Origin: Pyrinomonadales bacterium
Lineage (GTDB): Bacteria > Acidobacteriota > Blastocatellia > Pyrinomonadales > Pyrinomonadaceae
Assembly: GCA_038200505.1 (NCBI GenBank)
Contig: JBBPXX010000005.1
Location: 11,201-75,200 of the forward strand
DNA length: 64,000 nucleotides
Direction of reading: 5' to 3'
Shown: positions 1 to 64,000 of the stretch, one piece after another
Numbering within the stretch: position 1 is the stretch's first letter
How the letters are laid out: the number at the start of each line of letters is the position of its first letter
Translations under genes and position numbers: made by a program
Notes under the pieces: generated by a model
The model's database searches: none
Told to the model about the DNA's origin: nothing
Seen by the model: the letters and a program-made list of their open reading frames with translations, nothing else

Positions 1-57
1 AGATGACTGAAAAAATTTCCTAAAACTTCCATAGTAGAAATGAGTGCTGATTGCTGA

Positions 58-441
58 TTAAAAGACCTGAAAACCTTTTGATTTCAGACAAAATTCGGAA
101 AACTCTTTCAGCCATTCGTAGTCTGCGCTGTAATTTTTCCATTGTTCGTCTTCGTCGCGGTAAAGCGTTCCGTCGTCGGGTTTATCGGTGATTGATAAAT
201 CCATAAAAATACGTTTGTCCGGCTCTAATTTCGGCAAAATTTCATCACGGATTTTTTTACCGATGCTGTTTGCGTCTTCGTGCGAAATTGCCGCGCCGGT
301 GGCATTATAATTCATTTGCCGCACTTTTCCTTCGTCAATCAAATCAAAACCTTTGATAATTTCGAGCGTCGTTTTCCAATTCCAGACGTTGGCGCGAAAC
401 TCGAAATTTTCAGAACTTAAATCAATCAAAGTAAAACTCAT
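58..441 (-). CDS. hypothetical protein, 127 aa
   Basis: Clean ATG ORF with no competing frame. I recognise no family motif. Confidence 0.5.
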   Translation of the reverse strand: MSFTLIDLSSENFEFRANVWNWKTTLEIIKGFDLIDEGKVRQMNYNATGAAISHEDANSIGKKIRDEILPKLEPDKRIFMDLSITDKPDDGTLYRDEDEQWKNYSADYEWLKEFSEFCLKSKGFQVF

Positions 442-555
442 AAATTTTCTCCAAATAAATGCTAAACGCGAAAGCCGATTGAGTCAATAAAGTTTTTAGG
501 AAGTTTTAATTTGGAAAAGTTAGCGATATAATTCCCAAAAGTTTTCCGCAAATTT

Positions 556-1326
556 ATGAATAAAGAGAAATATCTTCACCGCATCGGAATTGAAAAAGCC
601 GATATTCAGGCAACTTTAGAAAATTTAAAACTTTTGCACAAACAGCATTTGCTCAATATTCCATTTGAAAATCTCGATATTCATTGGAAAAATCCGATTA
701 TTTTAGAAAAAGAATCCTTTTATCGAAAAATCATTGATAATGACAGAGGTGGTTTTTGTTATGAATTGAATGGTTTATTTTACGAATTGCTTAAATTAAT
801 CGGTTTCCGAAGCAAAATAATATCGGCAAAAGTGAGTAATGGCAACGGTGATTTCGGTGCAGAGTTCGACCATTTGGCAATCTTGACGAAAATTGACGGC
901 GAAGAATATCTAGTTGATGTCGGTTTCGGAAGTTTTACCGCCGAACCTTTGAAATTTGTTTTGGATGTTGAACAAAAAGACGAAACAGGCACATTTTCGA
1001 TTAGAAAATTTGACGAAAATTATTTTGAAGTAATCAAAAAAGACAACGGCAATTGGAAAAGCGAGTACATTTTTACAACTTTTCCGCGTGATTTGGCGGA
1101 ATTTACGGAAATGTGCAATTTTCATCAAACTTCACTCGAATCGCATTTTACGCAAGGCAAAGTTTGTTCGCTGATGACCGATGAAGGACGTAAAACTTTG
1201 ACCGACAAAAAGTTTATCGAAACAAAAGGCGGTCAAAAAAACGAAATCTCCGTAGAGTCGGATGAAGAATTTGATTTTATTTTAGAGCGCGAATTTTATA
1301 TCAAGCCGAAGTTTCGGCAAAAATAA
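556..1326 (+). CDS. arylamine N-acetyltransferase family protein
   Basis: Has LLNIPFENLDIH and the catalytic-Cys context RGGFCYELN typical of NAT enzymes. Length is 256 aa. Confidence 0.85.
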   Translation: MNKEKYLHRIGIEKADIQATLENLKLLHKQHLLNIPFENLDIHWKNPIILEKESFYRKIIDNDRGGFCYELNGLFYELLKLIGFRSKIISAKVSNGNGDFGAEFDHLAILTKIDGEEYLVDVGFGSFTAEPLKFVLDVEQKDETGTFSIRKFDENYFEVIKKDNGNWKSEYIFTTFPRDLAEFTEMCNFHQTSLESHFTQGKVCSLMTDEGRKTLTDKKFIETKGGQKNEISVESDEEFDFILEREFYIKPKFRQK

Positions 1327-1386
1327 TCTAGAAATCTCTGTGGCTGATTTTTACTTCACGGTTTATAATCTCTTTTCAAACTTATT

Positions 1387-2415
1387 ATGGCAGATTCAAT
1401 TTCATATTCGGACGCAGGCGTTTCGATAGACAATGCAAATAAAACGGTGACAAAAATAAAAGACTTTGCCAAAAGCACTTTTAATGCGCGGACTTTGACC
1501 GAAATCGGCAGTTTCGGCGGAATGTTCGACGCGAAATTCGGCGAAATGTCTGCGCCGATTTTAGTCGCTTCGGCGGACGGAGTTGGCACAAAGCTAAAAG
1601 TTGCTTTTCTTGCAAATATTCACAACACAATCGGGCAAGACCTTGTAAATCATTGCACAAACGACATTTTAGTGCAGGGCGCGCGTCCGTTGTTTTTTCT
1701 CGACTATTTTGCGACCGGAAAACTTTCGCCGAATATTGCGACTTCGGTAGTCGAAGGAATTTCGATTGCCTGTAAAGAAAATAACTGCGTTTTGCTTGGC
1801 GGCGAAACGGCGGAAATGCCCGGATTTTACGCTGATGGCGAATATGATCTGGCGGGTTTTATAGTCGGCGTGGTTGACCGCGAAAAAGTTATTGACGGCA
1901 AAAATATCAGTGCGGGCGATGTTGTTTTGGGTTTGGAGTCAAACGGTTTGCATACAAATGGTTATTCGCTGGCGCGGAAACTTTTTTTTGAAGTCGGCGG
2001 ATACAAAATTGACTCGGAAATCAACGGCAAAACTCTTTCGGATGCTTTGCTTATGCCGCATCGAAGTTACTATAAACAGCTTTCCGTTTTGATTGATAAA
2101 AAAAAGATAAAAGGTTTGGCACACATTACAGGCGGCGGCATTTTGGAAAACATTCCGCGTATTTTGCCGCAAGATGTTTCAGTTGAAATAAAACGCGGAA
2201 CTTGGAATGAATTGCCCATTTTCGGCGTGATACAAAGACTCGGAAATGTTACGGACGAAGAAATGTTTCGCACTTTTAATATGGGTATTGGAATGGTGAT
2301 AATCTGTGCTGGAAGCGAAAAAGAAGAAATTATTTCGCACGTCGAAGAATTTGACGAAAGATGCTTTGAAATCGGGCGTGTCGTTCAGGGAAAAAGGGAA
2401 GTCGTCGTATCATAA
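1387..2415 (+). CDS. purM: phosphoribosylformylglycinamidine cyclo-ligase (AIR synthetase)
   Basis: Has YSDAGVSID, GGETAEMPG and HITGGG signatures. Length is 342 aa. Confidence 0.95.
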   Translation: MADSISYSDAGVSIDNANKTVTKIKDFAKSTFNARTLTEIGSFGGMFDAKFGEMSAPILVASADGVGTKLKVAFLANIHNTIGQDLVNHCTNDILVQGARPLFFLDYFATGKLSPNIATSVVEGISIACKENNCVLLGGETAEMPGFYADGEYDLAGFIVGVVDREKVIDGKNISAGDVVLGLESNGLHTNGYSLARKLFFEVGGYKIDSEINGKTLSDALLMPHRSYYKQLSVLIDKKKIKGLAHITGGGILENIPRILPQDVSVEIKRGTWNELPIFGVIQRLGNVTDEEMFRTFNMGIGMVIICAGSEKEEIISHVEEFDERCFEIGRVVQGKREVVVS

Positions 2416-2450
2416 GCAGTAGCAGATGAGAGTGGTCAAATCAACAGATT

Positions 2451-3062
2451 TTAACTGCCGATGCTACCGGATTCTGCCGTCATTAAACGCGAATTGTTGA
2501 CTTCGATTGGAAAAGTATCTCTAATTTTTTGAAAACCGCGCCGGATAAGAGATTTGACAGTGCCGAGCGGTAATCCGCATTCTTCGGCAATTTCGCTCTG
2601 CGACATTCCGCTGTAAATTGACATTTGGATAACCCGCCGTTGTTGTGGATTAAGCCGGTTTAGATGTTGGACGACTTCTTTGGCTTCTATGTAAATCTGC
2701 AATTTTTTGTCGGCTTCGCCGGAATGATTTTGTAAAATTTCTTCCGAGAAAAATGTTTGCGGCTGACGATTCGATTTTCGTAAACGATCAATTAAACGCC
2801 GACGTGCAATCAGCGAAATAAAATTTGCTTCACCGGATTTTTCCGCATCGAAACGTCCGGCATATTTCCAAATATCAATAAAAATATCCTGCACCGCATC
2901 TTCGGCATCTTCTCTCGAATTTAAGAAGTTTAAAGCTATTGACCAAACCAGTTTGCCGTATTTGTCCAAACATTCTTCAACTGCCATCTTATCTTCAACG
3001 GCGATTCTTTGAAGTATTGATGTGTTTGTATTTCGCTGCGTTTGAAAATCCGATGAACTCAT
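2451..3062 (-). CDS. ECF-type RNA polymerase sigma-70 family factor
   Basis: Region 2 (DIFIDIWKYAGRFD) and region 4 HTH (MSQSEIAEECGLPLGTVKSLIRRG) are present. I take the start at the ATG for MSSSDF (3062). The longer tracked ORF (to 3233) overlaps the upstream small gene. Confidence 0.85.
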   Translation of the reverse strand: MSSSDFQTQRNTNTSILQRIAVEDKMAVEECLDKYGKLVWSIALNFLNSREDAEDAVQDIFIDIWKYAGRFDAEKSGEANFISLIARRRLIDRLRKSNRQPQTFFSEEILQNHSGEADKKLQIYIEAKEVVQHLNRLNPQQRRVIQMSIYSGMSQSEIAEECGLPLGTVKSLIRRGFQKIRDTFPIEVNNSRLMTAESGSIGS

Positions 3063-3081
3063 TTTTCCTCTACAATTGCAT

Positions 3082-3306
3082 TTAATTTTTTGTTTCTTCG
3101 CGTCCGTGCGGCGTGTCCGCCGATTCAACGCCGCCGGCAACATCCCGATCATCAGGATTTCCCTTAGATTCATCGCCGCGCCGCATTTCCCTGACAATAT
3201 CGTCGGAAGGTTTGTTTGCTGATTCTTCGGCAATTTTCATCGCATCCCAATCTTGTCTTTCAACATCCGGGAATTGTTCCGGGTTTATTTTTGTTTCATC
3301 CTGCAT
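3082..3306 (-). CDS. small highly charged acidic protein, 74 aa, hypothetical
   Basis: The ORF lies between dps and the ECF sigma gene on the same strand. AGGTGA sits 5 nt before the ATG at 3306. The composition looks disordered and hydrophilin-like. Confidence 0.4.
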   Translation of the reverse strand: MQDETKINPEQFPDVERQDWDAMKIAEESANKPSDDIVREMRRGDESKGNPDDRDVAGGVESADTPHGREETKN

Positions 3307-3370
3307 ACATTTCACCTTTTTATTTTATAAAACTTCCCTTTGTCCGCTCTCATCCCTTGCTCATTCAAAA

Positions 3371-3895
3371 TTAAGCAACTAAACCGCCGCGTTTTTCCAA
3401 AATATCCCGCAACCACCATTCGTGTTTTTCGTGAATCTGAACGAATGTCGTTAAAACGTCCGCCGTTCCGGGATCGTCATTATTATCAGCCGTTTTTATC
3501 GCTTGGCGCATTTCTTGAATGATTTGTATCGCGTTATTGTCTGCTTCTTTAATCATTTCGCGCATATCATTATTGTCGGCGGCTGATTTGATTGTGGCTG
3601 TTTTTTGAAATTCTTCGATGCGTGATACCGGATTTTGTCCGATCATTCTTACCCGTTCTGCCATCACATCAATCGTTCCATAGACTTCTTCGGCAAATTC
3701 GTCGAATAACAAATGTAAATCACGGAAAAGCGGTCCGAAGGTTTGCCAATGATAATGTTTGTAATTCAGATAGAGAATAAAAGCATTGGCGACTTGTTTT
3801 TGCAAAGACTGAACAATTGCGTCGTTCGGTTTATTGTGCGTTGGAATTTTTTCCTCGATTTTTGCTTTCGATTTTTCGGTAGCTGTTTCGGTCAT
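3371..3895 (-). CDS. dps: Dps family DNA-protection/ferritin-like protein
   Basis: Has the YHWQTFGPLFRDLHLLFDEFAEE ferroxidase-site region. Length is 174 aa. Confidence 0.9.
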   Translation of the reverse strand: MTETATEKSKAKIEEKIPTHNKPNDAIVQSLQKQVANAFILYLNYKHYHWQTFGPLFRDLHLLFDEFAEEVYGTIDVMAERVRMIGQNPVSRIEEFQKTATIKSAADNNDMREMIKEADNNAIQIIQEMRQAIKTADNNDDPGTADVLTTFVQIHEKHEWWLRDILEKRGGLVA

Positions 3896-4037
3896 CTGTG
3901 TTCCTTAAAGTTAATTTTTCTTTGTATATCTTCCTACCTTAATTCAAATACTATGCCATAAAAAATACAGTCTTTTATTTGAGTATTGGAATTGTAAAGT
4001 GGAGTTTATGTATCGAAATAAAACAGGTTTATGTATT

Positions 4038-4071
4038 AAAAAAAGGATGAACGATTCAGTTCATCCTTTTT
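4038..4071 (-). terminator. intrinsic terminator after the 778-aa gene
   Basis: Stem AAGGATGAAC/GTTCATCCTT with a 6-nt loop, flanked by A and T runs. Confidence 0.7.
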
Positions 4072-4086
4072 CTTGCTGTTAATCAG

Positions 4087-6423
4087 TTAATTACGATTGA
4101 CATTTGAAGGTGCGGTTGCCGTAATCGTGAACTCCGATCCTTGGTCTAATTCGACATCATCGCGTCCCTGTATAAGCACAGTTCCGGCTCCGGCTCCGGC
4201 TCCGACTGCCGCGCCGATTGCCGCGCCTGAACCGCCGCCGGCGATAGCACCGATCAACGCTCCTAACGCTGCGCCGATTCCGGCACGTTGGACGGTTTTC
4301 GTGGTTTGGTTATTATCACGAACAGAACCTTCATTATTGACCGTTACGTTTTCGCCGCTCGCTAATTTTACATTGTCAACGATTCCGGCAAACTTATATG
4401 TTTGACCGTTTCTCAAGCGAATCGTATCGAATTCCAGCGAAACATTAGCTCTGCCCGAAACTTGTCCCGAGCGTTCGGCTTTCGTAACACGACCTTCGAT
4501 AATTGCTCCGTTGTATTGCGACGGTGATGAAACTTCCATCGTAAATCTGTCGCCGTCCTGCGTTGCTTTTGTCGAAATTTTTGATCTCAACGTCGCCAAT
4601 ATCTGCGTATTATTGGGAATGACAAAATTACCGTTTTGATTTCCCGCTGTATTATCGTTACCTAAGTTGTAAAACTGTGCCGTGTCATTAGTTTTGTCAT
4701 AAACACTGGCAACCGTTATCGTGTCGTTTCTGTTTTCCAAATAAACGCGGCGGACGACTTTTAATTGTCCGTTGCTCAACGGAATAAAGTTGACATAAAA
4801 ATCATTTGCCCGGTCGCCTTCATAACTCAAAGCCACGCCGTCATAAGTCGTATTGGCAGTAACTTTGATAGTACGTCCGTTATTCGTCGTTTCAGTTCGC
4901 GCAACATTATCGGCGGTAAAAGTAATCTGCGGCGTAGAACTAGAACCGACTGTTACTTGTTTATCTCTCTTTTCTATCGCCAACGTATCGGGTGAAGACA
5001 AACGTCTTTCAAGATTTCTTTGAAGATTATCGTTGCGTTGATTTGCATTGTAATAACTGTTTGTCGCTCTGCCGACAACTTCACTGACATTATCACTTTG
5101 CGCCGCATTCAAACGATATGTTCCGGTCAACATCGTATCGAATCTGCTCATCGGCGTGTATTGACGATTATTAAAATCAAAATTTACGCTGTAATAATTG
5201 GATAAAGTGTTCAAATCGGTGCGGAGCAAGTTCCAATCGTTTTCAGCGTTTGAGGTAAAACGATAATCGCGCATAAATCCGTTAATAAAATATGCACGGT
5301 TCAGAACTTCTTCAACATCAGCCGAAGTCGAGCGTCGCGCATCAAAATTTTGTTTTAACGAATCAGTCGCCTTTTCAAAATCCGTAATGTAGCTGTAAAG
5401 TGTTTCTTCACTTCTCGTGTTGTCCAAGACGCTTTTGTCTAACGCGGTGTTCATATTGCGTTTATAAGCATCAGTACGCTGTTCGATGCGGCTTAAAATC
5501 GTGCGGACGTTATTTTCGTTTCCGCGAAAAGGAATTCCGCCGGTCGTCGTATTGTTATTTATTACCGGGGCAGTGTTCCAATTGTAGCTGACATTGTAAT
5601 AACCGGCTAAATTCTGCAAATCAGTCTTCAGACTTTGCCATTGACGTTCGGCATTAGGTGCTAAACGATTCTGACGCATAAAATTATCAATATAATAAGC
5701 CCGATTCAAAACTTCGGTAACGTCCGCAGTTGCTGATTGGCGATCATCAAATTTACGATTTAACGAATCTGTCGCATTTTCAAAATCCTTGACATAATTG
5801 TTAATCATATCTTCGCTATCCGAGCCGTTCAGACGGCTTCGGTCGAGAGCATTGTTCAACACGCGCTTATAATTATCGGTATTTGTTTCAATGCGTGTCA
5901 GAAGTGCATCAACAGTTCTATCGTTGACGCGGTATGGATTTACTGTCGCCGTATTGACGGTTGAAGGTTTTGTCCAATCTCCCCTGACTGAGTAATAACC
6001 TGCCAAAGTAGTTAAATTCGTGCGAATATTCGCCCAACTTCTCTGCGCGGTTACGTCCAGTCGGTTGGTTTTCATAAATTCGTTAATATACGCGGCACGA
6101 TTCAGAACATTTTCAACGTCGGCAGTAACTGAACTTTTCGCTTCAAATCTCTGCTTCAAAGTGTCGGTTGCGGTTTCAAAATCACTAACGTAATTCAAAA
6201 CCATATCTTCACTGTTCTTATTGTTTAATCGTCGGCTGTTATCCAATGCGCGATCTAAATCACGTTTATAAGCATCAGTTCCGGTTTCGATTCGATTTAA
6301 TAAGCTTTGAACATTTCTGTCGGAAACACGATACGGACGCTGTGCCTGAACGCTCATCGTCGCCGTCGTTAATCCGATTGCTAATAATGTAATTGTAAAT
6401 AAGTTTAATATTTTCCTTTTCAT
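4087..6423 (-). CDS. secreted 778-aa protein with three tandem ~130-aa repeats and a C-terminal glycine-zipper segment
   Basis: N-terminal signal peptide (LLAIGLTTATMSVQAQ). The repeat unit RV.DR.V..LL.RIE..TD.YKR...ALD...EDM...YV.DFE.ATD.L...F....S...DV..VLNRA.YI..FM is seen three times. The C-terminal part contains GIGAALGALIGAIAGGGSGAAIGAAVGAGAGAG. Confidence 0.75.
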   Translation of the reverse strand: MKRKILNLFTITLLAIGLTTATMSVQAQRPYRVSDRNVQSLLNRIETGTDAYKRDLDRALDNSRRLNNKNSEDMVLNYVSDFETATDTLKQRFEAKSSVTADVENVLNRAAYINEFMKTNRLDVTAQRSWANIRTNLTTLAGYYSVRGDWTKPSTVNTATVNPYRVNDRTVDALLTRIETNTDNYKRVLNNALDRSRLNGSDSEDMINNYVKDFENATDSLNRKFDDRQSATADVTEVLNRAYYIDNFMRQNRLAPNAERQWQSLKTDLQNLAGYYNVSYNWNTAPVINNNTTTGGIPFRGNENNVRTILSRIEQRTDAYKRNMNTALDKSVLDNTRSEETLYSYITDFEKATDSLKQNFDARRSTSADVEEVLNRAYFINGFMRDYRFTSNAENDWNLLRTDLNTLSNYYSVNFDFNNRQYTPMSRFDTMLTGTYRLNAAQSDNVSEVVGRATNSYYNANQRNDNLQRNLERRLSSPDTLAIEKRDKQVTVGSSSTPQITFTADNVARTETTNNGRTIKVTANTTYDGVALSYEGDRANDFYVNFIPLSNGQLKVVRRVYLENRNDTITVASVYDKTNDTAQFYNLGNDNTAGNQNGNFVIPNNTQILATLRSKISTKATQDGDRFTMEVSSPSQYNGAIIEGRVTKAERSGQVSGRANVSLEFDTIRLRNGQTYKFAGIVDNVKLASGENVTVNNEGSVRDNNQTTKTVQRAGIGAALGALIGAIAGGGSGAAIGAAVGAGAGAGTVLIQGRDDVELDQGSEFTITATAPSNVNRN
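5164..6342 (-). repeat. three tandem in-frame coding repeats (~390 nt each) inside the 778-aa gene
   Basis: Protein residues ~28-160, ~161-290 and ~291-420 align by eye along their full length. The copies are diverged at the DNA level. Confidence 0.7.
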
Positions 6424-6513
6424 ATAAAATTTTCCTCTCGATTTTTTGTCGTGTGCAAGGATAAAAGGAGAGTTTAAGTTTGTCTTGCACTTTCCACTAT
6501 TTATTAGTAAACG

Positions 6514-6528
6514 GCAAGAATCGTGCCA
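6514..6528 (-). promoter_or_regulatory. sigma-54 (-24/-12) promoter for the 778-aa repeat-protein gene
   Basis: The minus strand reads TTGGCACGATTCTTGCC with GG-N10-GC spacing. It lies ~90 nt upstream of the ATG at 6423. Confidence 0.7.
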
Positions 6529-6638
6529 ATAGACTCAAAATTTTGTTTAACCACTGTATTTGCAATGGGTTAGTATAAAGACGACTTTGGCAGAGAAGAC
6601 GAATAAACATAATTCTGCAATAAAACGATACGCACGGC

Positions 6639-8459
6639 TTAGTCTTTTATATATGGAAGTTTAACTATGAAAGTAGAACCTTTTCCTATTCCTTCGCTCT
6701 CGGCTTCGATAGTTCCGTTATGAAGTTTGACGATATGATCGGAAATGGATAAGCCTAAACCTAATCCGCCGTGAATCCGTGTGCTTGTGCTGTCGTCTTG
6801 TCGAAATCTGTCAAAAATGTGCGGCAGAAAATCCGGTTTGATGCCTTTTCCGCTGTCTTTAACAATCAAATGAACAATGCCGTTATTTTCCAAAACCGAA
6901 GCCTCGATTTTTCCGCCGTTGTCCGTGAATTTGACGGCGTTGGAAAATAAATTGCGGATGACGATTTTTATTCTGTCCTCGTCGCCTAAAATTTTGTGTC
7001 CGTTGAGATTATCTTCTTTGACAAATTCAATACTTTTTTCGCGGACTTTTTCTTCAAACTGTTTGCAGGAATATTCAAAAACTTCGGAGAAAAGAAATTT
7101 CCTGCTTTCAATAATAATTCCTTCGGAGATAATTTGCGTATAATCCAGCAATTCTTCCACTAGCTGCGTTTGCAAACGCAAATTTTTATCAACTTTATCG
7201 AGAGCCAGATTTTTCGTACTTTTAGATAAACTGTCGATTTTTAAAATTTTCGTCCAACCGGCAATGGCGTTGAGAGGCGTTCTTAATTCGTGAGAAACAA
7301 CCGCAATAAACTCATCTTTTACTTTATTGGCTTGCTCTGCCGATTGGCGGGCTTTTTGTTCCTTCTCGAGCAGCAGTTGTTTTTGCTGCTCCAACTCATA
7401 TAATTCAGCAGCGACAGTCTGCATTTCAGCTCGCGCAGATGCTTCCCAGTAAGTTACTCCGAACATCAAAAAACTGAATACCATTCCGGCTAAAAAGATT
7501 AGCGGTGTCCAACCGACATTCGATTGAGCGGCAAATTCAGGCAGCGAATTATATTCAATCACCCAATTCCTGCCGGCGACATCAAGAGTTTCTTTATCCG
7601 TAAATGCTTTCTCGATTTGGTCTGTAAAATTTCCCGACTCCGGTTGTGCGGTTTGAGTCAAAAGATTTTCAGTAGTGATTTCTCCGTCATAGATTTTAAA
7701 CGCAATATCGCGGGTTAAAGTATTCGCCTGAATTTCGCTTAAAAAATCTCCCGCCCGAAACGGACTGTAAATGAAACCTGTTAAATTTTTTCTTCTTTCC
7801 TCAACGGACGACGGAGAACTGCCGGGCTTATAAATCGGCAAATAAATCAAAAATCCTATTTGCTTATTATTTTCCTCTTCCTGCATCAGAATTACCTTGG
7901 TACTGGCGGCGGCTTGTCCCGAATCGCGTGCGCGATAAATCGCTTCGCGCCGGTTTGCCTCGCTCGACATATCGAATCCGATAACTTTTTTATTACGCTC
8001 GTCGAGAGGTTCGATGTAAATAATCGCTTGATGAGAATCTTGTTCGATGTCGGGAAACGGCTTAAAATCGGGATAACCTTCCGCTTTCATTTTAGCCGTC
8101 AAAGCGTTGCGTTCACCCGGCAGAAAAACTTTGCTGAAACCGATTCCCTGAATGCCCGCATAATTTTCGTCCAAATCCAAATTATTTACATAGTTAGCAA
8201 AGGTTTTACGATTTAATATATCCGTAGATTCGATAAATCCGCGTCCGCCTTTGAGAAGGGCAATATACAGATTTATTTTATTTTCGATGGCGGATTGAAT
8301 TCGATTGACTTCATTGTTAAACCTTACGATATCTTTACTTTTAGCAGTGCGGTAAAAACTGTAAGTGATTCCGATAGTTACTAAAATAGAAACCGCCAAA
8401 ATCACCAAAGGCAATCTAACAGTACTTTTATTTTGAAGTATTTCCTTTAAACTCGACAC
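6639..8459 (-). CDS. sensor histidine kinase with periplasmic CHASE-like domain
   Basis: An N-terminal TM helix is followed by a CHASE-type extracytoplasmic region (IIYIEPLDERNKKVIGFDM, RARDSG) and a second TM. HisKA (VVSHELRTPLNAI) and HATPase (DSGKGI, GGLGLGLSI) follow. Confidence 0.85.
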   Translation of the reverse strand: MSSLKEILQNKSTVRLPLVILAVSILVTIGITYSFYRTAKSKDIVRFNNEVNRIQSAIENKINLYIALLKGGRGFIESTDILNRKTFANYVNNLDLDENYAGIQGIGFSKVFLPGERNALTAKMKAEGYPDFKPFPDIEQDSHQAIIYIEPLDERNKKVIGFDMSSEANRREAIYRARDSGQAAASTKVILMQEEENNKQIGFLIYLPIYKPGSSPSSVEERRKNLTGFIYSPFRAGDFLSEIQANTLTRDIAFKIYDGEITTENLLTQTAQPESGNFTDQIEKAFTDKETLDVAGRNWVIEYNSLPEFAAQSNVGWTPLIFLAGMVFSFLMFGVTYWEASARAEMQTVAAELYELEQQKQLLLEKEQKARQSAEQANKVKDEFIAVVSHELRTPLNAIAGWTKILKIDSLSKSTKNLALDKVDKNLRLQTQLVEELLDYTQIISEGIIIESRKFLFSEVFEYSCKQFEEKVREKSIEFVKEDNLNGHKILGDEDRIKIVIRNLFSNAVKFTDNGGKIEASVLENNGIVHLIVKDSGKGIKPDFLPHIFDRFRQDDSTSTRIHGGLGLGLSISDHIVKLHNGTIEAESEGIGKGSTFIVKLPYIKD

Positions 8460-8528
8460 AAGCTACATATTCATTGCTAAAATATTTAACAAAGAGCAAA
8501 TTTGTTTTTACTAAATATTAAACTAAAC

Positions 8529-8543
8529 GCAATACTTGTGCCG
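8529..8543 (-). promoter_or_regulatory. sigma-54 (-24/-12) promoter for the CHASE histidine kinase gene
   Basis: The minus strand reads ACGGCACAAGTATTGCG with GG-N10-GC spacing. It lies ~70 nt upstream of the ATG at 8459. Confidence 0.62.
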
Positions 8544-8736
8544 TTTAAGAACACGAAAATTTAATTATGGAAATGTTGTATTCAATAGAATAAAAAGGCG
8601 TTTTCTAAAATTTCGTATGAATAATTTACACACAATTTAGAGAACAACGTCTTGAATTGTTGCAAAATCCGAATTTTTGAATAATTCTTTACAAGCAAAT
8701 TTCTTAAAATACATTATTTTTAGAGGTATTTAGAAT

Positions 8737-8752
8737 TGGCATTGTTTTTGCA
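8737..8752 (+). promoter_or_regulatory. sigma-54 (-24/-12) promoter for the 49-aa membrane peptide gene
   Basis: The plus strand reads TTGGCATTGTTTTTGCA with GG-N10-GC spacing. It lies ~60 nt upstream of the ATG at 8811. Confidence 0.7.
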
Positions 8753-8810
8753 GTGTCATTTGAACTTGAGAAGTTTGCAACAAACTATTTTACTGGAGAT
8801 AAATTTCATT

Positions 8811-8960
8811 ATGTCGGAAGAAAATAACACCGGAAACAATCTTATTTGGGCAATCGCCACCATAATCATCGTAGCAATTATTGCGGGAGCATTATATTTT
8901 ACAGTTTTGCAAGGTAACAAAACACAGAACAAAACCATTAACGTCGAAATACCGAAATAA
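8811..8960 (+). CDS. 49-aa single-pass membrane peptide, hypothetical
   Basis: ATG at 8811 is preceded by GGAGA. One hydrophobic helix (LIWAIATIIIVAIIAGALYF). A sigma-54 promoter lies ~60 nt upstream and a strong terminator lies downstream. Confidence 0.6.
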   Translation: MSEENNTGNNLIWAIATIIIVAIIAGALYFTVLQGNKTQNKTINVEIPK

Positions 8961-8995
8961 AAGCCCCGTCTGTTACTTCAACCAAATAAAATTTT

Positions 8996-9023
8996 AGAGT
9001 GCGAATGTTTTCATTCGCACTCT
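8996..9023. terminator. bidirectional intrinsic terminator between convergent genes
   Basis: Perfect 12-bp stem AGAGTGCGAATG/CATTCGCACTCT with a TTTT loop, flanked by T/A runs on both sides. Confidence 0.78.
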
Positions 9024-9030
9024 AAAAAAG

Positions 9031-10560
9031 TTACAAATCGGCAATTTTTTCTTCGAGGTTATGCCGTTTTATCATCCCGTAAAGTCTTGGACGATATAAT
9101 CCTAAAAGATTCGCGGCGGCTTGTTTATTCCCGTTGGTGCGTTTTAACGCGGCTAAGACGACTCCGTTTTCAATCGAATTGAAGACATCTTTTTGATCTT
9201 CACCTTCCGTCGGTTCAGTTAGTTTTTCAACAATATATTTCCCGACTTCTTCAAACAATTCTTCACCTTCCAAATTATTTTGATACAGCAAACCGCTGCT
9301 GTTTTTTGCAATTCCGTTTTCTTCACCATTTGTCGGCAGACGGCTGTTTATCAGACTTTCTCTGTTGGCAATATCTTTGTATGAAATAGCACCTTCAAGA
9401 TTTTCGGGTATATTCAATTCGGTAATCGTCCCGTCCTTTGAAAGCAAAATCGCCCGCTCGATAACGTGCTGAAGTTCGCGCACGTTGCCGCGCCAATTAT
9501 AGTTGAGCATTTGGTTATAACTTCTTTCGGAAAACCGGAAATCTTCCTTTTTATATTTGTCGGCATAAATTTCCAAAAAATGTTCGGCAAGCATCGGCAC
9601 ATCGTCCATTCTCTCGCGCAGCGGCGGAATTTTTATTTCGATGGTGTTGATGCGGTAATATAAATCTTCTCTCAAACTATTGTCTTTGATAGCTTCAAAA
9701 GGACTGCGATTGGTCGAAGAAATCAGACGAAAATCAACTTCCTTGGGTTTGTCGCTGCCAACCGGATAATAAATTTTTTCCTGCAAAACCCGCAGCAGTT
9801 TCGGCTGCAAACTCATCGGCATTTCGCCGATTTCGTCCAACAAAAGACTTCCGCCGTTAGCGCGTCCGAGAAATCCTTCCTTATCGCTCGTCGCGCCCGT
9901 GAACGCGCCTTTTTTATGTCCGAAAAGTTCAGATTCGATCAATTCCTTCGGCAATGCCGAGCAATTTAATTTTACGAAAGGTTTTTTTGAGCGATGACTT
10001 TTGTAATGAATGGCGTTGGCGATCACTTCTTTGCCTGTTCCCGATTCGCCTAAAACAAGAATGTTTGCATCGGATTCGGCGACGCTTTCGATTATTTCAT
10101 AAATATTCTGCATCGAACGGCTTCCGCCGATCACGCCTTCATACGAAGTACGGCTCGAAAGTTTATCGCGCAGTTCTTTGATTTCAACTTTTTGTTTCTT
10201 TCGTTCGACGGCTTTTTCAACCAAAACCAACAATTCTTCAAATTCAACCGGCTTTTCCAAGAAATAAAACGCTCCGGCTTTGGTTGCTTCAACAGCTTTT
10301 TCAGTCGAACTAAAACCCGTAATCATAATGATTTCGGTTTCCGGCGACAATTCCTTACAACGGCGAACCATTTCGATACCGTCAAAATCGGGCATATTCA
10401 AATCGGTCAAGATAATATCGAAATCATTTTCCTCGACCAATTTTATTCCCTTTTCGCCGCGGTCAGCCGTCGTAACTTCAAAGCCTTCCGACTTTAGATT
10501 AAACTTCATCAAATCCAAAGTCGCCGCGTCGTCATCAATTACCAATGCTTTATTTGCCAT
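9031..10560 (-). CDS. sigma-54-dependent response regulator (NtrC family enhancer-binding protein)
   Basis: REC domain (DIILTDLNMPDFDG), AAA+ Walker A GESGTGKE, a GAFTGA loop and a C-terminal Fis-type HTH. ATG at 10560 has AGGAA 7 nt upstream. The tracked ORF extends to a TTG at 10584. Confidence 0.9.
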   Translation of the reverse strand: MANKALVIDDDAATLDLMKFNLKSEGFEVTTADRGEKGIKLVEENDFDIILTDLNMPDFDGIEMVRRCKELSPETEIIMITGFSSTEKAVEATKAGAFYFLEKPVEFEELLVLVEKAVERKKQKVEIKELRDKLSSRTSYEGVIGGSRSMQNIYEIIESVAESDANILVLGESGTGKEVIANAIHYKSHRSKKPFVKLNCSALPKELIESELFGHKKGAFTGATSDKEGFLGRANGGSLLLDEIGEMPMSLQPKLLRVLQEKIYYPVGSDKPKEVDFRLISSTNRSPFEAIKDNSLREDLYYRINTIEIKIPPLRERMDDVPMLAEHFLEIYADKYKKEDFRFSERSYNQMLNYNWRGNVRELQHVIERAILLSKDGTITELNIPENLEGAISYKDIANRESLINSRLPTNGEENGIAKNSSGLLYQNNLEGEELFEEVGKYIVEKLTEPTEGEDQKDVFNSIENGVVLAALKRTNGNKQAAANLLGLYRPRLYGMIKRHNLEEKIADL

Positions 10561-10751
10561 AGACAATTCCTGCTTTTTATCCAAAAACTAAATTTAAACT
10601 ATTAAAACGAATTATTATAAAAATAATTTGCCGTTGAATTATTTTCATTATTTAACAGCTAATAAAAAATTCTATTTTATTGTATCAAAAAAATTATTAA
10701 GTATAAGAATAAGTATAAGAATAAGGAAAAATGATTCGAACATTACACACG

Positions 10752-10783
10752 AAAAAAGAGGCAAGTCCCCTTGACTTACCTCT
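10752..10783 (-). terminator. intrinsic terminator of the orphan sigma-54 unit
   Basis: 11-bp stem AGAGGCAAGTC/GACTTACCTCT with 1 mismatch. On the minus strand it is followed by TTTTTT. Confidence 0.68.
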
Positions 10784-10997
10784 TAGTGTTTTCGCTCCCC
10801 AGTCTTTATAGACAAAACTATTTAATCTTTCGCCTATTTTTTTCTGCCGATTAGGAAACCGATTAACAAACCGAAAATACCCGCAATGGCAATACTCAAT
10901 TCCGGTTTATCTGTGATTGTTGCCGTAACTTATTGTCGTTTTTCGGCTTTGATTAGTTGAAAAAGCGAACTGTCATTTTGTTTCAAAGACCATTACC

Positions 10998-11012
10998 GCA
11001 AAGTTCGTGCCA
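10998..11012 (-). promoter_or_regulatory. sigma-54 (-24/-12) promoter of an orphan ~230-nt unit upstream of the activator gene
   Basis: The minus strand reads ATGGCACGAACTTTGCG with GG-N10-GC spacing. An intrinsic terminator follows at 10752..10783. Confidence 0.62.
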
Positions 11013-11223
11013 TCAACAATAAATGGATTAAATTTAACAATTTATGTAAAGTAATTTTCTAGGAGTTACGCAGTTAAAAATGAAAAAGTAAGAAAACATT
11101 CGGAATAACTGCTAGCTGGAAGATTATAGATGAGAGATTAAAACGATAGATTTATTATCTATCAGCTATAATTTATCATCTATTGCGAATAATTTTCCGT
11201 TTGAACTGCGTAACTTCTAAAAA

Positions 11224-11296
11224 GTTTTGAGTTCAAACTTTAGTTTGTCCGCCGCGCTTCGCCGACGGAAAGCACGCTAAAGCGTGAACTCAAAAC
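11224..11296. repeat. 73-nt GC-rich structured element closed by a 12-bp stem
   Basis: GTTTTGAGTTCA at 11224..11235 pairs with TGAACTCAAAAC at 11285..11296. Two small internal hairpins are possible. Confidence 0.5.
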
Positions 11297-11387
11297 ATTA
11301 AAAAACTTATTTTACGGTGTGTTTAATATTATTTCGCAATGATTTAATACATAATAAGTTGCAGAAATTCTTTATCAATAATTTTCT

Positions 11388-11807
11388 ATGCCCGAAATCG
11401 TTAATAACCAACGCAAAATCAAAATCAATAATGAAATCTTTCAAGCATTTACTGAAAGTGCGGGAGAAAAAATCAGCGAAACCAAAGACAAGGATTTTAC
11501 AATAGCGTTTATATCGGATAAAAAGATGCGCGAATTAAATTTTAATTTTCGTAGCAAAAACTCGACGACGGATGTATTATCTTTTCCTTTTGAAACCGAC
11601 GAATTTGAAGATGATAATCTCGGCGACATTGCAATTTCGCTCGAACAAGCTGCAAGACAGGCAATCGAAAATAATCTTGATTTTGAAACGGAAATAAAGC
11701 AGCTTATTCTGCACGGTATTCTGCATTTATGCGGTTACGACCACGAAACCGACGACGGCGAAATGAATAAACGCGAACTCAAACTTCGTGATAAACTCGG
11801 AATTTAA
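11388..11807 (+). CDS. ybeY: rRNA maturation endoribonuclease YbeY
   Basis: Has the HGILHLCGYDHE zinc-binding motif. Length is 139 aa. Confidence 0.9.
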   Translation: MPEIVNNQRKIKINNEIFQAFTESAGEKISETKDKDFTIAFISDKKMRELNFNFRSKNSTTDVLSFPFETDEFEDDNLGDIAISLEQAARQAIENNLDFETEIKQLILHGILHLCGYDHETDDGEMNKRELKLRDKLGI

Positions 11808-11810
11808 ATT

Positions 11811-12269
11811 ATGGCGGCAAAATTTGATTATTCGCTCGATTATAAAAATTTGGATTTGAGAAAACACCCTGAACTTTACTGCATCGGGAAAGGCGAACAG
11901 GGAGTTTTACTTGTAGAGCCGTATAAAAGTGAAGTTCTTAGGCATTGGAGATTTAAAACGCCGGAAATCGCCGAAGAATCGAGCGCGAAAATTTACGAAC
12001 TTTTTCTCGAATACAAAGAGCAAAAAGATTTTGTCGGAATGGATATGGCGCGAAAGTTTTTGCAGATGGGAATTACGCGGGCGCGGCGTTATGCCAATCA
12101 TAAATCCGGGCGCAAGTATAAAAAAGGCACGAAGGAAATTTTGCCGATTGAAGAAGACAAAGTAAAAGCCGAATCCGCGAAAATCTTTTCGGAGAAATAT
12201 TATCTTGCCAAAAATGATGAAGTTTATCAGGCGTTGATGAAGGAACATAAGGAAAAATATGAAGAATAA
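11811..12269 (+). CDS. DUF4385-like protein
   Basis: The block HPELYCIGKGEQGVLLVEPYKSE..HWRFKTPEIA...ARKFLQMG.TRARRYANHKSG matches my recollection of the DUF4385 family. Confidence 0.65.
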   Translation: MAAKFDYSLDYKNLDLRKHPELYCIGKGEQGVLLVEPYKSEVLRHWRFKTPEIAEESSAKIYELFLEYKEQKDFVGMDMARKFLQMGITRARRYANHKSGRKYKKGTKEILPIEEDKVKAESAKIFSEKYYLAKNDEVYQALMKEHKEKYEE

Positions 12270-12277
12270 TCAAAAAT

Positions 12278-12829
12278 ATGGCAATTGAAATCGAGAAAAA
12301 ATTCACATTATCAAACGATCAGCGCGAACAGATTTTGGCAAGTTTAAAAGAATTCGGCGCGGAATATATCAGAGAAGATTTTGAAGAAAACATACTTTAC
12401 CAAGGCAGTATTTTGATGGAAAAAGGCGCGGTTTTGCGCGTTCGTAAAATTGGCGATAAAACGATTTTGACTTATAAAGAACCCGTTCAAAATTCATTGG
12501 CGCACAAACAGCGAATCGAATATGAAACGGAAGTCGAAAATGCCGACGAACTTGAAAAAATTATTGAAAATCTCGGTTTCACAAAAGCGTTGGTTTATGA
12601 AAAACGCCGAAAAATCTGGCATTTCCGAAGTGTGGAAATCGTTTTGGATGAATTGCCATTTGGAATTTATATGGAAATCGAAGGTTCGATAACAGCGATT
12701 GCCGAAGCGGAAATGTTTCTCGACGGCGAAAATCTGGAAGAAGAAAATCAAACTTATCCGCGCCTGACGGAAAGGTTCGGTGTGCGAAAAGAACACTTGA
12801 TTGAAGCGAGATTTTCAAAAAGTTCTTGA
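12278..12829 (+). CDS. CYTH domain protein (triphosphate tunnel metalloenzyme / class IV adenylate cyclase-like)
   Basis: Has the N-terminal IEIEKKF (ExExK) signature. Length is 183 aa. Confidence 0.75.
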   Translation: MAIEIEKKFTLSNDQREQILASLKEFGAEYIREDFEENILYQGSILMEKGAVLRVRKIGDKTILTYKEPVQNSLAHKQRIEYETEVENADELEKIIENLGFTKALVYEKRRKIWHFRSVEIVLDELPFGIYMEIEGSITAIAEAEMFLDGENLEEENQTYPRLTERFGVRKEHLIEARFSKSS

Positions 12830-12893
12830 TTTTATGCAAGTGTTTGAGTTATGCTCGTTCTATAAGAAATTTTCAAAAGGGAGAAAAACAGCA

Positions 12894-13469
12894 ATGAACA
12901 AACATGTCGTCGGGTTTATACTTTTTAATTTAATTGTCGGAACAAGCATAATTATCGCGGCTTTCTTTTATCAAATACCGAAATTTGAAAGCGTCGTTGT
13001 TACGCCTGTAACATCTGAAACTTATACGCGAAGCTGCTGGAAAGGTAATAAAAGATACGCTAACAAAATGACTTCGGTAAAAATTACACAGGCAGTTTTT
13101 GATAGTAAAACAGAAGAATTGAAGTTAGAATTATTTGTTCAATCAGATGTAAAATCATTTAAGAATATCAAAGTATCATTTAAGAATATTAAAGTAGCTC
13201 TGCATTTCTTCGTGAAAGACGGCGATTCAACTCGCTATTTGGCAACTGAAAAATTAACAGATGAAAAAATGGATAAGGTCAATATTGATCTTTCCGAAGG
13301 CGCAAAAATCACTTTTTTGATAACATCTTCATATGACTGGCTTGGCAATCTTAACTCACGCGAGAATTTGTATGTTATTCCTGAACTTACTTCAAATGCA
13401 AATACTTATGGAGATTACACGCCTGTTTTTGACGAAGCAAATGCAACGCCTGTAACGCTTGCCCGATAA
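12894..13469 (+). CDS. membrane-anchored hypothetical protein, 191 aa
   Basis: ATG at 12894 follows AAGGGAGAA. N-terminal TM helix. Contains an internal SFKNIKV duplication. Confidence 0.55.
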   Translation: MNKHVVGFILFNLIVGTSIIIAAFFYQIPKFESVVVTPVTSETYTRSCWKGNKRYANKMTSVKITQAVFDSKTEELKLELFVQSDVKSFKNIKVSFKNIKVALHFFVKDGDSTRYLATEKLTDEKMDKVNIDLSEGAKITFLITSSYDWLGNLNSRENLYVIPELTSNANTYGDYTPVFDEANATPVTLAR

Positions 13470-13496
13470 ATATTTTCAGGTAAAAAACAATTTATA

Positions 13497-13523
13497 AAAG
13501 CTGCTCGTCGAGCGGCTTTTTTT
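13497..13523 (+). terminator. intrinsic terminator after the 12894..13469 gene
   Basis: AAAGCTGCT-CGTCG-AGCGGCTTT followed by a T run. Confidence 0.6.
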
Positions 13524-13686
13524 CTTTGCAAGTTATTTTTCGATATAATTTTCAGAGATTTGCGCTATAGAAAATGCGATTTTCGGAAATGTATTTGATT
13601 TAGCCGAAAGTTCTTTAGGAATTGATTTGAAAAACTGCCGACGTGGTTTTTTAAATCTTTTCGGCAAAGCGCGGCAACTGAAGTAA

Positions 13687-13737
13687 TTCAAAGTTTAAGG
13701 TTCACAGTTTTAAGGCAAACTGACTTTGAACTTTGAA
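13687..13737. repeat. word-repeat hairpin (TTCAAAG/CTTTGAA words) 3' of the hybrid kinase gene
   Basis: TTCAAAGTTTAAGGTTCACAGT faces ACTGACTTTGAACTTTGAA. The stem is imperfect. Confidence 0.55.
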
Positions 13738-13743
13738 CTTCCG

Positions 13744-15693
13744 TTATTTCTTCACAATTTCCAAAATGTCTTGAATAATTACATCCGGCTCGAAAGGTTT
13801 GGTGTGATATTTTTGAAAACCTGCGCTGTAAGCCTTGTTTTTGTTGTCATTTGAAGCAAACGCACTGAGCGCGAGCGCGGGAATTTCTCCGCCGTTTTCG
13901 GCAGTCAATTTTCGGATGCGTTCAATAAAGGAATAACCGTCTTCATTGGGCATTGCTAAATCCGAAATTAGCACATCCGGCAAATTTCCGTTTGATTCCC
14001 GTAATAAATTGATTGCTTCCTGCGCCGAATTCGTGCTTTCAACCACAGCACCGCTTTGTTCCAAAAGCAAATGCAGAACTTCGCGTGAGTCGGGATCGTC
14101 TTCAATCACTAAAACTTTTATTCCTTTTAATTGCTTGTCATTATTTGAAACGGATTTTTCGACTTCCAACGGTGAAGCCGTCTGCGTTCCGCACAAAGGG
14201 AAAAAGATGGTAAAGGTTGCGCCTTTACCGACTCCGGCACTTTCCGCTTCTATTTTTCCGTTGTGTTTTTCGACTAAAATTTTGACAATTGACAAACCGA
14301 GTCCCAAACCGCTTCTGTCGAGCGATTGTCTTTCGTCATCCTGACGAAACTGCCGAAAAATGTTCGGCAGCGCACTCGGAATAATTCCCTGTCCGTTGTC
14401 TTTAACGGAAATTTTGACGGAATTAACATCGGCTTGAGCGTCAATTTTGATGTCGCCGCCTTCGCGTGTAAATTTCATCGCGTTTGACAGCAAATTTGAA
14501 AAAATCTGCTGCAAACGAAAAGCATCGCCGTAAACCTGAATATTTTCCACATTCGCAGTGAATTCGAGATTTATATTTTTCGATTCGGCGGCAGGCTGCT
14601 GCGAATTATAAGCGGTTTTGAGAACTTCAAAAAGATTTAACGGCTGCATTTCGAGTTTCAGCTTGCCGGACGAAATCCGCGCCGAATCAATCAAATCGTC
14701 AATCAATTTAGCCTGCGTCCGCGCACTTTTCTCAATGGTTTCGAGTGCGCTTTTTCTCGTTTCGTCGTCAACTTCCTTGGTCAGCAGAATTTTCGACCAA
14801 CCCAAAATCGCATTGAGCGGCGACCTTAATTCGTGTGAAACGACGGCGAGAAAAAAATCTTTGGCGCGATTGGCTTCCTCGGCTTCATCACGCGCTTTTT
14901 TCTCACGATCATAAACTTTTGAGAGTTCTTCGTTGGCTAGCTTTTTATCCGTAATTTTTCTGACAACGCCCATCATAATTTGTGGATTTCCTTCGTCGTC
15001 AAGATAAGTTTTTCCGCGCGATCCGATCCATTCAATATTGCCGTCCGAATATACGACCCGAAATTCAGAATTATACTCTCTGCCGTGTGTTTGTGATTCC
15101 TTCAGTGCGGCTTCAACCTGCGGACGATCTTCAGGATGAATAACTTTCATAAAAGAATCCAGAGCAATAATATCGTTCTGAGAAACTTCAAATAGTTCAT
15201 TGCATTTCGGAGTCGAATATCTTGAATCTTTTGCCAAATCCCAATACCAAAGCCCGACTTCCGCATTTTCAGCCGCGTAAAGCAGATATTCACTGCGTTC
15301 CTTATAATATTCGATTTCCTTTTCGCGGGCGGTAACTTCGTGGGCGCAAAAAAAGATTTTTTCTACTTTTTCATCTTCAAAAATCGGATGCAAATATAAT
15401 TCGACATTTATTTTTTCATTGGCACTGACTCTGAAATCCACCAGAATTTTTTCCCTGTTACCTTCCGCCGCTTGTGAAATTGAACTTTCGACCTGTTTGG
15501 CGATATGCTCCGACGATTGCCAATAAACCGTTTCGGAAAACTTTTGACCAATCAGGAGTTCAGGATTCGTATCTATCTTTTCAAAAACCCTTCCATTAAG
15601 GCTTTGAACAGAACCCTTAACTGAAAGCGTCCCAAAAAAGGCAAATACATTTTTGAAAATATCCAAAGTATAACCGTCAGGGGTAAATTCCAT
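13744..15693 (-). CDS. hybrid sensor histidine kinase/response regulator with PAS domains
   Basis: PAS-like N-terminal half, HisKA VVSHELRSPLNAI, HATPase GLGLGLSIV, and a C-terminal REC (DVLISDLAMPNEDG). The start could also be 15711. GGAGA precedes the ATG at 15693. Confidence 0.85.
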   Translation of the reverse strand: MEFTPDGYTLDIFKNVFAFFGTLSVKGSVQSLNGRVFEKIDTNPELLIGQKFSETVYWQSSEHIAKQVESSISQAAEGNREKILVDFRVSANEKINVELYLHPIFEDEKVEKIFFCAHEVTAREKEIEYYKERSEYLLYAAENAEVGLWYWDLAKDSRYSTPKCNELFEVSQNDIIALDSFMKVIHPEDRPQVEAALKESQTHGREYNSEFRVVYSDGNIEWIGSRGKTYLDDEGNPQIMMGVVRKITDKKLANEELSKVYDREKKARDEAEEANRAKDFFLAVVSHELRSPLNAILGWSKILLTKEVDDETRKSALETIEKSARTQAKLIDDLIDSARISSGKLKLEMQPLNLFEVLKTAYNSQQPAAESKNINLEFTANVENIQVYGDAFRLQQIFSNLLSNAMKFTREGGDIKIDAQADVNSVKISVKDNGQGIIPSALPNIFRQFRQDDERQSLDRSGLGLGLSIVKILVEKHNGKIEAESAGVGKGATFTIFFPLCGTQTASPLEVEKSVSNNDKQLKGIKVLVIEDDPDSREVLHLLLEQSGAVVESTNSAQEAINLLRESNGNLPDVLISDLAMPNEDGYSFIERIRKLTAENGGEIPALALSAFASNDNKNKAYSAGFQKYHTKPFEPDVIIQDILEIVKK

Positions 15694-15802
15694 TTTTTTC
15701 TCCATCTGCATACAAAAATTTTATTATAAAAAATTATACTTAATTTAATGTTTGACTGCATTCATAAAATTTTGATTAAGTGTGTCTTGAAAAGTTTAAA
15801 TC

Positions 15803-15844
15803 AAAAAAACCTCGACCTCCGACTTATTCGGAAGGCGAGGTTTT
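15803..15844 (-). terminator. intrinsic terminator after the lmo0937-family gene
   Basis: Stem CCTCGACCTCCGA/TCGGAAGGCGAGG (11 of 13 bp) with A7 on one side and T4 on the other. Confidence 0.6.
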
Positions 15845-15907
15845 AACGGCAAAAAAGTAAAATACTTATTTTCGGTTGTTGCTGCCGATCAAAAATGTAT
15901 ATCAAAT

Positions 15908-16054
15908 TTACACGACTTTTCTACCTGAAACCAATCTGATTACTAAAACTACAAGCGCGATGACTAGAAGTATATGAATAAGTACTCCGCCGAAACTGAA
16001 GACAAAGCCTAACAACCACAAAACTACCAAAATAACAATAATCGTTTCCAACAT
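15908..16054 (-). CDS. lmo0937-family small membrane protein, 48 aa
   Basis: Not in the ORF track because it is under 60 aa. Translation is MLETIIVILVVLWLLGFVFSFGGVLIHILLVIALVVLVIRLVSGRKVV. AAGGAGAA lies 6-7 nt upstream and a terminator hairpin lies downstream. Confidence 0.6.
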   Translation of the reverse strand: MLETIIVILVVLWLLGFVFSFGGVLIHILLVIALVVLVIRLVSGRKVV

Positions 16055-16233
16055 AATCTTTTCTCCTTATTCTTCCCTCAATTTTTGAAACTTATGCTTC
16101 TAAGCACTATAACTTTTGTAACTTCAATTTTTGTGCCAAACATACTAAGTTGAAGTAAGTGAAGAGTTTAAGTTTAAAGTAAGTTTGCCGGATTTATGTT
16201 AAATTTTTATGTAGTATTAAAACGATACAAAAA

Positions 16234-16701
16234 TTACCAGCGATGATAAGCCGGATGACCTTCTTTGACGACGACAAATAAACCCGAACAGGTCGCGCAG
16301 ACTTTATCGTTTGCAATCAGTTCCGCTTCAACAGTTGCGCGGTCTTCCGTCGAATCAACAACACGGGCTTTCAAATAAATCGTCGCATCCGCAGGTGTCG
16401 GGCGCAGAAGTTTGACCGAGTAATTTGCCGTAACGGTGCAGTCGGGCGCGTCCTTCCCGTTTTTCTCCATCAAAAAATGCGCCGCCGTCCAGTTTGAATG
16501 GCAATCAAGCAATGTGCCGACAATCCCGCCCGAAAGCATTCCGGGAAACGCCTGATGATGTTCGTCGGCTTTCCACTCGGCAATATATTCACCGTCTTTT
16601 TCAAAACTTTTTATCCGCAAACCCTTTTCATTAACCACGCCGCAACCGAAACAAATCCCGTTCGGCGCGTAAGTTTCCTGCAATGATTTTTCGCTGTTCA
16701 T
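16234..16701 (-). CDS. PaaI-family (hotdog fold) thioesterase
   Basis: The size and the GICFGCG ... GGIVGTLLD pattern fit PaaI/hotdog thioesterases. Confidence 0.7.
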   Translation of the reverse strand: MNSEKSLQETYAPNGICFGCGVVNEKGLRIKSFEKDGEYIAEWKADEHHQAFPGMLSGGIVGTLLDCHSNWTAAHFLMEKNGKDAPDCTVTANYSVKLLRPTPADATIYLKARVVDSTEDRATVEAELIANDKVCATCSGLFVVVKEGHPAYHRW

Positions 16702-16777
16702 AAAATTTTCCTTATTTGGTAGTTGTTAATATTTTATAACAGAATGCGTAGAAATTACAGATTGAAATTATTTTCAA

Positions 16778-17023
16778 CTATACCTGTCTGCATAAATTCT
16801 CCGTCAAAATTTCTTTTATCACCCTCTTCATCCGATGTTCAAGTCCCGTGCGCGTTAATTTGACGAGATAATCAACATAATCATCTTCGGATTTAAAACC
16901 GTCGGTGTCATTTCTAATCAAATCAAACCCGTGGTTAACGTGATCTTTAAGCAACTGCAAAAACTCGTCGTCCGACAAAATGCGATGATGTCTTTGCACA
17001 ATCAAAGCCCGAAAAAGCGGCAT
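16778..17023 (-). CDS. hypothetical protein or gene remnant at the edge of the R-M island
   Basis: The tracked ORF (to 17161) would run through the C-gene promoter. I take the internal ATG (MPLFRALIV...). No motif recognised. Confidence 0.3.
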   Translation of the reverse strand: MPLFRALIVQRHHRILSDDEFLQLLKDHVNHGFDLIRNDTDGFKSEDDYVDYLVKLTRTGLEHRMKRVIKEILTENLCRQV

Positions 17024-17124
17024 GTAATTCGTTCCGCCGCCGCTAAAAATTTGCTGCGTATCAATCGCACGTCCGTCTTCGCCACTTTTTTCAAAACAAT
17101 GAATTGTGACGCATTGTCCGTAGA

Positions 17125-17130
17125 TATAAT
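17125..17130 (+). promoter_or_regulatory. candidate -10 box (TATAAT) of the C/R operon
   Basis: A perfect TATAAT ends 21 nt before the GTG start. GAC-N5-GTC at 17108..17118 and the imperfect palindrome AGATATAATGTCT are possible C-boxes. Confidence 0.35.
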
Positions 17131-17151
17131 GTCTGCAATTAGTGAATATAT

Positions 17152-17376
17152 GTGTATGCAAGATTCTTTGGACTTCTTGGTAAGCGAATCAGAACTTTAC
17201 GCGAAGAAAGTGGATTGTCGCAAGAAAAATTCGCCGAAAAGTGTGGATTTGACAGAACTTATATCAGTCTTTTAGAGCGCGGAAAAAGAAATCCGTCCTA
17301 TATAAATCTGCTCAAAGTTGCCAAAGGTTTTGAAATTTCAATCTCTGAATTATTGAACATATCAAATGGCACTTAA
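17152..17376 (+). CDS. restriction-modification controller (C) protein, XRE-type HTH
   Basis: GLSQEKFAEKCGFDRTYISLLERGKRNPS is the typical C-protein HTH. GTG start. The 3' end overlaps the start of the next gene by 11 nt. Confidence 0.75.
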   Translation: MYARFFGLLGKRIRTLREESGLSQEKFAEKCGFDRTYISLLERGKRNPSYINLLKVAKGFEISISELLNISNGT

Positions 17377-18349
17377 ACCCGTTGACGAACAACACGCTTT
17401 ACAAATTCAAGCCGGAACAATAGGAAGGAAGAAAGGACACGATTTTGAGGATAATTTGACTTCAAAATTGAATTCTTTACCGATGCCTTACAAGATTGAG
17501 GAATTTCCTGAACCGGAAAAACATTTATTTACAGATAATCCTGAAATATCTGTTTTACATTATGTTTGCTCTCGAAAAGGCATTTTTGAAATAAAGCAGA
17601 TTATCGCAATTTCCACAGGCGCATTAGCGACATCTGAAGCTGGCAAAAAGTGGTTGGACGTGAACGGCGTGAAAGTATCGAGATGCAAAAGCGACGTAAT
17701 TTTAACTTTGAAATTAAAAGATAATACTGATGTAACCGTCGGAATTTCCACAAAGCAATGCAACAATAAAACTCCAACAAACGCGCAATTATATTTCACC
17801 ACAGCCAGAGCTTTTTGCGCTCTTTTGAGGAATAACAACATAGAAGTTGCCGAAAAAGGCGAAAAAGCATTGCGTCAATTTTGCGGCGACGAAGGCTTTC
17901 GTCCGCTTGATTTTCCTCATCTACTTACAGACAGACAAAGCGATCCGCGCCGATTTTTCTGGGAGGAAATTGATTCGGAAGGACGAGTTGAGTTGGAAAA
18001 TTTATTGACCAAAAAGCAAGATGAAATAACGCGCCTTTTATTGCAAAAAGCATATCTTGATGATCCATTTGCGCCTGATTTTATTCTGCATAAAACAAAA
18101 CGTGCGGACAGTTGGGAGAAAACGGAAGTTGCAATTTATACAGTTGACGAACTGATTAGACTTTCGAGAAATTACGCCGGATTTGCTCTTGAATCATATT
18201 CCGTCAGAAAAGGAAGTTACCGTGATCCAAAAGGAGTTACACATTTAGCTCCGCGTTTCGGCATCGTTCAAATGCAGCGCGGCGGACAATCTCAACATCC
18301 GACGCAACTACAATTCAACTTAAAAGCCGGATATTTCTACAAGATTTAA
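17366..18349 (+). CDS. putative type II restriction endonuclease, 327 aa
   Basis: Sits directly after, and overlaps, a C protein, and is convergent with a C5 methyltransferase. A possible PD-(D/E)xK-like core is KSDVILTLKL...VGISTKQ. Specificity is unknown. Confidence 0.6.
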   Translation: MALKPVDEQHALQIQAGTIGRKKGHDFEDNLTSKLNSLPMPYKIEEFPEPEKHLFTDNPEISVLHYVCSRKGIFEIKQIIAISTGALATSEAGKKWLDVNGVKVSRCKSDVILTLKLKDNTDVTVGISTKQCNNKTPTNAQLYFTTARAFCALLRNNNIEVAEKGEKALRQFCGDEGFRPLDFPHLLTDRQSDPRRFFWEEIDSEGRVELENLLTKKQDEITRLLLQKAYLDDPFAPDFILHKTKRADSWEKTEVAIYTVDELIRLSRNYAGFALESYSVRKGSYRDPKGVTHLAPRFGIVQMQRGGQSQHPTQLQFNLKAGYFYKI

Positions 18350-19732
18350 CAATTCCATTTTGATATGTCGGGCAATCGCAAAGGCAAGCAAAGGCGGCAA
18401 GGCATTTCCAATGGTTGCGCGAATATCGCCGAGCGAACCGACGAATTTGAAAGTATCGGGAAATGATTGAATACGCGCCGCTTCTCTGACAGTTAAAGAG
18501 CGCGTGGCAATCGGATGGACATTGCGACAACCGGAAATCATTCCGAAAGTAGTTTGAACGGTTGAAGCCGGTTCGTTCCAAATCTGGCGTTTATAAGTCG
18601 TGTTATAACCGGAAGGCGGACGCAAATTCGCGTCTTCGTTTTCGTGTGCGCTTTTTCCTTGCGGCACATCCCAAAGCCATTTGATAACGTGGTCTGGATG
18701 TCTAACCGCTTCGTGCAGAGAATCGGTTTGGCTTTTTTCACCGGATTCAAGAAATTCTAAATCAGAACAGGCATCAGCAAATGTGCGATAAGGCGCAACA
18801 GAGGAAAAAAGATTGTTCGTTTCTCCGTGTGTCGGCAACGACATTGTCGGTTCAATATTTTTCAAATCATTTCTAACAGCAATAAAAATTACCCGTTCGC
18901 GGTGTTGCGGAATTCCATAATCTTTAGCATTAATTTCAAAATGCTTAACTCGATAACCCGACGCATCAAAATCTTTGTAAATTTGATTTAGAACTAAGTT
19001 GCCGTCGGCAGTTTTCATTGAAGTTAAAAGCCGGACATTTTCCATAACGGCAACTTTTGGCTGTAATCCGTTGACTATTTTTAAATAACTCTTAAACAAA
19101 TTATTTCTGGAGTCGCTTACATCACGTTTGCCGGAAAGACTAAAACCCTGACAAGGCGGACCACCGATAACAACATCAATTTCGCCAAATTCATTTTTCC
19201 ATTGGTTAATTATTTTGTCGTTGATTTTTTTTATATCCGCGCCTAATTCGACGGCTTTAGAGAAATTTTGCCGATAAATTTTACGGAAGGCATTTTTTAA
19301 TTCTAAAAAACCAAGTATTTCAAAATCAGCCCAAGAAAAACCTAAGCTAAAACCGCCGCAACCGGAAAATAAAGAAATAACTTTTCCCTTTTTTTGATTA
19401 GAAATTCGTGTTTTTTCAAGTTGATCTAAAAAAGTGAGATAATTTTTGTTTTCTTCCGTTCGTCTAATTTTAGATTTACGAGAAACTGTTTTCGGAATTC
19501 CATCAAAAGAATGAACTTGATAGCGTTTCTTTTTAATCTCCCGAACTTGAGTTTTACTGATTTCACTCAAAACTTTATGAAGAGAAGATAAATTATTTTG
19601 ATTTAAAGAGGATTTTCCAAGTTCATAAGCAGACAATAAATGTTGCGGAATATCAGCTAACTCTGAAAGTTTAGCTTGCGATAATCCAATCTCTTTGCGT
19701 TTTTCTCTTGTTGAAGTTCCCGAATTTATCAT
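18320..19732 (-). CDS. DNA (cytosine-5)-methyltransferase with N-terminal XRE-type HTH extension
   Basis: Motif I FSGCGGFSLGF, IV GGPPCQGFS, VI MENV, VIII QHRERVIFIA, X GNALPP. The N-terminal ~60 aa contain IGLSQAKLSELADIPQHLLSAYELGK. Confidence 0.92.
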   Translation of the reverse strand: MINSGTSTREKRKEIGLSQAKLSELADIPQHLLSAYELGKSSLNQNNLSSLHKVLSEISKTQVREIKKKRYQVHSFDGIPKTVSRKSKIRRTEENKNYLTFLDQLEKTRISNQKKGKVISLFSGCGGFSLGFSWADFEILGFLELKNAFRKIYRQNFSKAVELGADIKKINDKIINQWKNEFGEIDVVIGGPPCQGFSLSGKRDVSDSRNNLFKSYLKIVNGLQPKVAVMENVRLLTSMKTADGNLVLNQIYKDFDASGYRVKHFEINAKDYGIPQHRERVIFIAVRNDLKNIEPTMSLPTHGETNNLFSSVAPYRTFADACSDLEFLESGEKSQTDSLHEAVRHPDHVIKWLWDVPQGKSAHENEDANLRPPSGYNTTYKRQIWNEPASTVQTTFGMISGCRNVHPIATRSLTVREAARIQSFPDTFKFVGSLGDIRATIGNALPPLLAFAIARHIKMELLNLVEISGF

Positions 19733-20128
19733 TTGTTAATAGAATTGCCGTGTTTTTAATTATGCGTTGAAACGAAAAATGTTTCAAGAAATAAAATCGT
19801 TTCGGTATTTTTGAAATGTTATGGCGACGCATCAGACCGCTTTTGTCTTTTTCAATTTGCAGTAGTTGTTCGACCAATTCAACCGGAACGCCTTGTTCTT
19901 GGCAGATTTCTTCAAGCAAGGCGTGTTCGCGGGCGCGACGTTCGTTATTTTTTTATTCATAACAAGTTCCTCACCATAAACTTCTTCGTAGATTTTTGTA
20001 ACGCCGGGCGCGTCGTGAAAATCGTGATACCAAATCCATTGAATACCGGAAATTTCTTCGCTGGTGATTAGCGGTATATCTATTGCCAACGGCAATGCAC
20101 TTCGAGAAGATGGCGAACACACTTTCAA
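19671..20128 (-). pseudogene. disrupted or recoded small ORF pair upstream of the methyltransferase
   Basis: Two overlapping frames switch at an A7 run (T7 on the + strand, 19948..19954). The downstream frame encodes a plausible helical peptide LLEEICQEQGVPVELVEQLLQIEKDKSGLMRRHNI. Confidence 0.3.
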
Positions 20129-20134
20129 AGGTTT

Positions 20135-20380
20135 TCAAGTCGTGTAACGAGTGTTGCTTTTAATATCATCTCTCGTCCATTGCCAAACACCGGCAAATTT
20201 TAAGTAATAATAATCAACATCCGACTTTGATTTATTGTAATAAACGGAAACTTTTTCGTTATTGATATAAACGTCAAACTCTTCGATTGCTCTTTCAGCC
20301 TGACGCGGTTTCATTTCGCCGTCACGGTATTTCCAAACACGAATATTGATGCTTTTATCATTGCGTGAATAAATTTTCAT
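20135..20380 (-). CDS. hypothetical protein, 81 aa
   Basis: ATG ORF with a non-repetitive sequence. It is in the same frame as the next ORF downstream and separated from it only by TGA. Confidence 0.4.
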   Translation of the reverse strand: MKIYSRNDKSINIRVWKYRDGEMKPRQAERAIEEFDVYINNEKVSVYYNKSKSDVDYYYLKFAGVWQWTRDDIKSNTRYTT

Positions 20381-20393
20381 AATTTATGTCAAT

Positions 20394-20591
20394 CTAAACT
20401 GTAATTATTTTTGTCATCCACCAGCCGAAACGCGAATTGCCGCAACTTGGCGTTGAGGTGTCAATGACCAGCGGACATTCGCCGCCGGAAGCATTGCGGT
20501 AAAGCGTGAAAAGTTTGCGTTTGTCGCCGCGCCAAGGGAATGGGACTTGCAAAAGTATGTTCAAACGTGATTGTGATTGTTCATTCGGCAT
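20394..20591 (-). CDS. hypothetical protein, 65 aa
   Basis: ATG ORF starting 15 nt after the comF-like stop. No RBS and no motif. Confidence 0.3.
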   Translation of the reverse strand: MPNEQSQSRLNILLQVPFPWRGDKRKLFTLYRNASGGECPLVIDTSTPSCGNSRFGWWMTKIITV

Positions 20592-20606
20592 AATTTTGCG
20601 AAATAC

Positions 20607-21329
20607 TTACAAAGTTTTAGATAATGTAAAAACGCAAACCTTATCCGCACCGGCTTCTTTTAAGACTTTGGCACAAGCGGAAACGGTTGCGCCGGAAGTG
20701 AAAATATCATCAATCAGCAGGATGTTTTCGCCTTTGATAAGATTCGGTCTTTTCACTTCAAAAGCGTTTTTGACACTCATTTCACGCGCTTTATTGTCCA
20801 TCGCGGCGCGGTGCATCGGCGTATGAATTTTGCGGGTAAGACTTTGCTTATCGAGTTTTATATCGGCGGCTTTGGATAAAATTTCGGCTAAAACGGCGGC
20901 TTGATTAAATCCGCGTTCAAAAAAGCGTTTTTTTGATAAAGGAACGGGAACTATTAAGGAAACGTCTTGAAATGAGGAAGTTTGGAAACGCTCGATGAAA
21001 AGTTTTTGCAGATGTTTGGCGACAAACGGTTCGCGTTTGAGATTGAGAATGGAAGCCGCAATTGCGTATTCATAACCGCCTACGGCAAGCGCGAAATCAT
21101 AAAATTGCTCGTCGCAAAGATGACAAAAGGTTTTAAAGTTTGAAGGTTTCGGATGCAAAAATCGCCCGCATTTGCCGCATAAAGTTTCCGTGCCGGAAAA
21201 AATCAACGTCTTTTCCCAACACGATTGACAGGCAACACCGTCAGCCGAATTTTCGACGCTGTTATTACAAACTTGACAGGCTTGAGGATAAGCAAGAGTC
21301 AAAAGTGAGTCGTAAATTTTATGAAACAT
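20607..21329 (-). CDS. ComF-family phosphoribosyltransferase-domain protein
   Basis: N-terminal Cys-rich zinc-finger region and a PRTase motif ILLIDDIFTSGAT. Confidence 0.8.
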   Translation of the reverse strand: MFHKIYDSLLTLAYPQACQVCNNSVENSADGVACQSCWEKTLIFSGTETLCGKCGRFLHPKPSNFKTFCHLCDEQFYDFALAVGGYEYAIAASILNLKREPFVAKHLQKLFIERFQTSSFQDVSLIVPVPLSKKRFFERGFNQAAVLAEILSKAADIKLDKQSLTRKIHTPMHRAAMDNKAREMSVKNAFEVKRPNLIKGENILLIDDIFTSGATVSACAKVLKEAGADKVCVFTLSKTL

Positions 21330-21331
21330 AC

Positions 21332-21419
21332 AAAAAGTGAAAAGGTGAAAAGGTGAAAAAGTTGCATCTATGTTTTATTTATCTTTTTCACTCTTTCACT
21401 TTTTCACTTTTTCACTTTC
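21332..21419. repeat. word-repeat hairpin (GTGAAAAG words)
   Basis: AAAAAGTGAAAAGGTGAAAAGGTGAAAAAG faces CTTTTTCACTCTTTCACTTTTTCACTTTTTCACTTTC. It lies between the dksA-like stop and the comF-like start. Confidence 0.7.
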
Positions 21420-21771
21420 AATCTTCATCAAGCAAGCCTTTTTCCTGCAATTCTTGACAGGTAAGGCAATAACGCGCCCACGGCACAGCGTTCAGACGTT
21501 TCGAATTAATCTCTTGTTCGCAATTTTGACACTCGCCGTATTCTTCGTCGGCGATGCGTTCCAACGCTTCGTTAATTAAAAAAAGCTGCCGACTTTCGTT
21601 TTCCGAAACCGCCAGCATTACGTTTTTTGAATAGTTTCTAACCGCCAAATCCACCGGATCAGGTGTTTCCGAAGCGTCCACCGAAAGGTCATTGCCCGCC
21701 AGTTTTTGGATCAGAAGTTCGCGCTCGGCGATAAGTTTTTCTTTAATTTCTTCTACATCTATTTTGTTCAT
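21418..21771 (-). CDS. DksA/TraR-family C4 zinc-finger regulator
   Basis: C-terminal CQNCEQEI...YCLTCQ four-Cys finger and an N-terminal coiled coil. Confidence 0.8.
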   Translation of the reverse strand: MNKIDVEEIKEKLIAERELLIQKLAGNDLSVDASETPDPVDLAVRNYSKNVMLAVSENESRQLFLINEALERIADEEYGECQNCEQEINSKRLNAVPWARYCLTCQELQEKGLLDED

Positions 21772-22208
21772 TTTTGATATGGAAACCCCTTGATTATTGT
21801 ATAAGCTCGATAAAGCTGTTCTAACATTACGACACGCGCCATCTCGTGCGTGAAAGTCAGAAGCGATAAGGATAAACTAAAGTCCGCCCTTTCGACAACC
21901 TCAGATGACACACCTTCCGCACCGCCGATGACAAAAGCGATTTCCTTAAATGCGCGATTTTGCCAATTTTCAATCTTTTCGGCTACATCGTGCGAGGAAG
22001 TCGAGCGTCCCTTCACGTCTAATAAACAGACGAAGTTGCTTTGATTCACTTTTTCCAAAATTCGTTTGCCTTCATCTTCTTTGCCGCTGTCTTTAATTTC
22101 AACCGTTTCAAACTTTACAAAATGAGAAAGACGCTGCAAGTATTCTTCCTGCAACGCCCGCCAGTTTTTATCTTTAGTTTTTCCAACCCAAACGAATCGA
22201 AAGTGCAT
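21768..22208 (-). CDS. rlmH: 23S rRNA (pseudouridine1915-N3)-methyltransferase
   Basis: SPOUT fold with the C-terminal pattern FTHEMARVVMLEQLYRAY. There is a 4-nt overlap with the next gene. Confidence 0.88.
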   Translation of the reverse strand: MHFRFVWVGKTKDKNWRALQEEYLQRLSHFVKFETVEIKDSGKEDEGKRILEKVNQSNFVCLLDVKGRSTSSHDVAEKIENWQNRAFKEIAFVIGGAEGVSSEVVERADFSLSLSLLTFTHEMARVVMLEQLYRAYTIIKGFPYQK

Positions 22209-22217
22209 TATAAAATT

Positions 22218-22700
22218 TTATTCCTTTGCTGTTTCGAGAATTTTCCTATACAAATTCGGACTAATCCAGTAACCGAAATCAATCAAATCGTCTAAAGGTC
22301 GCCGCACTTCAGGAATTAAATTTTGCGATTTTGCTAACAAAAAAATTCCCAAGATACCGATAATTGCCTGTTTTCGAGTTTGCGCGGTTTTTCTTGCCTT
22401 CAAATCGTCATTTATCAGCAAATCCGCATTCACTTCCGAAGCCAAAATCAAAGCTGCGGCTTCGCCTTTGCCAAGTCCGAATTTAGCCGACAAATCGTTA
22501 ATTTCTTGCAGCGAAACTTTTTTTATTTCAACCCACACTGCGTTTTTGATTTCGTTTGCGCCGATGCGGTTTCCGCTTTGCGTAATTTCTTCATAAACGC
22601 TTTCGGGAATGTAAATCGTTTGATAAAGCGTTTCGAGCAAATCGAGTTTTCCAATTGCAGACAAACCGATAAGCGGCGAAGAATTTGAAACAACAATCAT
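22218..22700 (-). CDS. DUF3368 (PIN-like) putative toxin
   Basis: The N-terminus VVSNSSPLIGLSAIGKLDLL is typical of DUF3368. There is a 4-nt overlap with the upstream UPF0175 gene. Confidence 0.72.
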   Translation of the reverse strand: MIVVSNSSPLIGLSAIGKLDLLETLYQTIYIPESVYEEITQSGNRIGANEIKNAVWVEIKKVSLQEINDLSAKFGLGKGEAAALILASEVNADLLINDDLKARKTAQTRKQAIIGILGIFLLAKSQNLIPEVRRPLDDLIDFGYWISPNLYRKILETAKE

Positions 22701-23005
22701 TGTTTAAGTCGGTTCTTTGCTGAAAGTTTTAAATTGACGCGATTAAAATTTCGTATTTCTTCCTGCCATTCGTTTTCATCAAAATCGAAAATCGAAACCT
22801 CTTTTTCACCGAGAAATTTTATGAATTCCGCCAAAGAAATACCGAGCAAATTCGCGCCTGTTTCGGTTGAGATTTCGCGGTTTTTGTAAAGCGTCGCCAC
22901 AGCTTGTTCGAGGGCTTGACGAGATAAAACCTGACGCAGCTTTTTTTCCAAAGGTGTTCCTAAAACAGCATCGGGAACATCAATTTCAATTAAAACTTTC
23001 GACAT
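22697..23005 (-). CDS. UPF0175-family putative antitoxin
   Basis: A 102-aa protein immediately upstream of, and overlapping, the DUF3368 gene. This is a known pairing. Confidence 0.65.
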   Translation of the reverse strand: MSKVLIEIDVPDAVLGTPLEKKLRQVLSRQALEQAVATLYKNREISTETGANLLGISLAEFIKFLGEKEVSIFDFDENEWQEEIRNFNRVNLKLSAKNRLKQ

Positions 23006-23019
23006 AAAATAATAAACCT

Positions 23020-23466
23020 CTAAATATCTTCGGGAATTTCAACTTTCTTCGCATCGCGCCAAAGTCTTGCGAGATCGTAAAAATCACGCGCTTCCTTTTC
23101 AAAAATATGCACGATAAAATCACCGTAGTCGAGCAAAACCCATTCGGCGGCGTTGTAACCTTCGATGCGAATGGCTTTTGATTTTAATTGTTTTTTGAGC
23201 TGTTCATTAATTTCATCGGAAATCGCCTGCACCTGACGCTGATTCGCGCCGCTGCAAATGATAAAAAATTCCGTAAAACTGGCAATTTCACGCAAATCGA
23301 GCGCGACCATATCAAACGCTTTTTTCTCGTTCGCGCAAGATAAAGCGAGTTTTACATTGTCGTCGAGTTCGGCAAAAGGAGTTATCGCTTGTTCAGTTTC
23401 AACTGTTTCCGTCGTTTCGTGTTGCAAAGTTTTTTCCTGTGTCGCTTCCATAATTTCAGTTATCAA
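23020..23466 (-). CDS. rsfS: ribosome silencing factor
   Basis: [16 protein letters not shown] ... [21 protein letters not shown] is the RsfS/iojap signature. Confidence 0.9.
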
Positions 23467-23475
23467 TTATTTTTG

Positions 23476-24120
23476 TTAAATGTAAAGGTCGTATTTTTTG
23501 ATGTATTTTGCAACCTCTAACGGCACGAGTTTGCGCCAATCGGTTTTGTTCTCTTTAATTTTTTGCCGAATTTCCGTCGCCGAAATATCCAATTGAACCG
23601 CGTCTGTAATGTAAATTCGTGAATCGTGAATCGTGAATCGTGAATCGTTTTCTTGCCGAAAGTCAATAATTCTTTCTTTAATCTCATCAGTAATATGCGA
23701 AAATTCGATTTCATAATCGGGACGAGTTACGACAATAATATTAACAATCGTCAAAACCGTTTCCCATTCGCGCCACGTTGTAATTTCCGCCCACGAATCC
23801 GCGCCCATCACAAAGAAAATCTGCGCGTCTTTTAATTCATTTTTCAATTTCGACAAAGTTTCAAAAGTATAAGGTCTTTCGGGCGCGTCGAGTTCCATTT
23901 TGGAAATTTTAATGTGCGGCGCATCATTCGTCGCCAAAGCGAGCATCGCGTAACGATGAAGCGCGGAAGTCGGATTTTTGTCTTTTTTGTGCGGCGCGTG
24001 GAAGGCGGGAATAAAAACAAATTCGTCGAGCTTAAAAACTTCGGTCAATTTCCGTGCAATAGTCAAATGTCCGTCGTGGAGCGGGTCAAAACTTCCGCCG
24101 TAAAATGCGATTCGCTTCAT
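23476..24120 (-). CDS. nadD: nicotinate-nucleotide adenylyltransferase
   Basis: GGSFDPLHDGH and ISATEIR motifs. Carries an unusual heptamer-repeat-encoded insert (SRFTIHDSR). Confidence 0.9.
   Translation of the reverse strand: MKRIAFYGGSFDPLHDGHLTIARKLTEVFKLDEFVFIPAFHAPHKKDKNPTSALHRYAMLALATNDAPHIKISKMELDAPERPYTFETLSKLKNELKDAQIFFVMGADSWAEITTWREWETVLTIVNIIVVTRPDYEIEFSHITDEIKERIIDFRQENDSRFTIHDSRIYITDAVQLDISATEIRQKIKENKTDWRKLVPLEVAKYIKKYDLYI
23617..23648. repeat. tandem heptamer TCGTGAA x4.6 inside the nadD coding sequence
   Basis: TCGTGAATCGTGAATCGTGAATCGTGAATCGT read directly. It encodes SRFTIHDSR on the minus strand. Confidence 0.9.
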
Positions 24121-24408
24121 TTGTTTTTTTTCCGCATAAATCCTTTTCAGGCTTTTCCTACTTTAGCAAATGAACAACACAACTACCGGACAACCAAATG
24201 AGTAAAGTAATTTACCTCATACGATAATTGAGAAAAGTGTAAATTATCTTTCAATGTGAAACAAATGTTGGATAGAGGTTCTGATTATTTGTCAGCATAA
24301 TTTCTTTTCGTTCTTCGAACGGCATTTTGATAATTGATGATTCGATTGAGGAAAACTTTTAGAAATCGATTGAAATACTGCAAACTTCACTAACTTTGCT
24401 GATTAAAT

Positions 24409-25023
24409 CTAATTTTGTGATTTAATTTTATCCTCAAGCCACTCCGTCAAAGTATCAACCGATTCGATATGCACGGGTTTTCCTTTCCACGCTTTGAAGG
24501 CAAATATGAGCAGCATAACTGTTGTTACGATTTGGAAAATTAAATTACCGATATCCGCTATGTCGGTAATATTGCCGATACCGCCCAAAATAGTTGTAAC
24601 AATCCAAATTGCCAGATGTGCGGCAAGTCCTTGCGCGGCGTGAAAACGCACTTTTGTTTCGCTTTTCGGCACGACAAGCAGCTCGATCAAACCCGCAACT
24701 AATCCGATGTAAGGTAAATAAGGCAAGGCAATTAAGATATTTTCCGGCAACCCGATTTTCGCCACTTTGCGCGAAGAGGAGTTTTCAACATCCGAATTGA
24801 GCCGTGCGGTTTGATAAACATTAGGAACCTGCTGACCGTCGTAAGGCGATGAATAGGAAGAAAAATTTGTCTCGTCAAAACGCTGTGTCTGTTCTTCGGT
24901 GTCAACTGTTCGGGCAAATTTTCTGGTAGTTCCGTTTGAATTTGGCAAGGTCGCGGTTTGCGCTTCCTTTACTTTCTTTGGAAACTCCGGGTCAAGCGGA
25001 TTTGTATCGAATTTTTTAGGCAT
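24409..25023 (-). CDS. DUF4870-like membrane protein with disordered N-terminal half
   Basis: C-terminal TM bundle with a VRFHAAQGLA motif. Confidence 0.5.
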   Translation of the reverse strand: MPKKFDTNPLDPEFPKKVKEAQTATLPNSNGTTRKFARTVDTEEQTQRFDETNFSSYSSPYDGQQVPNVYQTARLNSDVENSSSRKVAKIGLPENILIALPYLPYIGLVAGLIELLVVPKSETKVRFHAAQGLAAHLAIWIVTTILGGIGNITDIADIGNLIFQIVTTVMLLIFAFKAWKGKPVHIESVDTLTEWLEDKIKSQN

Positions 25024-25201
25024 AACAGTAATTCCTACGACATTTTATAGTATTTGGTTCATAAATTTTAGTTTATAAGATTTTGGAGGAAAACAAAAAG
25101 GTGAAAGTCTGTGGTTGTCCACAGCCGCACTTCGTGTCGCGCCCCGTATAAATTCGCCTCCGATTATCATTTAATAGCCATAGTTTTAATGGAGGCAAAA
25201 A

Positions 25202-25939
25202 ATGAACGAAGAAAGAAACAAACATTTATTTAACGCCGGTTTAGCTTTGGCGATAGCTTTGGTCGTATCGTCGGTGATAATCGGCTGGTCATATACACAT
25301 AAAAAAAACGGTGATGAAGCCGTAACGGTAACAGGTTCAGCGAAAAAAAGCATCAAGTCCGATTTGGTCGTCTGGAGTGCCGGAGTTTCTTATCAAGCAC
25401 CGCAATTGTCCGACGCTTATAAAGAATTAACAAACACTATTCCGCTGATTAAAAAGTATTTAATCGGTAAAGGCATTGCTGAAAATCAGATTACGGTTTC
25501 TTCGATTTCGTCAACAACTTTGAAAGAACGCGACGCGAACGGGATCGAAACATCAGTGATTAACGGTTATTCTCTGCGGCAGCAAGTCGAAGTCAGATCG
25601 AATGATGTTGACCGCATCGCACAGATTGCGCGTGAGGCGACGGAATTGATAAATCAGGGAATTCTGCTCGAATCGAATCCGCCGCAGTATTATTACACGC
25701 AGATCGGCGATTTGAAGATCGAAATGCTCGGCGAAGCGGCAAAAGATGCAAAAGAACGCGCCGAAAAAATCGCCGACAGCACGGGCAATAAAATCGGCAC
25801 ATTGCGCTCGGCGCGAATGGGCGTGATGCAGATTACGGCGGCGGATTCGACGGAAGTTTCCGATTACGGCATCAACGATACGTCTTCGATTGACAAAGAT
25901 GTAACAGCGGTTGTCAACATCAGTTTTGCCGTCGAATAA
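25202..25939 (+). CDS. SIMPL (DUF541) domain protein
   Basis: N-terminal TM followed by a VTVTGSA...DL..W...V pattern typical of SIMPL / 26-kDa periplasmic proteins. Confidence 0.7.
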   Translation: MNEERNKHLFNAGLALAIALVVSSVIIGWSYTHKKNGDEAVTVTGSAKKSIKSDLVVWSAGVSYQAPQLSDAYKELTNTIPLIKKYLIGKGIAENQITVSSISSTTLKERDANGIETSVINGYSLRQQVEVRSNDVDRIAQIAREATELINQGILLESNPPQYYYTQIGDLKIEMLGEAAKDAKERAEKIADSTGNKIGTLRSARMGVMQITAADSTEVSDYGINDTSSIDKDVTAVVNISFAVE

Positions 25940-25952
25940 ACAGGAGAAAATT

Positions 25953-26612
25953 ATGAAAGCAAAAATCTATTTATTTCGTTTTGCCGTGACATTTACGGCG
26001 TTTGTTTGCGGAGTCGGTTTCTTCGCTGTCGGGCGATATTTTCAAACGGCTTTTTCGGCAAAAGAGCAAAAAGTAGAATTGGCTGCGCCTGCGCCTGTGC
26101 CGATTGTTATTGAACAAGCGGAAATGCCCGTTGTCGAAAAAACCGATGTTGCAGTTGATTCGGAAGAAAACACTGAAAATGAGTTTGATGTTGATGGTTA
26201 TTACAGCATTATTAGCGAAATGCCGAAAGGTTTTAACGATTACAGCGTTACCGGCAAATTGCCGAAAGGCTTTGAGGATTTCGGTGAAATAGGAATTACC
26301 ACATTAAGCTACGAAAATGCTTCGGAAGAAAATGGTTACGAAGGAACACCTGTTCCGCCTGAAGGTTATGTGTGGACGGATAAAGAATACAAATTCGCTA
26401 AAATTAGTGTCAACAATAAATATATGGCATTTGAAACGCAAACGATCAAAGGCATAAGTTATAAATTCAGTGGAAAATTTATCGAAAAAGCTCCTTTTTG
26501 GAAACTCGATGAACAAAAGCCAGTGCTTGAAGGTCATTTTATCAAATTGAGTAAAGGAAAAAAGATTGCCGAAACCAATGTTCGTTTCATTTGGTATGAA
26601 GGCGGATGTTGA
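25953..26612 (+). CDS. membrane-anchored hypothetical protein, 219 aa
   Basis: ATG at 25953 follows AGGAGA. N-terminal TM helix. Confidence 0.5.
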   Translation: MKAKIYLFRFAVTFTAFVCGVGFFAVGRYFQTAFSAKEQKVELAAPAPVPIVIEQAEMPVVEKTDVAVDSEENTENEFDVDGYYSIISEMPKGFNDYSVTGKLPKGFEDFGEIGITTLSYENASEENGYEGTPVPPEGYVWTDKEYKFAKISVNNKYMAFETQTIKGISYKFSGKFIEKAPFWKLDEQKPVLEGHFIKLSKGKKIAETNVRFIWYEGGC

Positions 26613-26643
26613 TTCAACGACTGAATTAGTAATTTGAGCATTT

Positions 26644-26711
26644 ATTTAGCGAACTTTGCGTCTTTGCGAGAAATATAACTTTCTCCCGCAAAGGCGCAAA
26701 GTTCGCTAAAT
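26644..26711. repeat. ~30-bp-stem hairpin (CTTTGCG words) between convergent genes
   Basis: ATTTAGCGAACTTTGCGTCTTTGCGAGAAA faces TTTCTCCCGCAAAGGCGCAAAGTTCGCTAAAT. Confidence 0.75.
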
Positions 26712-26718
26712 ATTAAAG

Positions 26719-27567
26719 CTAAAAATAAAACCGCGCAAAATAATAAAGAATCGGCGCATTAAACAGCAAACTGTCTAATCTGTCTAAAAGTCCACCGTGT
26801 CCGGGCAGAATATTTGCCGCATCTTTTGCGCCCGCGCCGCGTTTTATCGCACTTTCCGCCAAATCGCCGCCGACTCCGACAACGCTCATCACAATTGCCA
26901 GCGGAATCGAAATTTGAAAAGGCAGTTCACGGAAAAATAAAAACGTCGCAAGTGCGGCGAAAATTACGCTCAATAAAATTCCGCCGACAAATCCTTCCCA
27001 AGTTTTATTCGGCGAGATGTTAGGCGCGAGTTTGTGTTTGCCGAGATTTTTGCCGATATAATATGCACCGACATCCGAACCCATCACGACTAAAAAGAAA
27101 AATCCGAGAAGTTTGCTCGAAAGTCCGGGATAGTTTTCAAATCCGACGCGCATCGAAACGAGAAAACCGCCGAGAAACACGACATAAAAAACGCCCGTTA
27201 TCGTTACGCCGATGCCGGTCAGCATTTTGGAAAAATCTTTTTGAAATCGAAAAGTCTGTGTAATGAAAACACCGACCAAAAAAAATGCAATTGTTAAAAG
27301 CAGTAAATCCGGTGCTTTTGAAGGTGCATCGAAAAGAAAAGCGACAAAAAACGCCGCCGCGCCGAGATATGCGATTGAAGCGTCGGCTTTGAGTTCCAGC
27401 TTTTTCGTCAGCGTATAAAACTCAAAAAGTCCGGCGACGAGCGCGGCGGCGGCGATTATCACAAAAAGCCAATTCGCCTGTGAATATTGCGGCAGAAAAG
27501 AGGGCAAAACGATTGATAAAATTAAAACGGGAAGCGCGAAAAGCGCGGTTACTAAACGACTGTTCAT
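26719..27567 (-). CDS. cdsA: phosphatidate cytidylyltransferase
   Basis: Polytopic membrane protein with the C-terminal signature KRGAGAKDAANILPGHGGLLDRLDS. Confidence 0.9.
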   Translation of the reverse strand: MNSRLVTALFALPVLILSIVLPSFLPQYSQANWLFVIIAAAALVAGLFEFYTLTKKLELKADASIAYLGAAAFFVAFLFDAPSKAPDLLLLTIAFFLVGVFITQTFRFQKDFSKMLTGIGVTITGVFYVVFLGGFLVSMRVGFENYPGLSSKLLGFFFLVVMGSDVGAYYIGKNLGKHKLAPNISPNKTWEGFVGGILLSVIFAALATFLFFRELPFQISIPLAIVMSVVGVGGDLAESAIKRGAGAKDAANILPGHGGLLDRLDSLLFNAPILYYFARFYF

Positions 27568-27602
27568 AAAAGCAATTAAACCGACAAATTTTAAGAGAAA
27601 GA

Positions 27603-28382
27603 TTACTTATTTTCGATTCCGCCAAAACGTCTTTCGCGTTTTTGAAAATCAATTATCGCTTTGAAAATTTCTTCGCGGCGAAAATCGGGAAAAAACGTCG
27701 GCGTTACATAAATCTCGCTGTAAGCCAGTTGCCACAAAAGGAAATTGGAAATACGAAATTCGCCGCTCGTGCGAATTAAAAGATCAACTTCGGGCAAATC
27801 GCGCGTGTAAAGATGGCATTCGATGTCTTCTTCGCGCAAATCTTCAATCGAATTGCCGTTTTCAATCAAACATTTGGCAGCTTTTTTCGCCGCTTCCGTA
27901 ATTTCAGCGCGTCCGCCGTAATTCAGCGCGACGCTCAAAACCGTTCCCGTGTTATTTTTCGTATGTTCCGACGACACAGCAATTTGCTTTTGCAAATCTT
28001 CCGACAAGCCTTTTATGTTCCCGATTGCCTGAAATTTGATGTTATTTTTATGAACATTTTTCAGCTCGTTTTTCAAAAAAAGTTTGAGCATTTTCATCAA
28101 ACCGGAAACTTCGTCTTCGGGACGCTTCCAGTTTTCAGTCGAAAAAGCGTAGAGCGTAACGGCTTTTATATGCAATCTCGCGCAAGTGTCCAAAATTGCG
28201 CGAACCGATTCCGCGCCCGCACGATGCCCGAAAATTCGCGGCTTGCCGCGCTGTTTTGCCCAACGCCCGTTGCCGTCCATAATTATCGCAATATGCTGCG
28301 GCAAACGCGCAAAATCAATCGCACCGAGCAATGCGGCTTCAGCGGATTTTGGTTTGATTACTTTGGCAAAATTTTCGTGCAT
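27603..28382 (-). CDS. uppS: isoprenyl transferase (undecaprenyl diphosphate synthase)
   Basis: HIAIIMDGNGRWA and RTSGEFRISNFLLWQLAYSE motifs. An alternative GTG start is at 28409. Confidence 0.9.
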   Translation of the reverse strand: MHENFAKVIKPKSAEAALLGAIDFARLPQHIAIIMDGNGRWAKQRGKPRIFGHRAGAESVRAILDTCARLHIKAVTLYAFSTENWKRPEDEVSGLMKMLKLFLKNELKNVHKNNIKFQAIGNIKGLSEDLQKQIAVSSEHTKNNTGTVLSVALNYGGRAEITEAAKKAAKCLIENGNSIEDLREEDIECHLYTRDLPEVDLLIRTSGEFRISNFLLWQLAYSEIYVTPTFFPDFRREEIFKAIIDFQKRERRFGGIENK

Positions 28383-28465
28383 CGAACGGTTATTTAACCA
28401 CAAATGCACACGGATTTACACAGACAAATCAAATAATATCTGCGTTTATCCGCATCAATCTGCGG

Positions 28466-28765
28466 TTAAATTCTCTTTTCCCCGATATTTACAATTGACG
28501 ATTTGTTAATTTTTCCGTAAATGTGCGGATAAATTTCGTTGTTGGTCGAAGCCTCATTGACTAATTCTGAGGTCAATTTTTCCGTGTCCAGCGTCAAAAT
28601 CAAAACCTTTCCCGCATTTTTATAATATCTCTGCAAAACGCCGTCAAGTTGGTTGGCAAAACTGCAATGAATAAAGCCCTCGGTTTTTAAACTTTCAGCT
28701 TTGTAAAAATCCTGATTTTTGAATTTTTCCCAAGTTTCGGGCAATACGATGTGATAAATTTTCAT
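28466..28765 (-). CDS. DUF952 domain protein
   Basis: The W..F......Y..ESL..EGFIHCS ... YPHIYG pattern. Confidence 0.78.
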   Translation of the reverse strand: MKIYHIVLPETWEKFKNQDFYKAESLKTEGFIHCSFANQLDGVLQRYYKNAGKVLILTLDTEKLTSELVNEASTNNEIYPHIYGKINKSSIVNIGEKRI

Positions 28766-29379
28766 TCTGAATCTTCGACTGCTTTCTGCAATTCCAAATA
28801 CTTTTCGCAGACAAACGGATTTAATTTTTCGGCAAAATCAGCGTCTAAATTTTTAACTTTTATGAGTTCCTGCACATCAGCTAAATCCTTTAAGCGATGC
28901 GGCGCGGTCATTCCCGACGCTAATTTTAATTCGATCAGTTTTTCCAAAGTCAAAGTTTTAACGCCGTCAATTTCCACTTGATTTTCGTTCGGATTTGGAA
29001 AAACAACCGGCTTTGGTTTACCATCGCCGGGAAATTCGCCTGCTGTTATCACTTCGATTGTTACATTTTCATTAGTTGTTCTGAATTTTTTAGTCGCGCC
29101 TTCGAACGCCGGACGATAACCTAATCCGACGAGTTCATTTTGAAACTTTTCCAAGCCAGACTTTGTTAGTAACAAATCAATATCTTCGGTAAAACGGCGA
29201 TAACCATATTGATTCAAAGCAATTGCACCAATGACGCTATAATCAATTCCGCAATTTTCCAAATCTTTTGTGACGCGGCGCAATGTTTCGTTGAGCGTTC
29301 CTTGTCCCATAAAAAACCTCAATCCTTCATCGTAAGCCGAAACGGGCGATGAAATCCTTTTTTGAAAATCAGTTCTCAT
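28762..29379 (-). CDS. nucleotidyltransferase-fold protein, 205 aa
   Basis: Pol-beta NTase-like G.IALNQYGYRRFTEDIDLLL. The start ATG overlaps the truA stop (ATGA). The longer tracked ORF overlaps truA and is rejected. Confidence 0.55.
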   Translation of the reverse strand: MRTDFQKRISSPVSAYDEGLRFFMGQGTLNETLRRVTKDLENCGIDYSVIGAIALNQYGYRRFTEDIDLLLTKSGLEKFQNELVGLGYRPAFEGATKKFRTTNENVTIEVITAGEFPGDGKPKPVVFPNPNENQVEIDGVKTLTLEKLIELKLASGMTAPHRLKDLADVQELIKVKNLDADFAEKLNPFVCEKYLELQKAVEDSE

Positions 29380-30128
29380 TCGTAATAAACCTTTAGCAAA
29401 GTCAAACCATTGGCGGGCGCGGTTGTTCCGGCTAAACTTCTGTCGCCGCCGACGATTGCCGTTTGAATTGTATCGGAATCTTTTTCGCCGCGCCCGACTT
29501 CGAGAATTGTGCCGATGATCGAACGCACCATATAACGCAGAAATCCGTCGGCGGAAATTCGAAATTCGATGACTGCAGCGTTGGCGCGTGAATCCCAAAA
29601 CGATTCGACGGTAAAATCGGTAATCGTTCTAATGCGATGTTCAACGTCGGAACGCGCGGCGGAAAACGCCGTCCAATCGTGTTTGCCTAAAAACAGGCGT
29701 GTCGCTTCATTCATCCGTCCGACATCGAGCGGACGCGCTTCGTGATGCGCGTAACGCAGCCAAAACGGCGACATTACGGGCGCGTTGACGACGCGATAAA
29801 CATAGCTTTTACCTTTGGCGGAAAAACGCGCGTGAAAATCGTCATCTACTTTTTCGACATTTAAAATCCGCACATCGCGCCATGTATTTCCGTTGATTGC
29901 CAACCGCAATTTGTCGGGCGAGAACTCTCTTTTCAAGCGAACGCTGGCAACCTGACCTTCGGCGTGAACGCCCGCGTCCGTGCGCCCCGAACCGGCAACG
30001 TGAACTTCCGCGTCTTCAATCAAACTTAAAGTTCTTTCGAGTTCGCCCTGCACCGTGCGGTGATTTTCCTGCACCTGCCAGCCGTGAAAATCCGTACCGT
30101 CGTATTGAATCAGTAACTTAAAGTTCAT
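29376..30128 (-). CDS. truA: tRNA pseudouridine(38-40) synthase
   Basis: GSGRTDAGVHA catalytic motif. Length is 250 aa. Confidence 0.92.
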   Translation of the reverse strand: MNFKLLIQYDGTDFHGWQVQENHRTVQGELERTLSLIEDAEVHVAGSGRTDAGVHAEGQVASVRLKREFSPDKLRLAINGNTWRDVRILNVEKVDDDFHARFSAKGKSYVYRVVNAPVMSPFWLRYAHHEARPLDVGRMNEATRLFLGKHDWTAFSAARSDVEHRIRTITDFTVESFWDSRANAAVIEFRISADGFLRYMVRSIIGTILEVGRGEKDSDTIQTAIVGGDRSLAGTTAPANGLTLLKVYYE

Positions 30129-30700
30129 TTTTTAGTTCTACTTCCGGGTTTAACGGCTTCATCGCCATTCGCGCACATTGGACAATTTTCAGTCTTGTGA
30201 GTCGAAATATCCAAACTTGCCAGCGCGATTCGCGGAACGCCGACATCAGCCGCGCCGTTTGAACGGTCAATTATTGAAGCCGCACCGCCGACTTTTGCGC
30301 CGTTTTTCTCCAACGCTTCGATACATTCGCGGGTCGAACCGCCGGTTGTGATAACGTCCTCGACGACTAAAATCTTTTCGTTTTCCTTGACCGAAAAACC
30401 GCGCCGCAAAGTCATCACGCCGTTTTCGCGTTCCGTCCAAATAAAGCGCACGTTTAACGCTTTGGCGACTTCGTAACCGATTATCAAACCGCCGATTGCC
30501 GGCGACGCAACGGTTTCGATTTCCGCATCGGTAAAATGTTCGGCTATCGCTCTGCCGAATTTCGCCGCATCTATGGGAAATTGCAGCGCACGCGCACATT
30601 GCAGATATTTCGGGCTGTGCAAACCGCTCGATAAAATAAAATGTCCTTCCAAAAGCGCGTCGGTTTCTTTAAAATATTCTAAGATTTGGTCTGAATTCAT
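30125..30700 (-). CDS. pyrE: orotate phosphoribosyltransferase
   Basis: PRPP-binding motif VVEDVITTGGS. Length is 191 aa. Confidence 0.92.
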   Translation of the reverse strand: MNSDQILEYFKETDALLEGHFILSSGLHSPKYLQCARALQFPIDAAKFGRAIAEHFTDAEIETVASPAIGGLIIGYEVAKALNVRFIWTERENGVMTLRRGFSVKENEKILVVEDVITTGGSTRECIEALEKNGAKVGGAASIIDRSNGAADVGVPRIALASLDISTHKTENCPMCANGDEAVKPGSRTKK

Positions 30701-30809
30701 AACTTTGAATATATTACAGAGTTAATCGAATTTACGGAAATCAGCAGCGAAGGCGCAAAATTTATAAGAATCTTGCGCCTTTTTTCTTACACATTCGATC
30801 AAAAGTTTC

Positions 30810-31568
30810 TCAGTTGACTTTTCTTTCCAGCTTTTCTTTAAGCGAATCAAGCCTTTTTTGAGCTTCGACGGCTTCGGCAGAGACGGGAAATTTTTGAATG
30901 ATTTCGCGCCACGCCGCGCCGTCGTAATGCAGCAGTTTCGCGCTTGAATTGAAGGTGAAGTTGATGCCGATTTTTCGGTAACGGTCAAGCGAAACATAAT
31001 TTAAATAAAAACTGTGAAGCGGTGCGCCGGAAGCCGACATTTCGCGTCGGTCGAGTTTTTTAGTCGCGTCGGATGAGATTTTTAAAGCGACATCTTCCGC
31101 CAAATCGCCGAGAAGCAGCAAAATCGGTGGGCGAAGTGGTGAAGAATCGAAGGTTTCCAGAAAAACTTGAGCGCGTTCTATTTTTTCAAAGCCGTCCGAG
31201 GACTGGACGAGTTTTGCCAGTCGTTCATCGTCGCCGCGCCGGAATTTGCCGAAAACGGCATCCGACTGCACCCAGCCGAAATTATTCGGCGGAACTGTAA
31301 CTTTATAAAATGTTACGCCGTCAGATTCTTTTGAAGCGGAAATTAAGACGATTCTGCCGAGCCGCATTCGCTGAATTGAATTAGCAAAAAGGCTCGGTTC
31401 GACGCGCAGAACAGCCAATCTTTCGTCAACAACAACCGCCGTGTTAGTTTTTTCGGCGGATTTTCGTGTAACAGACGATTTTTTCGGTGGACGGCGTTTT
31501 TGCGCTTCCAGATTTGGCGTGAAAATGAGAAAAGTGATCAGAAAGACGAGAGAGATTGAGCGTTTCAT
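30810..31568 (-). CDS. secreted hypothetical protein, 252 aa
   Basis: Signal peptide (LVFLITFLIFTPNLEAQ). No motif recognised. Confidence 0.55.
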   Translation of the reverse strand: MKRSISLVFLITFLIFTPNLEAQKRRPPKKSSVTRKSAEKTNTAVVVDERLAVLRVEPSLFANSIQRMRLGRIVLISASKESDGVTFYKVTVPPNNFGWVQSDAVFGKFRRGDDERLAKLVQSSDGFEKIERAQVFLETFDSSPLRPPILLLLGDLAEDVALKISSDATKKLDRREMSASGAPLHSFYLNYVSLDRYRKIGINFTFNSSAKLLHYDGAAWREIIQKFPVSAEAVEAQKRLDSLKEKLERKVN

Positions 31569-31624
31569 AAGCTCCTCCTTTTTATTTAGAGATTCTAAAG
31601 TTATGCCGGAAAATCTTAAAAAAA

Positions 31625-32131
31625 TTAACCTTTAAGATTTGCGTTCAAAATTTTATTCCGTACTCCAGCGTGGTGAAAATGGCAAATGGCGATTGCCAGC
31701 GCGTCCGCCGCGTCGTGCGGCTGCGGTGCGGTTTTCATTTTCAAAAGCAGACGCACCATTTCCTGAACTTGATGTTTTTCGGCGTTACCGTAACCGACAA
31801 CCGTTTGTTTAATCAATCGCGGACTGAATTCGGAAATATCCAAATTCGATTTTTCGCCCAAAAGAAGCACGACACCGCGAACTTGTCCGAGTTTGAGCGC
31901 GACCTTGACGTTAGTTGCATAAAACGCTTCTTCAACCGACATCGTATCGGGTTGAAATTTTGCGATAACGGCTTCAACACCGTCGTAAATTTTCAAAAGC
32001 CGTTTTGAAAAAGTTTCCTTCGAACTCGATTTGACCGTGCCGAAATCAACGAGCGAATATTTCAAACCGCTTCCTTCGACGACACCCCAACCGAGCGTTT
32101 CGCTTCCCGGGTCAATTCCTAAAACTCGCAT
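31625..32131 (-). CDS. ruvC: crossover junction endodeoxyribonuclease
   Basis: MRVLGIDPGS start and a C-terminal DAADALAIAICH motif. The tracked ORF has a 21-codon 5' extension. Confidence 0.9.
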   Translation of the reverse strand: MRVLGIDPGSETLGWGVVEGSGLKYSLVDFGTVKSSSKETFSKRLLKIYDGVEAVIAKFQPDTMSVEEAFYATNVKVALKLGQVRGVVLLLGEKSNLDISEFSPRLIKQTVVGYGNAEKHQVQEMVRLLLKMKTAPQPHDAADALAIAICHFHHAGVRNKILNANLKG

Positions 32132-32260
32132 TAAATAAATATGTTCTGTAAAATTTAGATTCTCAAGATAACTTAAATCTTTGACAAAAAGCAAGAAATT
32201 TTTTTCAAAAAGTATTAAAATGAATTCAGACTTTACACAGATTCAGCAGTTTAACGTAAA

Positions 32261-33178
32261 ATGAAATCTCGAATGGCAAACTCAACCCCGACAGACTCGA
32301 TCCGCGCTTTGCTGACCGAAATAGTTGATTATGCGGGACTTTTTCCGCCTTCCGCACTTTCGATGCCGGAAGCAGTCGGCAATTATGCGGCGTATAAAAA
32401 CAGCATTTATAATTGGATGTTAGGGCGATTTGTCGTGCCGGTCAGCCGTTTGGATGAATTTCTGGAAAGTGCAAAACAATTTTTCCCGCCTGATAAAGAT
32501 AATCGTTGGCGTTTGAGTGTTTTGGCAAGTGAAGATATTGACGAAACACTTCGTAAAATCGAAGATTTCAACGGCGAAAATGTTGCCTTTTTAGTCTGCG
32601 ACGCGCTTGAAGTCAAAGCCGAAACTTCTTCGCGGATTGAAACGATTGCTAACGTCGTTTCGCCGGATTTGACGGCTTATTTTGAAATTCCGATTGGCAG
32701 AGATTTAGGCGATTTGGTTTCGACGCTGGCGATTTGTAAACAACGCGCCAAGATTCGGACGGGCGGCGTAACGGTTGACGCTTTTCCGAAAAATGAAGCA
32801 ATCGTGCGCTTTATGCGAACTTGTCTGGCGGCGAATGTGCCGTTCAAAGCGACTGCCGGACTTCATCATCCGTTGCGCTGTTTTAATCCTTTGACATATC
32901 AAACCGACGCGCCCGAAGGTGCAATGAACGGTTTTTTAAATGTCTTTTTGGCAATCGGGTTGCTTCAGCAAGGTTATAATTCAAATGTAATAATCGAATT
33001 GCTGAATGACGAAAATGCAGCTAATTTTATATTTAACGGCGGCGGCGTTTTATGGCGGCAGGAGCATTTCATCAGCACCGCGCAGATTCGCCGTTTGCGC
33101 GAAAAAAATATAATTTCCTTCGGTTCTTGTTCCTTTAACGAACCGATTACGGATTTACAGGAGATTGAACTTCTATAA
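32261..33178 (+). CDS. conserved-looking hypothetical protein, 305 aa
   Basis: Long, well-behaved ORF directly upstream of fahA. No family recognised. Confidence 0.6.
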   Translation: MKSRMANSTPTDSIRALLTEIVDYAGLFPPSALSMPEAVGNYAAYKNSIYNWMLGRFVVPVSRLDEFLESAKQFFPPDKDNRWRLSVLASEDIDETLRKIEDFNGENVAFLVCDALEVKAETSSRIETIANVVSPDLTAYFEIPIGRDLGDLVSTLAICKQRAKIRTGGVTVDAFPKNEAIVRFMRTCLAANVPFKATAGLHHPLRCFNPLTYQTDAPEGAMNGFLNVFLAIGLLQQGYNSNVIIELLNDENAANFIFNGGGVLWRQEHFISTAQIRRLREKNIISFGSCSFNEPITDLQEIELL

Positions 33179-33276
33179 CATTTATCATTCAACATTTATC
33201 ATTTATCAAAATGGCGAATGTTGAGCGGTAAATAATAATGTTAATTGATAAATGGTAAATAATAAATGATAAATGT
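33178..33276. repeat. word-repeat inverted repeat (ATTTATC words) overlapping the fahA start codon
   Basis: ACATTTATCATTCAACATTTATCATTTATCAA faces TTGATAAATGGTAAATAATAAATGATAAATGT. Confidence 0.6.
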
Positions 33277-34591
33277 AAATGAAACACACGACCCGAACTT
33301 AAAAAGCTGGATCGAATCAGCCAACGCGCCCGACACGGATTTTCCGATTCAAAATCTGCCGTTCTGCGTTTTCACGCGCGGCGGAACTTACGAAAATGTC
33401 CGCATCGGCGTTGCCATCGGCGATTTTGTTCTCGATGTTTATTCCTGTTACGAATGCTGTCTGTTTGACGACGAATCTTTTACCATTGCGGTTGCGGCGG
33501 AAAATTATTGTCTTGACCATTCGGTGATGCGAAAAAACAACGATCTGCAAAAGGCATTTCGCAAACGTCTGGTTGAAGTTTTATCCAAAGACGCGGACGA
33601 AGAAACACAAAAAAATGTCAAACGAAACTTGATTCCGATTGACGAAGCCGAATTTTTTGTTCCGGCACACGTCGGCGATTACACCGATTTTTACTGCTCG
33701 ATTTATCACGCGATGAACGTCGGCAAACTGTTTCGCCCGGACAATCCGCTGCTGCCAAATTACAAATGGATTCCAATCGGCTATCACGGACGCGCTTCTT
33801 CGATTGTTATTTCCGGTGAAGAAATCGTGCGCCCGAAAGGTCAGAATCATTCAAATGAAGATGCGCCGCCGGTTTATATTCCGTCAAAGGCTTTGGACTA
33901 CGAAATGGAAGTCGGCTTTTTCGTCGGCAAAGGCAACGAACTCGGCGAAACGATTGATATAAAAGACGCGGAAGAACATATTTTCGGGTTGTGTCTGGTC
34001 AACGATTGGTCGGCGCGTGATATTCAAGGTTGGGAATATCAGCCGCTCGGACCGTTTCTCGGCAAGAGTTTTGCGACGACAATTTCGCCGTTCGTCGTAA
34101 CGATGGAAGCACTCGCGCCGTTCAGAGTTCCGGCGTTTGAACGCGATGCAGGCGATCCGCAGCCGCTCGATTATCTGGCGAGCGAAGAAAATAAAAAACA
34201 AGGTGGACTCGACATCAAACTCGAAGTTTATATTCAAACCGAAAAAATGCGCTCGGAAAATATCGAACCGTTTTTGCTCTCGCGTTCAAATCTCAAGGAT
34301 TTATACTGGACAATCGGGCAAATGCTGACGCATCACGCTTCAAACGGCTGCAACCTGCAAACCGGCGATCTGATGGCAACGGGAACGGTTTCAGGCAAAG
34401 AAGATTCCGAACGCGGTTGTTTGCTCGAAATGACAAAACGCGGCGCAGAACCCGTCGAATTGCCGTCGGGCGAAACTCGAAAATTCTTGGAAGACGGCGA
34501 CGAAATTATTATGAAAGGCTTTTGCGAACGCGAAGGTTTCAGAAGAATCGGTTTCGGCGAATGTCGCGGAGTCATTTTGCCTAGCAAATAA
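33266..34591 (+). CDS. fahA: fumarylacetoacetase
   Basis: N-terminal FPIQNLPFCVF and a C-terminal FAH-fold region. Length is 441 aa. Confidence 0.9.
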   Translation: MINVNETHDPNLKSWIESANAPDTDFPIQNLPFCVFTRGGTYENVRIGVAIGDFVLDVYSCYECCLFDDESFTIAVAAENYCLDHSVMRKNNDLQKAFRKRLVEVLSKDADEETQKNVKRNLIPIDEAEFFVPAHVGDYTDFYCSIYHAMNVGKLFRPDNPLLPNYKWIPIGYHGRASSIVISGEEIVRPKGQNHSNEDAPPVYIPSKALDYEMEVGFFVGKGNELGETIDIKDAEEHIFGLCLVNDWSARDIQGWEYQPLGPFLGKSFATTISPFVVTMEALAPFRVPAFERDAGDPQPLDYLASEENKKQGGLDIKLEVYIQTEKMRSENIEPFLLSRSNLKDLYWTIGQMLTHHASNGCNLQTGDLMATGTVSGKEDSERGCLLEMTKRGAEPVELPSGETRKFLEDGDEIIMKGFCEREGFRRIGFGECRGVILPSK

Positions 34592-34601
34592 AATTAATAA
34601 C

Positions 34602-34648
34602 AAAAAAAGAAAGCGGCTCAATCAAATAGAGAGAGCCGCTTTCTTTTT
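34602..34648. terminator. bidirectional terminator between fahA and msrA
   Basis: Perfect 11-bp stem GAAAGCGGCTC/GAGCCGCTTTC flanked by A7 and T5. Confidence 0.75.
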
Positions 34649-34663
34649 CTATAAAGTCTGTTT

Positions 34664-35209
34664 TTACTTTTTGAGTCTGTCAACAAATTTCTTTCTGAAT
34701 TTTGCCACTTTCGGCGCGACGACCGCCGCGCAATATGGTTGATTCGGGTTGTTGGCGAAATATTCCTGATGATAATTTTCAGCGATGTAAAATTTATCGA
34801 GCGGCGCGACTTGCGTAACAATCGGGTTGTCATAAATGCCTTCTTCCGTAACTTCCTCGATAACTTCTTCGGCAATTTGTTTTTGTTCGTCGGAATGATA
34901 AAAAATCGCCGAACGATACGATGTGCCGACATCATTTCCCTGACGATTTAGTGTCGTCGGATCGTGAACCGAGAAAAATATCTGCAAAATTTCTTTGAAA
35001 GAAATCTCGTCCGGGTTAAATTTAACCTGAATAGCTTCCGCGTGTCCGGTGGTTTCCGAGCAAACCTGCTGATAAGTCGGATTTTCCGTGTGTCCGCCGG
35101 AATAGCCCGAAAATACATCTTCAACGCCTTTTAAATCGTCATAAATCGGCTCGACACACCAAAAACATCCACCTGCCAAAGTTGCTGTTTCCAAATTTTG
35201 ATTTTCCAT
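34664..35209 (-). CDS. msrA: peptide-methionine (S)-S-oxide reductase
   Basis: GGCFWCVE active site. Length is 181 aa. Confidence 0.92.
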   Translation of the reverse strand: MENQNLETATLAGGCFWCVEPIYDDLKGVEDVFSGYSGGHTENPTYQQVCSETTGHAEAIQVKFNPDEISFKEILQIFFSVHDPTTLNRQGNDVGTSYRSAIFYHSDEQKQIAEEVIEEVTEEGIYDNPIVTQVAPLDKFYIAENYHQEYFANNPNQPYCAAVVAPKVAKFRKKFVDRLKK

Positions 35210-35257
35210 AATTATATTTTACCAAGTTTGTTTTCCTTTTTACTTTTTATTTTTTAC

Positions 35258-37318
35258 TTAATTATCCCTTTTCGGCGGCGCAGCGGGCAAAATGTCACCG
35301 TCGTCGGGAATCGTTAATAAAGGCGTGCGCGGTTTCGGTTTATCCTTAGACGAGTTTGATCGTAAAATCGGCGGAAGTTTCGGCGCGGACGAAGTTTTGA
35401 TGGTCGAAAAAGATTCGGAACGCTTGAGAATCGCGCCGCCGCGCCCGGCAACCCACAGATTCGTGCCGCCGCGATAGACGACTGCCTGCAAAGAATTGGT
35501 CGTAATGTTCGGCTGTGTTTCCCAAGTTTTGCCGCCGTCTGCGGTCAGCAAAACCGCGCCTTTTTCGCCGACGACAATCGCTTCGTCGCGCTTGAAAGCA
35601 GTTATCGCGTAAAGATTCATCTTCAAACCCGATTCCTGATCCTGCCACGTTTCGCCGCCGTCTTCGGTTCGCAAAATCGTGCCGTTTGCGCCGACGGCGT
35701 AGCCGTTTTTTTCGTCGTAAAAATCTAATTTGTACAGATTCTCCTTGAGATTCGTTGTAATGCTTTTCCACGTTTCGCCGCCGTCTTTGGTCAATAAAAT
35801 CGTGCCTTTGTCGCCGACGATGATGCCTGTTTTTTCGCTGACAAATTTTATATCTTCCAACCACGCTCTCGTGCCTGATTCGATTTTTTCCCAATACGCG
35901 CCGCCCGAATTTGTTCGCAAAATCATTCCGTTTGCGCCGACGGCAAACCCGAGTTTATCGCCGAGAAAAAATGTTCCGAGCAAATCTTCCTTGACGTTGG
36001 AAACGCCTTTTCCCCAACTTGCGCCGCCGTTGATTGTCCGCAAAATCGTGCCTTTGTCGCCGACGGCAATGCCGTGTTCCGAATCGGTAAAATCAAAGGC
36101 ATTTAAGTTTTCTTCAACACCCGAATAAACGGGAATCCAATCTTTTCCGCCGTCATTGGTGATCCAAGTTCTACCATGTGAACCGATGGCGATGCCGATG
36201 TTTTCGTCAAATAAAGTAATGTCATTGACATCTTCGCGCCCGCCTTCGCTCAAACGCTGCCAACTGTAACCGCTGTCATCGGTGCGAATTATCAAACCGT
36301 TTTCGCCAACCGCCCAACCCGTGTATTGATCGGCGAAAAACATCGAAACAAGGCGCGGATTTGTCCGCACATTAAACGGCAGCCACGTATTTCCGCCATC
36401 GCCCGTCAGCCAAACCATCCCGCTTGCGTCGGTCATCGAACCCTTTTTTTCGTCCGAAAAACTCAGCGAAAGAAAATCAGCGCGGCTGTAAATGTCTATT
36501 TTATGAAATGTTTCACCCCCGTCTTCGCTTCCGGCAAGACATCCGCCGTAACCGGCGACGACAATTCTTTCCGCCGAAAGGTATGCCGCACTTGCCATCA
36601 AAGCATTGCCGCACGGATTGCTTAATTTCCAAGTTTTTCTGCCGTTTCCGGTGGTTAAAACTGTTCCGTTCGTCCCGACGATAACGCCTCGTTCCGCGTC
36701 GAAAGCCGAAACTTTCAAAAGTTGTTCCCGTGTTCCGCTCGTCTGCGATTTCCACGTCAAACCGCCGTCAATAGTTTTTAAGATATGTCCGTAAGTTCCG
36801 ACTGCCCAGCCAATATTTAAATCATTATCCGCAAAAGTAACACTGTAAAGGTGATTTTTGGTCGGAATTTCAACCTCTTTCCACTCCTTGCCGCCGTTAA
36901 TGGTTGAAATAATCGTGCCTCGCGCCCCGACAATAAAAGCGTTTCGATTGTCTTTAACAAAAACGCCCGAAAAAATGGTGTCAACCGGCGAGAATTGTTT
37001 TTGCCAATTAAAACCGCCGTCCGTAGTAGATAAAATCGTGCTGTCTGCGCCGACGGCGAAACCTGTTTCCTTGTCCTTGGCAAAATGAATCGCATACAGC
37101 GGATTGCCCTGCGGAAGCGGATTTTGCCAAATCCAGCCGAGTGAATTTCTTTTCTGTGCGGAAACATTTTGAGTCGGAAGTCCAAACTCCAAAGTCCAAA
37201 GTCCACAGAAAATCAACGCCGCCGCGCAAAATGAAGTGAAAAAACGGAAAATGGAAAACGGAAGAACTTTTCTCCGTTTTTCAGCTTTAATTTTTCGTTT
37301 TCCGTTTTCCATTTTCAA
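35258..37318 (-). CDS. BNR/Ycf48-like beta-propeller repeat protein, secreted
   Basis: Many S/T-x-D-G-G-x-T-W repeats (TDGGETW, TNDGGKDW and similar). The 5' end is uncertain because the first ~25 codons coincide with a terminator-like hairpin. Confidence 0.75.
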   Translation of the reverse strand: MKMENGKRKIKAEKRRKVLPFSIFRFFTSFCAAALIFCGLWTLEFGLPTQNVSAQKRNSLGWIWQNPLPQGNPLYAIHFAKDKETGFAVGADSTILSTTDGGFNWQKQFSPVDTIFSGVFVKDNRNAFIVGARGTIISTINGGKEWKEVEIPTKNHLYSVTFADNDLNIGWAVGTYGHILKTIDGGLTWKSQTSGTREQLLKVSAFDAERGVIVGTNGTVLTTGNGRKTWKLSNPCGNALMASAAYLSAERIVVAGYGGCLAGSEDGGETFHKIDIYSRADFLSLSFSDEKKGSMTDASGMVWLTGDGGNTWLPFNVRTNPRLVSMFFADQYTGWAVGENGLIIRTDDSGYSWQRLSEGGREDVNDITLFDENIGIAIGSHGRTWITNDGGKDWIPVYSGVEENLNAFDFTDSEHGIAVGDKGTILRTINGGASWGKGVSNVKEDLLGTFFLGDKLGFAVGANGMILRTNSGGAYWEKIESGTRAWLEDIKFVSEKTGIIVGDKGTILLTKDGGETWKSITTNLKENLYKLDFYDEKNGYAVGANGTILRTEDGGETWQDQESGLKMNLYAITAFKRDEAIVVGEKGAVLLTADGGKTWETQPNITTNSLQAVVYRGGTNLWVAGRGGAILKRSESFSTIKTSSAPKLPPILRSNSSKDKPKPRTPLLTIPDDGDILPAAPPKRDN
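37247..37316. repeat. perfect 17-bp inverted repeat (GGAAAA words) at the rnhA stop
   Basis: GAAAATGGAAAACGGAA at 37247..37263 pairs with TTCCGTTTTCCATTTTC at 37300..37316. On the minus strand it is followed by TTTTTT. Confidence 0.75.
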
Positions 37319-37773
37319 ATTTCTAAAACTCCAATGTCTGCAACAGCTTCGTCTAAAATCGTTTCGTCAACCCTTCCGAGTTCAGCCATTGTTCGCGCCA
37401 TTTTATCGGCGACTTCCTGAACTTCGTGTCCGGCGTGTCCTTTTACCCATTCCCATTTTATTTGATGTCTTTTGGCGGATTTTTCCAGTTTTTCCCACCA
37501 ATCAAGATTGGTTTTTTTACGAAAATTTCCCATCATCGTCTGCACGACGTAGCGCGAATCGCTTAAAAGCCTGACTTTGCAAGGCTCGCTCAAACTTTTC
37601 AGCCCAATCCAAGCTGCCGCGATTTCCGCCTGTTGATTTGTCGCATTGCCGAGATATTCGCCAAATGCCCGCCAATAACCGCGATAACCAAGCACGGCAA
37701 CTGCCGCCGCCCGCGTTGTACCTTTGCCGTTTCCAAGACTCGAACCGTCGCAAACGATTGTAACTTCTTTCAT
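37315..37773 (-). CDS. rnhA: ribonuclease HI
   Basis: CDGSSLGNG ... QQAEI ... SDS.YV ... W.W.KGHAGH pattern. Confidence 0.9.
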   Translation of the reverse strand: MKEVTIVCDGSSLGNGKGTTRAAAVAVLGYRGYWRAFGEYLGNATNQQAEIAAAWIGLKSLSEPCKVRLLSDSRYVVQTMMGNFRKKTNLDWWEKLEKSAKRHQIKWEWVKGHAGHEVQEVADKMARTMAELGRVDETILDEAVADIGVLEI

Positions 37774-37868
37774 AAAACAATAATCGGCAATTTCATTTGA
37801 ATTAAATTCTGAAAAGTAAATAATTTACCGTCAGCGCAGACTGTATCTTTTCGATTGATGATTAACAG

Positions 37869-38486
37869 TTAAAAATCTTCTATTTCGCCTAAATCCAACT
37901 GCTCCAAAACCATCTGCGCGTCTTGATTTTCAAACTCGAAGGCTTGCTGTTCAATTACAATATGCGCGATTTCGTGATAAATCGGATCATCTAGCAAAGG
38001 CAGAATTTTGGAAACGGGTAGAATCGCCAGAGTTTCAAAAGCGACGGCACGAATCTGCGCCATATTTGTTTGTCTGATAATTTCCGCGATTTCGGCGGCT
38101 GAAAATCGTTTGAGCAAAACATCGGCTAAAGCGTCGAATTTATTAAAATCATTGAGAGCCAATATCCGTTCTGCAAGTTGTATAAAAATTTCGGCTGATT
38201 CTGTTTGAGACTGTAAAACCGCCGAACAGGTTTCCGCCAACTGCTTTATTTCGCCTGCTTTTTCCGCGCTTTCTTTTACTTCCGCGTCTTTCGCCTGCTC
38301 ATCCAAAGCGGAAAGCAGACGGCTAAGTTCCCAATCGGCGTGAGCGTCGTAAGAAAATTTTTTTGTCGGTGCGGGCGGTTGGGTTTCGGGATTTGCCTGC
38401 CACACACCAACCAGCATTTTTTTTGTCATCGGGCGCAAGCCTTCCCAAACACTGTTGACCCGCGCACCTAAATCTTTAATCGTCAT
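37869..38486 (-). CDS. hypothetical protein, 205 aa
   Basis: Clean ORF. No motif recognised. Confidence 0.5.
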   Translation of the reverse strand: MTIKDLGARVNSVWEGLRPMTKKMLVGVWQANPETQPPAPTKKFSYDAHADWELSRLLSALDEQAKDAEVKESAEKAGEIKQLAETCSAVLQSQTESAEIFIQLAERILALNDFNKFDALADVLLKRFSAAEIAEIIRQTNMAQIRAVAFETLAILPVSKILPLLDDPIYHEIAHIVIEQQAFEFENQDAQMVLEQLDLGEIEDF

Positions 38487-38570
38487 CTTTATAAAAATCA
38501 GTTTGCAACAAATGCAAAACTTTGTAAATCGAAAATTAACGGCAAATTTTCGATTAGTCTGCTTCGATGC

Positions 38571-38891
38571 TCATTTTTCCATTCGCGTTTGCATTTCTTG
38601 TCTGGTTTCTTCACGAATTTCTTCGTCATCTTCGTCATCAAACATTTCGAACAGCGCAAACGGATTTTCACTCAAACGCCGCAATTCCCACGCTTCGCCG
38701 CCTTTTGCCGAAGTGCGGAAAAACCAAACCGCATCTATTTTTGATTCAATTATTTTCGCATCGCCGAAAATTTTTTCAACTGAAGCCGACAACATTTTCT
38801 TAGTCGGCACAGAAAGCAAAACACGGCTTAAATTCCAGCCGTGCTTTTTATATTGCGTCAAGATTTCCTGAATCTGGTCTGCATCAATCAT
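38571..38891 (-). CDS. hypothetical protein with acidic C-terminal tail, 106 aa
   Basis: There is a 4-nt overlap with the upstream lipoprotein gene. No motif recognised. Confidence 0.5.
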   Translation of the reverse strand: MIDADQIQEILTQYKKHGWNLSRVLLSVPTKKMLSASVEKIFGDAKIIESKIDAVWFFRTSAKGGEAWELRRLSENPFALFEMFDDEDDEEIREETRQEMQTRMEK

Positions 38892-39490
38892 TTTTTCGGT
38901 TTATCGGCAGGCGGAATTTGAGTCATTTTGTTCATATTTGCCGAATTGGAATTCGGCGCGGTCATCATCATATTATTGTTTCCAGAAGCCTTTCGTTCGA
39001 GTTCCGCTTCTCCGTCGCCCGGCGATTTGTAAGTATCTTGGAGAATATCGCCGACGGCGAGTTTCCAACTTCCGTCTTCATAGACAAAAGGCAAATCTTC
39101 CCAGCGGTTTTCTTGTGAATTATAAACTTCCAATGCGCCGAACTTATCTTTTATTCGTTCGTCACGAATTTCGGGGAAAGTCGGCGAAAAAGTCGTTCCG
39201 GTAAAGCCGTTTTCGAGAATATCGTCAACCTGTTTTTTCTGCTGCGCGGCGGAAAATTCAGCCAAACCAATCGAACTTTTCGATACCAATTGTTTGATTT
39301 TATCTTTGTCCTTTGCTTTAACGGCGGCGTAAAGCATTTTATACGCTTCAGTCGGCGAACCCGTTTTGACGGTTTCCGTCGGCAGTGTCGCGTTTTTTTC
39401 CGCCGCTTGTTTTTGACACGCAAAACTTAAAAATGCCAAAACAAAAAACAAATTGACGGTGATAATTTTATTATAAATACTTAATTTCAT
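38888..39490 (-). CDS. putative lipoprotein, 200 aa
   Basis: Signal peptide ending in a lipobox-like LSFAC. Confidence 0.55.
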   Translation of the reverse strand: MKLSIYNKIITVNLFFVLAFLSFACQKQAAEKNATLPTETVKTGSPTEAYKMLYAAVKAKDKDKIKQLVSKSSIGLAEFSAAQQKKQVDDILENGFTGTTFSPTFPEIRDERIKDKFGALEVYNSQENRWEDLPFVYEDGSWKLAVGDILQDTYKSPGDGEAELERKASGNNNMMMTAPNSNSANMNKMTQIPPADKPKK

Positions 39491-39839
39491 TCATTTACTC
39501 CAAATCTTCGGATTATTTAGTGAAGTATAGTTAGTGTTGCTGAAAAAGTAAATTTTGGACGCGGATATAATGAAGTAATGCAGAATATTTTATTTCTTGG
39601 AATAAATAAATGCGAACGATTTAGCATTCGTAGTTTGGTGATGACGGAAATGCAGTTTAGAATTTGACTGATAAAAATAATCAAAATTCAATTTAGAAGA
39701 TAAAATTTTACCGATTCAATAAGTCAGTTTTGTCAAAAGCCGTATAGACATTGATTATTTGCAACAAAATAAATTATTCTGACGTAGATTTTATAAAGTG
39801 TGAAACAAAATCCGACATTTTGAAAACCGAAGCGCAAAG

Positions 39840-40646
39840 ATGCAGAAAAAAATTCTAATTGTTGATGACCACGACGACCTGAAAACTGTTTTGACAGAAG
39901 TTTTCAGCAAAATCGGTTATTCGGTAAAATCAACGGCGAGCCGCAAGGAAGCCGTCGAACTCGATAAATCGAATGAATATGATTTGGTTATTACTGATCT
40001 CGACGGCGATAAAGCCTTTCCGAAGGAAGATGCCGACGACGACGACACTTGTCTGCCAACGGAAAATGCCGGTGATTTTGACCGCAGTTTTGTCAAAGCT
40101 TTTAAGATTTGCGCGACTAATTTCAAACGCGAAAATTTCGACGAAACCGAACTCAAAAATCTTTTTGAAACCATTCTCAATTACAAAATCCAATTTGTAG
40201 ATAAAACCAACGCCGTCAAATATATTCGTGAAAAAATCGAATTTGAATTTCCGAGCGCGATTTCCTTAATGCACAGCATTTTGGATTATTTAATGAAGCG
40301 CGTCGAAAAAAACGGCATCGTTGATGCTGAAAACTCCAATCTTTTCATTGCTTTGGACGAAGCCTTCGTCAATGCCATTAAACACGGCAACAAATTTGAC
40401 GCAAACAAAATCGTCCGCATTTCAGCCGAAGTTTCGCCAACCGAGGCGCGTTTCACCATCGAAGACGAAGGCGAAGGTTTCAATGTGAGCGAAATTCCCG
40501 ACCCGACAAATCCTGAAAATCTTTTCAAAACGTCCGGGCGCGGCGTTCTGATTATCCACAATATAATGGACGAAGTTTCTTACAATGAACGCGGCAATCG
40601 TTTAACAATGGTCAAAAGAAACGAAACAAAAAAAGAAGAAGTTTAA
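39840..40646 (+). CDS. receiver domain fused to an RsbW/SpoIIAB-like HATPase (anti-sigma-factor-type kinase) domain
   Basis: N-terminal REC-like ILIVDDHDD...DLVITDLDGD. The C-terminal part has the N-box NAIKHGN and the G-box GRGVLII. Confidence 0.68.
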   Translation: MQKKILIVDDHDDLKTVLTEVFSKIGYSVKSTASRKEAVELDKSNEYDLVITDLDGDKAFPKEDADDDDTCLPTENAGDFDRSFVKAFKICATNFKRENFDETELKNLFETILNYKIQFVDKTNAVKYIREKIEFEFPSAISLMHSILDYLMKRVEKNGIVDAENSNLFIALDEAFVNAIKHGNKFDANKIVRISAEVSPTEARFTIEDEGEGFNVSEIPDPTNPENLFKTSGRGVLIIHNIMDEVSYNERGNRLTMVKRNETKKEEV

Positions 40647-40653
40647 GAAAATC

Positions 40654-41262
40654 TCATTTTATTTTGTCCAATTCGGCTCTAATCTCTTCATTTGTCGGGC
40701 GATATTTATAGTCCGATTCAACTTTCGACCACAAAACTTTGCGGTTTTTGTCTAAAACATAAACCGCCGGATGCGGAATTCCTTCGACACCTTTGCCGAT
40801 ATAAACCGGATCGAAAAGTCCGTAAGCGTCAATCGTTTGATGGTTCGGATCGGAAAGCAACGGAAATCCTACTTTGCCGCCGTCTTTTGAAATTTTTTCT
40901 ATCAATCCCAGACTTTTTTCCGCCGGATCAATGCTGACCGCATAAAGCGAAACCTTCTCGCCGTCCTTTAATAAACTGCGTAATTCGGCTAACTGCCGAC
41001 CGCAGTATGGTCACCAATAACCGCGATAAAAAACGAGAACCACGGGATTTTTTGCTTCGGAAAGCGTAACTTTCTTGCCGTTTTGGTCAAACAAACTAAA
41101 ATCCGGCGCAACTTCGCCGACTTTTAGCGGCTCGGTTTTGTTTCTCTGTATTTTTACAGACTCGGCTTTTTTATTTTCCGGTTTGTCTTTCAACGGTTGT
41201 TTCTGGGCGAAAACGGCAAAACTAAAGATCAAAATCGCCGCCGTTAATAAAATTGTTTTCAT
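40654..41262 (-). CDS. secreted redoxin/peroxiredoxin-like thiol-disulfide oxidoreductase with in-frame TGA (candidate selenocysteine) at 41011..41013
   Basis: Signal peptide MKTILLTAAILIFSFAVFAQ followed by a thioredoxin-fold FYRGYW-TGA-PYC. Both tracked ORF pieces are in one frame with no other stop. Confidence 0.6.
40976..41005 (-). promoter_or_regulatory. SECIS-like hairpin 3' of the in-frame UGA
   Basis: The mRNA folds as CUGCG-G-UCGGC-AGUUA-GCCGA-AUUA-CGCAG. That gives two 5-bp helices and an apical loop containing GU about 20 nt after the UGA. Confidence 0.5.
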
Positions 41263-41352
41263 ATTTTCCTGTCTTGGAAGATTTTCAATAAAATATTCGT
41301 TCGCTTTGGTTTTATTCCGAAAACGGATTAAATTATTCTTTGAGTATAACCT

Positions 41353-43014
41353 ATGAAAGTTACAATCGGACAAATTAACACGACCAACGGCGATTTTGAG
41401 GGAAATGTCGCTAAAATTCTGAACGCAATCGAAAAAGCCAAACAAGACGATTCGAATTTGCTTGTTTTCCCCGAAGTCGTCATTCACGGCTATACTTCGC
41501 AGGATTGGTTTCTGGATAAGGACATTATCGAAAAAGCCGACGAACATCTGCAAAAAATCGTTGATGCGTCAAAAGGTTTGACCGTTATCGTCGGCACGAT
41601 TCGGCGTAATGAAGAAACCGACGGGCGCAGACTTTTTAATTCAGCGGCGGTGATGCACGACGGCAAATTGCTCGGATTTGCCGATAAAACCTTGCTGCCG
41701 GAATATGATGTTTTTGATGATCCGCGTTATTTTGAACCTTCGGAAACGCGCAGTATGTTTGAAATCGGCGGACAAAAAATCGGTGTCGTCGTTTGCGAAG
41801 ATTTTTGGAACGACAAAACTTTTTGGAAACAAAGACTTTATGACGTTGATCCGGCGGAAGAACTGATTATGCGCGGCGCGGATTTGATTGTCGCCATCAA
41901 CGCTTCGCCTTATAACAAAGGCAAAATAAAACTGCGCTGCGATATGGTCGCTCATCGTGCGCGGGAACAAAAAAAGCCAATTATTTTTGTCAATCTTGTC
42001 GGCGGAAACGACGGAATTATCTTCGACGGCGCGAGTTTAATTGCCGACGAAGAAGGCGACATAATTTTGCAGGCGGCGGCATTTGAAGAATTTGTCGAAA
42101 CTGTTGAATTGGATGTTCGCAAACCCGATTCACGCGGAATTACGGGCGGCGAACTCGAAGCGATTCGGCAGGCATTGGTTTTGGGAATCAAAGATTACGC
42201 GCACAAAAACCGTTTTACAAAAGCCGTTCTCGGTCTTTCCGGCGGAATTGATTCGGCGATTGTCGCAATTTTGGCGAGCGAAGCATTAGGCGCGGAAAAT
42301 GTTTTGGCAGTGATGATGCCATCGCCGTTTTCGTCGGAAGGAAGCATTAAACATTCGGAAACATTGATCGGAAATCTCGGTTGTGATTCTCGTATTGAGC
42401 CGATTTCAGATGCTTTTGAAGTTTTGCTCAAACAGTTAAATCTTCATAAACCGACGCACGGCGGCGAAAATCTGGCGGCGGAAAATATGCAATCGCGTCT
42501 GCGCGGCGTGATTTTAATGACGATTTCCAACGCCGAAGGTCGCCTTGTTTTGGCAACCGGCAACAAAAGCGAACTTGCCGTCGGTTACTGCACGCTTTAC
42601 GGCGATACGAACGGCGGTTTGGCGGTCATCGGCGATGTTTTAAAGACAGAAGTCTATGCACTTTCGCGGCACATCAACGAAAGCGCAAAACGTGAAATAA
42701 TTCCGATTGAAATTATTGAAAAAGCTCCGTCCGCCGAACTTGCGCCGAATCAATTTGACCAAGACTCGCTGCCGCCTTATGAATTGATGGACCCGATTTT
42801 GAAACTCTATTTTGAAGACAAATTTTCTCCCGAAGAGATCATCGCCGAAGGACATAACTCCGAATTGGTTTATAATCTATTGAACAAAGTCGAATCCCCG
42901 GCAAACGAATTCAAACGCCGACAGCTTCCGCCGACGCTGATAATTTCCAAAAACGCCATCGGTGTCGGACGCAGACGACCTGTAACGCACAAATATCGGA
43001 GAACTCCAAAATAA
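41353..43014 (+). CDS. nadE: glutamine-dependent NAD+ synthetase
   Basis: N-terminal CN-hydrolase domain and a C-terminal synthetase domain with GLSGGIDSA. Length is 553 aa. Confidence 0.92.
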   Translation: MKVTIGQINTTNGDFEGNVAKILNAIEKAKQDDSNLLVFPEVVIHGYTSQDWFLDKDIIEKADEHLQKIVDASKGLTVIVGTIRRNEETDGRRLFNSAAVMHDGKLLGFADKTLLPEYDVFDDPRYFEPSETRSMFEIGGQKIGVVVCEDFWNDKTFWKQRLYDVDPAEELIMRGADLIVAINASPYNKGKIKLRCDMVAHRAREQKKPIIFVNLVGGNDGIIFDGASLIADEEGDIILQAAAFEEFVETVELDVRKPDSRGITGGELEAIRQALVLGIKDYAHKNRFTKAVLGLSGGIDSAIVAILASEALGAENVLAVMMPSPFSSEGSIKHSETLIGNLGCDSRIEPISDAFEVLLKQLNLHKPTHGGENLAAENMQSRLRGVILMTISNAEGRLVLATGNKSELAVGYCTLYGDTNGGLAVIGDVLKTEVYALSRHINESAKREIIPIEIIEKAPSAELAPNQFDQDSLPPYELMDPILKLYFEDKFSPEEIIAEGHNSELVYNLLNKVESPANEFKRRQLPPTLIISKNAIGVGRRRPVTHKYRRTPK

Positions 43015-43015
43015 A

Positions 43016-43633
43016 ATGAAAATCGGCATTTTAATTTCAGGACGCGGCTCGAATATGTCGGCGATTGTCGAAGCCGTGCAAAGCGGTTTTATTCCCGATT
43101 CGGAAGTTGCGGTTATTATTAGCGACAAAGCGGACGCGCAAGGTTTGGAAAAGGCTAAATTGCGCGGCATTGAAACTCTCATTGTCGAAAAAAACGGACG
43201 CAAACGCGCCGAACACGATGCGGAAATTGTCGCCGAATTGCAAAAGCGAAATGTCGATTTAGTTTGTCTTGCCGGTTATATGCGGCTTTTGTCAAAAGAA
43301 TTTATTCGAGCATTTCCGAATAAGATCATCAACATTCATCCGAGTTTATTGCCGAGTTTTAAAGGTTTGGACGCTCAGAAACAAGCGATTGATTACGGTG
43401 TAAAAGTTTCCGGCTGCACGGTTCATTTTGTTGACGAAGACCTCGACCACGGCGCGATAATCGCGCAAAAGGTCGCTGAAGTAAAAGACGACGACACGCC
43501 TGAAACTTTATCGGCAAGAATTTTGGAATACGAACACGCGCTTTATATTGAAGCGATAAAATATATTGTCGCAGGCAAATATCAAATCAGCGGACGAAAG
43601 GTTTTTGTAAAAGAAATTGAAAATACCTATTAA
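43016..43633 (+). CDS. purN: phosphoribosylglycinamide formyltransferase
   Basis: NIHPSLLPSFKG and the VHFVDEDLDHG motif. Confidence 0.92.
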   Translation: MKIGILISGRGSNMSAIVEAVQSGFIPDSEVAVIISDKADAQGLEKAKLRGIETLIVEKNGRKRAEHDAEIVAELQKRNVDLVCLAGYMRLLSKEFIRAFPNKIINIHPSLLPSFKGLDAQKQAIDYGVKVSGCTVHFVDEDLDHGAIIAQKVAEVKDDDTPETLSARILEYEHALYIEAIKYIVAGKYQISGRKVFVKEIENTY

Positions 43634-43645
43634 AATCTGTTTTTA

Positions 43646-43726
43646 TTGTCCACGAAACACACTAAAAAAAGACGAAAAGATGAAGAATTTTTATTTTCGT
43701 TTAGTTCGTGTATTTCGCGGGCAAAA
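43646..43726. repeat. hairpin element with TTGTCCACGAAACACAC ... CGTGTATTTCGCGGGCAAAA termini
   Basis: Imperfect long inverted repeat between convergent purN and the MFS gene. Its termini are shared with the elements at 56671 and 57317. Confidence 0.6.
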
Positions 43727-43769
43727 TTTTGAGTTTTCAAACAACTTCCGAGAGAGTAGCTTTCAAGAT

Positions 43770-45089
43770 TTACTTTTCGCTGCGTTTCATTCTTAAAAAC
43801 CATACAACGCCCGCACTTGCCGACAGAATCCCCGAAATGACCGTCAGCATTTGCGGCGAAATGTAATACATCAATTCGCTCGAAAAATAGCTGGAAAGTC
43901 CGAAAATCGTCATTTCCGCGCCGCGATCAAGCGTCGAAATCCGTCCGCGAATGTAATCCGGCAAACTGCGTTGAAACATCGTTTCCTGCACTGCATATTC
44001 CACGCCGATAATCGCCCGCGACACGAACGTAAAAAGCATAAACATCCACAAACTCGGCAGATAGCCGCCGATTGCAAACAAAATTCCGTGAATGATCAGC
44101 GACCAGCCGATAAATGCCGAATGCGAATTTTTACGGTCAAGCCAATTTGAAGTGCGATGGGCAAATATCATTCCGAGTGTCAAACCCAAACCACCCGTCG
44201 TCCACAACAGCGCGACCGCCAAATCAGGACTCAGATTATCTTTCGCCGCAAAATAAACGCCGCCCATTCGCTCGAAAATCACGTTGATCGCGCCGCCGCC
44301 CGTCGCCCAGATGACGTTCATCAAAAGAATCGTCAGCGCGAAATGGTTTTTAATCGTGTATTGCAGACCTTCTTTGAGTTCAAAAATAAACGATTCACGT
44401 TTGTGTTCGCCGACAAATTCAGACGGGGAAAATCCGCCCGCCGCCGTAATCGGCGCGGTTAGAATAGTTTCGTCCAAACTTTTGACATATTTTCGTTCGC
44501 GCATCGCTTCTTCGGGAATCAGCCAGACGGATAATGCCGAAACCGCAAACGACGCGGCGTTAATGAGAAAAGCGATTTTGTAGCCGAAAAGAACCGCCGC
44601 GAAACCGCCGAGCGCGGAACCGATTGCCATCAGCAAAAATCTGGTCGAAAACATCAAAGCCGTTCCCGCCAATAATCCGTCTTTGCCGGTCAAATTCGGC
44701 GTGGCGGCATTTTTCGCGCCTTCAAAAAACGCGCCGAAAGTCGAAAGCATCGCCATCGAAAGATATGCGATCCATAAATTTTCCGCGCTGTTGACCAATA
44801 AAAAAGCGAGCGCGACAAAAACACGCGATAAATCCGAAAAAATCATCACATTGCGCCGCGAAAATCGGTCAACAAAAGTTCCGGCAATCGGTGAAAAAAC
44901 GGCAAACGGCAAAAGTCGGCAAGCAAATAAAATTCCCGCCGCCGTCGGCGAAGCGTCCGAAACAACGCGCACCAAACCCAAGCCGGCGATAAAGTTAAAC
45001 CAGTTTCCCATCTCGGAAATAAACTGTCCCCACAAAAGATTGCGGAAATTGCGGTTACTTTTAAGCAGTTGTGAATACGTCAGATTCAT
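43770..45089 (-). CDS. MFS transporter
   Basis: 12-TM-like profile with AGTFVDRFSRRNVM (the MFS loop 2-3 motif). Start taken at MNLTYSQ. The tracked 5' extension overlaps the neighbouring gene. Confidence 0.8.
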   Translation of the reverse strand: MNLTYSQLLKSNRNFRNLLWGQFISEMGNWFNFIAGLGLVRVVSDASPTAAGILFACRLLPFAVFSPIAGTFVDRFSRRNVMIFSDLSRVFVALAFLLVNSAENLWIAYLSMAMLSTFGAFFEGAKNAATPNLTGKDGLLAGTALMFSTRFLLMAIGSALGGFAAVLFGYKIAFLINAASFAVSALSVWLIPEEAMRERKYVKSLDETILTAPITAAGGFSPSEFVGEHKRESFIFELKEGLQYTIKNHFALTILLMNVIWATGGGAINVIFERMGGVYFAAKDNLSPDLAVALLWTTGGLGLTLGMIFAHRTSNWLDRKNSHSAFIGWSLIIHGILFAIGGYLPSLWMFMLFTFVSRAIIGVEYAVQETMFQRSLPDYIRGRISTLDRGAEMTIFGLSSYFSSELMYYISPQMLTVISGILSASAGVVWFLRMKRSEK

Positions 45090-45100
45090 AAATTCAGAGT

Positions 45101-45134
45101 CAAAAAAGCCGTCAGGCTCGAAAACCTGACGGCT
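45101..45134 (-). terminator. intrinsic terminator after the enoyl-CoA hydratase gene
   Basis: Perfect 10-bp stem AGCCGTCAGG/CCTGACGGCT. On the minus strand it is followed by a T run. Confidence 0.75.
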
Positions 45135-45156
45135 TTTGCCAAAAAAAAATAAATTT

Positions 45157-45951
45157 TTAAGTTCCGGTGAAGTTCGGCTGACGTTTCTCAAAAAATGCGT
45201 GAACGCCTTCTTTGAAATCGTCTGATTTGCCCGATTCAATTTGCAGTTGATGTTCCAAATCGAGCTGCTGCGATAAATCGTTTGAAAAAGTCGCGTTGAG
45301 CATTTTCTTGATGCGTCCGACTGAACCTGTCGGTGCAAGCGCGAGTTTTTTCGCCATTTTTGATGCTTCTTCCATTAAATTTTCCGCCGCAACGACACGG
45401 TTTATCATCCCGATTTTTTCCGCGCGTTCCGTCGTCAAAGTGTCGCCCGTCATAAAGAGTTCCGCCGCAAGTTTTTCGCCGACAGCACGCGGCAGAAAGA
45501 AACTTCCGCCGCAATCGGGCGAAAGTCCGATTCGCACAAATGCTTCGTTAAACGTCGCGTTTTCCGCCGCAAAAATAAGATCGCAAGCCAATGCGAAATT
45601 CGTTCCCGCGCCCGCGCAAACGCCCTGCACGACGGCGAGAAACGGAATCGGCGTTTCTCGAATCAGCAAAATAACATCGTGCAGAGCCTTCAACGGGTCT
45701 TCCAAAAACGCCTCGATTCTGCCTTCTTTTTTCCACATCGCCTGCATCTCGCGCAAATCGCCGCCCGAACAAAAAGCGCGACCTTCGCCCGTTAAAATAA
45801 CGGCTCGCGCTTTGTCGTCAATCGCTTTTTCAATCGCCGCGAGCAAATCTTTGCTGAGTTGGAGCGAAAGCGCGTTCAATGCTTCGGGACGATTCATCGT
45901 AATCGTCGCCACGTTTTCCTCAAATTTGTAATTTACCGTTTCTAATGACAT
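45157..45951 (-). CDS. enoyl-CoA hydratase/isomerase family protein
   Basis: Crotonase signature RAFCSGGDL and the oxyanion-hole region GVCAGAG. Confidence 0.88.
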   Translation of the reverse strand: MSLETVNYKFEENVATITMNRPEALNALSLQLSKDLLAAIEKAIDDKARAVILTGEGRAFCSGGDLREMQAMWKKEGRIEAFLEDPLKALHDVILLIRETPIPFLAVVQGVCAGAGTNFALACDLIFAAENATFNEAFVRIGLSPDCGGSFFLPRAVGEKLAAELFMTGDTLTTERAEKIGMINRVVAAENLMEEASKMAKKLALAPTGSVGRIKKMLNATFSNDLSQQLDLEHQLQIESGKSDDFKEGVHAFFEKRQPNFTGT

Positions 45952-46100
45952 AAAATTTTATAGAAGCCAATCCGACTGGAAAAATGATAACAGAAATAGA
46001 AAATCAAATAAATTATGAAAACGTAGAAAATCGGTGGAACGATAAAACAGATTTTCAATAAAAACTTGCACACAAATCGTTTTATTGAGATAACTATTTT

Positions 46101-47762
46101 ATGAAAAATTACAGTTTTGTTTTCTTAATGTGTCTGATTTTATCTTTCTCGATAAATGCCCAACAGAATATTGCGGCTGATCTGGTTATTGTTAACGCAA
46201 ATGTGCGGACGATGAATGCCAAACAGCCGACGGCTCGCTCGATTGCGGTTTTGGGAAATAAAATTATCGCCGTTGGAAAGGATTCCGACACGAAATTTTT
46301 AATTGGTAAAACAACCCGCGTGATTGATGCCAACGGCAAACTCGTTCTGCCGGGATTTAATGACAGCCATATACATTTTATGGACGGCGGTGCGGGGCTT
46401 TCGTCGGTTGATTTGCGGGACGCGAAAACGCCGGAGGAATTCGTCGAGAGAATAAAGAATTTTGCCGCGAAATTGCCGAAAGGTCGCTGGATTTTGAACG
46501 GCAATTGGGATCACGAAAACTGGACTCCGAATAACTTGCCGACCAAAGAAATGATTGATGCCGCAACGCCTGATAATCCGGTTTTTATCAATCGGCTCGA
46601 CGGTCACATGGCACTTGCAAACAGTCTCGCTCTAAAACTTGCCAAGTTTGATAAAAACACAAAAGATGTCGCGGGCGGCGAAATCGTTCGTGATGCAAAA
46701 GGCGATCCGACCGGAATTTTGAAGGATGAGGCGATGAATTATGTTTATGCGGTAATTCCCGAAATGCCTATTGAACAAAAATTGGAAGTTGCCGAAGCCG
46801 CAACGAATTATGCCGCAAGTTTGGGTGTAACGAGCGTGCAGGATATGTCCGCCGGAACGGATGTCGGGGTTTATCAGGAGTTGATGCGGCGCGGCAAGCT
46901 GAAAACCAGAATTTACGCCGTATCGCCGCTTGCCGATTGGCAGCGTTGGCAAAAAGCGGGCGTGCATTACGCCTTCGGCGATTCGATGATTCGCGTCGGC
47001 GGCTTAAAAGGTTTTGTTGATGGAAGTCTGGGTTCGACAACCGCCTGGTTTTACGAACCTTATCTGGATGCACCGGATTCAAAAGGCTTTTCTGTGATCG
47101 AGATGCCGAAAATGTATGAGTTGGCAAGCGATGCGGACAAAGTCGGCTTGCAAATAATGGTTCACGCCATCGGCGACCGTGCAAATGACGAGATGTTAAA
47201 GATTTACGAACGCATCGAAAAAGAAAACGGTGCAAAAGACAGACGCTTTCGCATCGAACACGCACAGCATTTGAATCCCGATCTGATTAAGCGTTTTGCC
47301 TCCGATAAAGTCATCGCTTCGATGCAGCCGTTTCACATAATTGACGACGGACGTTGGGCTTGGAAACGTCTCGACGAAAAACGTCTAAAGTCCACTTATG
47401 CTTTTCGCAGTTTGCTTGATTCCGGTGCGATTCTGGCTTTCGGCACGGATTGGTTTGTCGCACCGCTCAATCCGATGCTCGGAGTTTACGCAGCGGTTAC
47501 GCGGCGAACTTTGGACGATAAAAATCCGAACGGATGGATTCCCGAACAGAAAATCTCGGTCGAAGAAACCGTCCGTGCATACACTTACGGCTCGGCTTAC
47601 GCGGAATTTCAGGAAAAAGTAAAAGGAACTTTGGAAATCGGCAAACTCGCGGATATGGTTATTTTGTCGGATGATATTTTTACGATAAACCCGAACGACA
47701 TCAACAAAACAAAGGTTCTAACTACAGTTGTTGACGGAAAAATCGTTTTCCAAAGTAACTAA
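46101..47762 (+). CDS. secreted amidohydrolase-family metallohydrolase
   Basis: Signal peptide and the GFNDSHIHF metal-binding motif. Length is 553 aa. Confidence 0.8.
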
Positions 47763-47774
47763 ATTCAATTTTAT

Positions 47775-47791
47775 TCACATTAATAATGTGA
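47775..47791. promoter_or_regulatory. perfect 17-bp palindrome, candidate operator of the small-protein/HNH pair
   Basis: TCACATT-AAT-AATGTGA ends 28 nt upstream of the ATG at 47819. Confidence 0.45.
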
Positions 47792-47818
47792 TAAATTTGC
47801 AGTCAAGAGGTAAAAGTT

Positions 47819-48217
47819 ATGGCAGTTCAAAATTTACAAGTTACAACAGAAACTCTTTTAGATGTGGTTGTGCAAATGCCGGAAAAGGATTTTGAAAAGT
47901 TTTTTGAAAAAGCCAAAAAACTTCGTTCCGATTCAAGCCGAATTAGTTGGACAAAAGACGAACTCAAAATTATAAAGAAAATTGAAGAGTGTAAATACAC
48001 GCCTGAAAAAGAAAAGCATTTTGCAAATCTTGTCAGGAAGCGACAAAGCGAAACAATTTCGGAAAGTGAATTTAAAGAACTTTCCAAATTAACGAATGAG
48101 GGCGAAGAAAGAACTCTTAAACGACTTAAATTGCTCGTAAAATTGGCGACATTAAAAAACAAATCGCTTGATGAAATTATGAAAATTCTCAAAATTCGTT
48201 CACCCGAAACTTTATGA
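47819..48217 (+). CDS. hypothetical helical protein, 132 aa, partner of the HNH gene
   Basis: Lys/Glu-rich. There is a 4-nt ATGA overlap with the HNH gene, and a perfect palindrome lies in its promoter region. Confidence 0.5.
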   Translation: MAVQNLQVTTETLLDVVVQMPEKDFEKFFEKAKKLRSDSSRISWTKDELKIIKKIEECKYTPEKEKHFANLVRKRQSETISESEFKELSKLTNEGEERTLKRLKLLVKLATLKNKSLDEIMKILKIRSPETL

Positions 48218-48630
48218 GAATTTCAAAAAAGAAGCGAGCCGAGATTGAGGAGAGAGCAGACGATTTATGTGAATATTGCCGACTTCCGCAGACACTTTCA
48301 ACTCACCCTTTCTCAATCGAATATATTTTGCCAATTTCAAAAGGCGGAAGCGATGACCTTGGAAATCTCGCGCTCGCCTGTTCAGCCTGCAACAATTCAA
48401 AATATAATAAAACCGAAGCCGTTGATCCGAGCAGTTTGGAAATTGCCGCGCTTTATAATCCGCGAAAAGATGTGTGGAGCGAACATTTTGCATGGAACTC
48501 GGATTTTTCGCTAATTGTCGGATTAACTGCAAAAGGTCGCGCAACTGTTGAAGCATTAAAATTAAATCGTGAAAGAATCGTAAATATTCGTAAATTTTTA
48601 CATTCCGTTGGCAAACATCCGTCGAAGTAA
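48214..48630 (+). CDS. HNH endonuclease
   Basis: CEYC...H...IEYILPISKGG...NLALACSACNNSK matches the HNH/Cys4 motif. Confidence 0.82.
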   Translation: MRISKKKRAEIEERADDLCEYCRLPQTLSTHPFSIEYILPISKGGSDDLGNLALACSACNNSKYNKTEAVDPSSLEIAALYNPRKDVWSEHFAWNSDFSLIVGLTAKGRATVEALKLNRERIVNIRKFLHSVGKHPSK

Positions 48631-48642
48631 AATAAATTTTCA

Positions 48643-50712
48643 ATGAAAAAATACGTCATCAAACGAGATGAAAATTCGCTTCCCGAACGTCTGACGCGCT
48701 ATCGTAACGAATTAAACGAACAGCAATTTCGCGTCGTTACGGCGAAACCGAATGCCGCGCTGGTCGTCGCGGGCGCAGGAACGGGCAAAACGCGCACGAT
48801 AACTTATCGCGTCGCATATCTGATCGAACAGGGCGTTTCGCCGCAGAGAATTTTGCTCGCCACATTTACAAATCGCGCGGCACGGGAAATGTTAAAGCGC
48901 GTTGAAACTTTGACCGGCTCGCAGAATGTTCATCGCATTTGGGGCGGAACTTTTCACCGCATCGCTAATTTGATTTTGCGAAGACACGCCGTTTCCATCG
49001 GTTTCGATTCAAATTATTCAATTCTGGACGCGGAAGATTCAAAGGATTTTATCAATGTCTGCATCGAAGAAGCCGCGATTGACACGCGCGGGAAGCGTTT
49101 TCCGAAACCGGAAGTCGTTCAAAGCATTATATCTTACGCCAACAACACCGATTCGCCGATTGAAGATGTCATCATTAAAAAATATCCGTATTTTGAAATG
49201 CTTTCGCAGCAAATCAAGCGCGTGGATTTTGTTTATATGGAACGGAAGCGCGAAAGAAATGTGATGGATTATGACGATTTACTTTTGAATTGGAAACGTC
49301 TTTTGCTCGAAAAACCTGAAATCGCCGCCGTTTATGCCGAACAGTTTCAGTATATTTTAGTTGACGAATATCAGGACACGAACAAACTGCAAGCCGAATT
49401 AATTGATTTATTGGCGGTCAAACATAAAAACGTGATGGTCGTCGGCGACGACGCGCAATCAATTTTCGCGTGGCGCGGCGCGGAATTTACGAATATTTAC
49501 GAATTTCCGAAGCGTTATCCGAATGCGGAAACTTATAAATTAGAAAAGAATTATCGTTCAACGCCCGAAATTCTCGGCTTGGCGAATGTTTCGATTGCCA
49601 ATAACCGCAAACAGTTTCCGAAAACTCTGGAAGCGATAAAAAAATCAAAAGGGTTTTTGCCAGCTTTGATTCCGTGTTCGGATGTCGAACAGCAATCGGC
49701 GTTTATCGCATCGAGAATTTTGGAATTGCGCGACGAAGGCACATCTTTAGAAGAAATCGGCGTTTTGTATCGTTCGCATTATCATTCTATTGAATTACAG
49801 CTTGAATTAACGAGAAGAAATATTCCGTATCGTGTGCAAAGCGGCGTGCGCTTTTTTGAACAAGCGCACATCAAAGACGTGATTTCCTACTTGCGAATCA
49901 TCGTCAACCCGCGCGACGAACTCGCTTGGAAACGCATTTTGAAAATGATTCCGAGCGTCGGCAACGCGACGGCGAACAAGATTTACGAAAGTCTGGCGTA
50001 TGCGGAAAATCCTTTTGCTTTGGTCAAACGCGAAGATTTCAAATATCAACCGCGCAGTAAAGGAAACTGGCAAAATTTTGTCAAATTATTGGAAAAAATC
50101 ACGACCGACGAAAATCGCAACAAACCCGCCAAACAAATCGAACTGATTTTAACCAACGGTTACGAGCAGCATTTGACCGAAAATTACGAAAACGCCGAAG
50201 CGCGTCTGGAAGATTTGCGCGGTTTGGCGTTGTATGCTTCGCGTTACGATTCAACTGAAGATTTCTTATCGGAACTTGCCTTGCTTTCAACCGAACGCTT
50301 TAAAGAACCGCAAGCAATCGTCGGCGAAGATGTCGTAATGGGCGGCGAGGAAGACGAACTTTTAACTTTAACCAGCGTTCATCAAGCGAAAGGTCTGGAA
50401 TGGAAAGCCGTCTTTGTAATTTGGGCGGCGGAAGGCAAATTCCCGTCTCCGAGAAGTTTGAAAGAAATTGACAGCGAAGAAGAAGAACGCCGCCTTTGGT
50501 ATGTCGCTTTAACACGGGCGAAAGATGAATTGTATTTAACTTATCCGCTGATGATTGTTGATTATAACCGCCAAACCGTTTTGCAGAAGCCGTCGCGTTT
50601 TATCCAAGAATGTCCGCCCGCGATGTTTGAAATTTGGAGTTTGGAAGAAGACGCGCCGCAATTTGACGCGCCGCTTGAGTTTGAAGACAAAAAGCAGGAA
50701 TTTTTGAATTGA
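48643..50712 (+). CDS. UvrD/PcrA/Rep-family ATP-dependent DNA helicase
   Basis: Walker A AGAGTGKT, motif II VDEYQDTN, and the C-terminal VHQAKGLEW...ALTRAK. Confidence 0.88.
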   Translation: MKKYVIKRDENSLPERLTRYRNELNEQQFRVVTAKPNAALVVAGAGTGKTRTITYRVAYLIEQGVSPQRILLATFTNRAAREMLKRVETLTGSQNVHRIWGGTFHRIANLILRRHAVSIGFDSNYSILDAEDSKDFINVCIEEAAIDTRGKRFPKPEVVQSIISYANNTDSPIEDVIIKKYPYFEMLSQQIKRVDFVYMERKRERNVMDYDDLLLNWKRLLLEKPEIAAVYAEQFQYILVDEYQDTNKLQAELIDLLAVKHKNVMVVGDDAQSIFAWRGAEFTNIYEFPKRYPNAETYKLEKNYRSTPEILGLANVSIANNRKQFPKTLEAIKKSKGFLPALIPCSDVEQQSAFIASRILELRDEGTSLEEIGVLYRSHYHSIELQLELTRRNIPYRVQSGVRFFEQAHIKDVISYLRIIVNPRDELAWKRILKMIPSVGNATANKIYESLAYAENPFALVKREDFKYQPRSKGNWQNFVKLLEKITTDENRNKPAKQIELILTNGYEQHLTENYENAEARLEDLRGLALYASRYDSTEDFLSELALLSTERFKEPQAIVGEDVVMGGEEDELLTLTSVHQAKGLEWKAVFVIWAAEGKFPSPRSLKEIDSEEEERRLWYVALTRAKDELYLTYPLMIVDYNRQTVLQKPSRFIQECPPAMFEIWSLEEDAPQFDAPLEFEDKKQEFLN

Positions 50713-50734
50713 AAGAGGAGATTTTTGGCTTATC

Positions 50735-51859
50735 TCAATCCTGTTTGTCAAATGCTGGAACAAGTGTCAACTTTGGCTTGTCAGGAAATTCAGAACTTTT
50801 GTCTAAGAACTCATTATTGTCTGATCGTTCGGGAACTGCCGACATAATCAACCCCGCAATCAAAGAATTTAATTCAGTTGGTGTGATACATAATTTACGG
50901 GCAATTGAATTTCGAGAAATTCCTTCGGAGCGTAAAACTCCAAATACTTTCCCAAGTACTTGAGAGTCTTCTCTTGGAATACCGTTTTTTTCTTTCTTTC
51001 TTTGCCCCGTTTGACTAAGCTCAATACAAAACGAACGATACTGCCATTCCGTTAATACGTCTAAGTGGCGAAGTCTTACAACTAAAGCAATCGCGGACAC
51101 TTTATATCTCTTTTTGAGTTTTTGAATTGTGTTAAGAGTAAGATTACGTGGAACATTTGCAAGCACATCTTTCGCGGGCATTAAGAACGCTGAAGCAAAT
51201 CTGTCAGCTTCAAGTTCCGCCTGACGGCTTCTTGGAATACCTTTTCTGTGCATACATAGATGTCCTGTTTCATGACCGACATCCATTCTGCCTCGTTCAC
51301 CTGATTTCATTGGATTTAGAAAAATGAATGGTGTTTTGTTATGCCAAACAGAAAAAGCGTCAACAGATGCGCTATCAATTGGTAATGAAAAAACTCTGAT
51401 TCCATTTGCTTCGGCAAGATGCATTATATTTCGTATTGGACGTTGACCTATTCCCCACTCAACTCGTAATATTTCTGCTGATGTTTCGGGGTCTAAATTA
51501 TTTAATTTGGGCAAATTGAGTTTTGGTAAATCGAATTGTCCACTAATCCAATTCTCTAATGATACAGCCAATGTTCCTGACGCTAATGCTGTATCTCGCA
51601 ATGAAGCTGTCATAGAACTGAGTGACCTAAAACTAGCAGAATCGCACTCAATCTCATCAACCCCAGACTCAAAAAAGAATGAAGTTGGAAATTGAAGTGT
51701 TTCACTCAAACTTTGAATTGTTTCATCTGATGGGGTAATTTGTCCTGATTCATAATATCCCAAACTACGATTACTTACTTTAGATTTCTCAGATAACAAT
51801 GCTTTAGACAATCCTCGTCTTTTGCGAGCTAACACTAGACGCGAAGGGTTAAATTCCAT
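50735..51859 (-). CDS. XRE-type HTH fused to an ImmA/IrrE (COG2856) zinc metallopeptidase domain
   Basis: N-terminal HTH (LARKRRGLSKALLSEKSKVSNRSLGYYESG) and the HExxH motif GHETGHLCMH. Confidence 0.85.
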   Translation of the reverse strand: MEFNPSRLVLARKRRGLSKALLSEKSKVSNRSLGYYESGQITPSDETIQSLSETLQFPTSFFFESGVDEIECDSASFRSLSSMTASLRDTALASGTLAVSLENWISGQFDLPKLNLPKLNNLDPETSAEILRVEWGIGQRPIRNIMHLAEANGIRVFSLPIDSASVDAFSVWHNKTPFIFLNPMKSGERGRMDVGHETGHLCMHRKGIPRSRQAELEADRFASAFLMPAKDVLANVPRNLTLNTIQKLKKRYKVSAIALVVRLRHLDVLTEWQYRSFCIELSQTGQRKKEKNGIPREDSQVLGKVFGVLRSEGISRNSIARKLCITPTELNSLIAGLIMSAVPERSDNNEFLDKSSEFPDKPKLTLVPAFDKQD

Positions 51860-51874
51860 AATATTTTCTAATAT

Positions 51875-52501
51875 TTATTGCACTTTACGCATTATGGGAA
51901 TATCAATATCACTATCATCAGACAAATCATCATTAATTTCTATATTTGAGTCAAATGTAAGTGATTCAAGTAAGATACGTTTATCCCAAGACACGATTGT
52001 TCCGTCTTTAGTTATAACAGCGGGAAGTGATAATTCCGAATAAATAACTTCCCCTATTCGCGTTTTCAGCAATATCCAAGTTACTTTATTAATTTCTTTA
52101 GGTTGAAACTCAACATCAGTAAATAAGGAGCGTTGATTCTGAACAACCGCATCTTGGGTAACCGAACCTTTAGGATATTTTGTATGTGGAATTTTGTCAG
52201 CATGTCCTGTTCCCTCATCGCCTGTGGCAACAGCTATTGCAATCTTTTTATCAGGACTCACGACTGTTGAATAGTTTTTGCTGTCATCCCTTGCCCATCC
52301 TTTCACTACTAACTCCTCCCTCAAAACCCGAACTGTTTTACCCCAAGCAATAAAGCCAGGAAGACAAGGCGGATCATTAGCGGTGCAAGAATCCCGTGCT
52401 ATTTCCCCTTCCAATATCGCTGTCTTTAAAATTTCCGCATTTACGCCTATTTCGTCTAAAGCATTTGTAACATCATAGATTTTTGTTTTTACTTCACCCA
52501 T
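51875..52501 (-). CDS. uncharacterised 208-aa protein co-oriented 15 nt upstream of the XRE-ImmA gene
   Basis: Clean ATG with GAGGA 8 nt upstream. No motif recognised. Acidic C-terminal tail. Confidence 0.55.
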   Translation of the reverse strand: MGEVKTKIYDVTNALDEIGVNAEILKTAILEGEIARDSCTANDPPCLPGFIAWGKTVRVLREELVVKGWARDDSKNYSTVVSPDKKIAIAVATGDEGTGHADKIPHTKYPKGSVTQDAVVQNQRSLFTDVEFQPKEINKVTWILLKTRIGEVIYSELSLPAVITKDGTIVSWDKRILLESLTFDSNIEINDDLSDDSDIDIPIMRKVQ

Positions 52502-52634
52502 TAATTAATCCTCAACTAAAAATATATTCGTATATTACATACGTTGCCGATTATTCTCCCTCATTTGAGGAGGAAAATCAAGCAACGCCACTATTTTTTT
52601 GGTAATCCTCTTTGAATTTAAAGTTCACTCTTTT

Positions 52635-53483
52635 TTAAACGCATTCAGCTATTCCGTCTTTAACCGATTTAACAATCTTCAAAACACGGTCAAAATTATC
52701 ATCAGCCCTGCTCTCCAAACGAACAATTTCAAAGACAAATTTTTCCATCTTTTTTTCATTGCTCAAAAGTCCTAAAAGTTCTGATCTTGTAGTTTTGGAA
52801 GAAATTTTTGCAATATCAATTCCTAAAAGTTTTGCTCCCGCAATTTCGTAATCGTAATCTGCATCTTCCAGCCATTCGGGATAATGCTCATAGATTCGGT
52901 CTTCGTTGTCGCCGATGTCCAGATAATTTTTTGCGACTAGCCAAAAATCCGATGTGTCTTTGTTTGAATGACGGTCATTCCAAGCGATGATTTTGAGAAT
53001 TGCCAGACCGACGGGCGAAACGATTTTTATTGTTAGGTTTTTCGATAATTTAACATTCAGAGCAGATTTGTAGGCTTCGGCAAAACCCGTTGTGGTTATC
53101 TCTTTTGCTGTGGTTTGCCAAGTTATTTTCCCCTGCGGCGATTCGATTCCGCCGAATGGAACAATATCAATTTCCGTTTGCGTTTTAACTTCAAACATTC
53201 GGTGTTCGACCTTTGAATCTTGTTGAAAATTCCCTGTTTGAATCAGCGTTTGTTTTAGCTGGTCATATTCCGTCCAATTTTCTATTGCTATCGCAAAATC
53301 AATATCACGAGTTGCAACGCTTTTCGGCAGATTGTAACCAAATTGCAAAACTAAATCGCGTGCGGTTGCTCCGACCAAGAAAACAGGAATGTTTAACTCG
53401 TCGGCAACGGTTTTAACGAGTTCGATAATTTTGACTGTTTGTTGTGGAATTTTATTCGATAAGTCCAGCGAGATATTTATCAT
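52635..53483 (-). CDS. nucleotidyltransferase, AbiEii/AbiGii-toxin-like
   Basis: Pol-beta NTase motif FLVGATARDL...ATRDIDFAI with a later DIVPFG. It overlaps the upstream wHTH gene. Confidence 0.62.
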   Translation of the reverse strand: MINISLDLSNKIPQQTVKIIELVKTVADELNIPVFLVGATARDLVLQFGYNLPKSVATRDIDFAIAIENWTEYDQLKQTLIQTGNFQQDSKVEHRMFEVKTQTEIDIVPFGGIESPQGKITWQTTAKEITTTGFAEAYKSALNVKLSKNLTIKIVSPVGLAILKIIAWNDRHSNKDTSDFWLVAKNYLDIGDNEDRIYEHYPEWLEDADYDYEIAGAKLLGIDIAKISSKTTRSELLGLLSNEKKMEKFVFEIVRLESRADDNFDRVLKIVKSVKDGIAECV

Positions 53484-54465
53484 AAATAATCTGTGCGGCT
53501 TCAAGATTGCGTGATTCCGCCGTTGCCAATAAATCGGCATAAACAAGCAGCGGCGGTGCAATTATATCGCTTTGATCGAAATTCCAAAATTTTTGGCGGA
53601 TTTTTATATTTCCTTTATCAGCTTTTCGCAATTTATGCTCTCTGGCTAAACGCTGCACAGGTAAAGAAAGGCTTTTTGCGTAAATTAGTGTTTTTGTCGG
53701 ATTCAGGTAACCTGTCATCTTATCAGCGGCAATCTCGCCACTCCAACAGGCTTTTATTTCAGTCAGATCAGTTTCCTTCCACCAATCAATATTCTCCGAT
53801 TCATACTGCCTTTCTAAAAGTTTATTGCGTAAAGTTTCGGCAAAACCCTGCACCCAACGCTTTAATAATTCATCTTTACGGAAAAGAATTCTGCTGTCTT
53901 TTTTTCTAACTAAATAATCATCTATTTTCAAGGCATTCATTATATCGCTGACCGAACCTAAAGAAATGCCGGACATTTCGGCTAATTCCCGATATGTTTT
54001 GTTTTCAGAATCAGGAAGTGATAATAAAACGAAAAGCAGTTGCAAACCGCTCGGCTGGAAAATCAGGTTGGTGTTCGGCTTTTTAATTTCGGTGTTTCTG
54101 CCGTGTGAATTTACAAAGATATAAAACTCGGAATCGTTAAAATAGGCGTTTCCATTGGCATCAAAAAATGCTATGTCGAGTTCCCGAAGTTTATCCGCAA
54201 ATTTCGGCGGGACATATTCGGTTATAAATACGATTTTGTTCGACGTTTGCCTTTGCTTCAAAGCCAACTGCCCGATGACGGACGAATGAGGTTTTTTGTA
54301 AATTTCTACATCATATTTTTTAGTTATTTCTTTATTATCGAATAGAAATTTAATTTGAATTTGAGAAGGCGCGTTGTTAAATTCCTTTATATAACTCATT
54401 TGCACATTAAAAGAATCTTTTAATGCTTCTGATGCTTTGGTAATAATTTCCTCTTCTAAACTCAT
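53452..54465 (-). CDS. AbiEi-like antitoxin/transcriptional regulator with an extra N-terminal domain
   Basis: Central wHTH (YRELAEMSGISLGSVSDIMNAL) and a C-terminal WVQGF...WSGEIAA...IYA region. Start taken at MSLEEE (54465). Confidence 0.5.
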   Translation of the reverse strand: MSLEEEIITKASEALKDSFNVQMSYIKEFNNAPSQIQIKFLFDNKEITKKYDVEIYKKPHSSVIGQLALKQRQTSNKIVFITEYVPPKFADKLRELDIAFFDANGNAYFNDSEFYIFVNSHGRNTEIKKPNTNLIFQPSGLQLLFVLLSLPDSENKTYRELAEMSGISLGSVSDIMNALKIDDYLVRKKDSRILFRKDELLKRWVQGFAETLRNKLLERQYESENIDWWKETDLTEIKACWSGEIAADKMTGYLNPTKTLIYAKSLSLPVQRLAREHKLRKADKGNIKIRQKFWNFDQSDIIAPPLLVYADLLATAESRNLEAAQIIYDKYLAGLIE

Positions 54466-54484
54466 ATTCGCTGATACTCTTTTC

Positions 54485-54538
54485 GTGTTCAGTTTTCTAT
54501 ACTGTTCATTATAACTGAACACAAGAAAAAACTGAACA
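54485..54538. promoter_or_regulatory. four copies of TGTTCA(G)/CTGAACA arranged as inverted and direct repeats, candidate AbiEi-type operator
   Basis: GTGTTCAGTT at 54485..54494, ACTGTTCA at 54501..54508, AACTGAACAC at 54513..54522, AACTGAACA at 54530..54538. All lie within 75 nt upstream of the ATG at 54465. Confidence 0.42.
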
Positions 54539-54569
54539 TAAAAATACAAATCGTGCAAAAAATGAACTC

Positions 54570-56651
54570 TTAGGACAAAACTTCACTAAATTCTTTTTCC
54601 AAAACCGTTTTCGCCGCGTGAAATCCGCACATTCCGTGAACGCCGCCGCCGGGCGGAGTTGATGCTGAGCAGATGTAAAGTCCTTTGGACGGAATAATAT
54701 ACGGATTGATTTTGGCAACCGGGCGCGTAAAGATTTGCGAGGCGATGCCCGCGCCGCCGTTGATGTCGCCGCCGACGTTGTTGGCGTTATAATTTTCCAA
54801 ATCGGCGGTGTTTTTGACGGATTTGGCGAGAATGATGTCGCGGAAACCGGGCGCGAAGCGTTCGATTTGGTTTTCGATTTGCGTCGTCATATCGGCGGTT
54901 GATCCGTTTGGAACGTGGCAATAAGCCCACGCCGTGTGTTTTCCTTCGGGTGCGCGTGTCGGGTCGAAAAGCGTGTGTTGGGCGAGTAGAACAAACGGTT
55001 TTTCGGAAATTTTCCCTTCGTTGTGCTGGCGTTCCGAACGGGCGATTTCTTCAAAAGTGCCGCCGAGATGAACCGTTCCGGCTTGCAGACATTCTTGCGC
55101 TTTCCACGGAATCGGCTCGCTCAATGCAAAATCCATTTTGAAAACACCTGAACCGTATTTGAAGGTTTCCAAACGCTTGCGGTAAGCGTCAGGCAAGTGA
55201 TGTCCGGCGATTCTGATGATTTGGCGCGGCGTGAGGTCGAATAAAACTGTTTTGGAACTCGGCAAATCATCAATGTTTTCGATGCGATTTCCCGTTTCGA
55301 GCTTTCCGCCGAGCGAAATAAAATAATCACGAAGCGCGAAAGCGATATATTGTGCGCCGCCTTTCGGGAAACCCCAACCGACTGAATGAGCGGTTAAAAG
55401 CAAAACTAACCCGAACGCCGCGCTCGGCGTGTCTTCGAGCGGCAGCATCGAATGCGCCGCGTTGCCGGCGAACATCGCGCGGGCGCGAGTTTCGCTGAAA
55501 TAATTGTCTGCGATATTTTTTGCCGAATTAAAACCCTTTAAACCGAAACCGAGCATCAAAAACGGATTTGACGGAATCCGCAAAGGCGCGAGAATGTCGG
55601 GCGCGATCGCGTCAAAATTTTTCGCTAAAATTTCAACGAGTTTTTTATAACCGTCATTATCCGCGCCGAGATTTCGGGCGGTTTCCGCGACGGATTTCTC
55701 CAAAATAACAGCCGTTCCGTCGTCGAGCGGATGCGCGAGCGAAGCGTCGGGCTGAATGAATTCCAAACCGAATTTGTCAAGCGGCAGCGTTTGAAAAAAC
55801 GGTGAAGCGATAGTCAAAGGATGAATCGCCGAACAGACATCGTGCGTAAAACCGGGCAAAGTCAATTCTGCCGAACGCATTCCGCCGCCGATTTCGTTTG
55901 CGGCTTCGACAATCAAAACCGAAAGTCCTTCCTGCGCCAGACAAATTGCCGCCGCCAAACCGTTTGGACCAGAACCGACAATAACCGCGTCGTATTGATA
56001 ATTTTCGACTTTTGTTTTTTTCTCTAAAGTTGTTTTATCTGTGTGTTGTCCGGCAGCATCTTCGAGAAAATGATGGCAAAATTTTTCCCATTCGCTTTTC
56101 TGCATTCCCAAATAAGTAGCGACATTGACGGCGACATTGCGAATCGCGTCCAGTGTGTTTTCCGTTTCAGAAGTATTTTGTTTTTCATTTAAGCCGATGA
56201 CATAAAACGCAACCTTTTTATCTTTTTTAAGCAAACAAAAATTATTATTTGATTCGTCAGTAAAAAAATGTGAAATCACCGAATTATCAACATTTCCCGC
56301 CGTCGGATCAAAAGTCGGTTTAACAGTAACAATAAATTCATCCGGCGCGTCGTAAATATCAATTATGCGAATCCAATCGTATTTGTGCGACGCTGTAAGC
56401 GAAATTCTGATGAACGCACCAACGTAAAGTCTTTTCTCGTCAATTTCGCGTCCCGTTTCGTCAAACAGCGCGTAAGACGACATCAACGAGTGCGCGTTCC
56501 ATTCATTGATGTTCTGGAGTTTTGTTTTAAGCGTTGAAAAAACTTGCGCCGCTTTTGCTTCATCTGCAAAGATTTTGTCGGCTGAACTGATCGAACTTTC
56601 GTTCTCGTTTTGTTTCGCTTGGTTTAGCAAATCTTTGGTTTTATTAATCAT
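54570..56651 (-). CDS. phytoene-desaturase-family FAD-dependent oxidoreductase with an unknown ~200-aa N-terminal domain
   Basis: Rossmann motif VIVGSGPNGLAAA at about residue 215. The C-terminal part is CrtI-like. Confidence 0.78.
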   Translation of the reverse strand: MINKTKDLLNQAKQNENESSISSADKIFADEAKAAQVFSTLKTKLQNINEWNAHSLMSSYALFDETGREIDEKRLYVGAFIRISLTASHKYDWIRIIDIYDAPDEFIVTVKPTFDPTAGNVDNSVISHFFTDESNNNFCLLKKDKKVAFYVIGLNEKQNTSETENTLDAIRNVAVNVATYLGMQKSEWEKFCHHFLEDAAGQHTDKTTLEKKTKVENYQYDAVIVGSGPNGLAAAICLAQEGLSVLIVEAANEIGGGMRSAELTLPGFTHDVCSAIHPLTIASPFFQTLPLDKFGLEFIQPDASLAHPLDDGTAVILEKSVAETARNLGADNDGYKKLVEILAKNFDAIAPDILAPLRIPSNPFLMLGFGLKGFNSAKNIADNYFSETRARAMFAGNAAHSMLPLEDTPSAAFGLVLLLTAHSVGWGFPKGGAQYIAFALRDYFISLGGKLETGNRIENIDDLPSSKTVLFDLTPRQIIRIAGHHLPDAYRKRLETFKYGSGVFKMDFALSEPIPWKAQECLQAGTVHLGGTFEEIARSERQHNEGKISEKPFVLLAQHTLFDPTRAPEGKHTAWAYCHVPNGSTADMTTQIENQIERFAPGFRDIILAKSVKNTADLENYNANNVGGDINGGAGIASQIFTRPVAKINPYIIPSKGLYICSASTPPGGGVHGMCGFHAAKTVLEKEFSEVLS

Positions 56652-56670
56652 TCAAACTCCTTATTTAAGA

Positions 56671-56772
56671 TTTTGTCCGCGAATTACGCGAATAAAAACA
56701 AGAAATAATACAAATCTGTTGATAATTTATAAAAAATTATTCGCGCATGTTTGCGTAATTCGCGGGCAAAAG
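56671..56772. repeat. hairpin element with TTTTGTCCGCGAATTACGCG ... GCGTAATTCGCGGGCAAAAG termini
   Basis: Inverted repeat filling the spacer between the VKOR-like stop and the oxidoreductase start. Confidence 0.65.
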
Positions 56773-56784
56773 TTTTTCCATAAA

Positions 56785-57300
56785 TTATTTCCCAGTCAAA
56801 TTTCCCCACGCTTTTTTCGCCTCCGAAAGTGACAGCGCGGCGATGCCGATATTGGCAATCGCGCCGACTATACAGTAACCGCACCATTTTCCCTGTTTGG
56901 CGGGCATTTGATAAAAATACCATCCGGCGGCAACGGCTTCGACGGTTGATTTCGCAGCGGCGGCAATCGGCACAAATGGCATTGTTTCCGCGCGATCACT
57001 GCCTCCGAACGCGGCAATCGGAATATTTGCCGCCAAACTTGCCAGCGACAACGCGCCGTCCGGCACGCCGAGCGCGTAAGCCGTATCCGACGAATTTACT
57101 TTATCCGAATCAAAATCCGGCAAAGGCGGATCGGGAAGATGTTTGACAATTCCCGTCTGCAAAAGCGTAACGGCGGTCATCGCGCCCATTCCGAGCAGCG
57201 AAAGTGCGATTATTCCGCGACGTTTTTTTAAACCTTCGCTCGTTCCGGTCTGTAATTCTTTTCTTAATTGTTGTGTATCTTTTTTTATTAGTGATTCCAT
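56785..57300 (-). CDS. VKOR-family-like membrane protein
   Basis: Multi-TM protein with CGYC in the last helix and a loop resembling the VKOR loop but lacking the loop cysteines. Start taken at MESLIK. Confidence 0.42.
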   Translation of the reverse strand: MESLIKKDTQQLRKELQTGTSEGLKKRRGIIALSLLGMGAMTAVTLLQTGIVKHLPDPPLPDFDSDKVNSSDTAYALGVPDGALSLASLAANIPIAAFGGSDRAETMPFVPIAAAAKSTVEAVAAGWYFYQMPAKQGKWCGYCIVGAIANIGIAALSLSEAKKAWGNLTGK

Positions 57301-57316
57301 TTGCTCCCCTTTTTTA

Positions 57317-57396
57317 TCTGCCCACGAAACACACGAAATAAACGAAAAAATTAAGCCTGCTTTTTGTGTATTTTTCGTGTGTTTTGCGGGCAAAAA
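57317..57396. repeat. hairpin element with TCTGCCCACGAAACACACGAAA ... TTTCGTGTGTTTTGCGGGCAAAAA termini
   Basis: Imperfect stem of ~32 bp filling the spacer between the SDR stop and the VKOR-like start. Confidence 0.65.
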
Positions 57397-58422
57397 TTAG
57401 TTTTCCCTTTTCAAAACTTTCCAAGCCAAAAATCCGCCGACAATGCCGACTGCGCCTAATAAAAGAGAATTTTTCAAACGCGGCGAAGTTACGAGCGTCG
57501 TGTATGGATCGCTCATAAATTGCTCGTCGGAAAAATTTCCTTCAACCGTATCGTAACCGGAAATCGGCTCAAACAAATTATCTTCAAATTGTGCGGGCGA
57601 ATCTTTTTCGCCGCCTTTTTGTCCGACGAAGCCGATGGTTTCCGAAAAGAAATCGGCAGCTTTCGGCGAAAATCTTTGGGCATAAACCACGCTCAAGCCC
57701 GCGCCGCCGGCAATTAAATCGCGCACCGGATTTTCCGCCGCGTAGAGAATCGCGTCCGTAACAATTTGCGGATGATAAATCGGCGGCATGGGACGCATTT
57801 TGAACGGCATTTTGTTGCGACCTTTTTCGTAAATTGGTGTGTTTATCGCGGCAGGCAAGATTTCCGTGACGGAAACGGGAATGTTTTCGTGCGCAAGTTC
57901 GACACGCAAAACCTGCAAAAACCCGTGAACGCCGTGTTTCGACGCGCCGTAAGCAGATTGAAAGGGCGCGGTGCGAATCGCTTCGACACTCGTAACGTGG
58001 ATTAACGCGCCGCCGTTTTTTTTCAGATGCGGCAGTGCGGCTTTTGCGCCGTAAATTTGTCCCAAAAGATTGACTTCGATCAGACGCTTATATTCTTCCG
58101 CGTCGGTTTTCTCAACCGTTCCGAAAATAAACGCCGCCGCCGCGTGAATCCAAGTGTCAATTCGTCCGTAGCGTTCGACGCATTTGTCGGCAACATTTTT
58201 AACCGCTTCAAAATCGGCGGCATCGGCTTCGACATAAAAAGCGTTGCCGCCGTCATTTTCGATTTCTTCAACTAAACTCTGTAATCCTTCGACGCTTCGC
58301 GCCGCCACGCAAACTTTCGCGCCGCGCTTTGCCATTTCAAGTGCCGTCAATCTTCCGATGCCGCTGGATGCGCCGAAAATTACGGCGACCTGCACGGAAA
58401 TCGGCTTCAATTTTATGTTCAT
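57397..58422 (-). CDS. SDR-family oxidoreductase with a C-terminal membrane anchor
   Basis: GASSGIG cofactor motif, YGASK catalytic motif, and a C-terminal hydrophobic helix. Confidence 0.85.
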   Translation of the reverse strand: MNIKLKPISVQVAVIFGASSGIGRLTALEMAKRGAKVCVAARSVEGLQSLVEEIENDGGNAFYVEADAADFEAVKNVADKCVERYGRIDTWIHAAAAFIFGTVEKTDAEEYKRLIEVNLLGQIYGAKAALPHLKKNGGALIHVTSVEAIRTAPFQSAYGASKHGVHGFLQVLRVELAHENIPVSVTEILPAAINTPIYEKGRNKMPFKMRPMPPIYHPQIVTDAILYAAENPVRDLIAGGAGLSVVYAQRFSPKAADFFSETIGFVGQKGGEKDSPAQFEDNLFEPISGYDTVEGNFSDEQFMSDPYTTLVTSPRLKNSLLLGAVGIVGGFLAWKVLKREN

Positions 58423-58552
58423 TTTTAATCCCTTGTTCGTTAATTTACTTAAAATTTATAAAATCTTTTTTATAGTCTAGCTTTTTTCTTTTCCGTGAAG
58501 CAAGAAGCTATTGAAATTTCAGCGTGATTTAATTGGTTATTGTTTTGTTAAA

Positions 58553-58656
58553 TCAGAACCGTCTGTGGTAGCGGACGGTTGAAGATAATCTTTGAAATGT
58601 AAGAAAAATCTATCGAAACACGAAGTTAAACCGTCCGCTACCGAAAACGGTTCTGA
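58553..58656. repeat. 28-nt inverted repeat whose arms are each self-complementary
   Basis: TCAGAACCGTCTGTGGTAGCGGACGGTT faces AACCGTCCGCTACCGAAAACGGTTCTGA. AACCGTC/GACGGTT can also pair within one arm. Confidence 0.7.
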
Positions 58657-58658
58657 CT

Positions 58659-58686
58659 AAAAAAAGCGCAGATCATTCATCTGCGC
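58659..58686 (-). terminator. intrinsic terminator after the zinc-ribbon protein gene
   Basis: Stem GCGCAGAT/ATCTGCGC with a 5-nt loop. On the minus strand it is followed by T7. Confidence 0.75.
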
Positions 58687-58718
58687 TTTTCGCTTGATTT
58701 GTAAATTGTAAAACCAAA

Positions 58719-59585
58719 TTACTGCGAAATTTCCGTCATCCGCACCGGATCGAGGACGAGTTTGTTGTCGCCCGGCTGAATCGAAACGGGTGAACTCCAA
58801 ATGGCGTAGCCGTTGCGCGTTTTCGTGATGCCGAACAGATAATAAGCGTCGGGTTTGACACCTTTCATCTGCGCTTTGCCGGTCGCGTCGGTCAAAACGT
58901 CGTATTTAACGTGTTTATTGATTGCGTCCAAAGCCTTTTTATTAGTTTCTTTATACTTGTCTGGATAAACAACCGACAAGCCGAAAGCCGTATTTAAACC
59001 TTGTCCGGTTTCGTCGTTGATATTTGCCTCACTCAAAATAGTCTGCAAATCTTTATCGAGCAGATAAAATTTTTCTTTTTGAACAGGCTGAATATCTCCC
59101 GATTTGGTGGCAATTTTTGCTTCGATGTTGACCGTTCCTTTGTCCGGCGCAACTGTTTCGGGCGGAACTGACGTAATGCTCGTGTCCGACGAAGGCGGCG
59201 CGGCGGGCGGCAGCATCACCTGATTCGGTTCGGATGACGGCGGAACGATGACCTGATTCGGCTGTGTATCGCTTCGAACAGTCGTTTCGCGCGTTGTTTC
59301 GACGGGCGATGTTCTCGACGCGAGATTTACATTGACATTAGTTCCCTGATCATTGCTCTTAAACATATAAAAAAGCAAAAGCACAAGACCCAAACCCAAA
59401 ACACCGAGCGGAATAAAAGCCCACGGCGGAAAGCCTTCGCGGTCGCGCGGAATTTCGCTGACGACGACGTTTCTCTGAACCGGCGGATGAACGACCGGCG
59501 GCAAAAATTGATGACCGCAATTGGGACAAGCGGCAGCGGAAGTCGAAACCTCGTGCGCGCATTCCGGGCAAATTATTAAAGACAT
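58719..59585 (-). CDS. zinc-ribbon membrane protein, 288 aa
   Basis: N-terminal CPEC...CPNC ribbon, one TM helix, a Pro/Ser-rich linker and an extracytoplasmic domain. Confidence 0.6.
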   Translation of the reverse strand: MSLIICPECAHEVSTSAAACPNCGHQFLPPVVHPPVQRNVVVSEIPRDREGFPPWAFIPLGVLGLGLVLLLFYMFKSNDQGTNVNVNLASRTSPVETTRETTVRSDTQPNQVIVPPSSEPNQVMLPPAAPPSSDTSITSVPPETVAPDKGTVNIEAKIATKSGDIQPVQKEKFYLLDKDLQTILSEANINDETGQGLNTAFGLSVVYPDKYKETNKKALDAINKHVKYDVLTDATGKAQMKGVKPDAYYLFGITKTRNGYAIWSSPVSIQPGDNKLVLDPVRMTEISQ

Positions 59586-59765
59586 TATTAAAAAAAATCC
59601 TCCGTTATTCTAAAGTCATTCCAAGATTAACATTTTCCGCCGAAAAGTGATACAAGATTTTTGTCGTGGTAAATGATTGAATAATGAAACTTTGCCTGTA
59701 AATCATAAAGTGGTAGTTTAAAGTGATTTTGCTTTAAATATTTTAATTATGAAGGGAGAAAAATT

Positions 59766-61187
59766 ATGAGTGCTGAAGAGCAGGGGAAAAAATTTTTGGC
59801 GAGCGTGGCGCATTATTTTGATAAAGCCGCCGCTTTGACCGGACATCACGAAAGTTTGCTGAAACAAATAAAAATGTGCAACAGCATTTATTCGTTTAAG
59901 TTTCCAATCAGAAAAGGCAGCGGCTACGAAACGATGACGGCGTGGCGTGCCGAACACAGCCATCATAAACTGCCGGTCAAAGGCGGAATTCGCTATTCGG
60001 AAGAAGCCAGCGAAGATGAAGTCGTCGCGCTGGCTTCGTTAATGACTTACAAATGCGCGATTGTTGATGTGCCGTTCGGCGGCGCGAAAGGCGCGGTAAA
60101 AATCAATCCGAAAAATTATTCACGCGACGAACTCGAACAAGTTACGCGGCGTTACACGGCGGAATTGATAAAGAAAAACTTTATCGGTCCGGCGGTTGAC
60201 GTTCCCGCGCCCGATTACGGCACGGGAGCGCGTGAAATGGCGTGGATTGCCGATACATATTTGGCGTTTCATCCCGAACAAATTGACGCTTTGGGGTGTG
60301 TAACCGGCAAATCCGTTTCGCAGGGCGGAATTCGCGGGCGTAACGAAGCTACCGGCTTGGGCGTTTATTACGGCTTGCGCGAAGCCTGCGACAATGCCGA
60401 AGATATGAAAAAACTCGGCTTGGAACAAGGAATTAAAAACAAATCCGTCGTCGTGCAGGGTTTGGGAAATGTCGGTTATCACGCGGCAAAATTTTGTTCG
60501 GAAGGCGGCGCGAGAATCGTCGGCTTTTCCGAATACGAAGGCGCGATTTACAACGCCGACGGCATTGATTTGGAAGATTTAATGCGCCATCGCAAACAGA
60601 CGGGTTCGATTTTAGACTTTCCAAACGCAAAAAATTTAGAACGGCGCGAGGACGCGCTCGAACTCGAATGCGATATTTTGATTCCAGCCGCGCTTGAAAA
60701 CGTCATCACCAGTGACAACGCGCCGCGCGTCAAAGCCAAAATTATCGGCGAAGGCGCAAACGGTCCGATCACCGCCGCCGCCGAGGAAATTCTGCAGGAA
60801 AAAGGAATTTTAGTTGTTCCCGATCTTTATCTAAACGCAGGCGGCGTAACGGTTTCGTATTTTGAATGGCTCAAAAACTTGTCGCACGTTCGTTTCGGCA
60901 GAATCGAAAAACGCTTTGAGCAAAACGCTTTTGACCGGATTTTACAGCTCGTCGAAAAAGAAACGGGCAGAACTTTGTCAAAAGAAGAGCGAAATATGGT
61001 CGCGCACGGCGCGGACGAAGCCGAACTCGTCTATTCCGGTTTGGAAGAAACGATGGTCGTCGCTTATCAAGAAATTCGTGAAATATTAAATCAGAAAAAA
61101 GAAGCCGGAACTTTGCGAACCGCCGCTTTTATCAACGCGATAAACAAAATTGCGGTATGTTACGGCGAACTCGGAATCTTCCCATAA
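59766..61187 (+). CDS. Glu/Leu/Phe/Val-family dehydrogenase (probably glutamate dehydrogenase)
   Basis: VKGGIRYS and PFGGAKG catalytic region, with a GLGNVG NAD(P) motif. Confidence 0.88.
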
Positions 61188-61191
61188 ATTC

Positions 61192-61305
61192 TTTCAGGTT
61201 CAAGGTTCAAAGTTCAAGGTTCAAAGTTAAAATCAGAAACTTTGAACCTTGAACCTGAAACCTTGAACCTTGAACCTGAAACCTTGAACCTGAAACCTTG
61301 AACCC
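61192..61305. repeat. large word-repeat hairpin (TTCAAGG/TTCAAAG versus CCTTGAA/CTGAAA words) between convergent genes
   Basis: The 37-nt left arm TTTCAGGTTCAAGGTTCAAAGTTCAAGGTTCAAAGTT faces a ~67-nt right arm of CCTTGAACCTGAAA units. Several pairing registers are possible. Confidence 0.8.
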
Positions 61306-61308
61306 CGA

Positions 61309-62046
61309 CTATTCCATTTCGCTTTCGTCAATATCGAAATTCGCGTAAAGGTTTTGCACGTCGTCGTTTTCTTCGATGGCTTCATACAGTTTGAGCATTT
61401 TTTTCGCTTCGTCGCCTTCGAGTTTGATAAAGTTTTGCGGAATCATCGAAAGTTCCGAAACTTGCGGCTCGATTCCGGCTTTTTTAATCGCTTCGTCAAC
61501 CGCATCGTAAGTTTCCGGCGACGTATGAATTTCAAAAACGTCGCCTTCGTCCTGCAAATCTTCCGCGCCGGCTTCGAGGACGATTTCAAAAAGTTCTTCT
61601 TCGCTTTTCGCTTCTTTGTCAACGATTATCAAGCCTTTTTTATCAAATAACCATGCGACCGAACCGGCTTCACCCAAATTTCCGCCGTTTTTGGAAAACA
61701 GATGCCGCAGTTCGGCAACCGTTCGATTGCGGTTGTCGGTCATCGTTTCGACAAGCATCGCCACGCCGCCGATGCCGTAACCTTCGTATGTAATTTCCTC
61801 GTAATTTACGCCTTCGAGTTCGCCCGTGCCGCGTTTGACGGCGCGATCAATCGTGTCGTTCGGCATATTCTGCCCTTTTGCGTCCGAAACCGCTTTGCGA
61901 AGCCGCGCGTTCGCCGCTTCATCGCCGCCGCCGGTTCGCGCCGCCACCGTGATTTCTTTGATTAATTTTGTAAAAACCTTGCCGCGTTTGGCATCTAACG
62001 CGCCTTTTTTATGTTTAATAGTGTGCCATTTGGAATGTCCTGACAT
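61309..62046 (-). CDS. YebC/PmpR-family transcriptional regulator
   Basis: N-terminal [14 protein letters not shown]. Length is 245 aa. Confidence 0.92.
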
Positions 62047-62155
62047 TTTATAATTTTCCTTTGTTTTGTTGATTTAAGTTGAAAGGTTTGAATATATCAC
62101 GCCGGATTTCGGCTTGCAAAATCGCTGCTAATTCTTGTCGTAAAAATTACCAAAT

Positions 62156-62722
62156 TCAATTATCAAGAAAGTTTTGCAAAAGTTTTTTGCCTTCGGGCGT
62201 TAAAATTGATTCGGGATGAAACTGTACGCCTTCGATTTTGTAAGTTTTATGCCGCAAACCCATTATCAAATTGTCGGGCGACACGGCAGAAATTTCCAGA
62301 CAATCGGGCAAAGTTTCGCGCTCGACGATCAACGAATGATAACGTCCGGCTTGAAAATTATTGTTCATTCCGGTAAAAATTGTTTTTCCGTCGTGAATAA
62401 TTTCAACGGGTTTGCCGTGAACGGGTTCGGGTGCGCGGACGACTTTGCCGCCGAATATCTGACCGATTGATTGATGTCCCAAACACACGCCCAAAATCGG
62501 GATTTTGTCGCCAAACTTTTCTAAAATTTCAAGTGAAATGCCCGCGTCATCGGGCGTTCCCGGTCCGGGCGAGATTAAAATCTTTTCCGGTTTGATGTCG
62601 TTTTCGATTTCGTCAATCGTAACTTCATCATTACGCCGCACAACCATTTCCGCGCCGAGTTCACCTAAATACTGCACGAGATTGTAGGTAAAAGAATCGT
62701 AATTATCTATAACGAGAAGCAT
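62156..62722 (-). CDS. anthranilate/aminodeoxychorismate synthase component II (glutamine amidotransferase)
   Basis: GVCLGHQ nucleophile-elbow motif and the FHPES motif. Confidence 0.9.
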
Positions 62723-62865
62723 ATTTTTATTGAAAAACTAAGGCTGAAAGGAACAATAATTCACTTTTAGGTTTTTTACTAATAAAAAGTTATAATAAAA
62801 AATTGTCCAAGTTTGTATGCAAAACTTGGATTTTAACTTTTAAATTATCGAATAGAAAGTCATTT

Positions 62866-63984
62866 ATGAGCAAACGCGATTATTACGAAATTTTAGAAAT
62901 CACTAAAACCGCAACCGAAGTGGAAATTAAAGCGGCTTATCGCAAATTGGCGATCAAACATCATCCTGACAAAAATCCGGGCGACCACACGGCGGAAGAG
63001 AAATTTAAAGAAGCGGCGGAAGCCTATTCGGTTTTGTCAGACGCGCAAAAACGCGCGGCGTATGACCGCTTCGGACATCAAGGAGTCGGCGCGGGCGCGG
63101 GCGGCGCGGGTTTTAATCCCGGATTTACGAACATCGAAGACATCTTTGATTTGTTCAATTTCGGCGACATATTCGGCGGCGGACAGCGCGGCGGCGGTTC
63201 ATCACGAACGGCGGCACAGCGCGGCGCGGATTTGCGCTACGATTTGGAAATTACATTAGAAGAAGCCGCGCTCGGCAAAGAAGAAAAACTCCGCATTCCG
63301 CGACTTGAAAAATGCGATGAATGCGACGGCAAAGGCACGGAAAGCGGAACCGAGCCGGAAACCTGCACGACCTGTAACGGCAGCGGGCAAACGCGCTATC
63401 AGCAAGGGTTTTTCAGCGTGATGCGAACTTGCCCGACTTGCTCAGGACGCGGACAAATCATCAAAAACCCGTGCAAAAAATGTCACGGCGCGGGGCGCGT
63501 CGAGAAAGAAAAAACTTTGGAAGTAAAAATTCCGGCAGGTGTCGAAACCGGCTCACGGCTGCGCGTCAACGGCGAAGGCGAAGCGGGGACGCAAGGCGGA
63601 CCTTCGGGAGATTTGTTCGTCGTCATTCACGTCGCCGAACACGAAATATTTGAACGCCAAGGTGCAAATCTTTATTCCGCCGCGCCGGTTTCCTTCGCGC
63701 AAGCCGCGCTCGGGGCGGAAATCGAAGTGAAAACTTTGGACGGCGAAGAGAACTTAAAAATTCCGGCGGGAACGCAAACCGGAACGGTTTTCCGTCTTAA
63801 ATCAAGAGGAATGCCCGCGCTCGGCGGTCGCGGTAAAGGCGATTTATTTGTCGCCGTAACTTTGATAACACCAAAATCTTTAAATAAAGAACAGCGCAAA
63901 CTGCTCGAACAACTTGCCGAAATAGAAGATATTGATTTTCAGGACGAATCTTTCATGGATAAAGTGAGAAATATTTTCGGTTAA
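62866..63984 (+). CDS. dnaJ: molecular chaperone DnaJ
   Basis: J domain HHPDKNPGD, a G/F region and four CxxCxGxG repeats. Start taken at MSKRDYYEIL. Confidence 0.93.
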   Translation: MSKRDYYEILEITKTATEVEIKAAYRKLAIKHHPDKNPGDHTAEEKFKEAAEAYSVLSDAQKRAAYDRFGHQGVGAGAGGAGFNPGFTNIEDIFDLFNFGDIFGGGQRGGGSSRTAAQRGADLRYDLEITLEEAALGKEEKLRIPRLEKCDECDGKGTESGTEPETCTTCNGSGQTRYQQGFFSVMRTCPTCSGRGQIIKNPCKKCHGAGRVEKEKTLEVKIPAGVETGSRLRVNGEGEAGTQGGPSGDLFVVIHVAEHEIFERQGANLYSAAPVSFAQAALGAEIEVKTLDGEENLKIPAGTQTGTVFRLKSRGMPALGGRGKGDLFVAVTLITPKSLNKEQRKLLEQLAEIEDIDFQDESFMDKVRNIFG

Positions 63985-64000
63985 TTTTGAAAACATAAAC

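What the first reader, a model, noticed from the sequence alone, without database searches (positions are those of the whole stretch)
6514..11012. Four near-consensus sigma-54 promoters clustered around an NtrC-type activator and a CHASE kinase
Seen directly: four sites with exact GG-N10-GC spacing and close fit to TGGCAC-N5-TTGC, each in an intergenic region at a sensible distance from a downstream gene.
- TTGGCACGATTCTTGCC (minus strand, 6514..6528) precedes the 778-aa repeat protein.
- ACGGCACAAGTATTGCG (minus strand, 8529..8543) precedes the CHASE kinase.
- TTGGCATTGTTTTTGCA (plus strand, 8737..8752) precedes a 49-aa membrane peptide.
- ATGGCACGAACTTTGCG (minus strand, 10998..11012) precedes a unit with no ATG ORF.
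The gene in the middle (9031..10560) has REC, an AAA+ domain with GAFTGA, and a Fis HTH. That is the obligatory activator class for sigma-54.
Inference: this is a compact, probably self-contained two-component/sigma-54 regulon. Every product is membrane- or envelope-associated (glycine-zipper protein, two tiny hydrophobic peptides, the sensor itself). I found no other equally good sites in the remaining ~55 kb by eye, apart from two weaker TTGA variants.
Basis: partly seen in the sequence, partly recalled or inferred. Interest (0 to 1): 0.72.

Follow-up and report, generated by a model that had tools for sequence, protein, structure and literature searches.

The report
Conserved sigma-54 stress regulon in Acidobacteria
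A soil acidobacterium carries a membrane sensor kinase and a sigma-54 activator surrounded by six activator-type promoters for small membrane and stress-protection proteins; dozens of related genomes keep the same layout, so the promoters are real, but this is a new example of a well-known kind of genetic switch.

Summary
They are real sigma-54 promoters: each recurs at the same position and orientation in about 40-60 related Pyrinomonadaceae (Acidobacteriota) loci, while the spacer bases vary.

The REC/AAA+(GAFTGA)/Fis-HTH activator and the CHASE histidine kinase are confirmed.

- **Shared activator site.** Every promoter has a 17-bp palindrome, (T/A)GTAT-N7-ATAC(A/T) or ...TTGCA, about 70-105 bp upstream.
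- **Not self-contained.** The two "TTGA variants" are regulon promoters with the same palindrome. One (3944-3958) drives dps. The other (16124-16138) drives a 48-aa DUF5670/lmo0937-family membrane protein. Their non-canonical -12 base is conserved: 1 of 42 orthologous sites has GC, against 116 of 116 in the other classes.
- **The "unit with no ATG ORF".** It is the 31-codon remnant of a DUF883/ElaB-like tail-anchored protein gene that is intact in relatives. It is followed by a conserved RNA hairpin element found only upstream of the activator gene.
- **RNA element.** At least four lineages lost the ORF but kept promoter and RNA. This suggests a sigma-54-driven small RNA or attenuator.

rpoN could not be checked. 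Verdict: a solid, undescribed member of a known kind.

The parts
3371..3895 (-). dps (ferritin-like DNA-protection protein), sixth regulon output
   Evidence: Pfam Ferritin E=8e-33. It lies downstream of the glycine-zipper gene in 14 loci.
3944..3958 (-). P_dps: sigma-54-type promoter with non-canonical -12 (TGGCATAGTATTTGA)
   Evidence: It is conserved in 12 of 14 loci, always with GA or GT at -12. It lies 49 nt before the ATG.
4009..4025 (.). Upstream activator palindrome for P_dps (TGTATCGAAATAAAACA), 67 nt upstream of the promoter
   Evidence: PWM score 14.0 bits. Equivalent sites occur in several related loci.
4034..4073 (-). Intrinsic terminator of the glycine-zipper gene
   Evidence: Fold -18.5 kcal/mol, z = -7.4.
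4087..6423 (-). 778-aa secreted repeat protein with C-terminal glycine zipper (GZ)
   Evidence: Pfam Gly-zipper_YMGG. More than 850 homologues, all Acidobacteriota. The AF2 model shows a signal peptide, three four-helix bundles, beta domains and a glycine zipper.
6514..6528 (-). P_GZ: canonical sigma-54 promoter TGGCACGATTCTTGC
   Evidence: Conserved in 62 of 79 loci, all with GC at -12.
6616..6632 (.). Upstream activator palindrome for P_GZ (CGTATCGTTTTATTGCA on the - strand), 104 nt upstream
   Evidence: A PWM not trained on these sites hits 41 of 65 GZ promoters, 24 of them in one 5-nt bin at -105.
6639..8459 (-). CHASE-domain sensor histidine kinase
   Evidence: Pfam CHASE E=2e-57, HisKA and HATPase_c. 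Hydrophobic segments flank the CHASE domain.
8529..8543 (-). P_HK: sigma-54 promoter CGGCACAAGTATTGC (kinase autoregulation)
   Evidence: A site scoring >=9 lies 60-166 nt upstream of the kinase in 37 of 43 loci.
8614..8630 (.). Upstream activator palindrome about 87 nt upstream of P_HK (TGTAAATTATTCATACG on the - strand)
   Evidence: It is a conserved block in the alignment of 27 divergent promoter regions.
8648..8664 (.). Second palindrome-like site (CGTCTTGAATTGTTGCA), 89 nt upstream of P_P49
   Evidence: PWM score 9.8 bits. It is the conserved block TTGCAAYRATTYAAGAC.
8737..8751 (+). P_P49: sigma-54 promoter TGGCATTGTTTTTGC, divergent from P_HK
   Evidence: Present in 40 of 43 loci with score >=9. 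The spacing between the divergent promoters is about 190-220 bp and conserved.
8811..8960 (+). 49-aa single-pass membrane protein (P49), no family assignment
   Evidence: Intact 49-60-aa orthologues in 43 loci share MSEENNTGNNLIWAITTLIIVAIIAGALYY. No Pfam or NCBIfam hit.
8992..9027 (.). Bidirectional terminator between the convergent P49 and activator genes
   Evidence: 16-bp stem.
9031..10560 (-). NtrC-type sigma-54 activator (REC, AAA+ with GAFTGA, Fis-type HTH)
   Evidence: Pfam Sigma54_activat E=9e-68, Response_reg, HTH_8. GAFTGA at 9909. Below every NCBIfam equivalog cut-off.
10746..10811 (-). Conserved RNA element: GGGGAG motif plus a 12-bp hairpin with an AAGGGG loop and a U-run (terminator)
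   Evidence: The covariance model hits once per locus, always upstream of the activator: 23 loci at E<1e-3 and none elsewhere in 1.4 Mb. Six of 12 pairs covary and 97% of cells pair. Fold z = -4.5.
10834..10929 (-). Remnant (31 codons plus stop) of a DUF883/ElaB-like C-tail-anchored protein gene
   Evidence: Translation VTATITDKPELSIAIAGIFGLLIGFLIGRKK*. Full 125-174-aa ORFs sit at this position in 11 or more loci. DUF883_C E=6.5e-4 for the remnant and 25 bits (cut-off 27) for the full protein.
10998..11012 (-). P_S4: canonical sigma-54 promoter TGGCACGAACTTTGC, same strand as the activator gene and 438-452 nt upstream of it
   Evidence: Equivalent sites 170-855 nt upstream of the activator gene in 27 or more loci.
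11053..11309 (.). Two palindromic insertions separating P_S4 from its upstream palindrome
   Evidence: Inverted repeats 11053-11086/11193-11226 and 11211-11243/11277-11309. Relatives have the palindrome at -91; here it is at -339.
11335..11351 (.). Displaced upstream activator palindrome of P_S4 (TGTATTAAATCATTGCG on the - strand)
   Evidence: PWM score 19.1 bits, the second best hit in the 64 kb.
15803..15844 (-). Terminator of the DUF5670 gene
   Evidence: Fold -23.1 kcal/mol, z = -5.3.
15908..16054 (-). 48-aa DUF5670/lmo0937-family membrane protein
   Evidence: Pfam DUF5670 56.7 bits (cut-off 23.5). NCBIfam lmo0937_fam_TM 54.9 bits (cut-off 30).
16124..16138 (-). P_DUF5670: sigma-54-type promoter with non-canonical -12 (TGGCACAAAAATTGA)
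   Evidence: Conserved upstream of the gene in 30 of 34 loci, with GC at -12 in only 1 of 30.
16213..16229 (.). Upstream activator palindrome of P_DUF5670 (AGTATTAAAACGATACA), exactly 91 nt upstream
   Evidence: PWM score 21.7 bits, the best hit in the window. Equivalent sites in nearly all loci.

Best explanation
This is a conserved sigma-54 regulon of Pyrinomonadaceae (Acidobacteriota, Blastocatellia), run by a two-component system.

**Proposed mechanism**
1. The CHASE-domain histidine kinase (6639-8459) senses an unknown extracytoplasmic signal (inferred).
2. It phosphorylates the NtrC-type REC/AAA+/HTH activator (9031-10560) (inferred).
3. The activator binds 17-bp palindromes, (T/A)GTAT-N7-ATAC(A/T) or ...TTGCA, about 70-105 bp upstream of each promoter. 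The sites are shown; the binding is inferred.
4. Using ATP hydrolysis and the GAFTGA loop, it opens sigma-54 holoenzyme closed complexes at six promoters in this window.

**The six promoters**
- Four are canonical, with TTGC at -12: the 778-aa secreted glycine-zipper protein, the kinase itself (positive feedback), a conserved 49-aa membrane protein, and 'site 4'.
- Two carry a conserved non-canonical -12 (TTGA/T/G): dps and a 48-aa DUF5670/lmo0937-type membrane protein.

**Site 4**
- Ancestrally it drove a DUF883/ElaB-like tail-anchored protein gene.
- That gene is followed by a conserved RNA hairpin element just upstream of the activator gene.
- In this genome the ORF is deleted down to 31 codons, but the promoter and the RNA element are kept.
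- The unit now most likely makes a roughly 230-nt non-coding RNA, and/or feeds read-through into the activator gene.

**Physiological role (inferred)**
- The outputs are families that other bacteria place in their general or stationary-phase stress regulons: Dps, ElaB/YqjD-like, lmo0937-like, and glycine-zipper proteins.
- The likely role is therefore envelope and cell protection under a stress such as starvation or desiccation.
For: **Shown by tools**
- Exact sites.
- All six sites are intergenic and correctly oriented, each followed by a ribosome-binding site and ORF or by the RNA element, and then by a strong terminator.
- The order activator / P49 (opposite strand) / kinase / GZ (/ dps) holds in about 45 loci, down to roughly 50% protein identity.
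- Promoters of each class are conserved in place while spacer bases vary.
- The palindrome sits at a fixed offset: -91 for site 4 and DUF5670, and -105 for GZ in 41 of 65 loci using a PWM trained only on site-4 sites. Background is 0.12 hits per kb.
- The window's PWM hits of 11.7 bits or more include five of the six regulon sites. The sixth, 8648-8664, scores 9.8, and only three hits above the 9-bit cut-off lie outside the regulon.
- The activator has REC, a Sigma54_activat domain with GAFTGA, and HTH_8.
- The kinase has CHASE, HisKA and HATPase_c domains.
- DUF5670 and Dps are assigned above the curated cut-offs.

**From the literature**
- Sigma-54 and its activators co-occur almost perfectly in genomes (PMC3162934).
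- All three Acidobacteria genomes surveyed had RpoN (PMC3372290, Table 1).
- lmo0937 is strongly sigma-B dependent (PMC2813243).
- ElaB is controlled by RpoS and OxyR (PMC6389858).
Against: - No rpoN gene lies in the window or in any fetched locus, so the sigma factor is inferred.
- There are no transcript data.
- Assigning the palindrome to this particular activator rests only on adjacency and conserved synteny. Acidobacteria may encode many such activators.
- The kinase promoter is the weakest (CGGCA...). The palindromes in the divergent region are degenerate: only 9 of about 40 reach 12 bits.
- At site 4 in this genome the palindrome has been pushed to -339 by insertions and the ORF is destroyed, so this one unit may be decaying.
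- The DUF883 assignment is just below Pfam's cut-off (25 against 27 bits; only 2 of 11 members hit at E<=0.01).
- The structure model of GZ gave no functional match (best Foldseek E about 3e-3 to FABP-like barrels).
- The stress role is an analogy to other phyla, not a test.
Confidence: 0.75

Rival explanations
1. The sites are chance matches to a short consensus in AT-rich intergenic DNA and have no promoter function.
For: The total number of hits with at most 1 mismatch in the window (6) is not significantly above shuffles (3.08 expected; 11 of 100 shuffles reach 6).
Against: - Positional conservation of every site class in tens of orthologous loci, with variable spacers.
- A shared upstream palindrome at fixed offsets.
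- All sites are intergenic and correctly oriented.
Confidence: 0.02
2. The promoters are real sigma-54 promoters, but the activator that binds the GTAT-N7-ATAC palindrome is not the adjacent NtrC-type protein. Alternatively, different promoters use different activators, and the adjacent pair only autoregulates.
For: - No direct evidence links the palindrome to this protein.
- The activator matches no characterised equivalog.
- In some loci (L011, L021-L025, L035) the GZ gene keeps its promoter without the kinase and activator nearby.
- The window holds a second, hybrid PAS kinase (13744-15711) between two regulon units.
Against: - The activator, kinase, P49 and GZ genes and their promoters travel together in about 45 loci.
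- The palindromes flank the activator and kinase genes themselves.
- Only one GAFTGA protein is encoded in the 64 kb.
Confidence: 0.12
3. Site 4 in this genome is a decaying relic. After the DUF883-like ORF was deleted and insertions displaced the palindrome, the promoter persists only because too little time has passed.
For: - The ORF is reduced to 31 codons with no good start.
- 257 bp of palindromic insertions separate promoter and palindrome.
- The closest relatives (L001, L004) show further erosion of the ORF.
Against: - The promoter core is a perfect consensus, identical in L004.
- The RNA element scores 68 bits and is intact.
- At least four separate lineages lost the ORF yet kept both promoter and RNA element.
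- Enhancer-type activators can act over several hundred bp (established knowledge).
Confidence: 0.25
4. The site-4 unit is a sigma-54-dependent small RNA, originally the 3' UTR of the DUF883-like mRNA, or a regulated attenuator in front of the activator gene. It is kept for its RNA rather than for any peptide.
For: - The element occurs once per locus, only upstream of the activator gene.
- The hairpin is supported by compensatory changes.
- The conserved single-stranded GGGGAG and the AAGGGG loop go beyond what a terminator needs.
- In L027, L034, L043, L046 and L048 the promoter sits only 110-132 nt from the element's end, giving an RNA of about 85-100 nt with no ORF.
- ORF-less forms arose in at least four clades.
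Against: - No Rfam match.
- No target or protein partner was identified.
- In most genomes the element is simply the terminator region of a protein-coding gene.
- Sequence conservation could reflect constraints on the activator's own promoter region.
Confidence: 0.4

Closest known systems
ZraSR-ZraP of E. coli/Salmonella (sigma-54-dependent envelope-stress two-component system)
   Same: - A membrane sensor kinase and an NtrC-family REC/AAA+/HTH regulator.
- Divergent sigma-54 promoters sharing an intergenic activator-binding region.
- One arm drives the kinase (autoregulation) and the other a small envelope protein.

The comparison rests on established knowledge of ZraSR. Here the divergent pair P_HK/P_P49 has about 193 bp between the promoters and two palindromes.
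   Different: - The sensor has a CHASE domain instead of the ZraS periplasmic domain.
- The kinase and regulator genes are separate units rather than one operon.
- There are six promoters rather than two.
- The outputs are unrelated to ZraP.
- The activator scores far below the ZraR equivalog cut-off (351 against 760 bits).
NtrB-NtrC / the general NtrC class of bacterial enhancer-binding proteins
   Same: - Domain order REC / AAA+ (GAFTGA, Walker A GESGTGKE, Walker B LLLDEIGE) / Fis-type HTH.
- -24/-12 promoters.
- Palindromic upstream sites about 100 bp from the promoter.
   Different: - Not an NtrC orthologue (400 against 559 bits).
- No nitrogen-assimilation genes among the targets.
- The palindrome is TGT-N11-ACA-like (GTAT-N7-ATAC), not the NtrC site.
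GlrKR (QseEF)-glmY and LuxO-Qrr: sigma-54-dependent small RNAs encoded next to the two-component genes that control them
   Same: A sigma-54 promoter with an upstream activator site drives a short terminated RNA immediately beside the activator gene. In ORF-less relatives the RNA is about 85-100 nt.
   Different: - No sequence or Rfam similarity.
- Here the RNA is ancestrally the 3' end of a protein-coding mRNA.
- RNA function is unproven.
General stress regulons (sigma-S of E. coli, sigma-B of Listeria/Bacillus)
   Same: The output families overlap:
- Dps
- ElaB/YqjD/YgaM-type tail-anchored proteins (RpoS- and OxyR-controlled, PMC6389858; ribosome-inactivating, bioRxiv 10.1101/2024.08.16.608256)
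- lmo0937-family peptide (sigma-B dependent, PMC2813243)
- glycine-zipper envelope proteins
   Different: - Control is by sigma-54 plus an enhancer-binding response regulator, not by an alternative sigma-70-family factor.
- Only six units are known.
- The stress link is by analogy.

Membership tests
sigma-54 (-24/-12) promoter | GG and GC dinucleotides exactly 10 nt apart within a TGGCAC-N5-TTGC-like context | tested here: met
   Met for 6514-6528, 8529-8543, 8737-8751 and 10998-11012. Not met at -12 for 3944-3958 and 16124-16138, which have TTGA. Those two are filed as variant sigma-54-type promoters.
sigma-54 (-24/-12) promoter | Intergenic position upstream of, and oriented toward, a gene | tested here: met
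   All six lie in DNA free of ORFs of 100 aa or more. They are 49-105 nt before a start codon, or before the RNA element.
sigma-54 (-24/-12) promoter | Conservation of the element in orthologous upstream regions | tested here: met
   With the -12 C not scored, sites were found in GZ 62 of 79, P49 37 of 43, HK 17 of 43 (37 of 43 at the laxer score), dps 12 of 14 and DUF5670 30 of 34 loci.
sigma-54 (-24/-12) promoter | rpoN present in the same genome | not testable with these tools
Presence is inferred from sigma-54/activator co-occurrence (PMC3162934) and from RpoN in 3 of 3 surveyed Acidobacteria (PMC3372290).
sigma-54 (-24/-12) promoter | Transcription start about 12 nt downstream of the -12 element, dependent on activator and sigma-54 | not testable with these tools
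   Requires 5'-end mapping and mutants.
NtrC-type bacterial enhancer-binding protein (response-regulator class) | REC domain with phospho-acceptor Asp; AAA+ sigma-54 interaction domain with GAFTGA and Walker A/B; C-terminal Fis-type HTH | tested here: met
   Pfam Response_reg 2e-29, Sigma54_activat 9e-68, AAA_lid_14 and HTH_8. GAFTGA. DD, D(ILTDLNMP), GESGTGKE and LLLDEIGE are seen in the translation.
NtrC-type bacterial enhancer-binding protein (response-regulator class) | Orthology to a named regulator (NtrC, AtoC, ZraR, GlrR, LuxO...) | tested here: not met
   All NCBIfam equivalog scores are far below the cut-offs, for example AtoC 405 against 714 and NtrC 400 against 559.
CHASE-domain sensor histidine kinase | Extracytoplasmic CHASE domain between two transmembrane segments, followed by HisKA and HATPase_c | tested here: met
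   CHASE residues 83-265 (E=2e-57), HisKA 381-444, HATPase_c 492-603. Hydrophobic stretches at about 15-36 and 325-347 in the translation.
DUF883 / ElaB-YqjD-YgaM C-tail-anchored proteins | N-terminal helical DUF883 domain and C-terminal glycine-zipper membrane anchor ending in basic residues | tested here: inconclusive
   - Full-length orthologue from L003: DUF883_C 25.0 bits (cut-off 27) and DUF883 16.7 bits (cut-off 25.4).
- ElaB NCBIfam E=1.8e-4, far below its cut-off.
- Only 2 of 11 members hit DUF883_C at E<=0.01.
- The architecture (no signal peptide, helical apolipoprotein-like body...GxFGLLIGLLIGRKK tail) fits.
DUF5670 / lmo0937 family membrane protein | Profile match above the curated cut-off over the full 43-residue model | tested here: met
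   Pfam 56.7 bits (cut-off 23.5). NCBIfam 54.9 bits (cut-off 30), positions 1-43 of 43.
Known RNA families (Rfam 15) | Covariance-model match at the gathering score | tested here: not met
   No hit in the window at gathering thresholds. Only chance-level hits appear in 10500-11400 at E<=10.

The most novel reading that the evidence does not exclude
In Blastocatellia, which lack the sigma-S and sigma-B systems known from other phyla, a CHASE-kinase/NtrC-type pair with sigma-54 may act as master switch of a general protection programme. The known outputs are Dps, a ribosome-silencing ElaB-like anchor protein, small membrane peptides and a large glycine-zipper envelope protein.

The programme would use two deliberately different promoter classes: canonical -12 TTGC, and a conserved TTGA/T/G. 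It would also include a sigma-54-dependent small RNA beside the activator gene. That RNA has been kept through at least four independent losses of the ORF it once followed.
Probability: 0.3. Interest if true: 0.6.

Novelty: new member of a known kind. Interest (0 to 1): 0.42.

Why it matters
- **First defined regulon for the group.** Pyrinomonadaceae are abundant, mostly uncultured soil and dry-land Acidobacteria, and almost nothing is known about their gene regulation. Two full-text searches for sigma-54 in this family and phylum found no such description. This cluster gives a complete, testable regulon from sequence alone: sensor, activator, binding site, six promoters and their products.
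- **A natural experiment on the -12 element.** Within one regulon, two promoter classes have kept different -12 bases across dozens of species.
- **A candidate sigma-54-dependent small RNA.**
- **A handle on unknown proteins.** Two very conserved proteins of unknown function are tied to the switch: the 778-aa glycine-zipper protein, with more than 850 homologues, and the 49-aa peptide, which is absent from the public protein collection.

The mechanism itself (two-component system plus sigma-54) is textbook, so the general significance is moderate.

Tried and rejected
- **rpoN.** An RpoN-box search of the six-frame translations of the window and all 80 loci found nothing, so rpoN could not be confirmed.
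- **Source contig.** Exact look-ups of the activator and GZ proteins for the source contig were not on record. The cluster look-up gave no names.
- **Rfam.** Nothing at gathering thresholds. Only chance-level microRNA and snoRNA hits in 10500-11400 at E<=10.
- **GZ structure.** The AF2 model (pLDDT 74.7) gave only weak FABP-like barrel matches in the PDB (best E 2.6e-3) and no functional assignment.
- **ElaB-like protein.** A PDB profile search returned only apolipoprotein-like low-complexity matches.
- **P49.** No Pfam or NCBIfam family.
- **IHF site.** I first read the conserved block TTGCAAYRATTYAAGAC as a possible IHF site. I rejected that in favour of a second activator palindrome, because it matches the PWM and sits 89 nt from P_P49.
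- **Short TTG ORF.** I considered that the site-4 remnant encodes a 21-aa peptide from a TTG start (MSIAIAGIFGLLIGFLIGRKK). I rejected this as the primary reading because relatives show it is the tail of a longer ORF and L001 has lost it entirely.
- **Hit at 32949(+).** It lies inside a 305-aa ORF and has no palindrome nearby, so I treated it as chance.

Full report
**1.

The four sequences are present at the stated coordinates and strands. Two match TGGCAC-N5-TTGC perfectly (6514-6528-, 10998-11012-). Two have one mismatch (8529-8543-, 8737-8751+).

The raw count in the window is not remarkable: 6 hits with at most 1 mismatch against 3.1 expected, and 11 of 100 shuffles reach 6. The arrangement is remarkable:
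- Four of the six hits lie within 4.5 kb (simulated P = 0.016).
- All four fall in the 11.6% of the window free of ORFs of 100 aa or more, each pointing at a downstream unit.
- The one remaining GC-type hit (32949+) lies inside a 305-aa ORF.

The central gene is a REC / Sigma54_activat / AAA-lid / HTH_8 protein with GAFTGA. The kinase has CHASE, HisKA and HATPase_c domains.

**2. Organism and synteny**

The 778-aa glycine-zipper (GZ) protein has more than 850 homologues. All are unnamed or 'hypothetical', from Pyrinomonadaceae and other Acidobacteriota.

Eighty genome loci holding a GZ homologue were fetched. About 45 keep the order activator / 49-aa gene (opposite strand) / CHASE kinase / GZ, often followed by dps and an ECF sigma factor. 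This holds down to roughly 50% GZ identity.

**3. The promoters are conserved**

In the 80 loci, hits of the same motif pile up at four fixed places:

| Position | Distance | Loci |
|---|---|---|
| Before GZ | about 65-129 nt before the ATG | 62 of 79 |
| Before the kinase | 60-166 nt | 37 of 43 at score >=9 |
| Before the 49-aa gene | mostly 59-88 nt | 40 of 43 |
| Before the activator gene, same strand | 170-855 nt | most syntenic loci |

Background is 0.19 sites per kb per strand at score >=9, so about 0.06 is expected per 300-nt region. The invariant positions are the -24 and -12 elements; the spacers differ. The kinase and 49-aa promoters form a back-to-back pair about 190-220 bp apart in nearly all loci. 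I regard promoter function as established as far as sequence comparison can go.

**4. A shared activator site**

Upstream of the site-4 promoters, relatives carry a 17-bp palindrome TGTAT-N7-AT(A/T)(A/G)C(A/G) starting exactly 91±3 nt before the promoter. A second copy, AGTAT-N7-ATACA, lies about 160-180 nt upstream.

A weight matrix built only from those sites gave these results:
- It hits 41 of 65 GZ promoters, 24 of them in a single 5-nt bin at -105. Background is 0.12 per kb.
- In the window it picks out 16213-16229 (21.7 bits), 11335-11351 (19.1), 4009-4025 (14.0), 6616-6632 (11.7) and 8648-8664 (9.8).
- Only three hits above the 9-bit cut-off lie outside the regulon.
- 8614-8630 was found with the pattern search.
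- Both sites in the divergent region are conserved blocks in a 27-locus alignment.

Every promoter therefore has a palindrome 67-105 nt upstream. The exception is site 4 in this genome, where it lies 339 nt away. That the neighbouring activator is the binding protein is an inference from adjacency and co-inheritance.

**5. Two further promoters, with a conserved odd -12**

TGGCAY-N5-TTGD occurs exactly twice in the 64 kb.
- 3944-3958(-) lies 49 nt before dps, with a palindrome 67 nt upstream.
- 16124-16138(-) lies 70-84 nt before a 48-aa ORF, with a good ribosome-binding site, a terminator and a palindrome exactly 91 nt upstream. The ORF is a DUF5670/lmo0937-family protein, above the curated cut-offs.

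Both promoters are conserved: dps in 12 of 14 loci and DUF5670 in 30 of 34. Scoring sites without the -12 C gives a clean split:

| Promoter class | GC at -12 |
|---|---|
| GZ | 62 of 62 |
| P49 | 37 of 37 |
| Kinase | 17 of 17 |
| dps | 0 of 12 (GA 9, GT 3) |
| DUF5670 | 1 of 30 (GA 20, GT 6, GG 3) |

The regulon therefore has two promoter classes, and it is not confined to 6.5-11 kb.

**6. What site 4 is**

In at least 11 relatives the site-4 promoter drives a 125-174-aa protein. The protein has no signal peptide, an apolipoprotein-like helical body and a tail ...KPELSIAIAGIFGLLIGLLIGRKK. It matches DUF883_C at 25 bits (cut-off 27) and ElaB weakly. It is ElaB/YqjD-like in architecture, but membership is unproven.

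In the window only the last 31 codons survive (10837-10929, stop at 10834-10836). L004 is similarly truncated, and L001 has lost the ORF altogether. This explains the 'unit with no ATG ORF'.

In most relatives the DUF5670 gene and this gene are a divergent pair sharing two palindromes. Here, and in L001, about 4.8 kb (ybeY, DUF4385, CYTH, a 222-aa ORF and a PAS hybrid kinase; 11388-15711) lies between them. In addition, two palindromic insertions (11053-11309) push the remaining palindrome away from the promoter.

**7. A conserved RNA element**

Between that ORF and the activator gene lies a conserved 65-70-nt block. It has a single-stranded CGGGGAG(C)GTGAAC, then a 12-bp hairpin with an AAGGGG loop and a U-run.
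- A covariance model finds it once per locus, always at this position: 23 loci at E<1e-3, and no credible hit elsewhere in 1.4 Mb.
- Six of 12 pairs show compensatory changes and 97% of cells pair, beyond all shuffled and slid controls.
- There is no Rfam match.
- ORF-less loci keep both the promoter and the element. In L027, L034, L043, L046 and L048 they are only 110-132 nt apart.
- On a tree of the activator proteins, these ORF-less forms fall in at least four separate clades.

This argues for selection on the RNA, or on the promoter-terminator arrangement in front of the activator gene. Candidate roles are a sigma-54-dependent small RNA or an attenuator allowing inducible read-through. Neither is shown.

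**8. The products**

- **GZ.** Signal peptide, three four-helix-bundle repeats (35-144, 168-275, 303-410), beta-rich domains (434-700), a poorly modelled glycine zipper (698-748) and a short C-terminal beta unit. The best PDB matches are weak FABP-like barrels.
- **P49.** A strongly conserved single-pass peptide with no family. This exact sequence is absent from the public protein collection.
- **Stress links.** Dps, ElaB-like and lmo0937-like proteins belong to stationary-phase or general stress regulons elsewhere (PMC6389858; PMC2813243; bioRxiv 10.1101/2024.08.16.608256). I therefore propose an envelope and cell protection programme, by analogy only.
- **Envelope theme.** This agrees with the 'bacterial exterior' theme proposed for sigma-54 (PMC3162934).

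**9. Comparison and verdict**

The closest analogue in architecture is ZraSR-ZraP: divergent sigma-54 promoters, kinase autoregulation and a small envelope protein. GlrKR-glmY and LuxO-Qrr are analogues for an RNA beside the activator gene. The activator is not an orthologue of any named regulator.

Two full-text searches found nothing on sigma-54 in Pyrinomonadaceae or on sigma-54 regulons in Acidobacteria.

This is a new, well-defined member of a known kind. Its two unusual features, the -12 split and the retained RNA element, deserve experiments. rpoN remains unverified.

Noticed in passing
window 10746-10811 (-); L018:5708-5778, L045:5863-5933 and 20 other loci: Conserved RNA element (GGGGAG motif plus a covarying 12-bp hairpin with an AAGGGG loop and a U-run), found only just upstream of the activator gene. 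It is kept, together with its sigma-54 promoter, in at least four lineages that lost the intervening ORF.
   Followed up: partly
window 3944-3958 and 16124-16138; orthologous sites in L002-L079: Two regulon promoters have a conserved non-canonical -12 element (TTGA/TTGT/TTGG; GC in 1 of 42 sites). The other four classes always have TTGC (116 of 116).
   Followed up: yes
window 11053-11309: Two adjacent, partly overlapping palindromic elements (34-nt and 33-nt arms) are inserted between the site-4 promoter and its activator palindrome. No other copy of the tested arm sequence occurs in the window.
   Followed up: partly
window 11388-15711: A block of about 4.8 kb (ybeY, DUF4385, CYTH, a 222-aa ORF and a PAS/HisKA/REC hybrid kinase) splits what is a divergent DUF5670/DUF883-like promoter pair in most relatives. 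L001 also has ybeY next to site 4.
   Followed up: partly
L002:2025-2092: The P49 promoter-like site TGGCATCATTTTTGCT occurs three times in tandem at 26-bp intervals in this relative.
   Followed up: no
window 8811-8960: The 49-aa gene is highly conserved in 43 loci, but this exact protein is not in the 15-billion-protein collection. It was probably never called in the public annotation.
   Followed up: partly
window 2451-3233 (-): An ECF-type sigma-70 factor gene follows dps here and in about 20 related loci. No sigma-54 site was looked for upstream of it.
   Followed up: no
(P0094, P0027, P0037; L021-L034): The GZ family varies in repeat number. Forms of about 640 aa appear to have two four-helix-bundle repeats, and a 926-aa form has four, against three here.
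   Followed up: no
L011, L021-L025, L035: Some genomes keep the GZ gene with its sigma-54 promoter but have no CHASE kinase or activator within the flanks that were fetched. The activator can therefore act from a distant gene, or another activator is used there.
   Followed up: no

Follow-up and report, generated by a model that had tools for sequence, protein, structure and literature searches.

A sigma-54 unit upstream of an NtrC-type regulator gene

The 64-kb stretch of DNA analysed here (the window) carries a gene for an NtrC-type response regulator, whose start codon is the ATG at 10560 and whose translation visibly contains the GAFTGA motif. Upstream of this gene lies a unit bounded by a sigma-54 promoter and a terminator. 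The features, in the order of transcription, are:

11336..11350, minus strand: UAS-like half-palindrome GTATTAAATCATTGC, a candidate activator-binding site, 338 nt upstream of the promoter start
11059..11310, no strand assigned: palindromic insertion of about 250 bp between the UAS and the promoter, found by repeat search
11012..10998, minus strand: sigma-54 -24/-12 promoter TGGCACgaactTTGC, an exact TGGCAC-N5-TTGC match
10929..10834, minus strand: 31-codon open frame between promoter and terminator, reading VTATITDKPELSIAIAGIFGLLIGFLIGRKK and then a stop codon
10748..10810, minus strand: conserved 63-nt 3′ module (covariance model R1), made up of single-stranded ACUGGGGAGCGAAAACA, the hairpin at 10784..10756 and the U-tract at 10755..10750
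10784..10750, minus strand: terminator hairpin plus T-run, with a stem (10784..10756) of 12 pairs, five of them G-C, a loop of 5 and then TTTTTT
10679..10687, minus strand: extended -10-like element TGATACAAT, downstream of the terminator
9031..10560, minus strand: NtrC-type response regulator/sigma-54 activator gene (Pfam Response_reg, Sigma54_activat, AAA_lid_14, HTH_8)

A preliminary description had reported a strong -24/-12 motif at 10998..11012, a hairpin plus T-run terminator and an NtrC-type gene that starts only after it. All three were confirmed: the promoter matches the consensus exactly and is conserved at the orthologous site in relatives, the 12-bp stem and TTTTTT are conserved with compensatory changes, and the ATG at 10560 lies beyond the terminator end at 10750 on the minus strand. 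The terminator has the G+C-rich hairpin directly before a U-tract that characterises intrinsic terminators. A generic terminator scan of the 4-kb region showed no enrichment (five found, 5.1 expected).

The exact TGGCAC-N5-TTGC sequence was found twice in the window, once as the promoter of the unit. When searching for the variant of the clade, TGGCAY-N5-TTGM, we found five sites against 0.57 expected, and none of 100 shuffles contained five or more. All five are intergenic, in the right orientation and located in the 3.9-16.1 kb part of the window. Orthologous sigma-54 promoters were found in at least eight relatives (loci L081, L084, L085, L096, L004, L102, L103 and L104). From the standard -12 spacing, transcription of the unit would start near 10987.

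Furthermore, 54 of 92 sigma-54 sites of the window and the orthologous loci have the UAS-like pattern GTAT-N7-[AT]T[AG]C upstream, where 0.10 would be expected per 400 bp. Because the pattern was derived after the sites had been seen, its count in the window by itself is circular. The motif usually lies 88-105 nt upstream of the sigma-54 site. The UAS-like site of the window is homologous to a block located at 90 nt in L081; it lies at 338 nt instead of about 90 nt, beyond the 80-150 bp or so typical of activator sites at sigma-54 promoters, because of the 250-bp palindromic insertion, which extends the interval between UAS and promoter from about 65 nt in L081 to about 310 nt. Therefore, the promoter in the window may be poorly activated. 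The insertion contains two inverted repeats (11053-11086/11193-11226 and 11211-11243/11277-11309). A second copy of 11059-11310 was found neither in the window nor in the loci fetched by then, so that no repeat family could be demonstrated and a reading as a MITE was dropped.

Downstream of the terminator lies TGATACAAT. No other 7-mer block ahead of the regulator gene is shared as widely; it is present in 18-19 of 33 orthologous loci. In all loci that have the element it is located 16-137 nt from the start codon of the regulator, except in L097 (254 nt). We infer that it is the regulator gene's own sigma-70-type promoter. The regulator is likely the activator of the unit. It is possible that the unit serves as a leader for autoregulation of the activator, although this gene carries a conserved, presumed sigma-70-type promoter of its own beyond the terminator.

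The open frame is the remnant of a deleted gene

The only ATG-initiated ORF between promoter and terminator has seven codons (ATG at 10976, MTVRFFN and stop); both this ORF and the 31-codon frame are located where the preliminary description had placed them. We aligned the region with orthologous regions of relatives. The resulting features are:

10960..10987, minus strand: remnant of the original 5′UTR (its first ~30 nt), from the alignment with L084
10947..10960, minus strand: deletion junction; local alignments stop at 10960 and resume at 10947
10834..10947, minus strand: fossil remains (last ~38 codons) of a gene for an ElaB/YqjD/DUF883-like protein, including the 31-codon frame, from an ungapped DNA alignment and tblastn
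10932..10930, minus strand: TAA stop in frame, where L082 and L085 have a CAG (Gln) codon

The window aligns with positions 2628..2827 of L082 over 200 nt of DNA, ungapped, through the stop codon, the 3′UTR and the terminator. In tblastn searches, the L082 protein showed 75.6% identity to the window frame over 41 amino acids, the L085 protein 67% over 36 amino acids (E 1.9e-11, small database), and the L021 and L024 proteins 47% (E 6e-5 and 1e-4, respectively, in a database of ~1.2 Mb). On the other side of the junction, window positions 11058..10960 align with L084 2417..2513, which comprise the promoter and the start of the 5′UTR. The junction was placed by local alignments with these closest relatives, L082 and L084; global DNA alignments with the more distant intact genes (L085, L096 and L098) were too noisy for this purpose. 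Compared to intact relatives, ~375 bp are missing at the junction, corresponding to most of the 5′UTR, the RBS, the start codon and ~112 codons. Accordingly, the distance from the promoter to the GGGGAG motif of the 3′ module is 212 nt in the window and 563-603 nt in ORF-bearing loci.

The unit in the window thus contains no intact, translatable gene with RBS, start codon and uninterrupted frame. These alignments identify the 31-codon frame as the fossil tail anchor of a dead gene, and not as a gene itself. Our main reading, to which we give a probability of about 0.85, is that an untranslated fossil ORF lies inside a conserved sigma-54 unit.

The preliminary description had, among other readings, suggested a micro-protein or type-I-toxin-like peptide with a TTG as the only possible start. 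This TTG is present at 10899, and its frame, MSIAIAGIFGLLIGFLIGRKK, would give a product of 21 amino acids rather than the 20 that had been stated. In favour of such a small membrane peptide, no stop codon breaks the frame, and its product would plausibly form one transmembrane helix with basic residues after it. In addition, synonymous differences to L082 outnumber non-synonymous ones in the transmembrane part (9 versus 6, hand count), an excess that is expected because of constraint in the intact L082 lineage. However, the TTG is an ordinary Leu codon of the sequence PELS and reads TTA in L082 and L096. It has no Shine-Dalgarno sequence, the nearest GGA being merely 2 nt before it, and the TAA that replaced a Gln codon lies in frame upstream. 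No equivalent small ORF was found in the other ORF-less units L004, L081, L102, L103 and L104. Type I toxins are independently translated from a conserved small hydrophobic ORF; here there is neither an RBS nor a conserved start codon. We infer that no peptide is made, because RBS, start codon and short-ORF conservation are all lacking, and consider a functional micro-protein very improbable: the frame so described represents the 3′ terminus of a gene lost by deletion. A -1 frameshift from the ATG at 10976 into the transmembrane frame was considered as well, but no canonical slippery heptamer is present and the TAA at 10932 would stop translation anyway.

The parent gene encoded an ElaB-like tail-anchored protein

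In sister Pyrinomonadaceae, the same position is occupied by a sigma-54-driven gene for a tail-anchored membrane protein of 152-157 amino acids resembling ElaB/YqjD/DUF883. The order is sigma-54 promoter, ElaB-like ORF, conserved 3′UTR with terminator, and NtrC-type regulator gene. The intact arrangement of promoter, ORF and regulator was found in L085, L096, L097, L098, L021 and L024. In L082, the closest ORF-bearing relative, an assembly gap interrupts the ORF and also hides the promoter region, and because of this gap the gene is assumed to be intact.

The window frame matches the Pfam family PF19029 (DUF883_C) with an E-value of 6.5e-4 and 19.7 bits, which is under the gathering score of 27; for the intact relatives the E-values are 0.012-0.5. 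When the profile of the relatives was compared with E. coli ElaB by hhalign, a probability of 77% (E 2e-5) was obtained over 27 columns covering the tail anchor (ElaB residues 74-100). Among the homologs listed, 4 of 47 carry the JGI family name ElaB/YqjD/DUF883, and for one of them a PF19029 match had been precomputed. The soluble N-terminal domain of DUF883 proteins gave no match when the intact relatives were scanned with Pfam, only weak Apolipoprotein and Perilipin-like matches being listed; in the window, this part is deleted. The sequence comparisons suggest that the parent protein was ElaB/YqjD/DUF883-like, with a likeness that is confined to the tail anchor and is sub-threshold in Pfam.

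With its hydrophobic helix and the basic residues after it at the C-terminus, the frame is superficially similar to a PEP-CTERM sorting signal, and the preliminary description had suggested a PEP-CTERM-type anchor, or the decayed 3′ end of a sorting-signal protein. The decayed 3′ end was indeed found, but the family is a different one. The frame reads KPELS and has no PEP motif; Pfam and NCBIfam scans of the frame gave no match to a PEP-CTERM model and DUF883_C instead. The full-length homologs are tail-anchored ElaB-like proteins that begin with charged, polar residues (MNNLNSTAAKQVKEDVENLK…) and have no hydrophobic N-terminal stretch. This homology refutes an origin from a PEP-CTERM/exosortase substrate, for which we see practically no chance.

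The ORF was lost repeatedly

The parent ORF decayed in different ways in different relatives. L084 retains the N-terminal 38 codons and a transmembrane fragment, and all that is left in L081 is a weak N-terminal match (E 0.064). In L004, L102, L103 and L104, nothing of the ORF was found. Nevertheless, the promoter and the 63-nt 3′ module are kept in seven ORF-less lineages, in which the DNA between them is unalignable. At least four of these seven (the window, L081, L084 and L102) lost the ORF in separate events. L001, L099/L100, L005 and L006 no longer have the promoter, the module or either of the two, without obvious harm to the locus, and therefore any function of the unit is dispensable.

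These data bear on the question of whether promoter, fossil and terminator in the window are an inert relic that is not yet eroded, with an RNA that, if made, does nothing. The ORF is demonstrably dead, the UAS is shifted to 338 nt by the insertion, and everything was lost in several relatives (L099/L100, L005, L006 and L003), all of which would be expected of a relic. On the other hand, the exact promoter, the invariant GGGGAG and the covarying hairpin have long been kept in clade B (L004, L103 and L104) and in L102, where no ORF trace remains and neutral sites are saturated, and the promoter and module of the window itself are undamaged (75.9 bits with covariance model R1). We regard an inert relic in this particular genome as rather unlikely.

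A conserved RNA module precedes the regulator gene

Covariance analysis of the homologous region, which had been suggested in the preliminary description together with a search for conservation in relatives, showed that the hairpin covaries across 12 lineages and that only the last ~63 nt are conserved. In these lineages, 98.6% of the cells are paired and double (compensatory) changes occur in 7 of the 12 pairs, a result matched by none of 500 shuffles. The G·U pairs in the hairpin fit this strand only. Within the module, the single-stranded stretch CUGGGGAGCGUGAACA is followed by the covarying hairpin and the U-tract; the conserved single-stranded consensus is CUGGGGAG(C)G(U)GAACA. The GGGGAG at 10800..10795 (minus strand) is unpaired in both the MFE and the centroid fold. 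It is invariant in 12 of 12 sequences, including that of L104, in which the hairpin sequence is wholly replaced. Among the closer relatives compared, module identity is 0.75-0.90, as opposed to 0.40-0.65 at 4-fold sites. As in 3′UTR-type sRNAs of the GlnZ and CpxQ kind, the segment adjoining the terminator is thus conserved beyond the neutral level and has a supported hairpin.

Across 610 kb of related DNA, covariance model R1 matches this locus only. The module is degenerate in L001, where the promoter is also gone; L021 and L024, which are more distant and carry the ORF, do not have it. When the entire intergenic region served as blastn query against the first 80 loci, the L001 terminator region was the only match, and a search of metagenome contigs with the module pattern gave nine loci, all of them chance matches in unrelated contexts. 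The whole window gave no Rfam match at the gathering threshold, GlmY and Qrr included; with E-values up to 10, the region 10400..11500 gave chance-level matches only.

Several roles for GGGGAG were considered, and the first two below were rejected. As the Shine-Dalgarno sequence of a small ORF, it would be followed by a GTG or TTG after 1 nt in L081, L084 and L103, a spacing that is too short, and in the window a GAA occupies the would-be start position. A spacing-dependent element of the regulator promoter is at odds with the distance to TGATACAAT, which varies between 99 and 113 nt in six loci. A CsrA sponge is not supported: GGGGAG contains a GGA, but a GGA in the loop is present in only about half of the sequences, and the sites are too few.

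Possible functions of the unit

Probably, the unit yields a non-coding RNA of ~235 nt. A deletion of ~375 bp has fused the first ~30 nt of the 5′UTR to codon ~113, and a Gln codon has turned into TAA, leaving the 31-codon frame as a fossil tail anchor. According to the favoured explanation, upon phosphorylation of the adjacent activator by its CHASE-domain kinase, sigma-54 RNA polymerase would start near 10987 and mostly stop at the hairpin and U-tract, giving the ~235-nt RNA, of which only the last ~63 nt are conserved. For its expression, the regulator gene would rely chiefly on the extended -10 promoter further downstream. Because seven ORF-less lineages keep both the promoter and the 3′ module under constraint, we take the view that the module has an ORF-independent function.

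One function that would fit is that of a cis-acting insulator, or attenuator, against sigma-54 transcription reading through into the regulator gene. The sigma-54 promoter would then be the one from which the regulator operon ancestrally regulated itself, the hairpin would limit or tune read-through, and GGGGAG would be a site for a termination-modulating factor or for 30S subunits. Consistent with this, in the more distant loci L007-L014, L016, L018, L020, L022 and L025 a sigma-54 promoter is located 65-283 nt upstream of the regulator with no intervening gene, and tandem sigma-54 and TGATACAAT promoters are common. C residues break up most of the U-tracts, a hint that the terminators are leaky. 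A precedent is glnLG of E. coli, which is served by read-through from glnAp2 as well as by its own promoter. However, pairing of GGGGAG with the 3′ arm or the U-tract as an anti-terminator gave weak, G·U-rich pairs only, and no such alternative pairing is conserved. In addition, the terminator of the window is strong (12 bp and six U), and lineages without the sigma-54 promoter (L001, L099) keep the regulator gene with its own promoter. We consider a cis-acting role quite conceivable, if short of probable.

Alternatively, the module could act in trans as a sigma-54-dependent 3′UTR-type sRNA, with CUGGGGAGCGUGAACA as a seed or as a site for protein binding. Where the ORF is present, the 3′UTR of the ElaB-like mRNA would release or carry the module; in ORF-less genomes, including that of the window, it would be a primary transcript with the fossil coding sequence as passenger RNA. 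Its retention together with the promoter across unalignable DNA, its identity above that of 4-fold sites, the invariance of GGGGAG even where the hairpin was replaced, the strand-specific G·U pairs and its decay in L001, which lost the promoter, all argue for this possibility, as does an architecture like that of glnA-GlnZ-glnLG (PMC9731577; 10.1101/2022.04.01.486790). Against it, a purine-rich, Shine-Dalgarno-like seed is atypical of sRNAs whose repression works through masking of ribosome-binding sites; moreover, L021 and L024 have no module, several lineages have lost it, and it has no Rfam relative. A trans-acting sRNA is possible but rather doubtful. The idea of a sigma-54-dependent regulatory RNA beside its activator, as envisaged in the preliminary description, gains comparative support from the constrained promoter and module in seven ORF-less lineages; the putative RNA has no Rfam kinship to GlmY or Qrr.

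The locus appears to outline a regulon in which sigma-54, an NtrC-type activator and a CHASE kinase would control "general stress" genes, among them Dps, ElaB-like, lmo0937-like and Gly-zipper genes. In Proteobacteria and Firmicutes, such genes are under the alternative sigma factors RpoS and SigB. We tentatively propose that promoter and module may represent a regulatory RNA of this stress regulon, a former 3′UTR of an ElaB-like mRNA that outlived its ORF in at least seven lineages; in the window, it would be a primary transcript of ~235 nt dragging along the fossil tail-anchor coding sequence. A pseudogene is in itself ordinary, and its recognition removes a false micro-protein or toxin candidate. 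Seven ORF-less lineages that keep promoter and module are, however, the signature expected if a 3′UTR element has a function of its own. The module is a concrete RNA candidate in the Acidobacteriota, a phylum with, to our knowledge, almost no known sRNAs. If the proposal is true, these loci form a natural series of an mRNA turning into an sRNA gene, and the module is among the first sRNA candidates in this phylum.

Comparison with known systems

ElaB, YqjD and YgaM of E. coli (DUF883, COG4575) are C-tail-anchored inner-membrane stress proteins (PMC6389858; PMC5525287). Like these, the parent protein of the relatives (~155 amino acids) is polar and charged at its N-terminus; its N-terminal part is helical and resembles apolipoproteins, its C-terminus is formed by one glycine-zipper transmembrane helix ending in a short basic tail, and its gene seems to belong to a stress-type regulon with Dps, lmo0937-like and Gly-zipper proteins. 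Unlike the E. coli genes, which depend on RpoS/OxyR, the parent gene would be driven by sigma-54 and an NtrC-type activator, and in the window it is dead.

Sigma-54-dependent sRNA genes beside their activators are exemplified by glmY next to glrKR and qrr1 next to luxO. The unit resembles them in being a sigma-54 promoter-to-terminator unit without a functional ORF, beside an NtrC-type activator gene and with a UAS-like palindrome upstream. It differs from GlmY and Qrr in having no Rfam match, in that only its last ~63 nt are conserved and in being demonstrably mRNA-derived.

In the Enterobacteriaceae, the sRNA GlnZ originates from the 3′UTR of the NtrC/sigma-54-dependent glnA mRNA just upstream of the activator genes glnLG (PMC9731577; 10.1101/2022.04.01.486790). 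The order of sigma-54 promoter, target ORF, conserved 3′UTR with intrinsic terminator, own promoter and activator gene(s) is the same, and in both cases the conserved part of the RNA adjoins the terminator. There is no sequence or Rfam kinship to GlnZ, however, and the motif here is purine-rich. Moreover, the ORF was lost repeatedly here while the 3′ module stayed, which has not been described for GlnZ.

Finally, the unit resembles deletion-derived pseudogenes and sRNA-like transcripts from decayed genes, as an internal deletion and a nonsense codon have left promoter and terminator in place and sister lineages show differing decay products. Unlike in a plain pseudogene, the flanking control elements appear to be under purifying selection after loss of the ORF.

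Promoter, terminator and regulator gene

Upstream of the gene for the NtrC-type response regulator (RR), the minus strand carries the following features:

11012..10998, minus strand: sigma-54 -24/-12 promoter TGGCACgaactTTGC, exact consensus match
10929..10834, minus strand: open frame of 31 codons
10784..10756, minus strand: terminator hairpin of 12 bp followed by TTTTTT, 214 nt 3' of the promoter
10687..10679, minus strand: extended -10-like element TGATACAAT (TTTGATACAAT), directly 3' of the terminator
start at 10560, minus strand: RR gene with Response_reg, Sigma54_activat and HTH_8 domains; GAFTGA present

The preliminary description had reported a strong -24/-12 motif at 10998..11012 (minus), a hairpin with T-run and, beyond it, the NtrC-type gene. 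Since promoter, hairpin, ORFs and RR gene were all located as stated, we judge it accurate apart from the length of one peptide (21 instead of 20 aa).

Elsewhere in the 64 kb we found a single second exact copy of the sigma-54 consensus, 4.5 kb away and ahead of the next target gene. The clade variant TGGCAY-N5-TTGM matched 5 times in the window versus 0.57 expected, a number attained by 0 of 100 shuffles, and all five sites are intergenic, correctly oriented and within 3.9-16.1 kb.

No other sequence upstream of the RR gene is as widely shared as the extended -10-like block (18-19 of 33 loci), which persists among about 19 orthologs down to about 65% RR protein identity. Its distance to the RR start codon is 16-137 nt in all loci carrying it but L097 (254 nt). 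We read the element at 10687..10679 as an extended -10 sigma-70-type promoter; with such an element of its own, the RR gene would be expressed without need of the sigma-54 promoter. More distant orthologs have a sigma-54 promoter 65-283 nt 5' of the RR gene with no gene in between, which suggests that its autoregulatory role is probably ancestral.

Origin of the open frame

Between promoter and hairpin, the sole ATG ORF has 7 codons and the 31-codon frame encodes VTATITDKPELSIAIAGIFGLLIGFLIGRKK followed by a stop, both as described beforehand. At the same position, the orthologous loci L085, L096, L097, L098, L021 and L024 harbour an intact gene of 152-157 aa between the sigma-54 promoter and the RR gene. 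L082 also has this parent gene, but an assembly gap breaks it and conceals the promoter region. The parent proteins end in …AEARQQVKKSIKQKPELSLAIAGVFGLLIGLMIGRRSK (L085) and …AEARQQVTTTIKNKPELSIAVAGIFGLLIGLLIGRNKQAKN (L082), each followed by the stop, and the window counterpart reads …AEKRQ-stop-VTATITDKPELSIAIAGIFGLLIGFLIGRKK-stop. The tblastn matches to the window were:

L082 protein: 75.6% identity over 41 aa, E 8e-17 in a tiny database (units only)
L085 protein: 67% identity over 36 aa, E 1.9e-11 in a small database (upstream regions)
L021 and L024 proteins: 47% identity over 36 aa, E 6e-5 and 1e-4 in a database of about 1.2 Mb

Every parent-protein alignment traverses the in-frame TAA at 10932..10930 (minus), where L082 and L085 have the Gln codon CAG. 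In nucleotide alignments, window 10947..10748 matches L082 2628..2827 without gaps over the coding 3' end, stop region, 3'UTR and terminator, and 11058..10960 corresponds to the L084 promoter plus the initial ~35 nt of its 5'UTR. GGGGAG lies 212 nt from the promoter in the window, compared with 563-603 nt in ORF-bearing loci. These alignments and the shortened distance indicate a loss of about 375 bp, which comprised the RBS and the remainder of the 5'UTR, the start codon and some 112 codons; the junction lies between 10960 and 10947. Judged by its sequence, the open frame is the fossil of a gene and no gene itself.

The TTG at 10899, previously named as a possible start, does exist and would give a product of 21 aa. 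It is the Leu codon of PELS, and TTA in L082 and L096. The proposed micro-protein or toxin-like peptide thus appears very improbable, as the frame belongs to a decayed gene whose RBS and start codon are deleted, and no small ORF common to the ORF-less units was found.

The fragment matched Pfam DUF883_C ('C-terminal glycine zipper region') with E 6.5e-4 and 19.7 bits, under the gathering score of 27, and the intact relatives match it more weakly still. Their N-terminal part gave nothing but Apolipoprotein- and Perilipin-like noise in Pfam. A profile of the relatives aligned with the tail anchor of E. coli ElaB (residues 74-100; 77% probability, E 2e-5), and 4 of the 47 homologs listed bear the JGI name 'ElaB/YqjD/DUF883 family membrane-anchored ribosome-binding protein'. 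We file the parent protein as ElaB-like on the grounds of architecture and tail anchor; its DUF883_C score is below the Pfam gathering threshold. An origin as the decayed 3' end of a sorting-signal protein had been suggested; a gene end has indeed decayed, but the family is probably ElaB-like. The frame does not encode a PEP-CTERM signal, since it lacks a PEP motif, the N-termini of the full-length proteins are polar and charged without a hydrophobic stretch, and the Pfam and NCBIfam searches gave zero matches to PEP-CTERM models.

Retention of promoter and 3' module after ORF loss

About 25 orthologous loci came from species genomes, and exact-protein look-ups with 12 RR homologs added another 16; the RR gene occupies the plus strand in every locus. 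The RR homologs are 75-92% identical, and the named ones belong to Pyrinomonadaceae (Acidobacteriota, Blastocatellia). Of the parent gene, L084 retains 38 N-terminal codons plus a transmembrane fragment, L081 a weak N-terminal trace only (E 0.064), and L004, L102, L103 and L104-L106 no trace. Counting the window, the sigma-54 promoter persists in exact or near-exact form in all seven ORF-less lineages, as does, 66-310 nt 3' of it, the 63-nt 3' module (10748..10810 in the window). On the RR tree, ORF-bearing and ORF-less members are intermixed in the window's clade, a pattern that requires the ORF to have been lost independently at least five times; promoter and module survived four of these losses. 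The sister clade has no ORF-bearing member, yet retains both in L004, L103 and L104. Promoter, module and ORF are all lost in several lineages (L099/L100, L005, L006 and L003).

The module consists of single-stranded RNA of the type (A/U)(C/U)(U/C)GGGGAG(C/A/U)(G/U)UGAACA, the hairpin and a U-rich tract. A covariance check across relatives, proposed with the preliminary description, bore out constraint on it: the hairpin covaries, and module identity is 0.75-0.90 versus 0.40-0.65 at 4-fold degenerate sites of the adjoining RR gene (window, L081, L082, L084, L085, L096, L097 and L098). All 12 sequences compared, L104 included, share GGGGAG without change. In the hairpin, 98.6% of cells are paired and 7 of 12 pairs changed on both sides; none of 500 shuffles attained the observed covariation, slid controls were far lower, and the G·U pairs fit the RR-sense strand only. 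In L104-L106 (~1100..1165), GGGGAG is kept, and the hairpin, though entirely different in sequence (GAGAGACATAAAC…GTTTATGTCTCTC), stays in register, reflecting either compensatory turnover of the whole hairpin or its replacement. A covariance model built on the module found no match beyond the orthologous locus in 610 kb of related DNA. It did detect a degenerate copy (41 bits) in L001, where, uniquely among the lineages, the promoter is lost but the module position is kept.

Surrounding sigma-54 sites and the candidate activator site

The window has these further sigma-54 sites and upstream motifs:

3958..3944, minus strand: sigma-54 site preceding a Dps-like ferritin gene
6528..6514, minus strand: sigma-54 site preceding the gene for a 778-aa repeat protein with Gly-zipper_YMGG tail
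8543..8529, minus strand: sigma-54 site with one mismatch, preceding a CHASE histidine kinase gene
8737..8751, plus strand: sigma-54 site preceding a small transmembrane ORF
16138..16124, minus strand: sigma-54 site preceding an lmo0937/DUF5670 gene
6617..6631, 11336..11350 and 16214..16228, minus strand: GTAT-N7-[AT]T[AG]C motifs

This cluster before stress-type genes has the appearance of a 'general stress' regulon under the control of sigma-54 and an NtrC-type RR instead of an RpoS/SigB-type sigma factor. Counting the window together with the orthologous loci, the palindrome-like GTAT-N7-[AT]T[AG]C occurs upstream of 54 of 92 sigma-54 sites, typically by 88-105 nt, versus 0.10 expected per 400 bp, and is a candidate binding site of the activator.

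For the unit's own promoter, the motif (11350..11336) lies 338 nt upstream, compared to 90 nt in L081, relative to which ~250 bp of palindromic DNA (11059..11310) are inserted. The region 11053..11310 holds two long, partly overlapping inverted repeats with arms of 34 and 33 nt and a nested 15-nt repeat. No second copy was found in the window or the loci fetched to that point; the inserted DNA may be MITE-like. The displacement may weaken activation in the window genome. That the unit is inert there we consider unlikely, though not much less probable than the functional readings below; promoter, hairpin and GGGGAG module are intact in the window and conserved elsewhere without the ORF.

We compared the upstream flank (window 11388..16138) with L001, L084 and L085. 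In most relatives, a divergent lmo0937-like gene and a PAS hybrid kinase flank the unit upstream; the window and L081 have a ybeY-DUF4385-CYTH block there instead. In the window, hybrid kinase (13744..15711) and lmo0937-like gene (15907..16053) lie further out in reversed relative orientation. These differences point to a rearrangement breakpoint just upstream of the candidate activator site. At 17366..19732, a gene pair resembles a restriction-modification system: a 470-aa protein with N-terminal HTH and cytosine-5 methyltransferase motif (GGPPCQGFS), adjoined by a convergent 327-aa ORF.

Between the RR and kinase genes, the small transmembrane ORF MSEENNTGNNLIWAIATIIIVAIIAGALYFTVLQGNKTQNKTINVEIPK (8811..8960, plus) is preceded by a GGAG RBS and a sigma-54 site of its own, and matched no family in Pfam or NCBIfam. 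Among close relatives whose downstream DNA extends far enough, most (L081-L085, L095-L100 and L102-L106) carry a 51-57 aa opposite-strand gene there. The 778-aa protein (4087..6423, minus), kept downstream of the kinase in relatives and predicted to be sigma-54-driven, has a signal-like N-terminus, three ~130-aa internal repeats (…PYRV(S/N)DR.V..LL.RIE..TD.YKR…) and a Gly-zipper_YMGG C-terminal segment.

Possible function and related systems

The conspicuous peptide is a by-product of gene decay; in its original form the finding is ordinary. What remains of interest is the conservation of promoter and GGGGAG-hairpin module independently of the ORF, which makes the RNA a candidate open to testing. 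A signal sensed by the CHASE kinase would lead to phosphorylation of the RR, which would bind GTAT-N7-ATAC sites and activate sigma-54 holoenzyme at 11012..10998. Transcription would begin near 10987 and mostly stop at 10750, giving an untranslated RNA of about 235 nt. The unit may act in cis, as an insulator or attenuator placed between the RR gene and the autoregulatory sigma-54 promoter, a tentative reading to which we assign a probability of about 0.35. Slightly less probable is a trans-acting sRNA of the 3'UTR type, of which GlnZ, derived from the 3'UTR of an NtrC-dependent mRNA, is an example (PMC9731577; 10.1101/2022.04.01.486790).

Rfam had no match for window or unit; the unit belongs to neither GlmY nor Qrr nor another Rfam family. 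The parent ORF resembles ElaB/YqjD; ElaB is a C-tail-anchored stress protein of the inner membrane under RpoS and OxyR control (PMC6389858). The architecture of the parent locus is that of glnA-GlnZ-glnLG: a sigma-54 promoter, a target ORF, a conserved 3'UTR with terminator, a separate promoter and the activator gene.

Follow-up and report, generated by a model that had tools for sequence, protein, structure and literature searches.

A candidate exported Prx-like selenoprotein with UGA in its redox motif from Pyrinomonadaceae

Does an in-frame TGA in a redoxin gene of a Pyrinomonadaceae genome end translation, or is it read as selenocysteine (Sec)? The gene is located on the minus strand of the window, i.e., the whole 64-kb (64,000 nucleotides) stretch of DNA that was analysed. 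The candidate CDS (40654..41262, minus strand) comprises 202 codons including Sec, starting with an ATG at 41262..41260 and stopping at a TGA at 40656..40654. A putative ribosome-binding site, AGGA (41267..41270, minus strand), read from the sequence alone, lies 4 nt 5' of the ATG. The ORF list breaks the gene into two parts, 41011..41553 and 40654..40905, the same two ORFs that were reported in the initial annotation of this DNA. There, the TGA at 41011..41013 was held to be the sole interruption of a candidate selenoprotein gene, and translation of the 202 codons bears this out: the frame 41262..40654 of the minus strand contains a single internal stop, the TGA at 41013..41011, within the residues VLVFYRGYW-TGA-PYCGRQLAELRS. 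Read as Sec at residue 84, this UGA (41011..41013, minus strand) opens a U84-P85-Y86-C87 redox motif (41002..41013, minus strand), P85 and C87 of which are invariant columns among homologues. With a Cys typed in for the TGA, the translated product matches Pfam PF00578 (AhpC-TSA) over residues 48-177 (E 1.2e-28, 99.9 bits vs a cut-off of 26) and PF08534 (Redoxin, E 2.4e-18), both matches running across the TGA.

A protein search returns 444 homologues, mainly from Pyrinomonadaceae bins, and those of full length are 60-74% identical to the window protein. Among the best 120 of these 444, the motif W-C-P-x-C is found in 111, and "W-W-P-x-C" in eight (P0005, P0032, P0048, P0058, P0068, P0082, P0105, and P0114). 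In the alignment, the TGA occupies the column of the first Cys of W-C-P-x-C, in agreement with its initial placement at the first position of a W-C-x-x-C motif. At the three loci examined behind Trp-labelled entries (L001:1623, L002:930, and L003:443), the DNA has an in-frame TGA, and the Trp reported at the Sec position is therefore a gene-calling artefact. When one genome was scanned for each GTDB species, 79 loci with 80 homologous genes were obtained from Pyrinomonadaceae/Blastocatellia genome bins. The equivalent of codon 84 is TGA in 54 of the 80 genes and TGT or TGC in the other 26, and the alignment with Cys orthologues, proposed at the outset as a check, thus pairs the TGA column with Cys in 26 of 80 cases. 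The nearest locus compared by DNA matches the window gene at 77%. Some genomes hold several copies: two TGA copies are separated by 5 kb in L048 (L048:5018 and L048:10154), and bin DASQPD01 (L033, L049, L076, and L077) has two TGA and two Cys paralogues. A motif variant, W-U-P-H-C, with His for Phe/Tyr, occurs at L052:10229 and L057:10229, where the same hairpin is kept.

That hairpin is found straight after the UGA. Its conserved SECIS core (40985..40999, minus strand; alignment columns 15-29) consists of a 5-bp stem, UCGGC/GCCGA, and a loop, AGUUA. It begins 11 nt past the UGA, and the distance from the UGA to the loop is 16 nt. In the window, the core is part of an extended hairpin (40975..41006, minus strand) that has a lower stem ACUGCG/CGCAGU, a bulged G41000, and a 3' internal loop AUUA. 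The initial annotation had drawn this structure as CUGCG-G-UCGGC-AGUUA-GCCGA-AUUA-CGCAG, which corresponds to 41005..40976 and leaves five nt (CCAUA) between the UGA and the hairpin. It had also placed a GU-containing apical loop about 20 nt from the UGA, and the loop is indeed formed by nt 20-24 when the U of UGA is counted as 1. In a 44-nt context, the full hairpin is the MFE fold at -15.0 kcal/mol (z = -3.15), a stability matched by 2 of 200 shuffled sequences. When the context is widened to 67 nt, the hairpin is the centroid and not the MFE structure, and the fold is not significant (z = -1.0).

The comparison of 55 distinct TGA sequences, aligned without gaps, with the 26 Cys genes reveals which part of this hairpin is conserved. 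Codons +5 to +8 are nearly frozen in the TGA genes (CGG in 55/55, CAG in 55/55, TTR in 53/55, and GCC in 54/55), whereas the 26 Cys genes encode the R-Q-L-A peptide with mixed synonymous codons at the same positions. Over codons +1 to +12, the median dS is 0.82 in TGA genes vs 1.28 in Cys genes. The upper helix is paired in 97.5% of the cells of the TGA alignment, with four pairs invariant in nucleotides. All five pairs can form in 48 of the 55 TGA genes, but in no Cys gene (0 of 26). The closing pair covaries (UA in 36 sequences, CG in 6, and GC in 6), which ties the synonymous third position of an Ala codon to the first base of the next Glu, Gly, or Ala codon. Frozen codons, a covarying closing pair, and a lower dS together amount to an RNA-structure constraint specific to the UGA-bearing genes. 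The consensus fold computed by RNAalifold consists of the upper 5-bp helix and nothing else. The lower stem, which the window shares with its nearest relatives, is paired in 57.9% of cells across the family and is hence a local, lineage-specific extension outside the conserved element. The hairpin of the initial annotation is thus retained for its upper 5-bp stem and loop, while its lower stem, with 58% of cells paired, is ruled out as a family-wide feature.

Bacterial SECIS elements are described as hairpins just 3' of the UGA with a small apical loop that contains a G and lies 16-37 nt from the UGA (PMC10778597, PMC1088965). The element described here has this geometry, with 16 nt from UGA to loop and an AGUUR loop in which a G and a U are exposed. 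As in the E. coli fdhF-type SECIS, the hairpin is immediately 3' of the UGA, the G and U of the loop are exposed, and an unpaired base precedes the upper stem on its 5' side; unlike in the latter, the pentaloop is AGUUR instead of GGUC, and the sequence differs. The 11-nt spacing between the UGA and the window stem-loop is reportedly also that of the minimal element of E. coli (Liu et al. 1998). No Rfam family matches the hairpin: a search around the site at E <= 10 returns sucC alone, with a meaningless 12 bits. A near-copy of the hairpin core, CGGCAGATAGCCG, with one mismatch, is present at 44055-44067 of the window (plus strand) within the region of another gene; as there is no UGA 12 nt 5' of 44055..44067, it is judged to be a chance match. 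In 1.1 Mb of homologue-locus flanks, a UGA followed by the same hairpin was found in the Prx-like family alone and in no other gene family.

Several lines of evidence bear on the selenoprotein status that the initial annotation had proposed: the conserved UGA, the alternation of TGA and Cys codons, a hairpin constraint seen only in TGA genes, and, as described below, purifying selection downstream of the TGA and the linkage of relatives to tRNA-Sec and selB. All of them support it. We hold it very probable that the window gene encodes an exported Prx-like thiol:disulfide oxidoreductase of thioredoxin fold, in which Sec is the N-terminal active-site residue (U84-P-Y-C87).

The machinery for Sec insertion was looked for in the window and in relatives. 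ARAGORN detects no tRNA in the 64-kb window, and Rfam, run on the whole window at gathering thresholds, returns no match, and so no tRNA-Sec. Among ten size-matched window ORFs, NCBIfam identifies none as SelA, SelB, or SelD; their functions are Dcm, GDH, fumarylacetoacetase, histidine kinases, a PcrA-type helicase, PurM, and SDR. A tblastn search of the window with E. coli SelA, SelB, and SelD queries retrieves PurM alone, a member of the SelD superfamily. The sel genes are presumed to be present in the source genome, and Sec users are already known among Acidobacteria (PMC1794560). In L063, which carries a TGA-form gene, a tRNA-Sec is located 3.9 kb downstream (Rfam RF01852, 65.4 bits vs a gathering threshold of 47).

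More distant relatives, too, lend indirect support. A metagenome scan for TGA-N12-CGGCAGTTRGCCG yields 120 stretches, in 77 of which the TGA lies in a Prx-like gene and corresponds to the U of W-U-x-x-C, and these matches include cytoplasmic relatives about 30% identical to the window protein. Three loci (L137:1-2452, L167:1-1915, and L179:43-3364) display the order selB, tRNA-Sec, cytoplasmic Prx-like UxxC gene. The Prx-like gene (FYRGHW-U-PYCRRQLAG) is 30% identical, with the same UGA position and hairpin core, and starts from ~40 nt (L167) up to ~850 nt (L179) after the tRNA. The tRNA-Sec scores 70-76 bits in these loci. SelB was identified in L179 by TIGR00475 (439.6 bits vs a cut-off of 242), and putatively in L137 and L167, by a tblastn match to an E. 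coli SelB query.

Some other genes of these loci deserve mention. An ArsS-type radical SAM gene (TIGR04167, 450 bits) lies beside a Sec-redoxin paralogue in nine genome loci, all of TGA form, as exemplified by L063:8622-9638 with 14354-14448, and by L048:7830-8841. The ArsS family is itself listed as sometimes being a selenoprotein, and the L063 copy is a Cys form. L063 also harbors, at 11087-12355 (minus strand), a 422-aa FAD-dependent pyridine nucleotide-disulfide oxidoreductase, the profile match of which ends at ~326 of ~460. A frameshift or a divergent C-terminus may underlie this partial match, or the gene may be a further case of recoding.

Three other explanations of the interrupted frame have to be weighed against selenocysteine. 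A reassigned genetic code, in which UGA would be a sense codon for Trp or Gly, might be suggested by the eight homologues among the best 120 that carry W at this position. UGA is nevertheless an ordinary stop here, as stated in the initial annotation on the basis of truA: 7 of the 44 window ORFs of at least 200 aa end in TGA, among them full-length truA (TIGR00071, 194 bits vs a cut-off of 142.85), whose stop at 29376..29378 (read as 29378..29376) was verified. The terminator of the candidate gene itself is a TGA (40656..40654), and the true stop is TGA in 13 of the 58 TGA-form genes, the window gene included. Moreover, among the in-frame TGA sites of the window that are flanked by 40 or more open codons in both directions, 41011..41013 is the only one in a redox-motif context, the remaining 52 being judged by eye as shadow frames of other genes. 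Since UGA terminates ordinary genes as well as the candidate gene, its recoding is position-specific, and a reassigned code is almost certainly not the explanation. It is also highly improbable that the gene is a pseudogene, or that faulty assembly or sequencing turned a TGC or TGT into the TGA, even though TGA is one base away from either codon and ORF callers break the gene in two. The initial annotation had pointed to additional inactivating lesions in relatives, or to a codon that is really TGC or TGT, as the observations that would speak against recoding. Neither is what the relatives reveal: the same TGA is found in 54 of the 80 homologous genes, from dozens of independent assemblies and without a further lesion in any of them, next to the 26 homologues with TGT or TGC, and the reading stands. 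In every TGA gene, the frame remains open for 118-125 codons 3' of the TGA (about 119 being typical). For the TGA genes, dN/dS has a median of 0.132 in the part 3' of the TGA and of 0.135 in the part 5' of it, values that rest on the less divergent pairs because dS is near saturation. Purifying selection being as strong 3' of the TGA as 5' of it, the downstream part must be translated, which excludes pseudogene and sequencing error alike, and constraint on downstream synonymous sites in TGA genes only also goes against them.

Translation past the TGA might still be achieved by other means, namely by a near-cognate, SelB-independent read-through of the UGA (e.g., by Trp or Cys), or the UGA might mostly terminate, the hairpin serving for pausing or mRNA stability. 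A C invariably follows the UGA in the TGA genes (TGACC), and in E. coli termination is weak at UGA-C; furthermore, the sel genes were not found in the 64-kb window. Such a mechanism leaves unexplained, however, that the codon alternates with Cys codons only, and that a hairpin of SECIS geometry with a G/U-bearing loop follows it. Nor does it account for the relatives in which the same element is found directly 3' of selB and tRNA-Sec. We consider it unlikely, and retain Sec insertion as the preferred reading.

Insertion of Sec would then proceed as follows. The hairpin UCGGC-AGUUA-GCCGA, 11 nt past the UGA, would expose the G and U of its loop, to which SelB loaded with GTP and Sec-tRNA(Sec) would bind. 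With the UGA in the A site, SelB would deliver Sec in place of termination by release factor 2. The second UGA, 119 codons further on and devoid of a hairpin, would lead to normal termination. The signal peptide would direct the protein out of the cytoplasm, where the selenolate at position 84 might attack a disulfide or a peroxide, an attack that C87 would resolve as a selenenylsulfide.

The predicted signal peptide, MKTILLTAAILIFSFAVFAQ (41203..41262, minus strand), was assigned from the sequence. The N-terminal segment of the homologues is likewise hydrophobic and ends in AQ, a feature kept throughout the Pyrinomonadaceae clade, and such a signal peptide suggests export from the cytoplasm. 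In the AlphaFold model of the Cys homologue P0001 (67% identical to the window protein, pLDDT 87), this region forms a single low-confidence helix ahead of the folded domain. The closest folds to this model are those of AhpE, PrxQ, and ResA. AhpE and PrxQ are the best PDB matches (TM 0.87-0.89 on the target, rmsd 1.6-1.7 Å), and the comparison with AhpE 4x1u (E 8e-14, TM 0.87 on the target, rmsd 1.7 Å) identifies a Prx-type thioredoxin fold. Upon alignment to PrxQ 2ywn, U84 falls on the Thr and C87 on the peroxidatic Cys, and the same pair is also matched to the CxxC of ResA. The Prx signature P-x-x-x-T-x-x-C is absent, with an invariant R80 for the Pro and U/C84 for the Thr. No NCBIfam model reaches its cut-off for the window protein: BCP scores 57.1 bits vs 140, and the ResA model NF002854 scores 42.7 bits vs 170, which does not make the protein a member. 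The enzyme may act on peroxides or disulfides.

These features can be compared with those of known systems. The selenoprotein families listed in the literature include a "Prx-like thiol:disulfide oxidoreductase, PF00578, UxxC" (PMC13188914, PMC1794560, PMC1088965). This family has UxxC/UxxU motifs and is represented by WP_010940744.1 from Geobacter (Kryukov & Gladyshev 2004; PMC1088965, PMC1794560, PMC13188914). Its members possess an AhpC/TSA domain and a thioredoxin-like UxxC in place of TxxU (PMC1088965), and a 2026 review considers the family as "predicted with high confidence", without experimental verification (PMC13188914). The window gene fits this family, as judged by comparison with the family description (PMC13188914, PMC1088965). 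It has the PF00578 domain, U-x-x-C for T-x-x-C/U, and a UGA/Cys alignment with conservation of the downstream ORF. It also has in common with the family the Sec/Cys alternation and a SECIS inside the ORF straight after the UGA. In contrast to the described members, which are mainly from Deltaproteobacteria and marine metagenomes, the window protein is a predicted exported form and belongs to Acidobacteriota of aerobic-soil type (Pyrinomonadaceae/Blastocatellia). The family is already known and the mechanism is not new; what the finding adds is a candidate member in a lineage where annotation overlooks such genes. Sec peroxiredoxins (Prx, PxxxTxxU) share their Pfam domain and overall fold with the window protein. 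In the latter, however, Sec takes the place of the catalytic Thr, three residues further upstream, and the peroxidatic position is a Cys. With Sec at the Thr position and Arg for Pro, the window protein departs from the Prx active-site signature. Proteins of the ResA/TlpA type resemble it by predicted export, by the thioredoxin fold, and by a W-C-P-x-C motif that matches ResA residue for residue. Unlike these, it keeps the longer Prx-type C-terminal half, and its first Cys is a Sec.

How the Sec and Cys forms are related was addressed with an NJ tree, on which they are interleaved, parsimony requiring at least 10 Sec/Cys switches with a Sec root. The hairpin core is common to the Sec forms, and near-copies of it are kept by some Cys genes (L023, L034, and L008), of which L023 adjoins the Sec genes L013 and L020 on the tree. 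A core common to the Sec forms together with remnants in Cys genes favours a repeated replacement of Sec by Cys, a conclusion that stays tentative as the tree is a quick distance tree. In Pyrinomonadaceae/Blastocatellia, a lineage of mostly aerobic soil bacteria, the Sec form of the exported redoxin might be ancestral as well as the majority state, Cys having replaced it many times; we give this reading slightly less than even credence. If true, it goes against reported trends, according to which the Prx-like family evolves from Cys to Sec and Sec use favours anaerobes (PMC1794560). The 13-nt hairpin core encoding R-Q-L-A is also present in the cytoplasmic relatives of 30% identity; if the ancestral reading is true, part of the protein sequence has been kept fixed by an RNA element throughout a deep family.

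The window gene illustrates a kind of UGA recoding that standard gene callers mishandle: it is split here, and eight of its 120 closest homologues carry a Trp at the Sec position in public sets. As no NCBIfam cut-off is passed, automated annotation likely misses the whole clade, to which, in its TGA form, two thirds of the Pyrinomonadaceae genome-bin homologues belong. Selenium is probably required by common Acidobacteriota of soils for a redox enzyme that acts outside the cytoplasm. The 55 Sec and 26 Cys sequences constitute a clean natural data set on the cost of a SECIS to the coding sequence, and may be used to build a family-specific SECIS/selenoprotein model.

The gene is flanked by NadE on one side and by a protein with receiver and HATPase_c_2 domains on the other, an arrangement that is syntenic for Sec and Cys forms alike. 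In the window, the latter gene (39840-40646, plus strand) encodes a partial response-regulator receiver fused to an anti-sigma-kinase-like HATPase_c_2 domain, and is convergent to the selenoprotein gene. It keeps its position in 27 loci, next to Sec and Cys forms, and these conserved flanking genes yield no functional clue. Elsewhere in the window, and unrelated to the selenoprotein, a DNA cytosine-5 methyltransferase gene (TIGR00675, 189 bits) is located at 18320-19732 on the minus strand.
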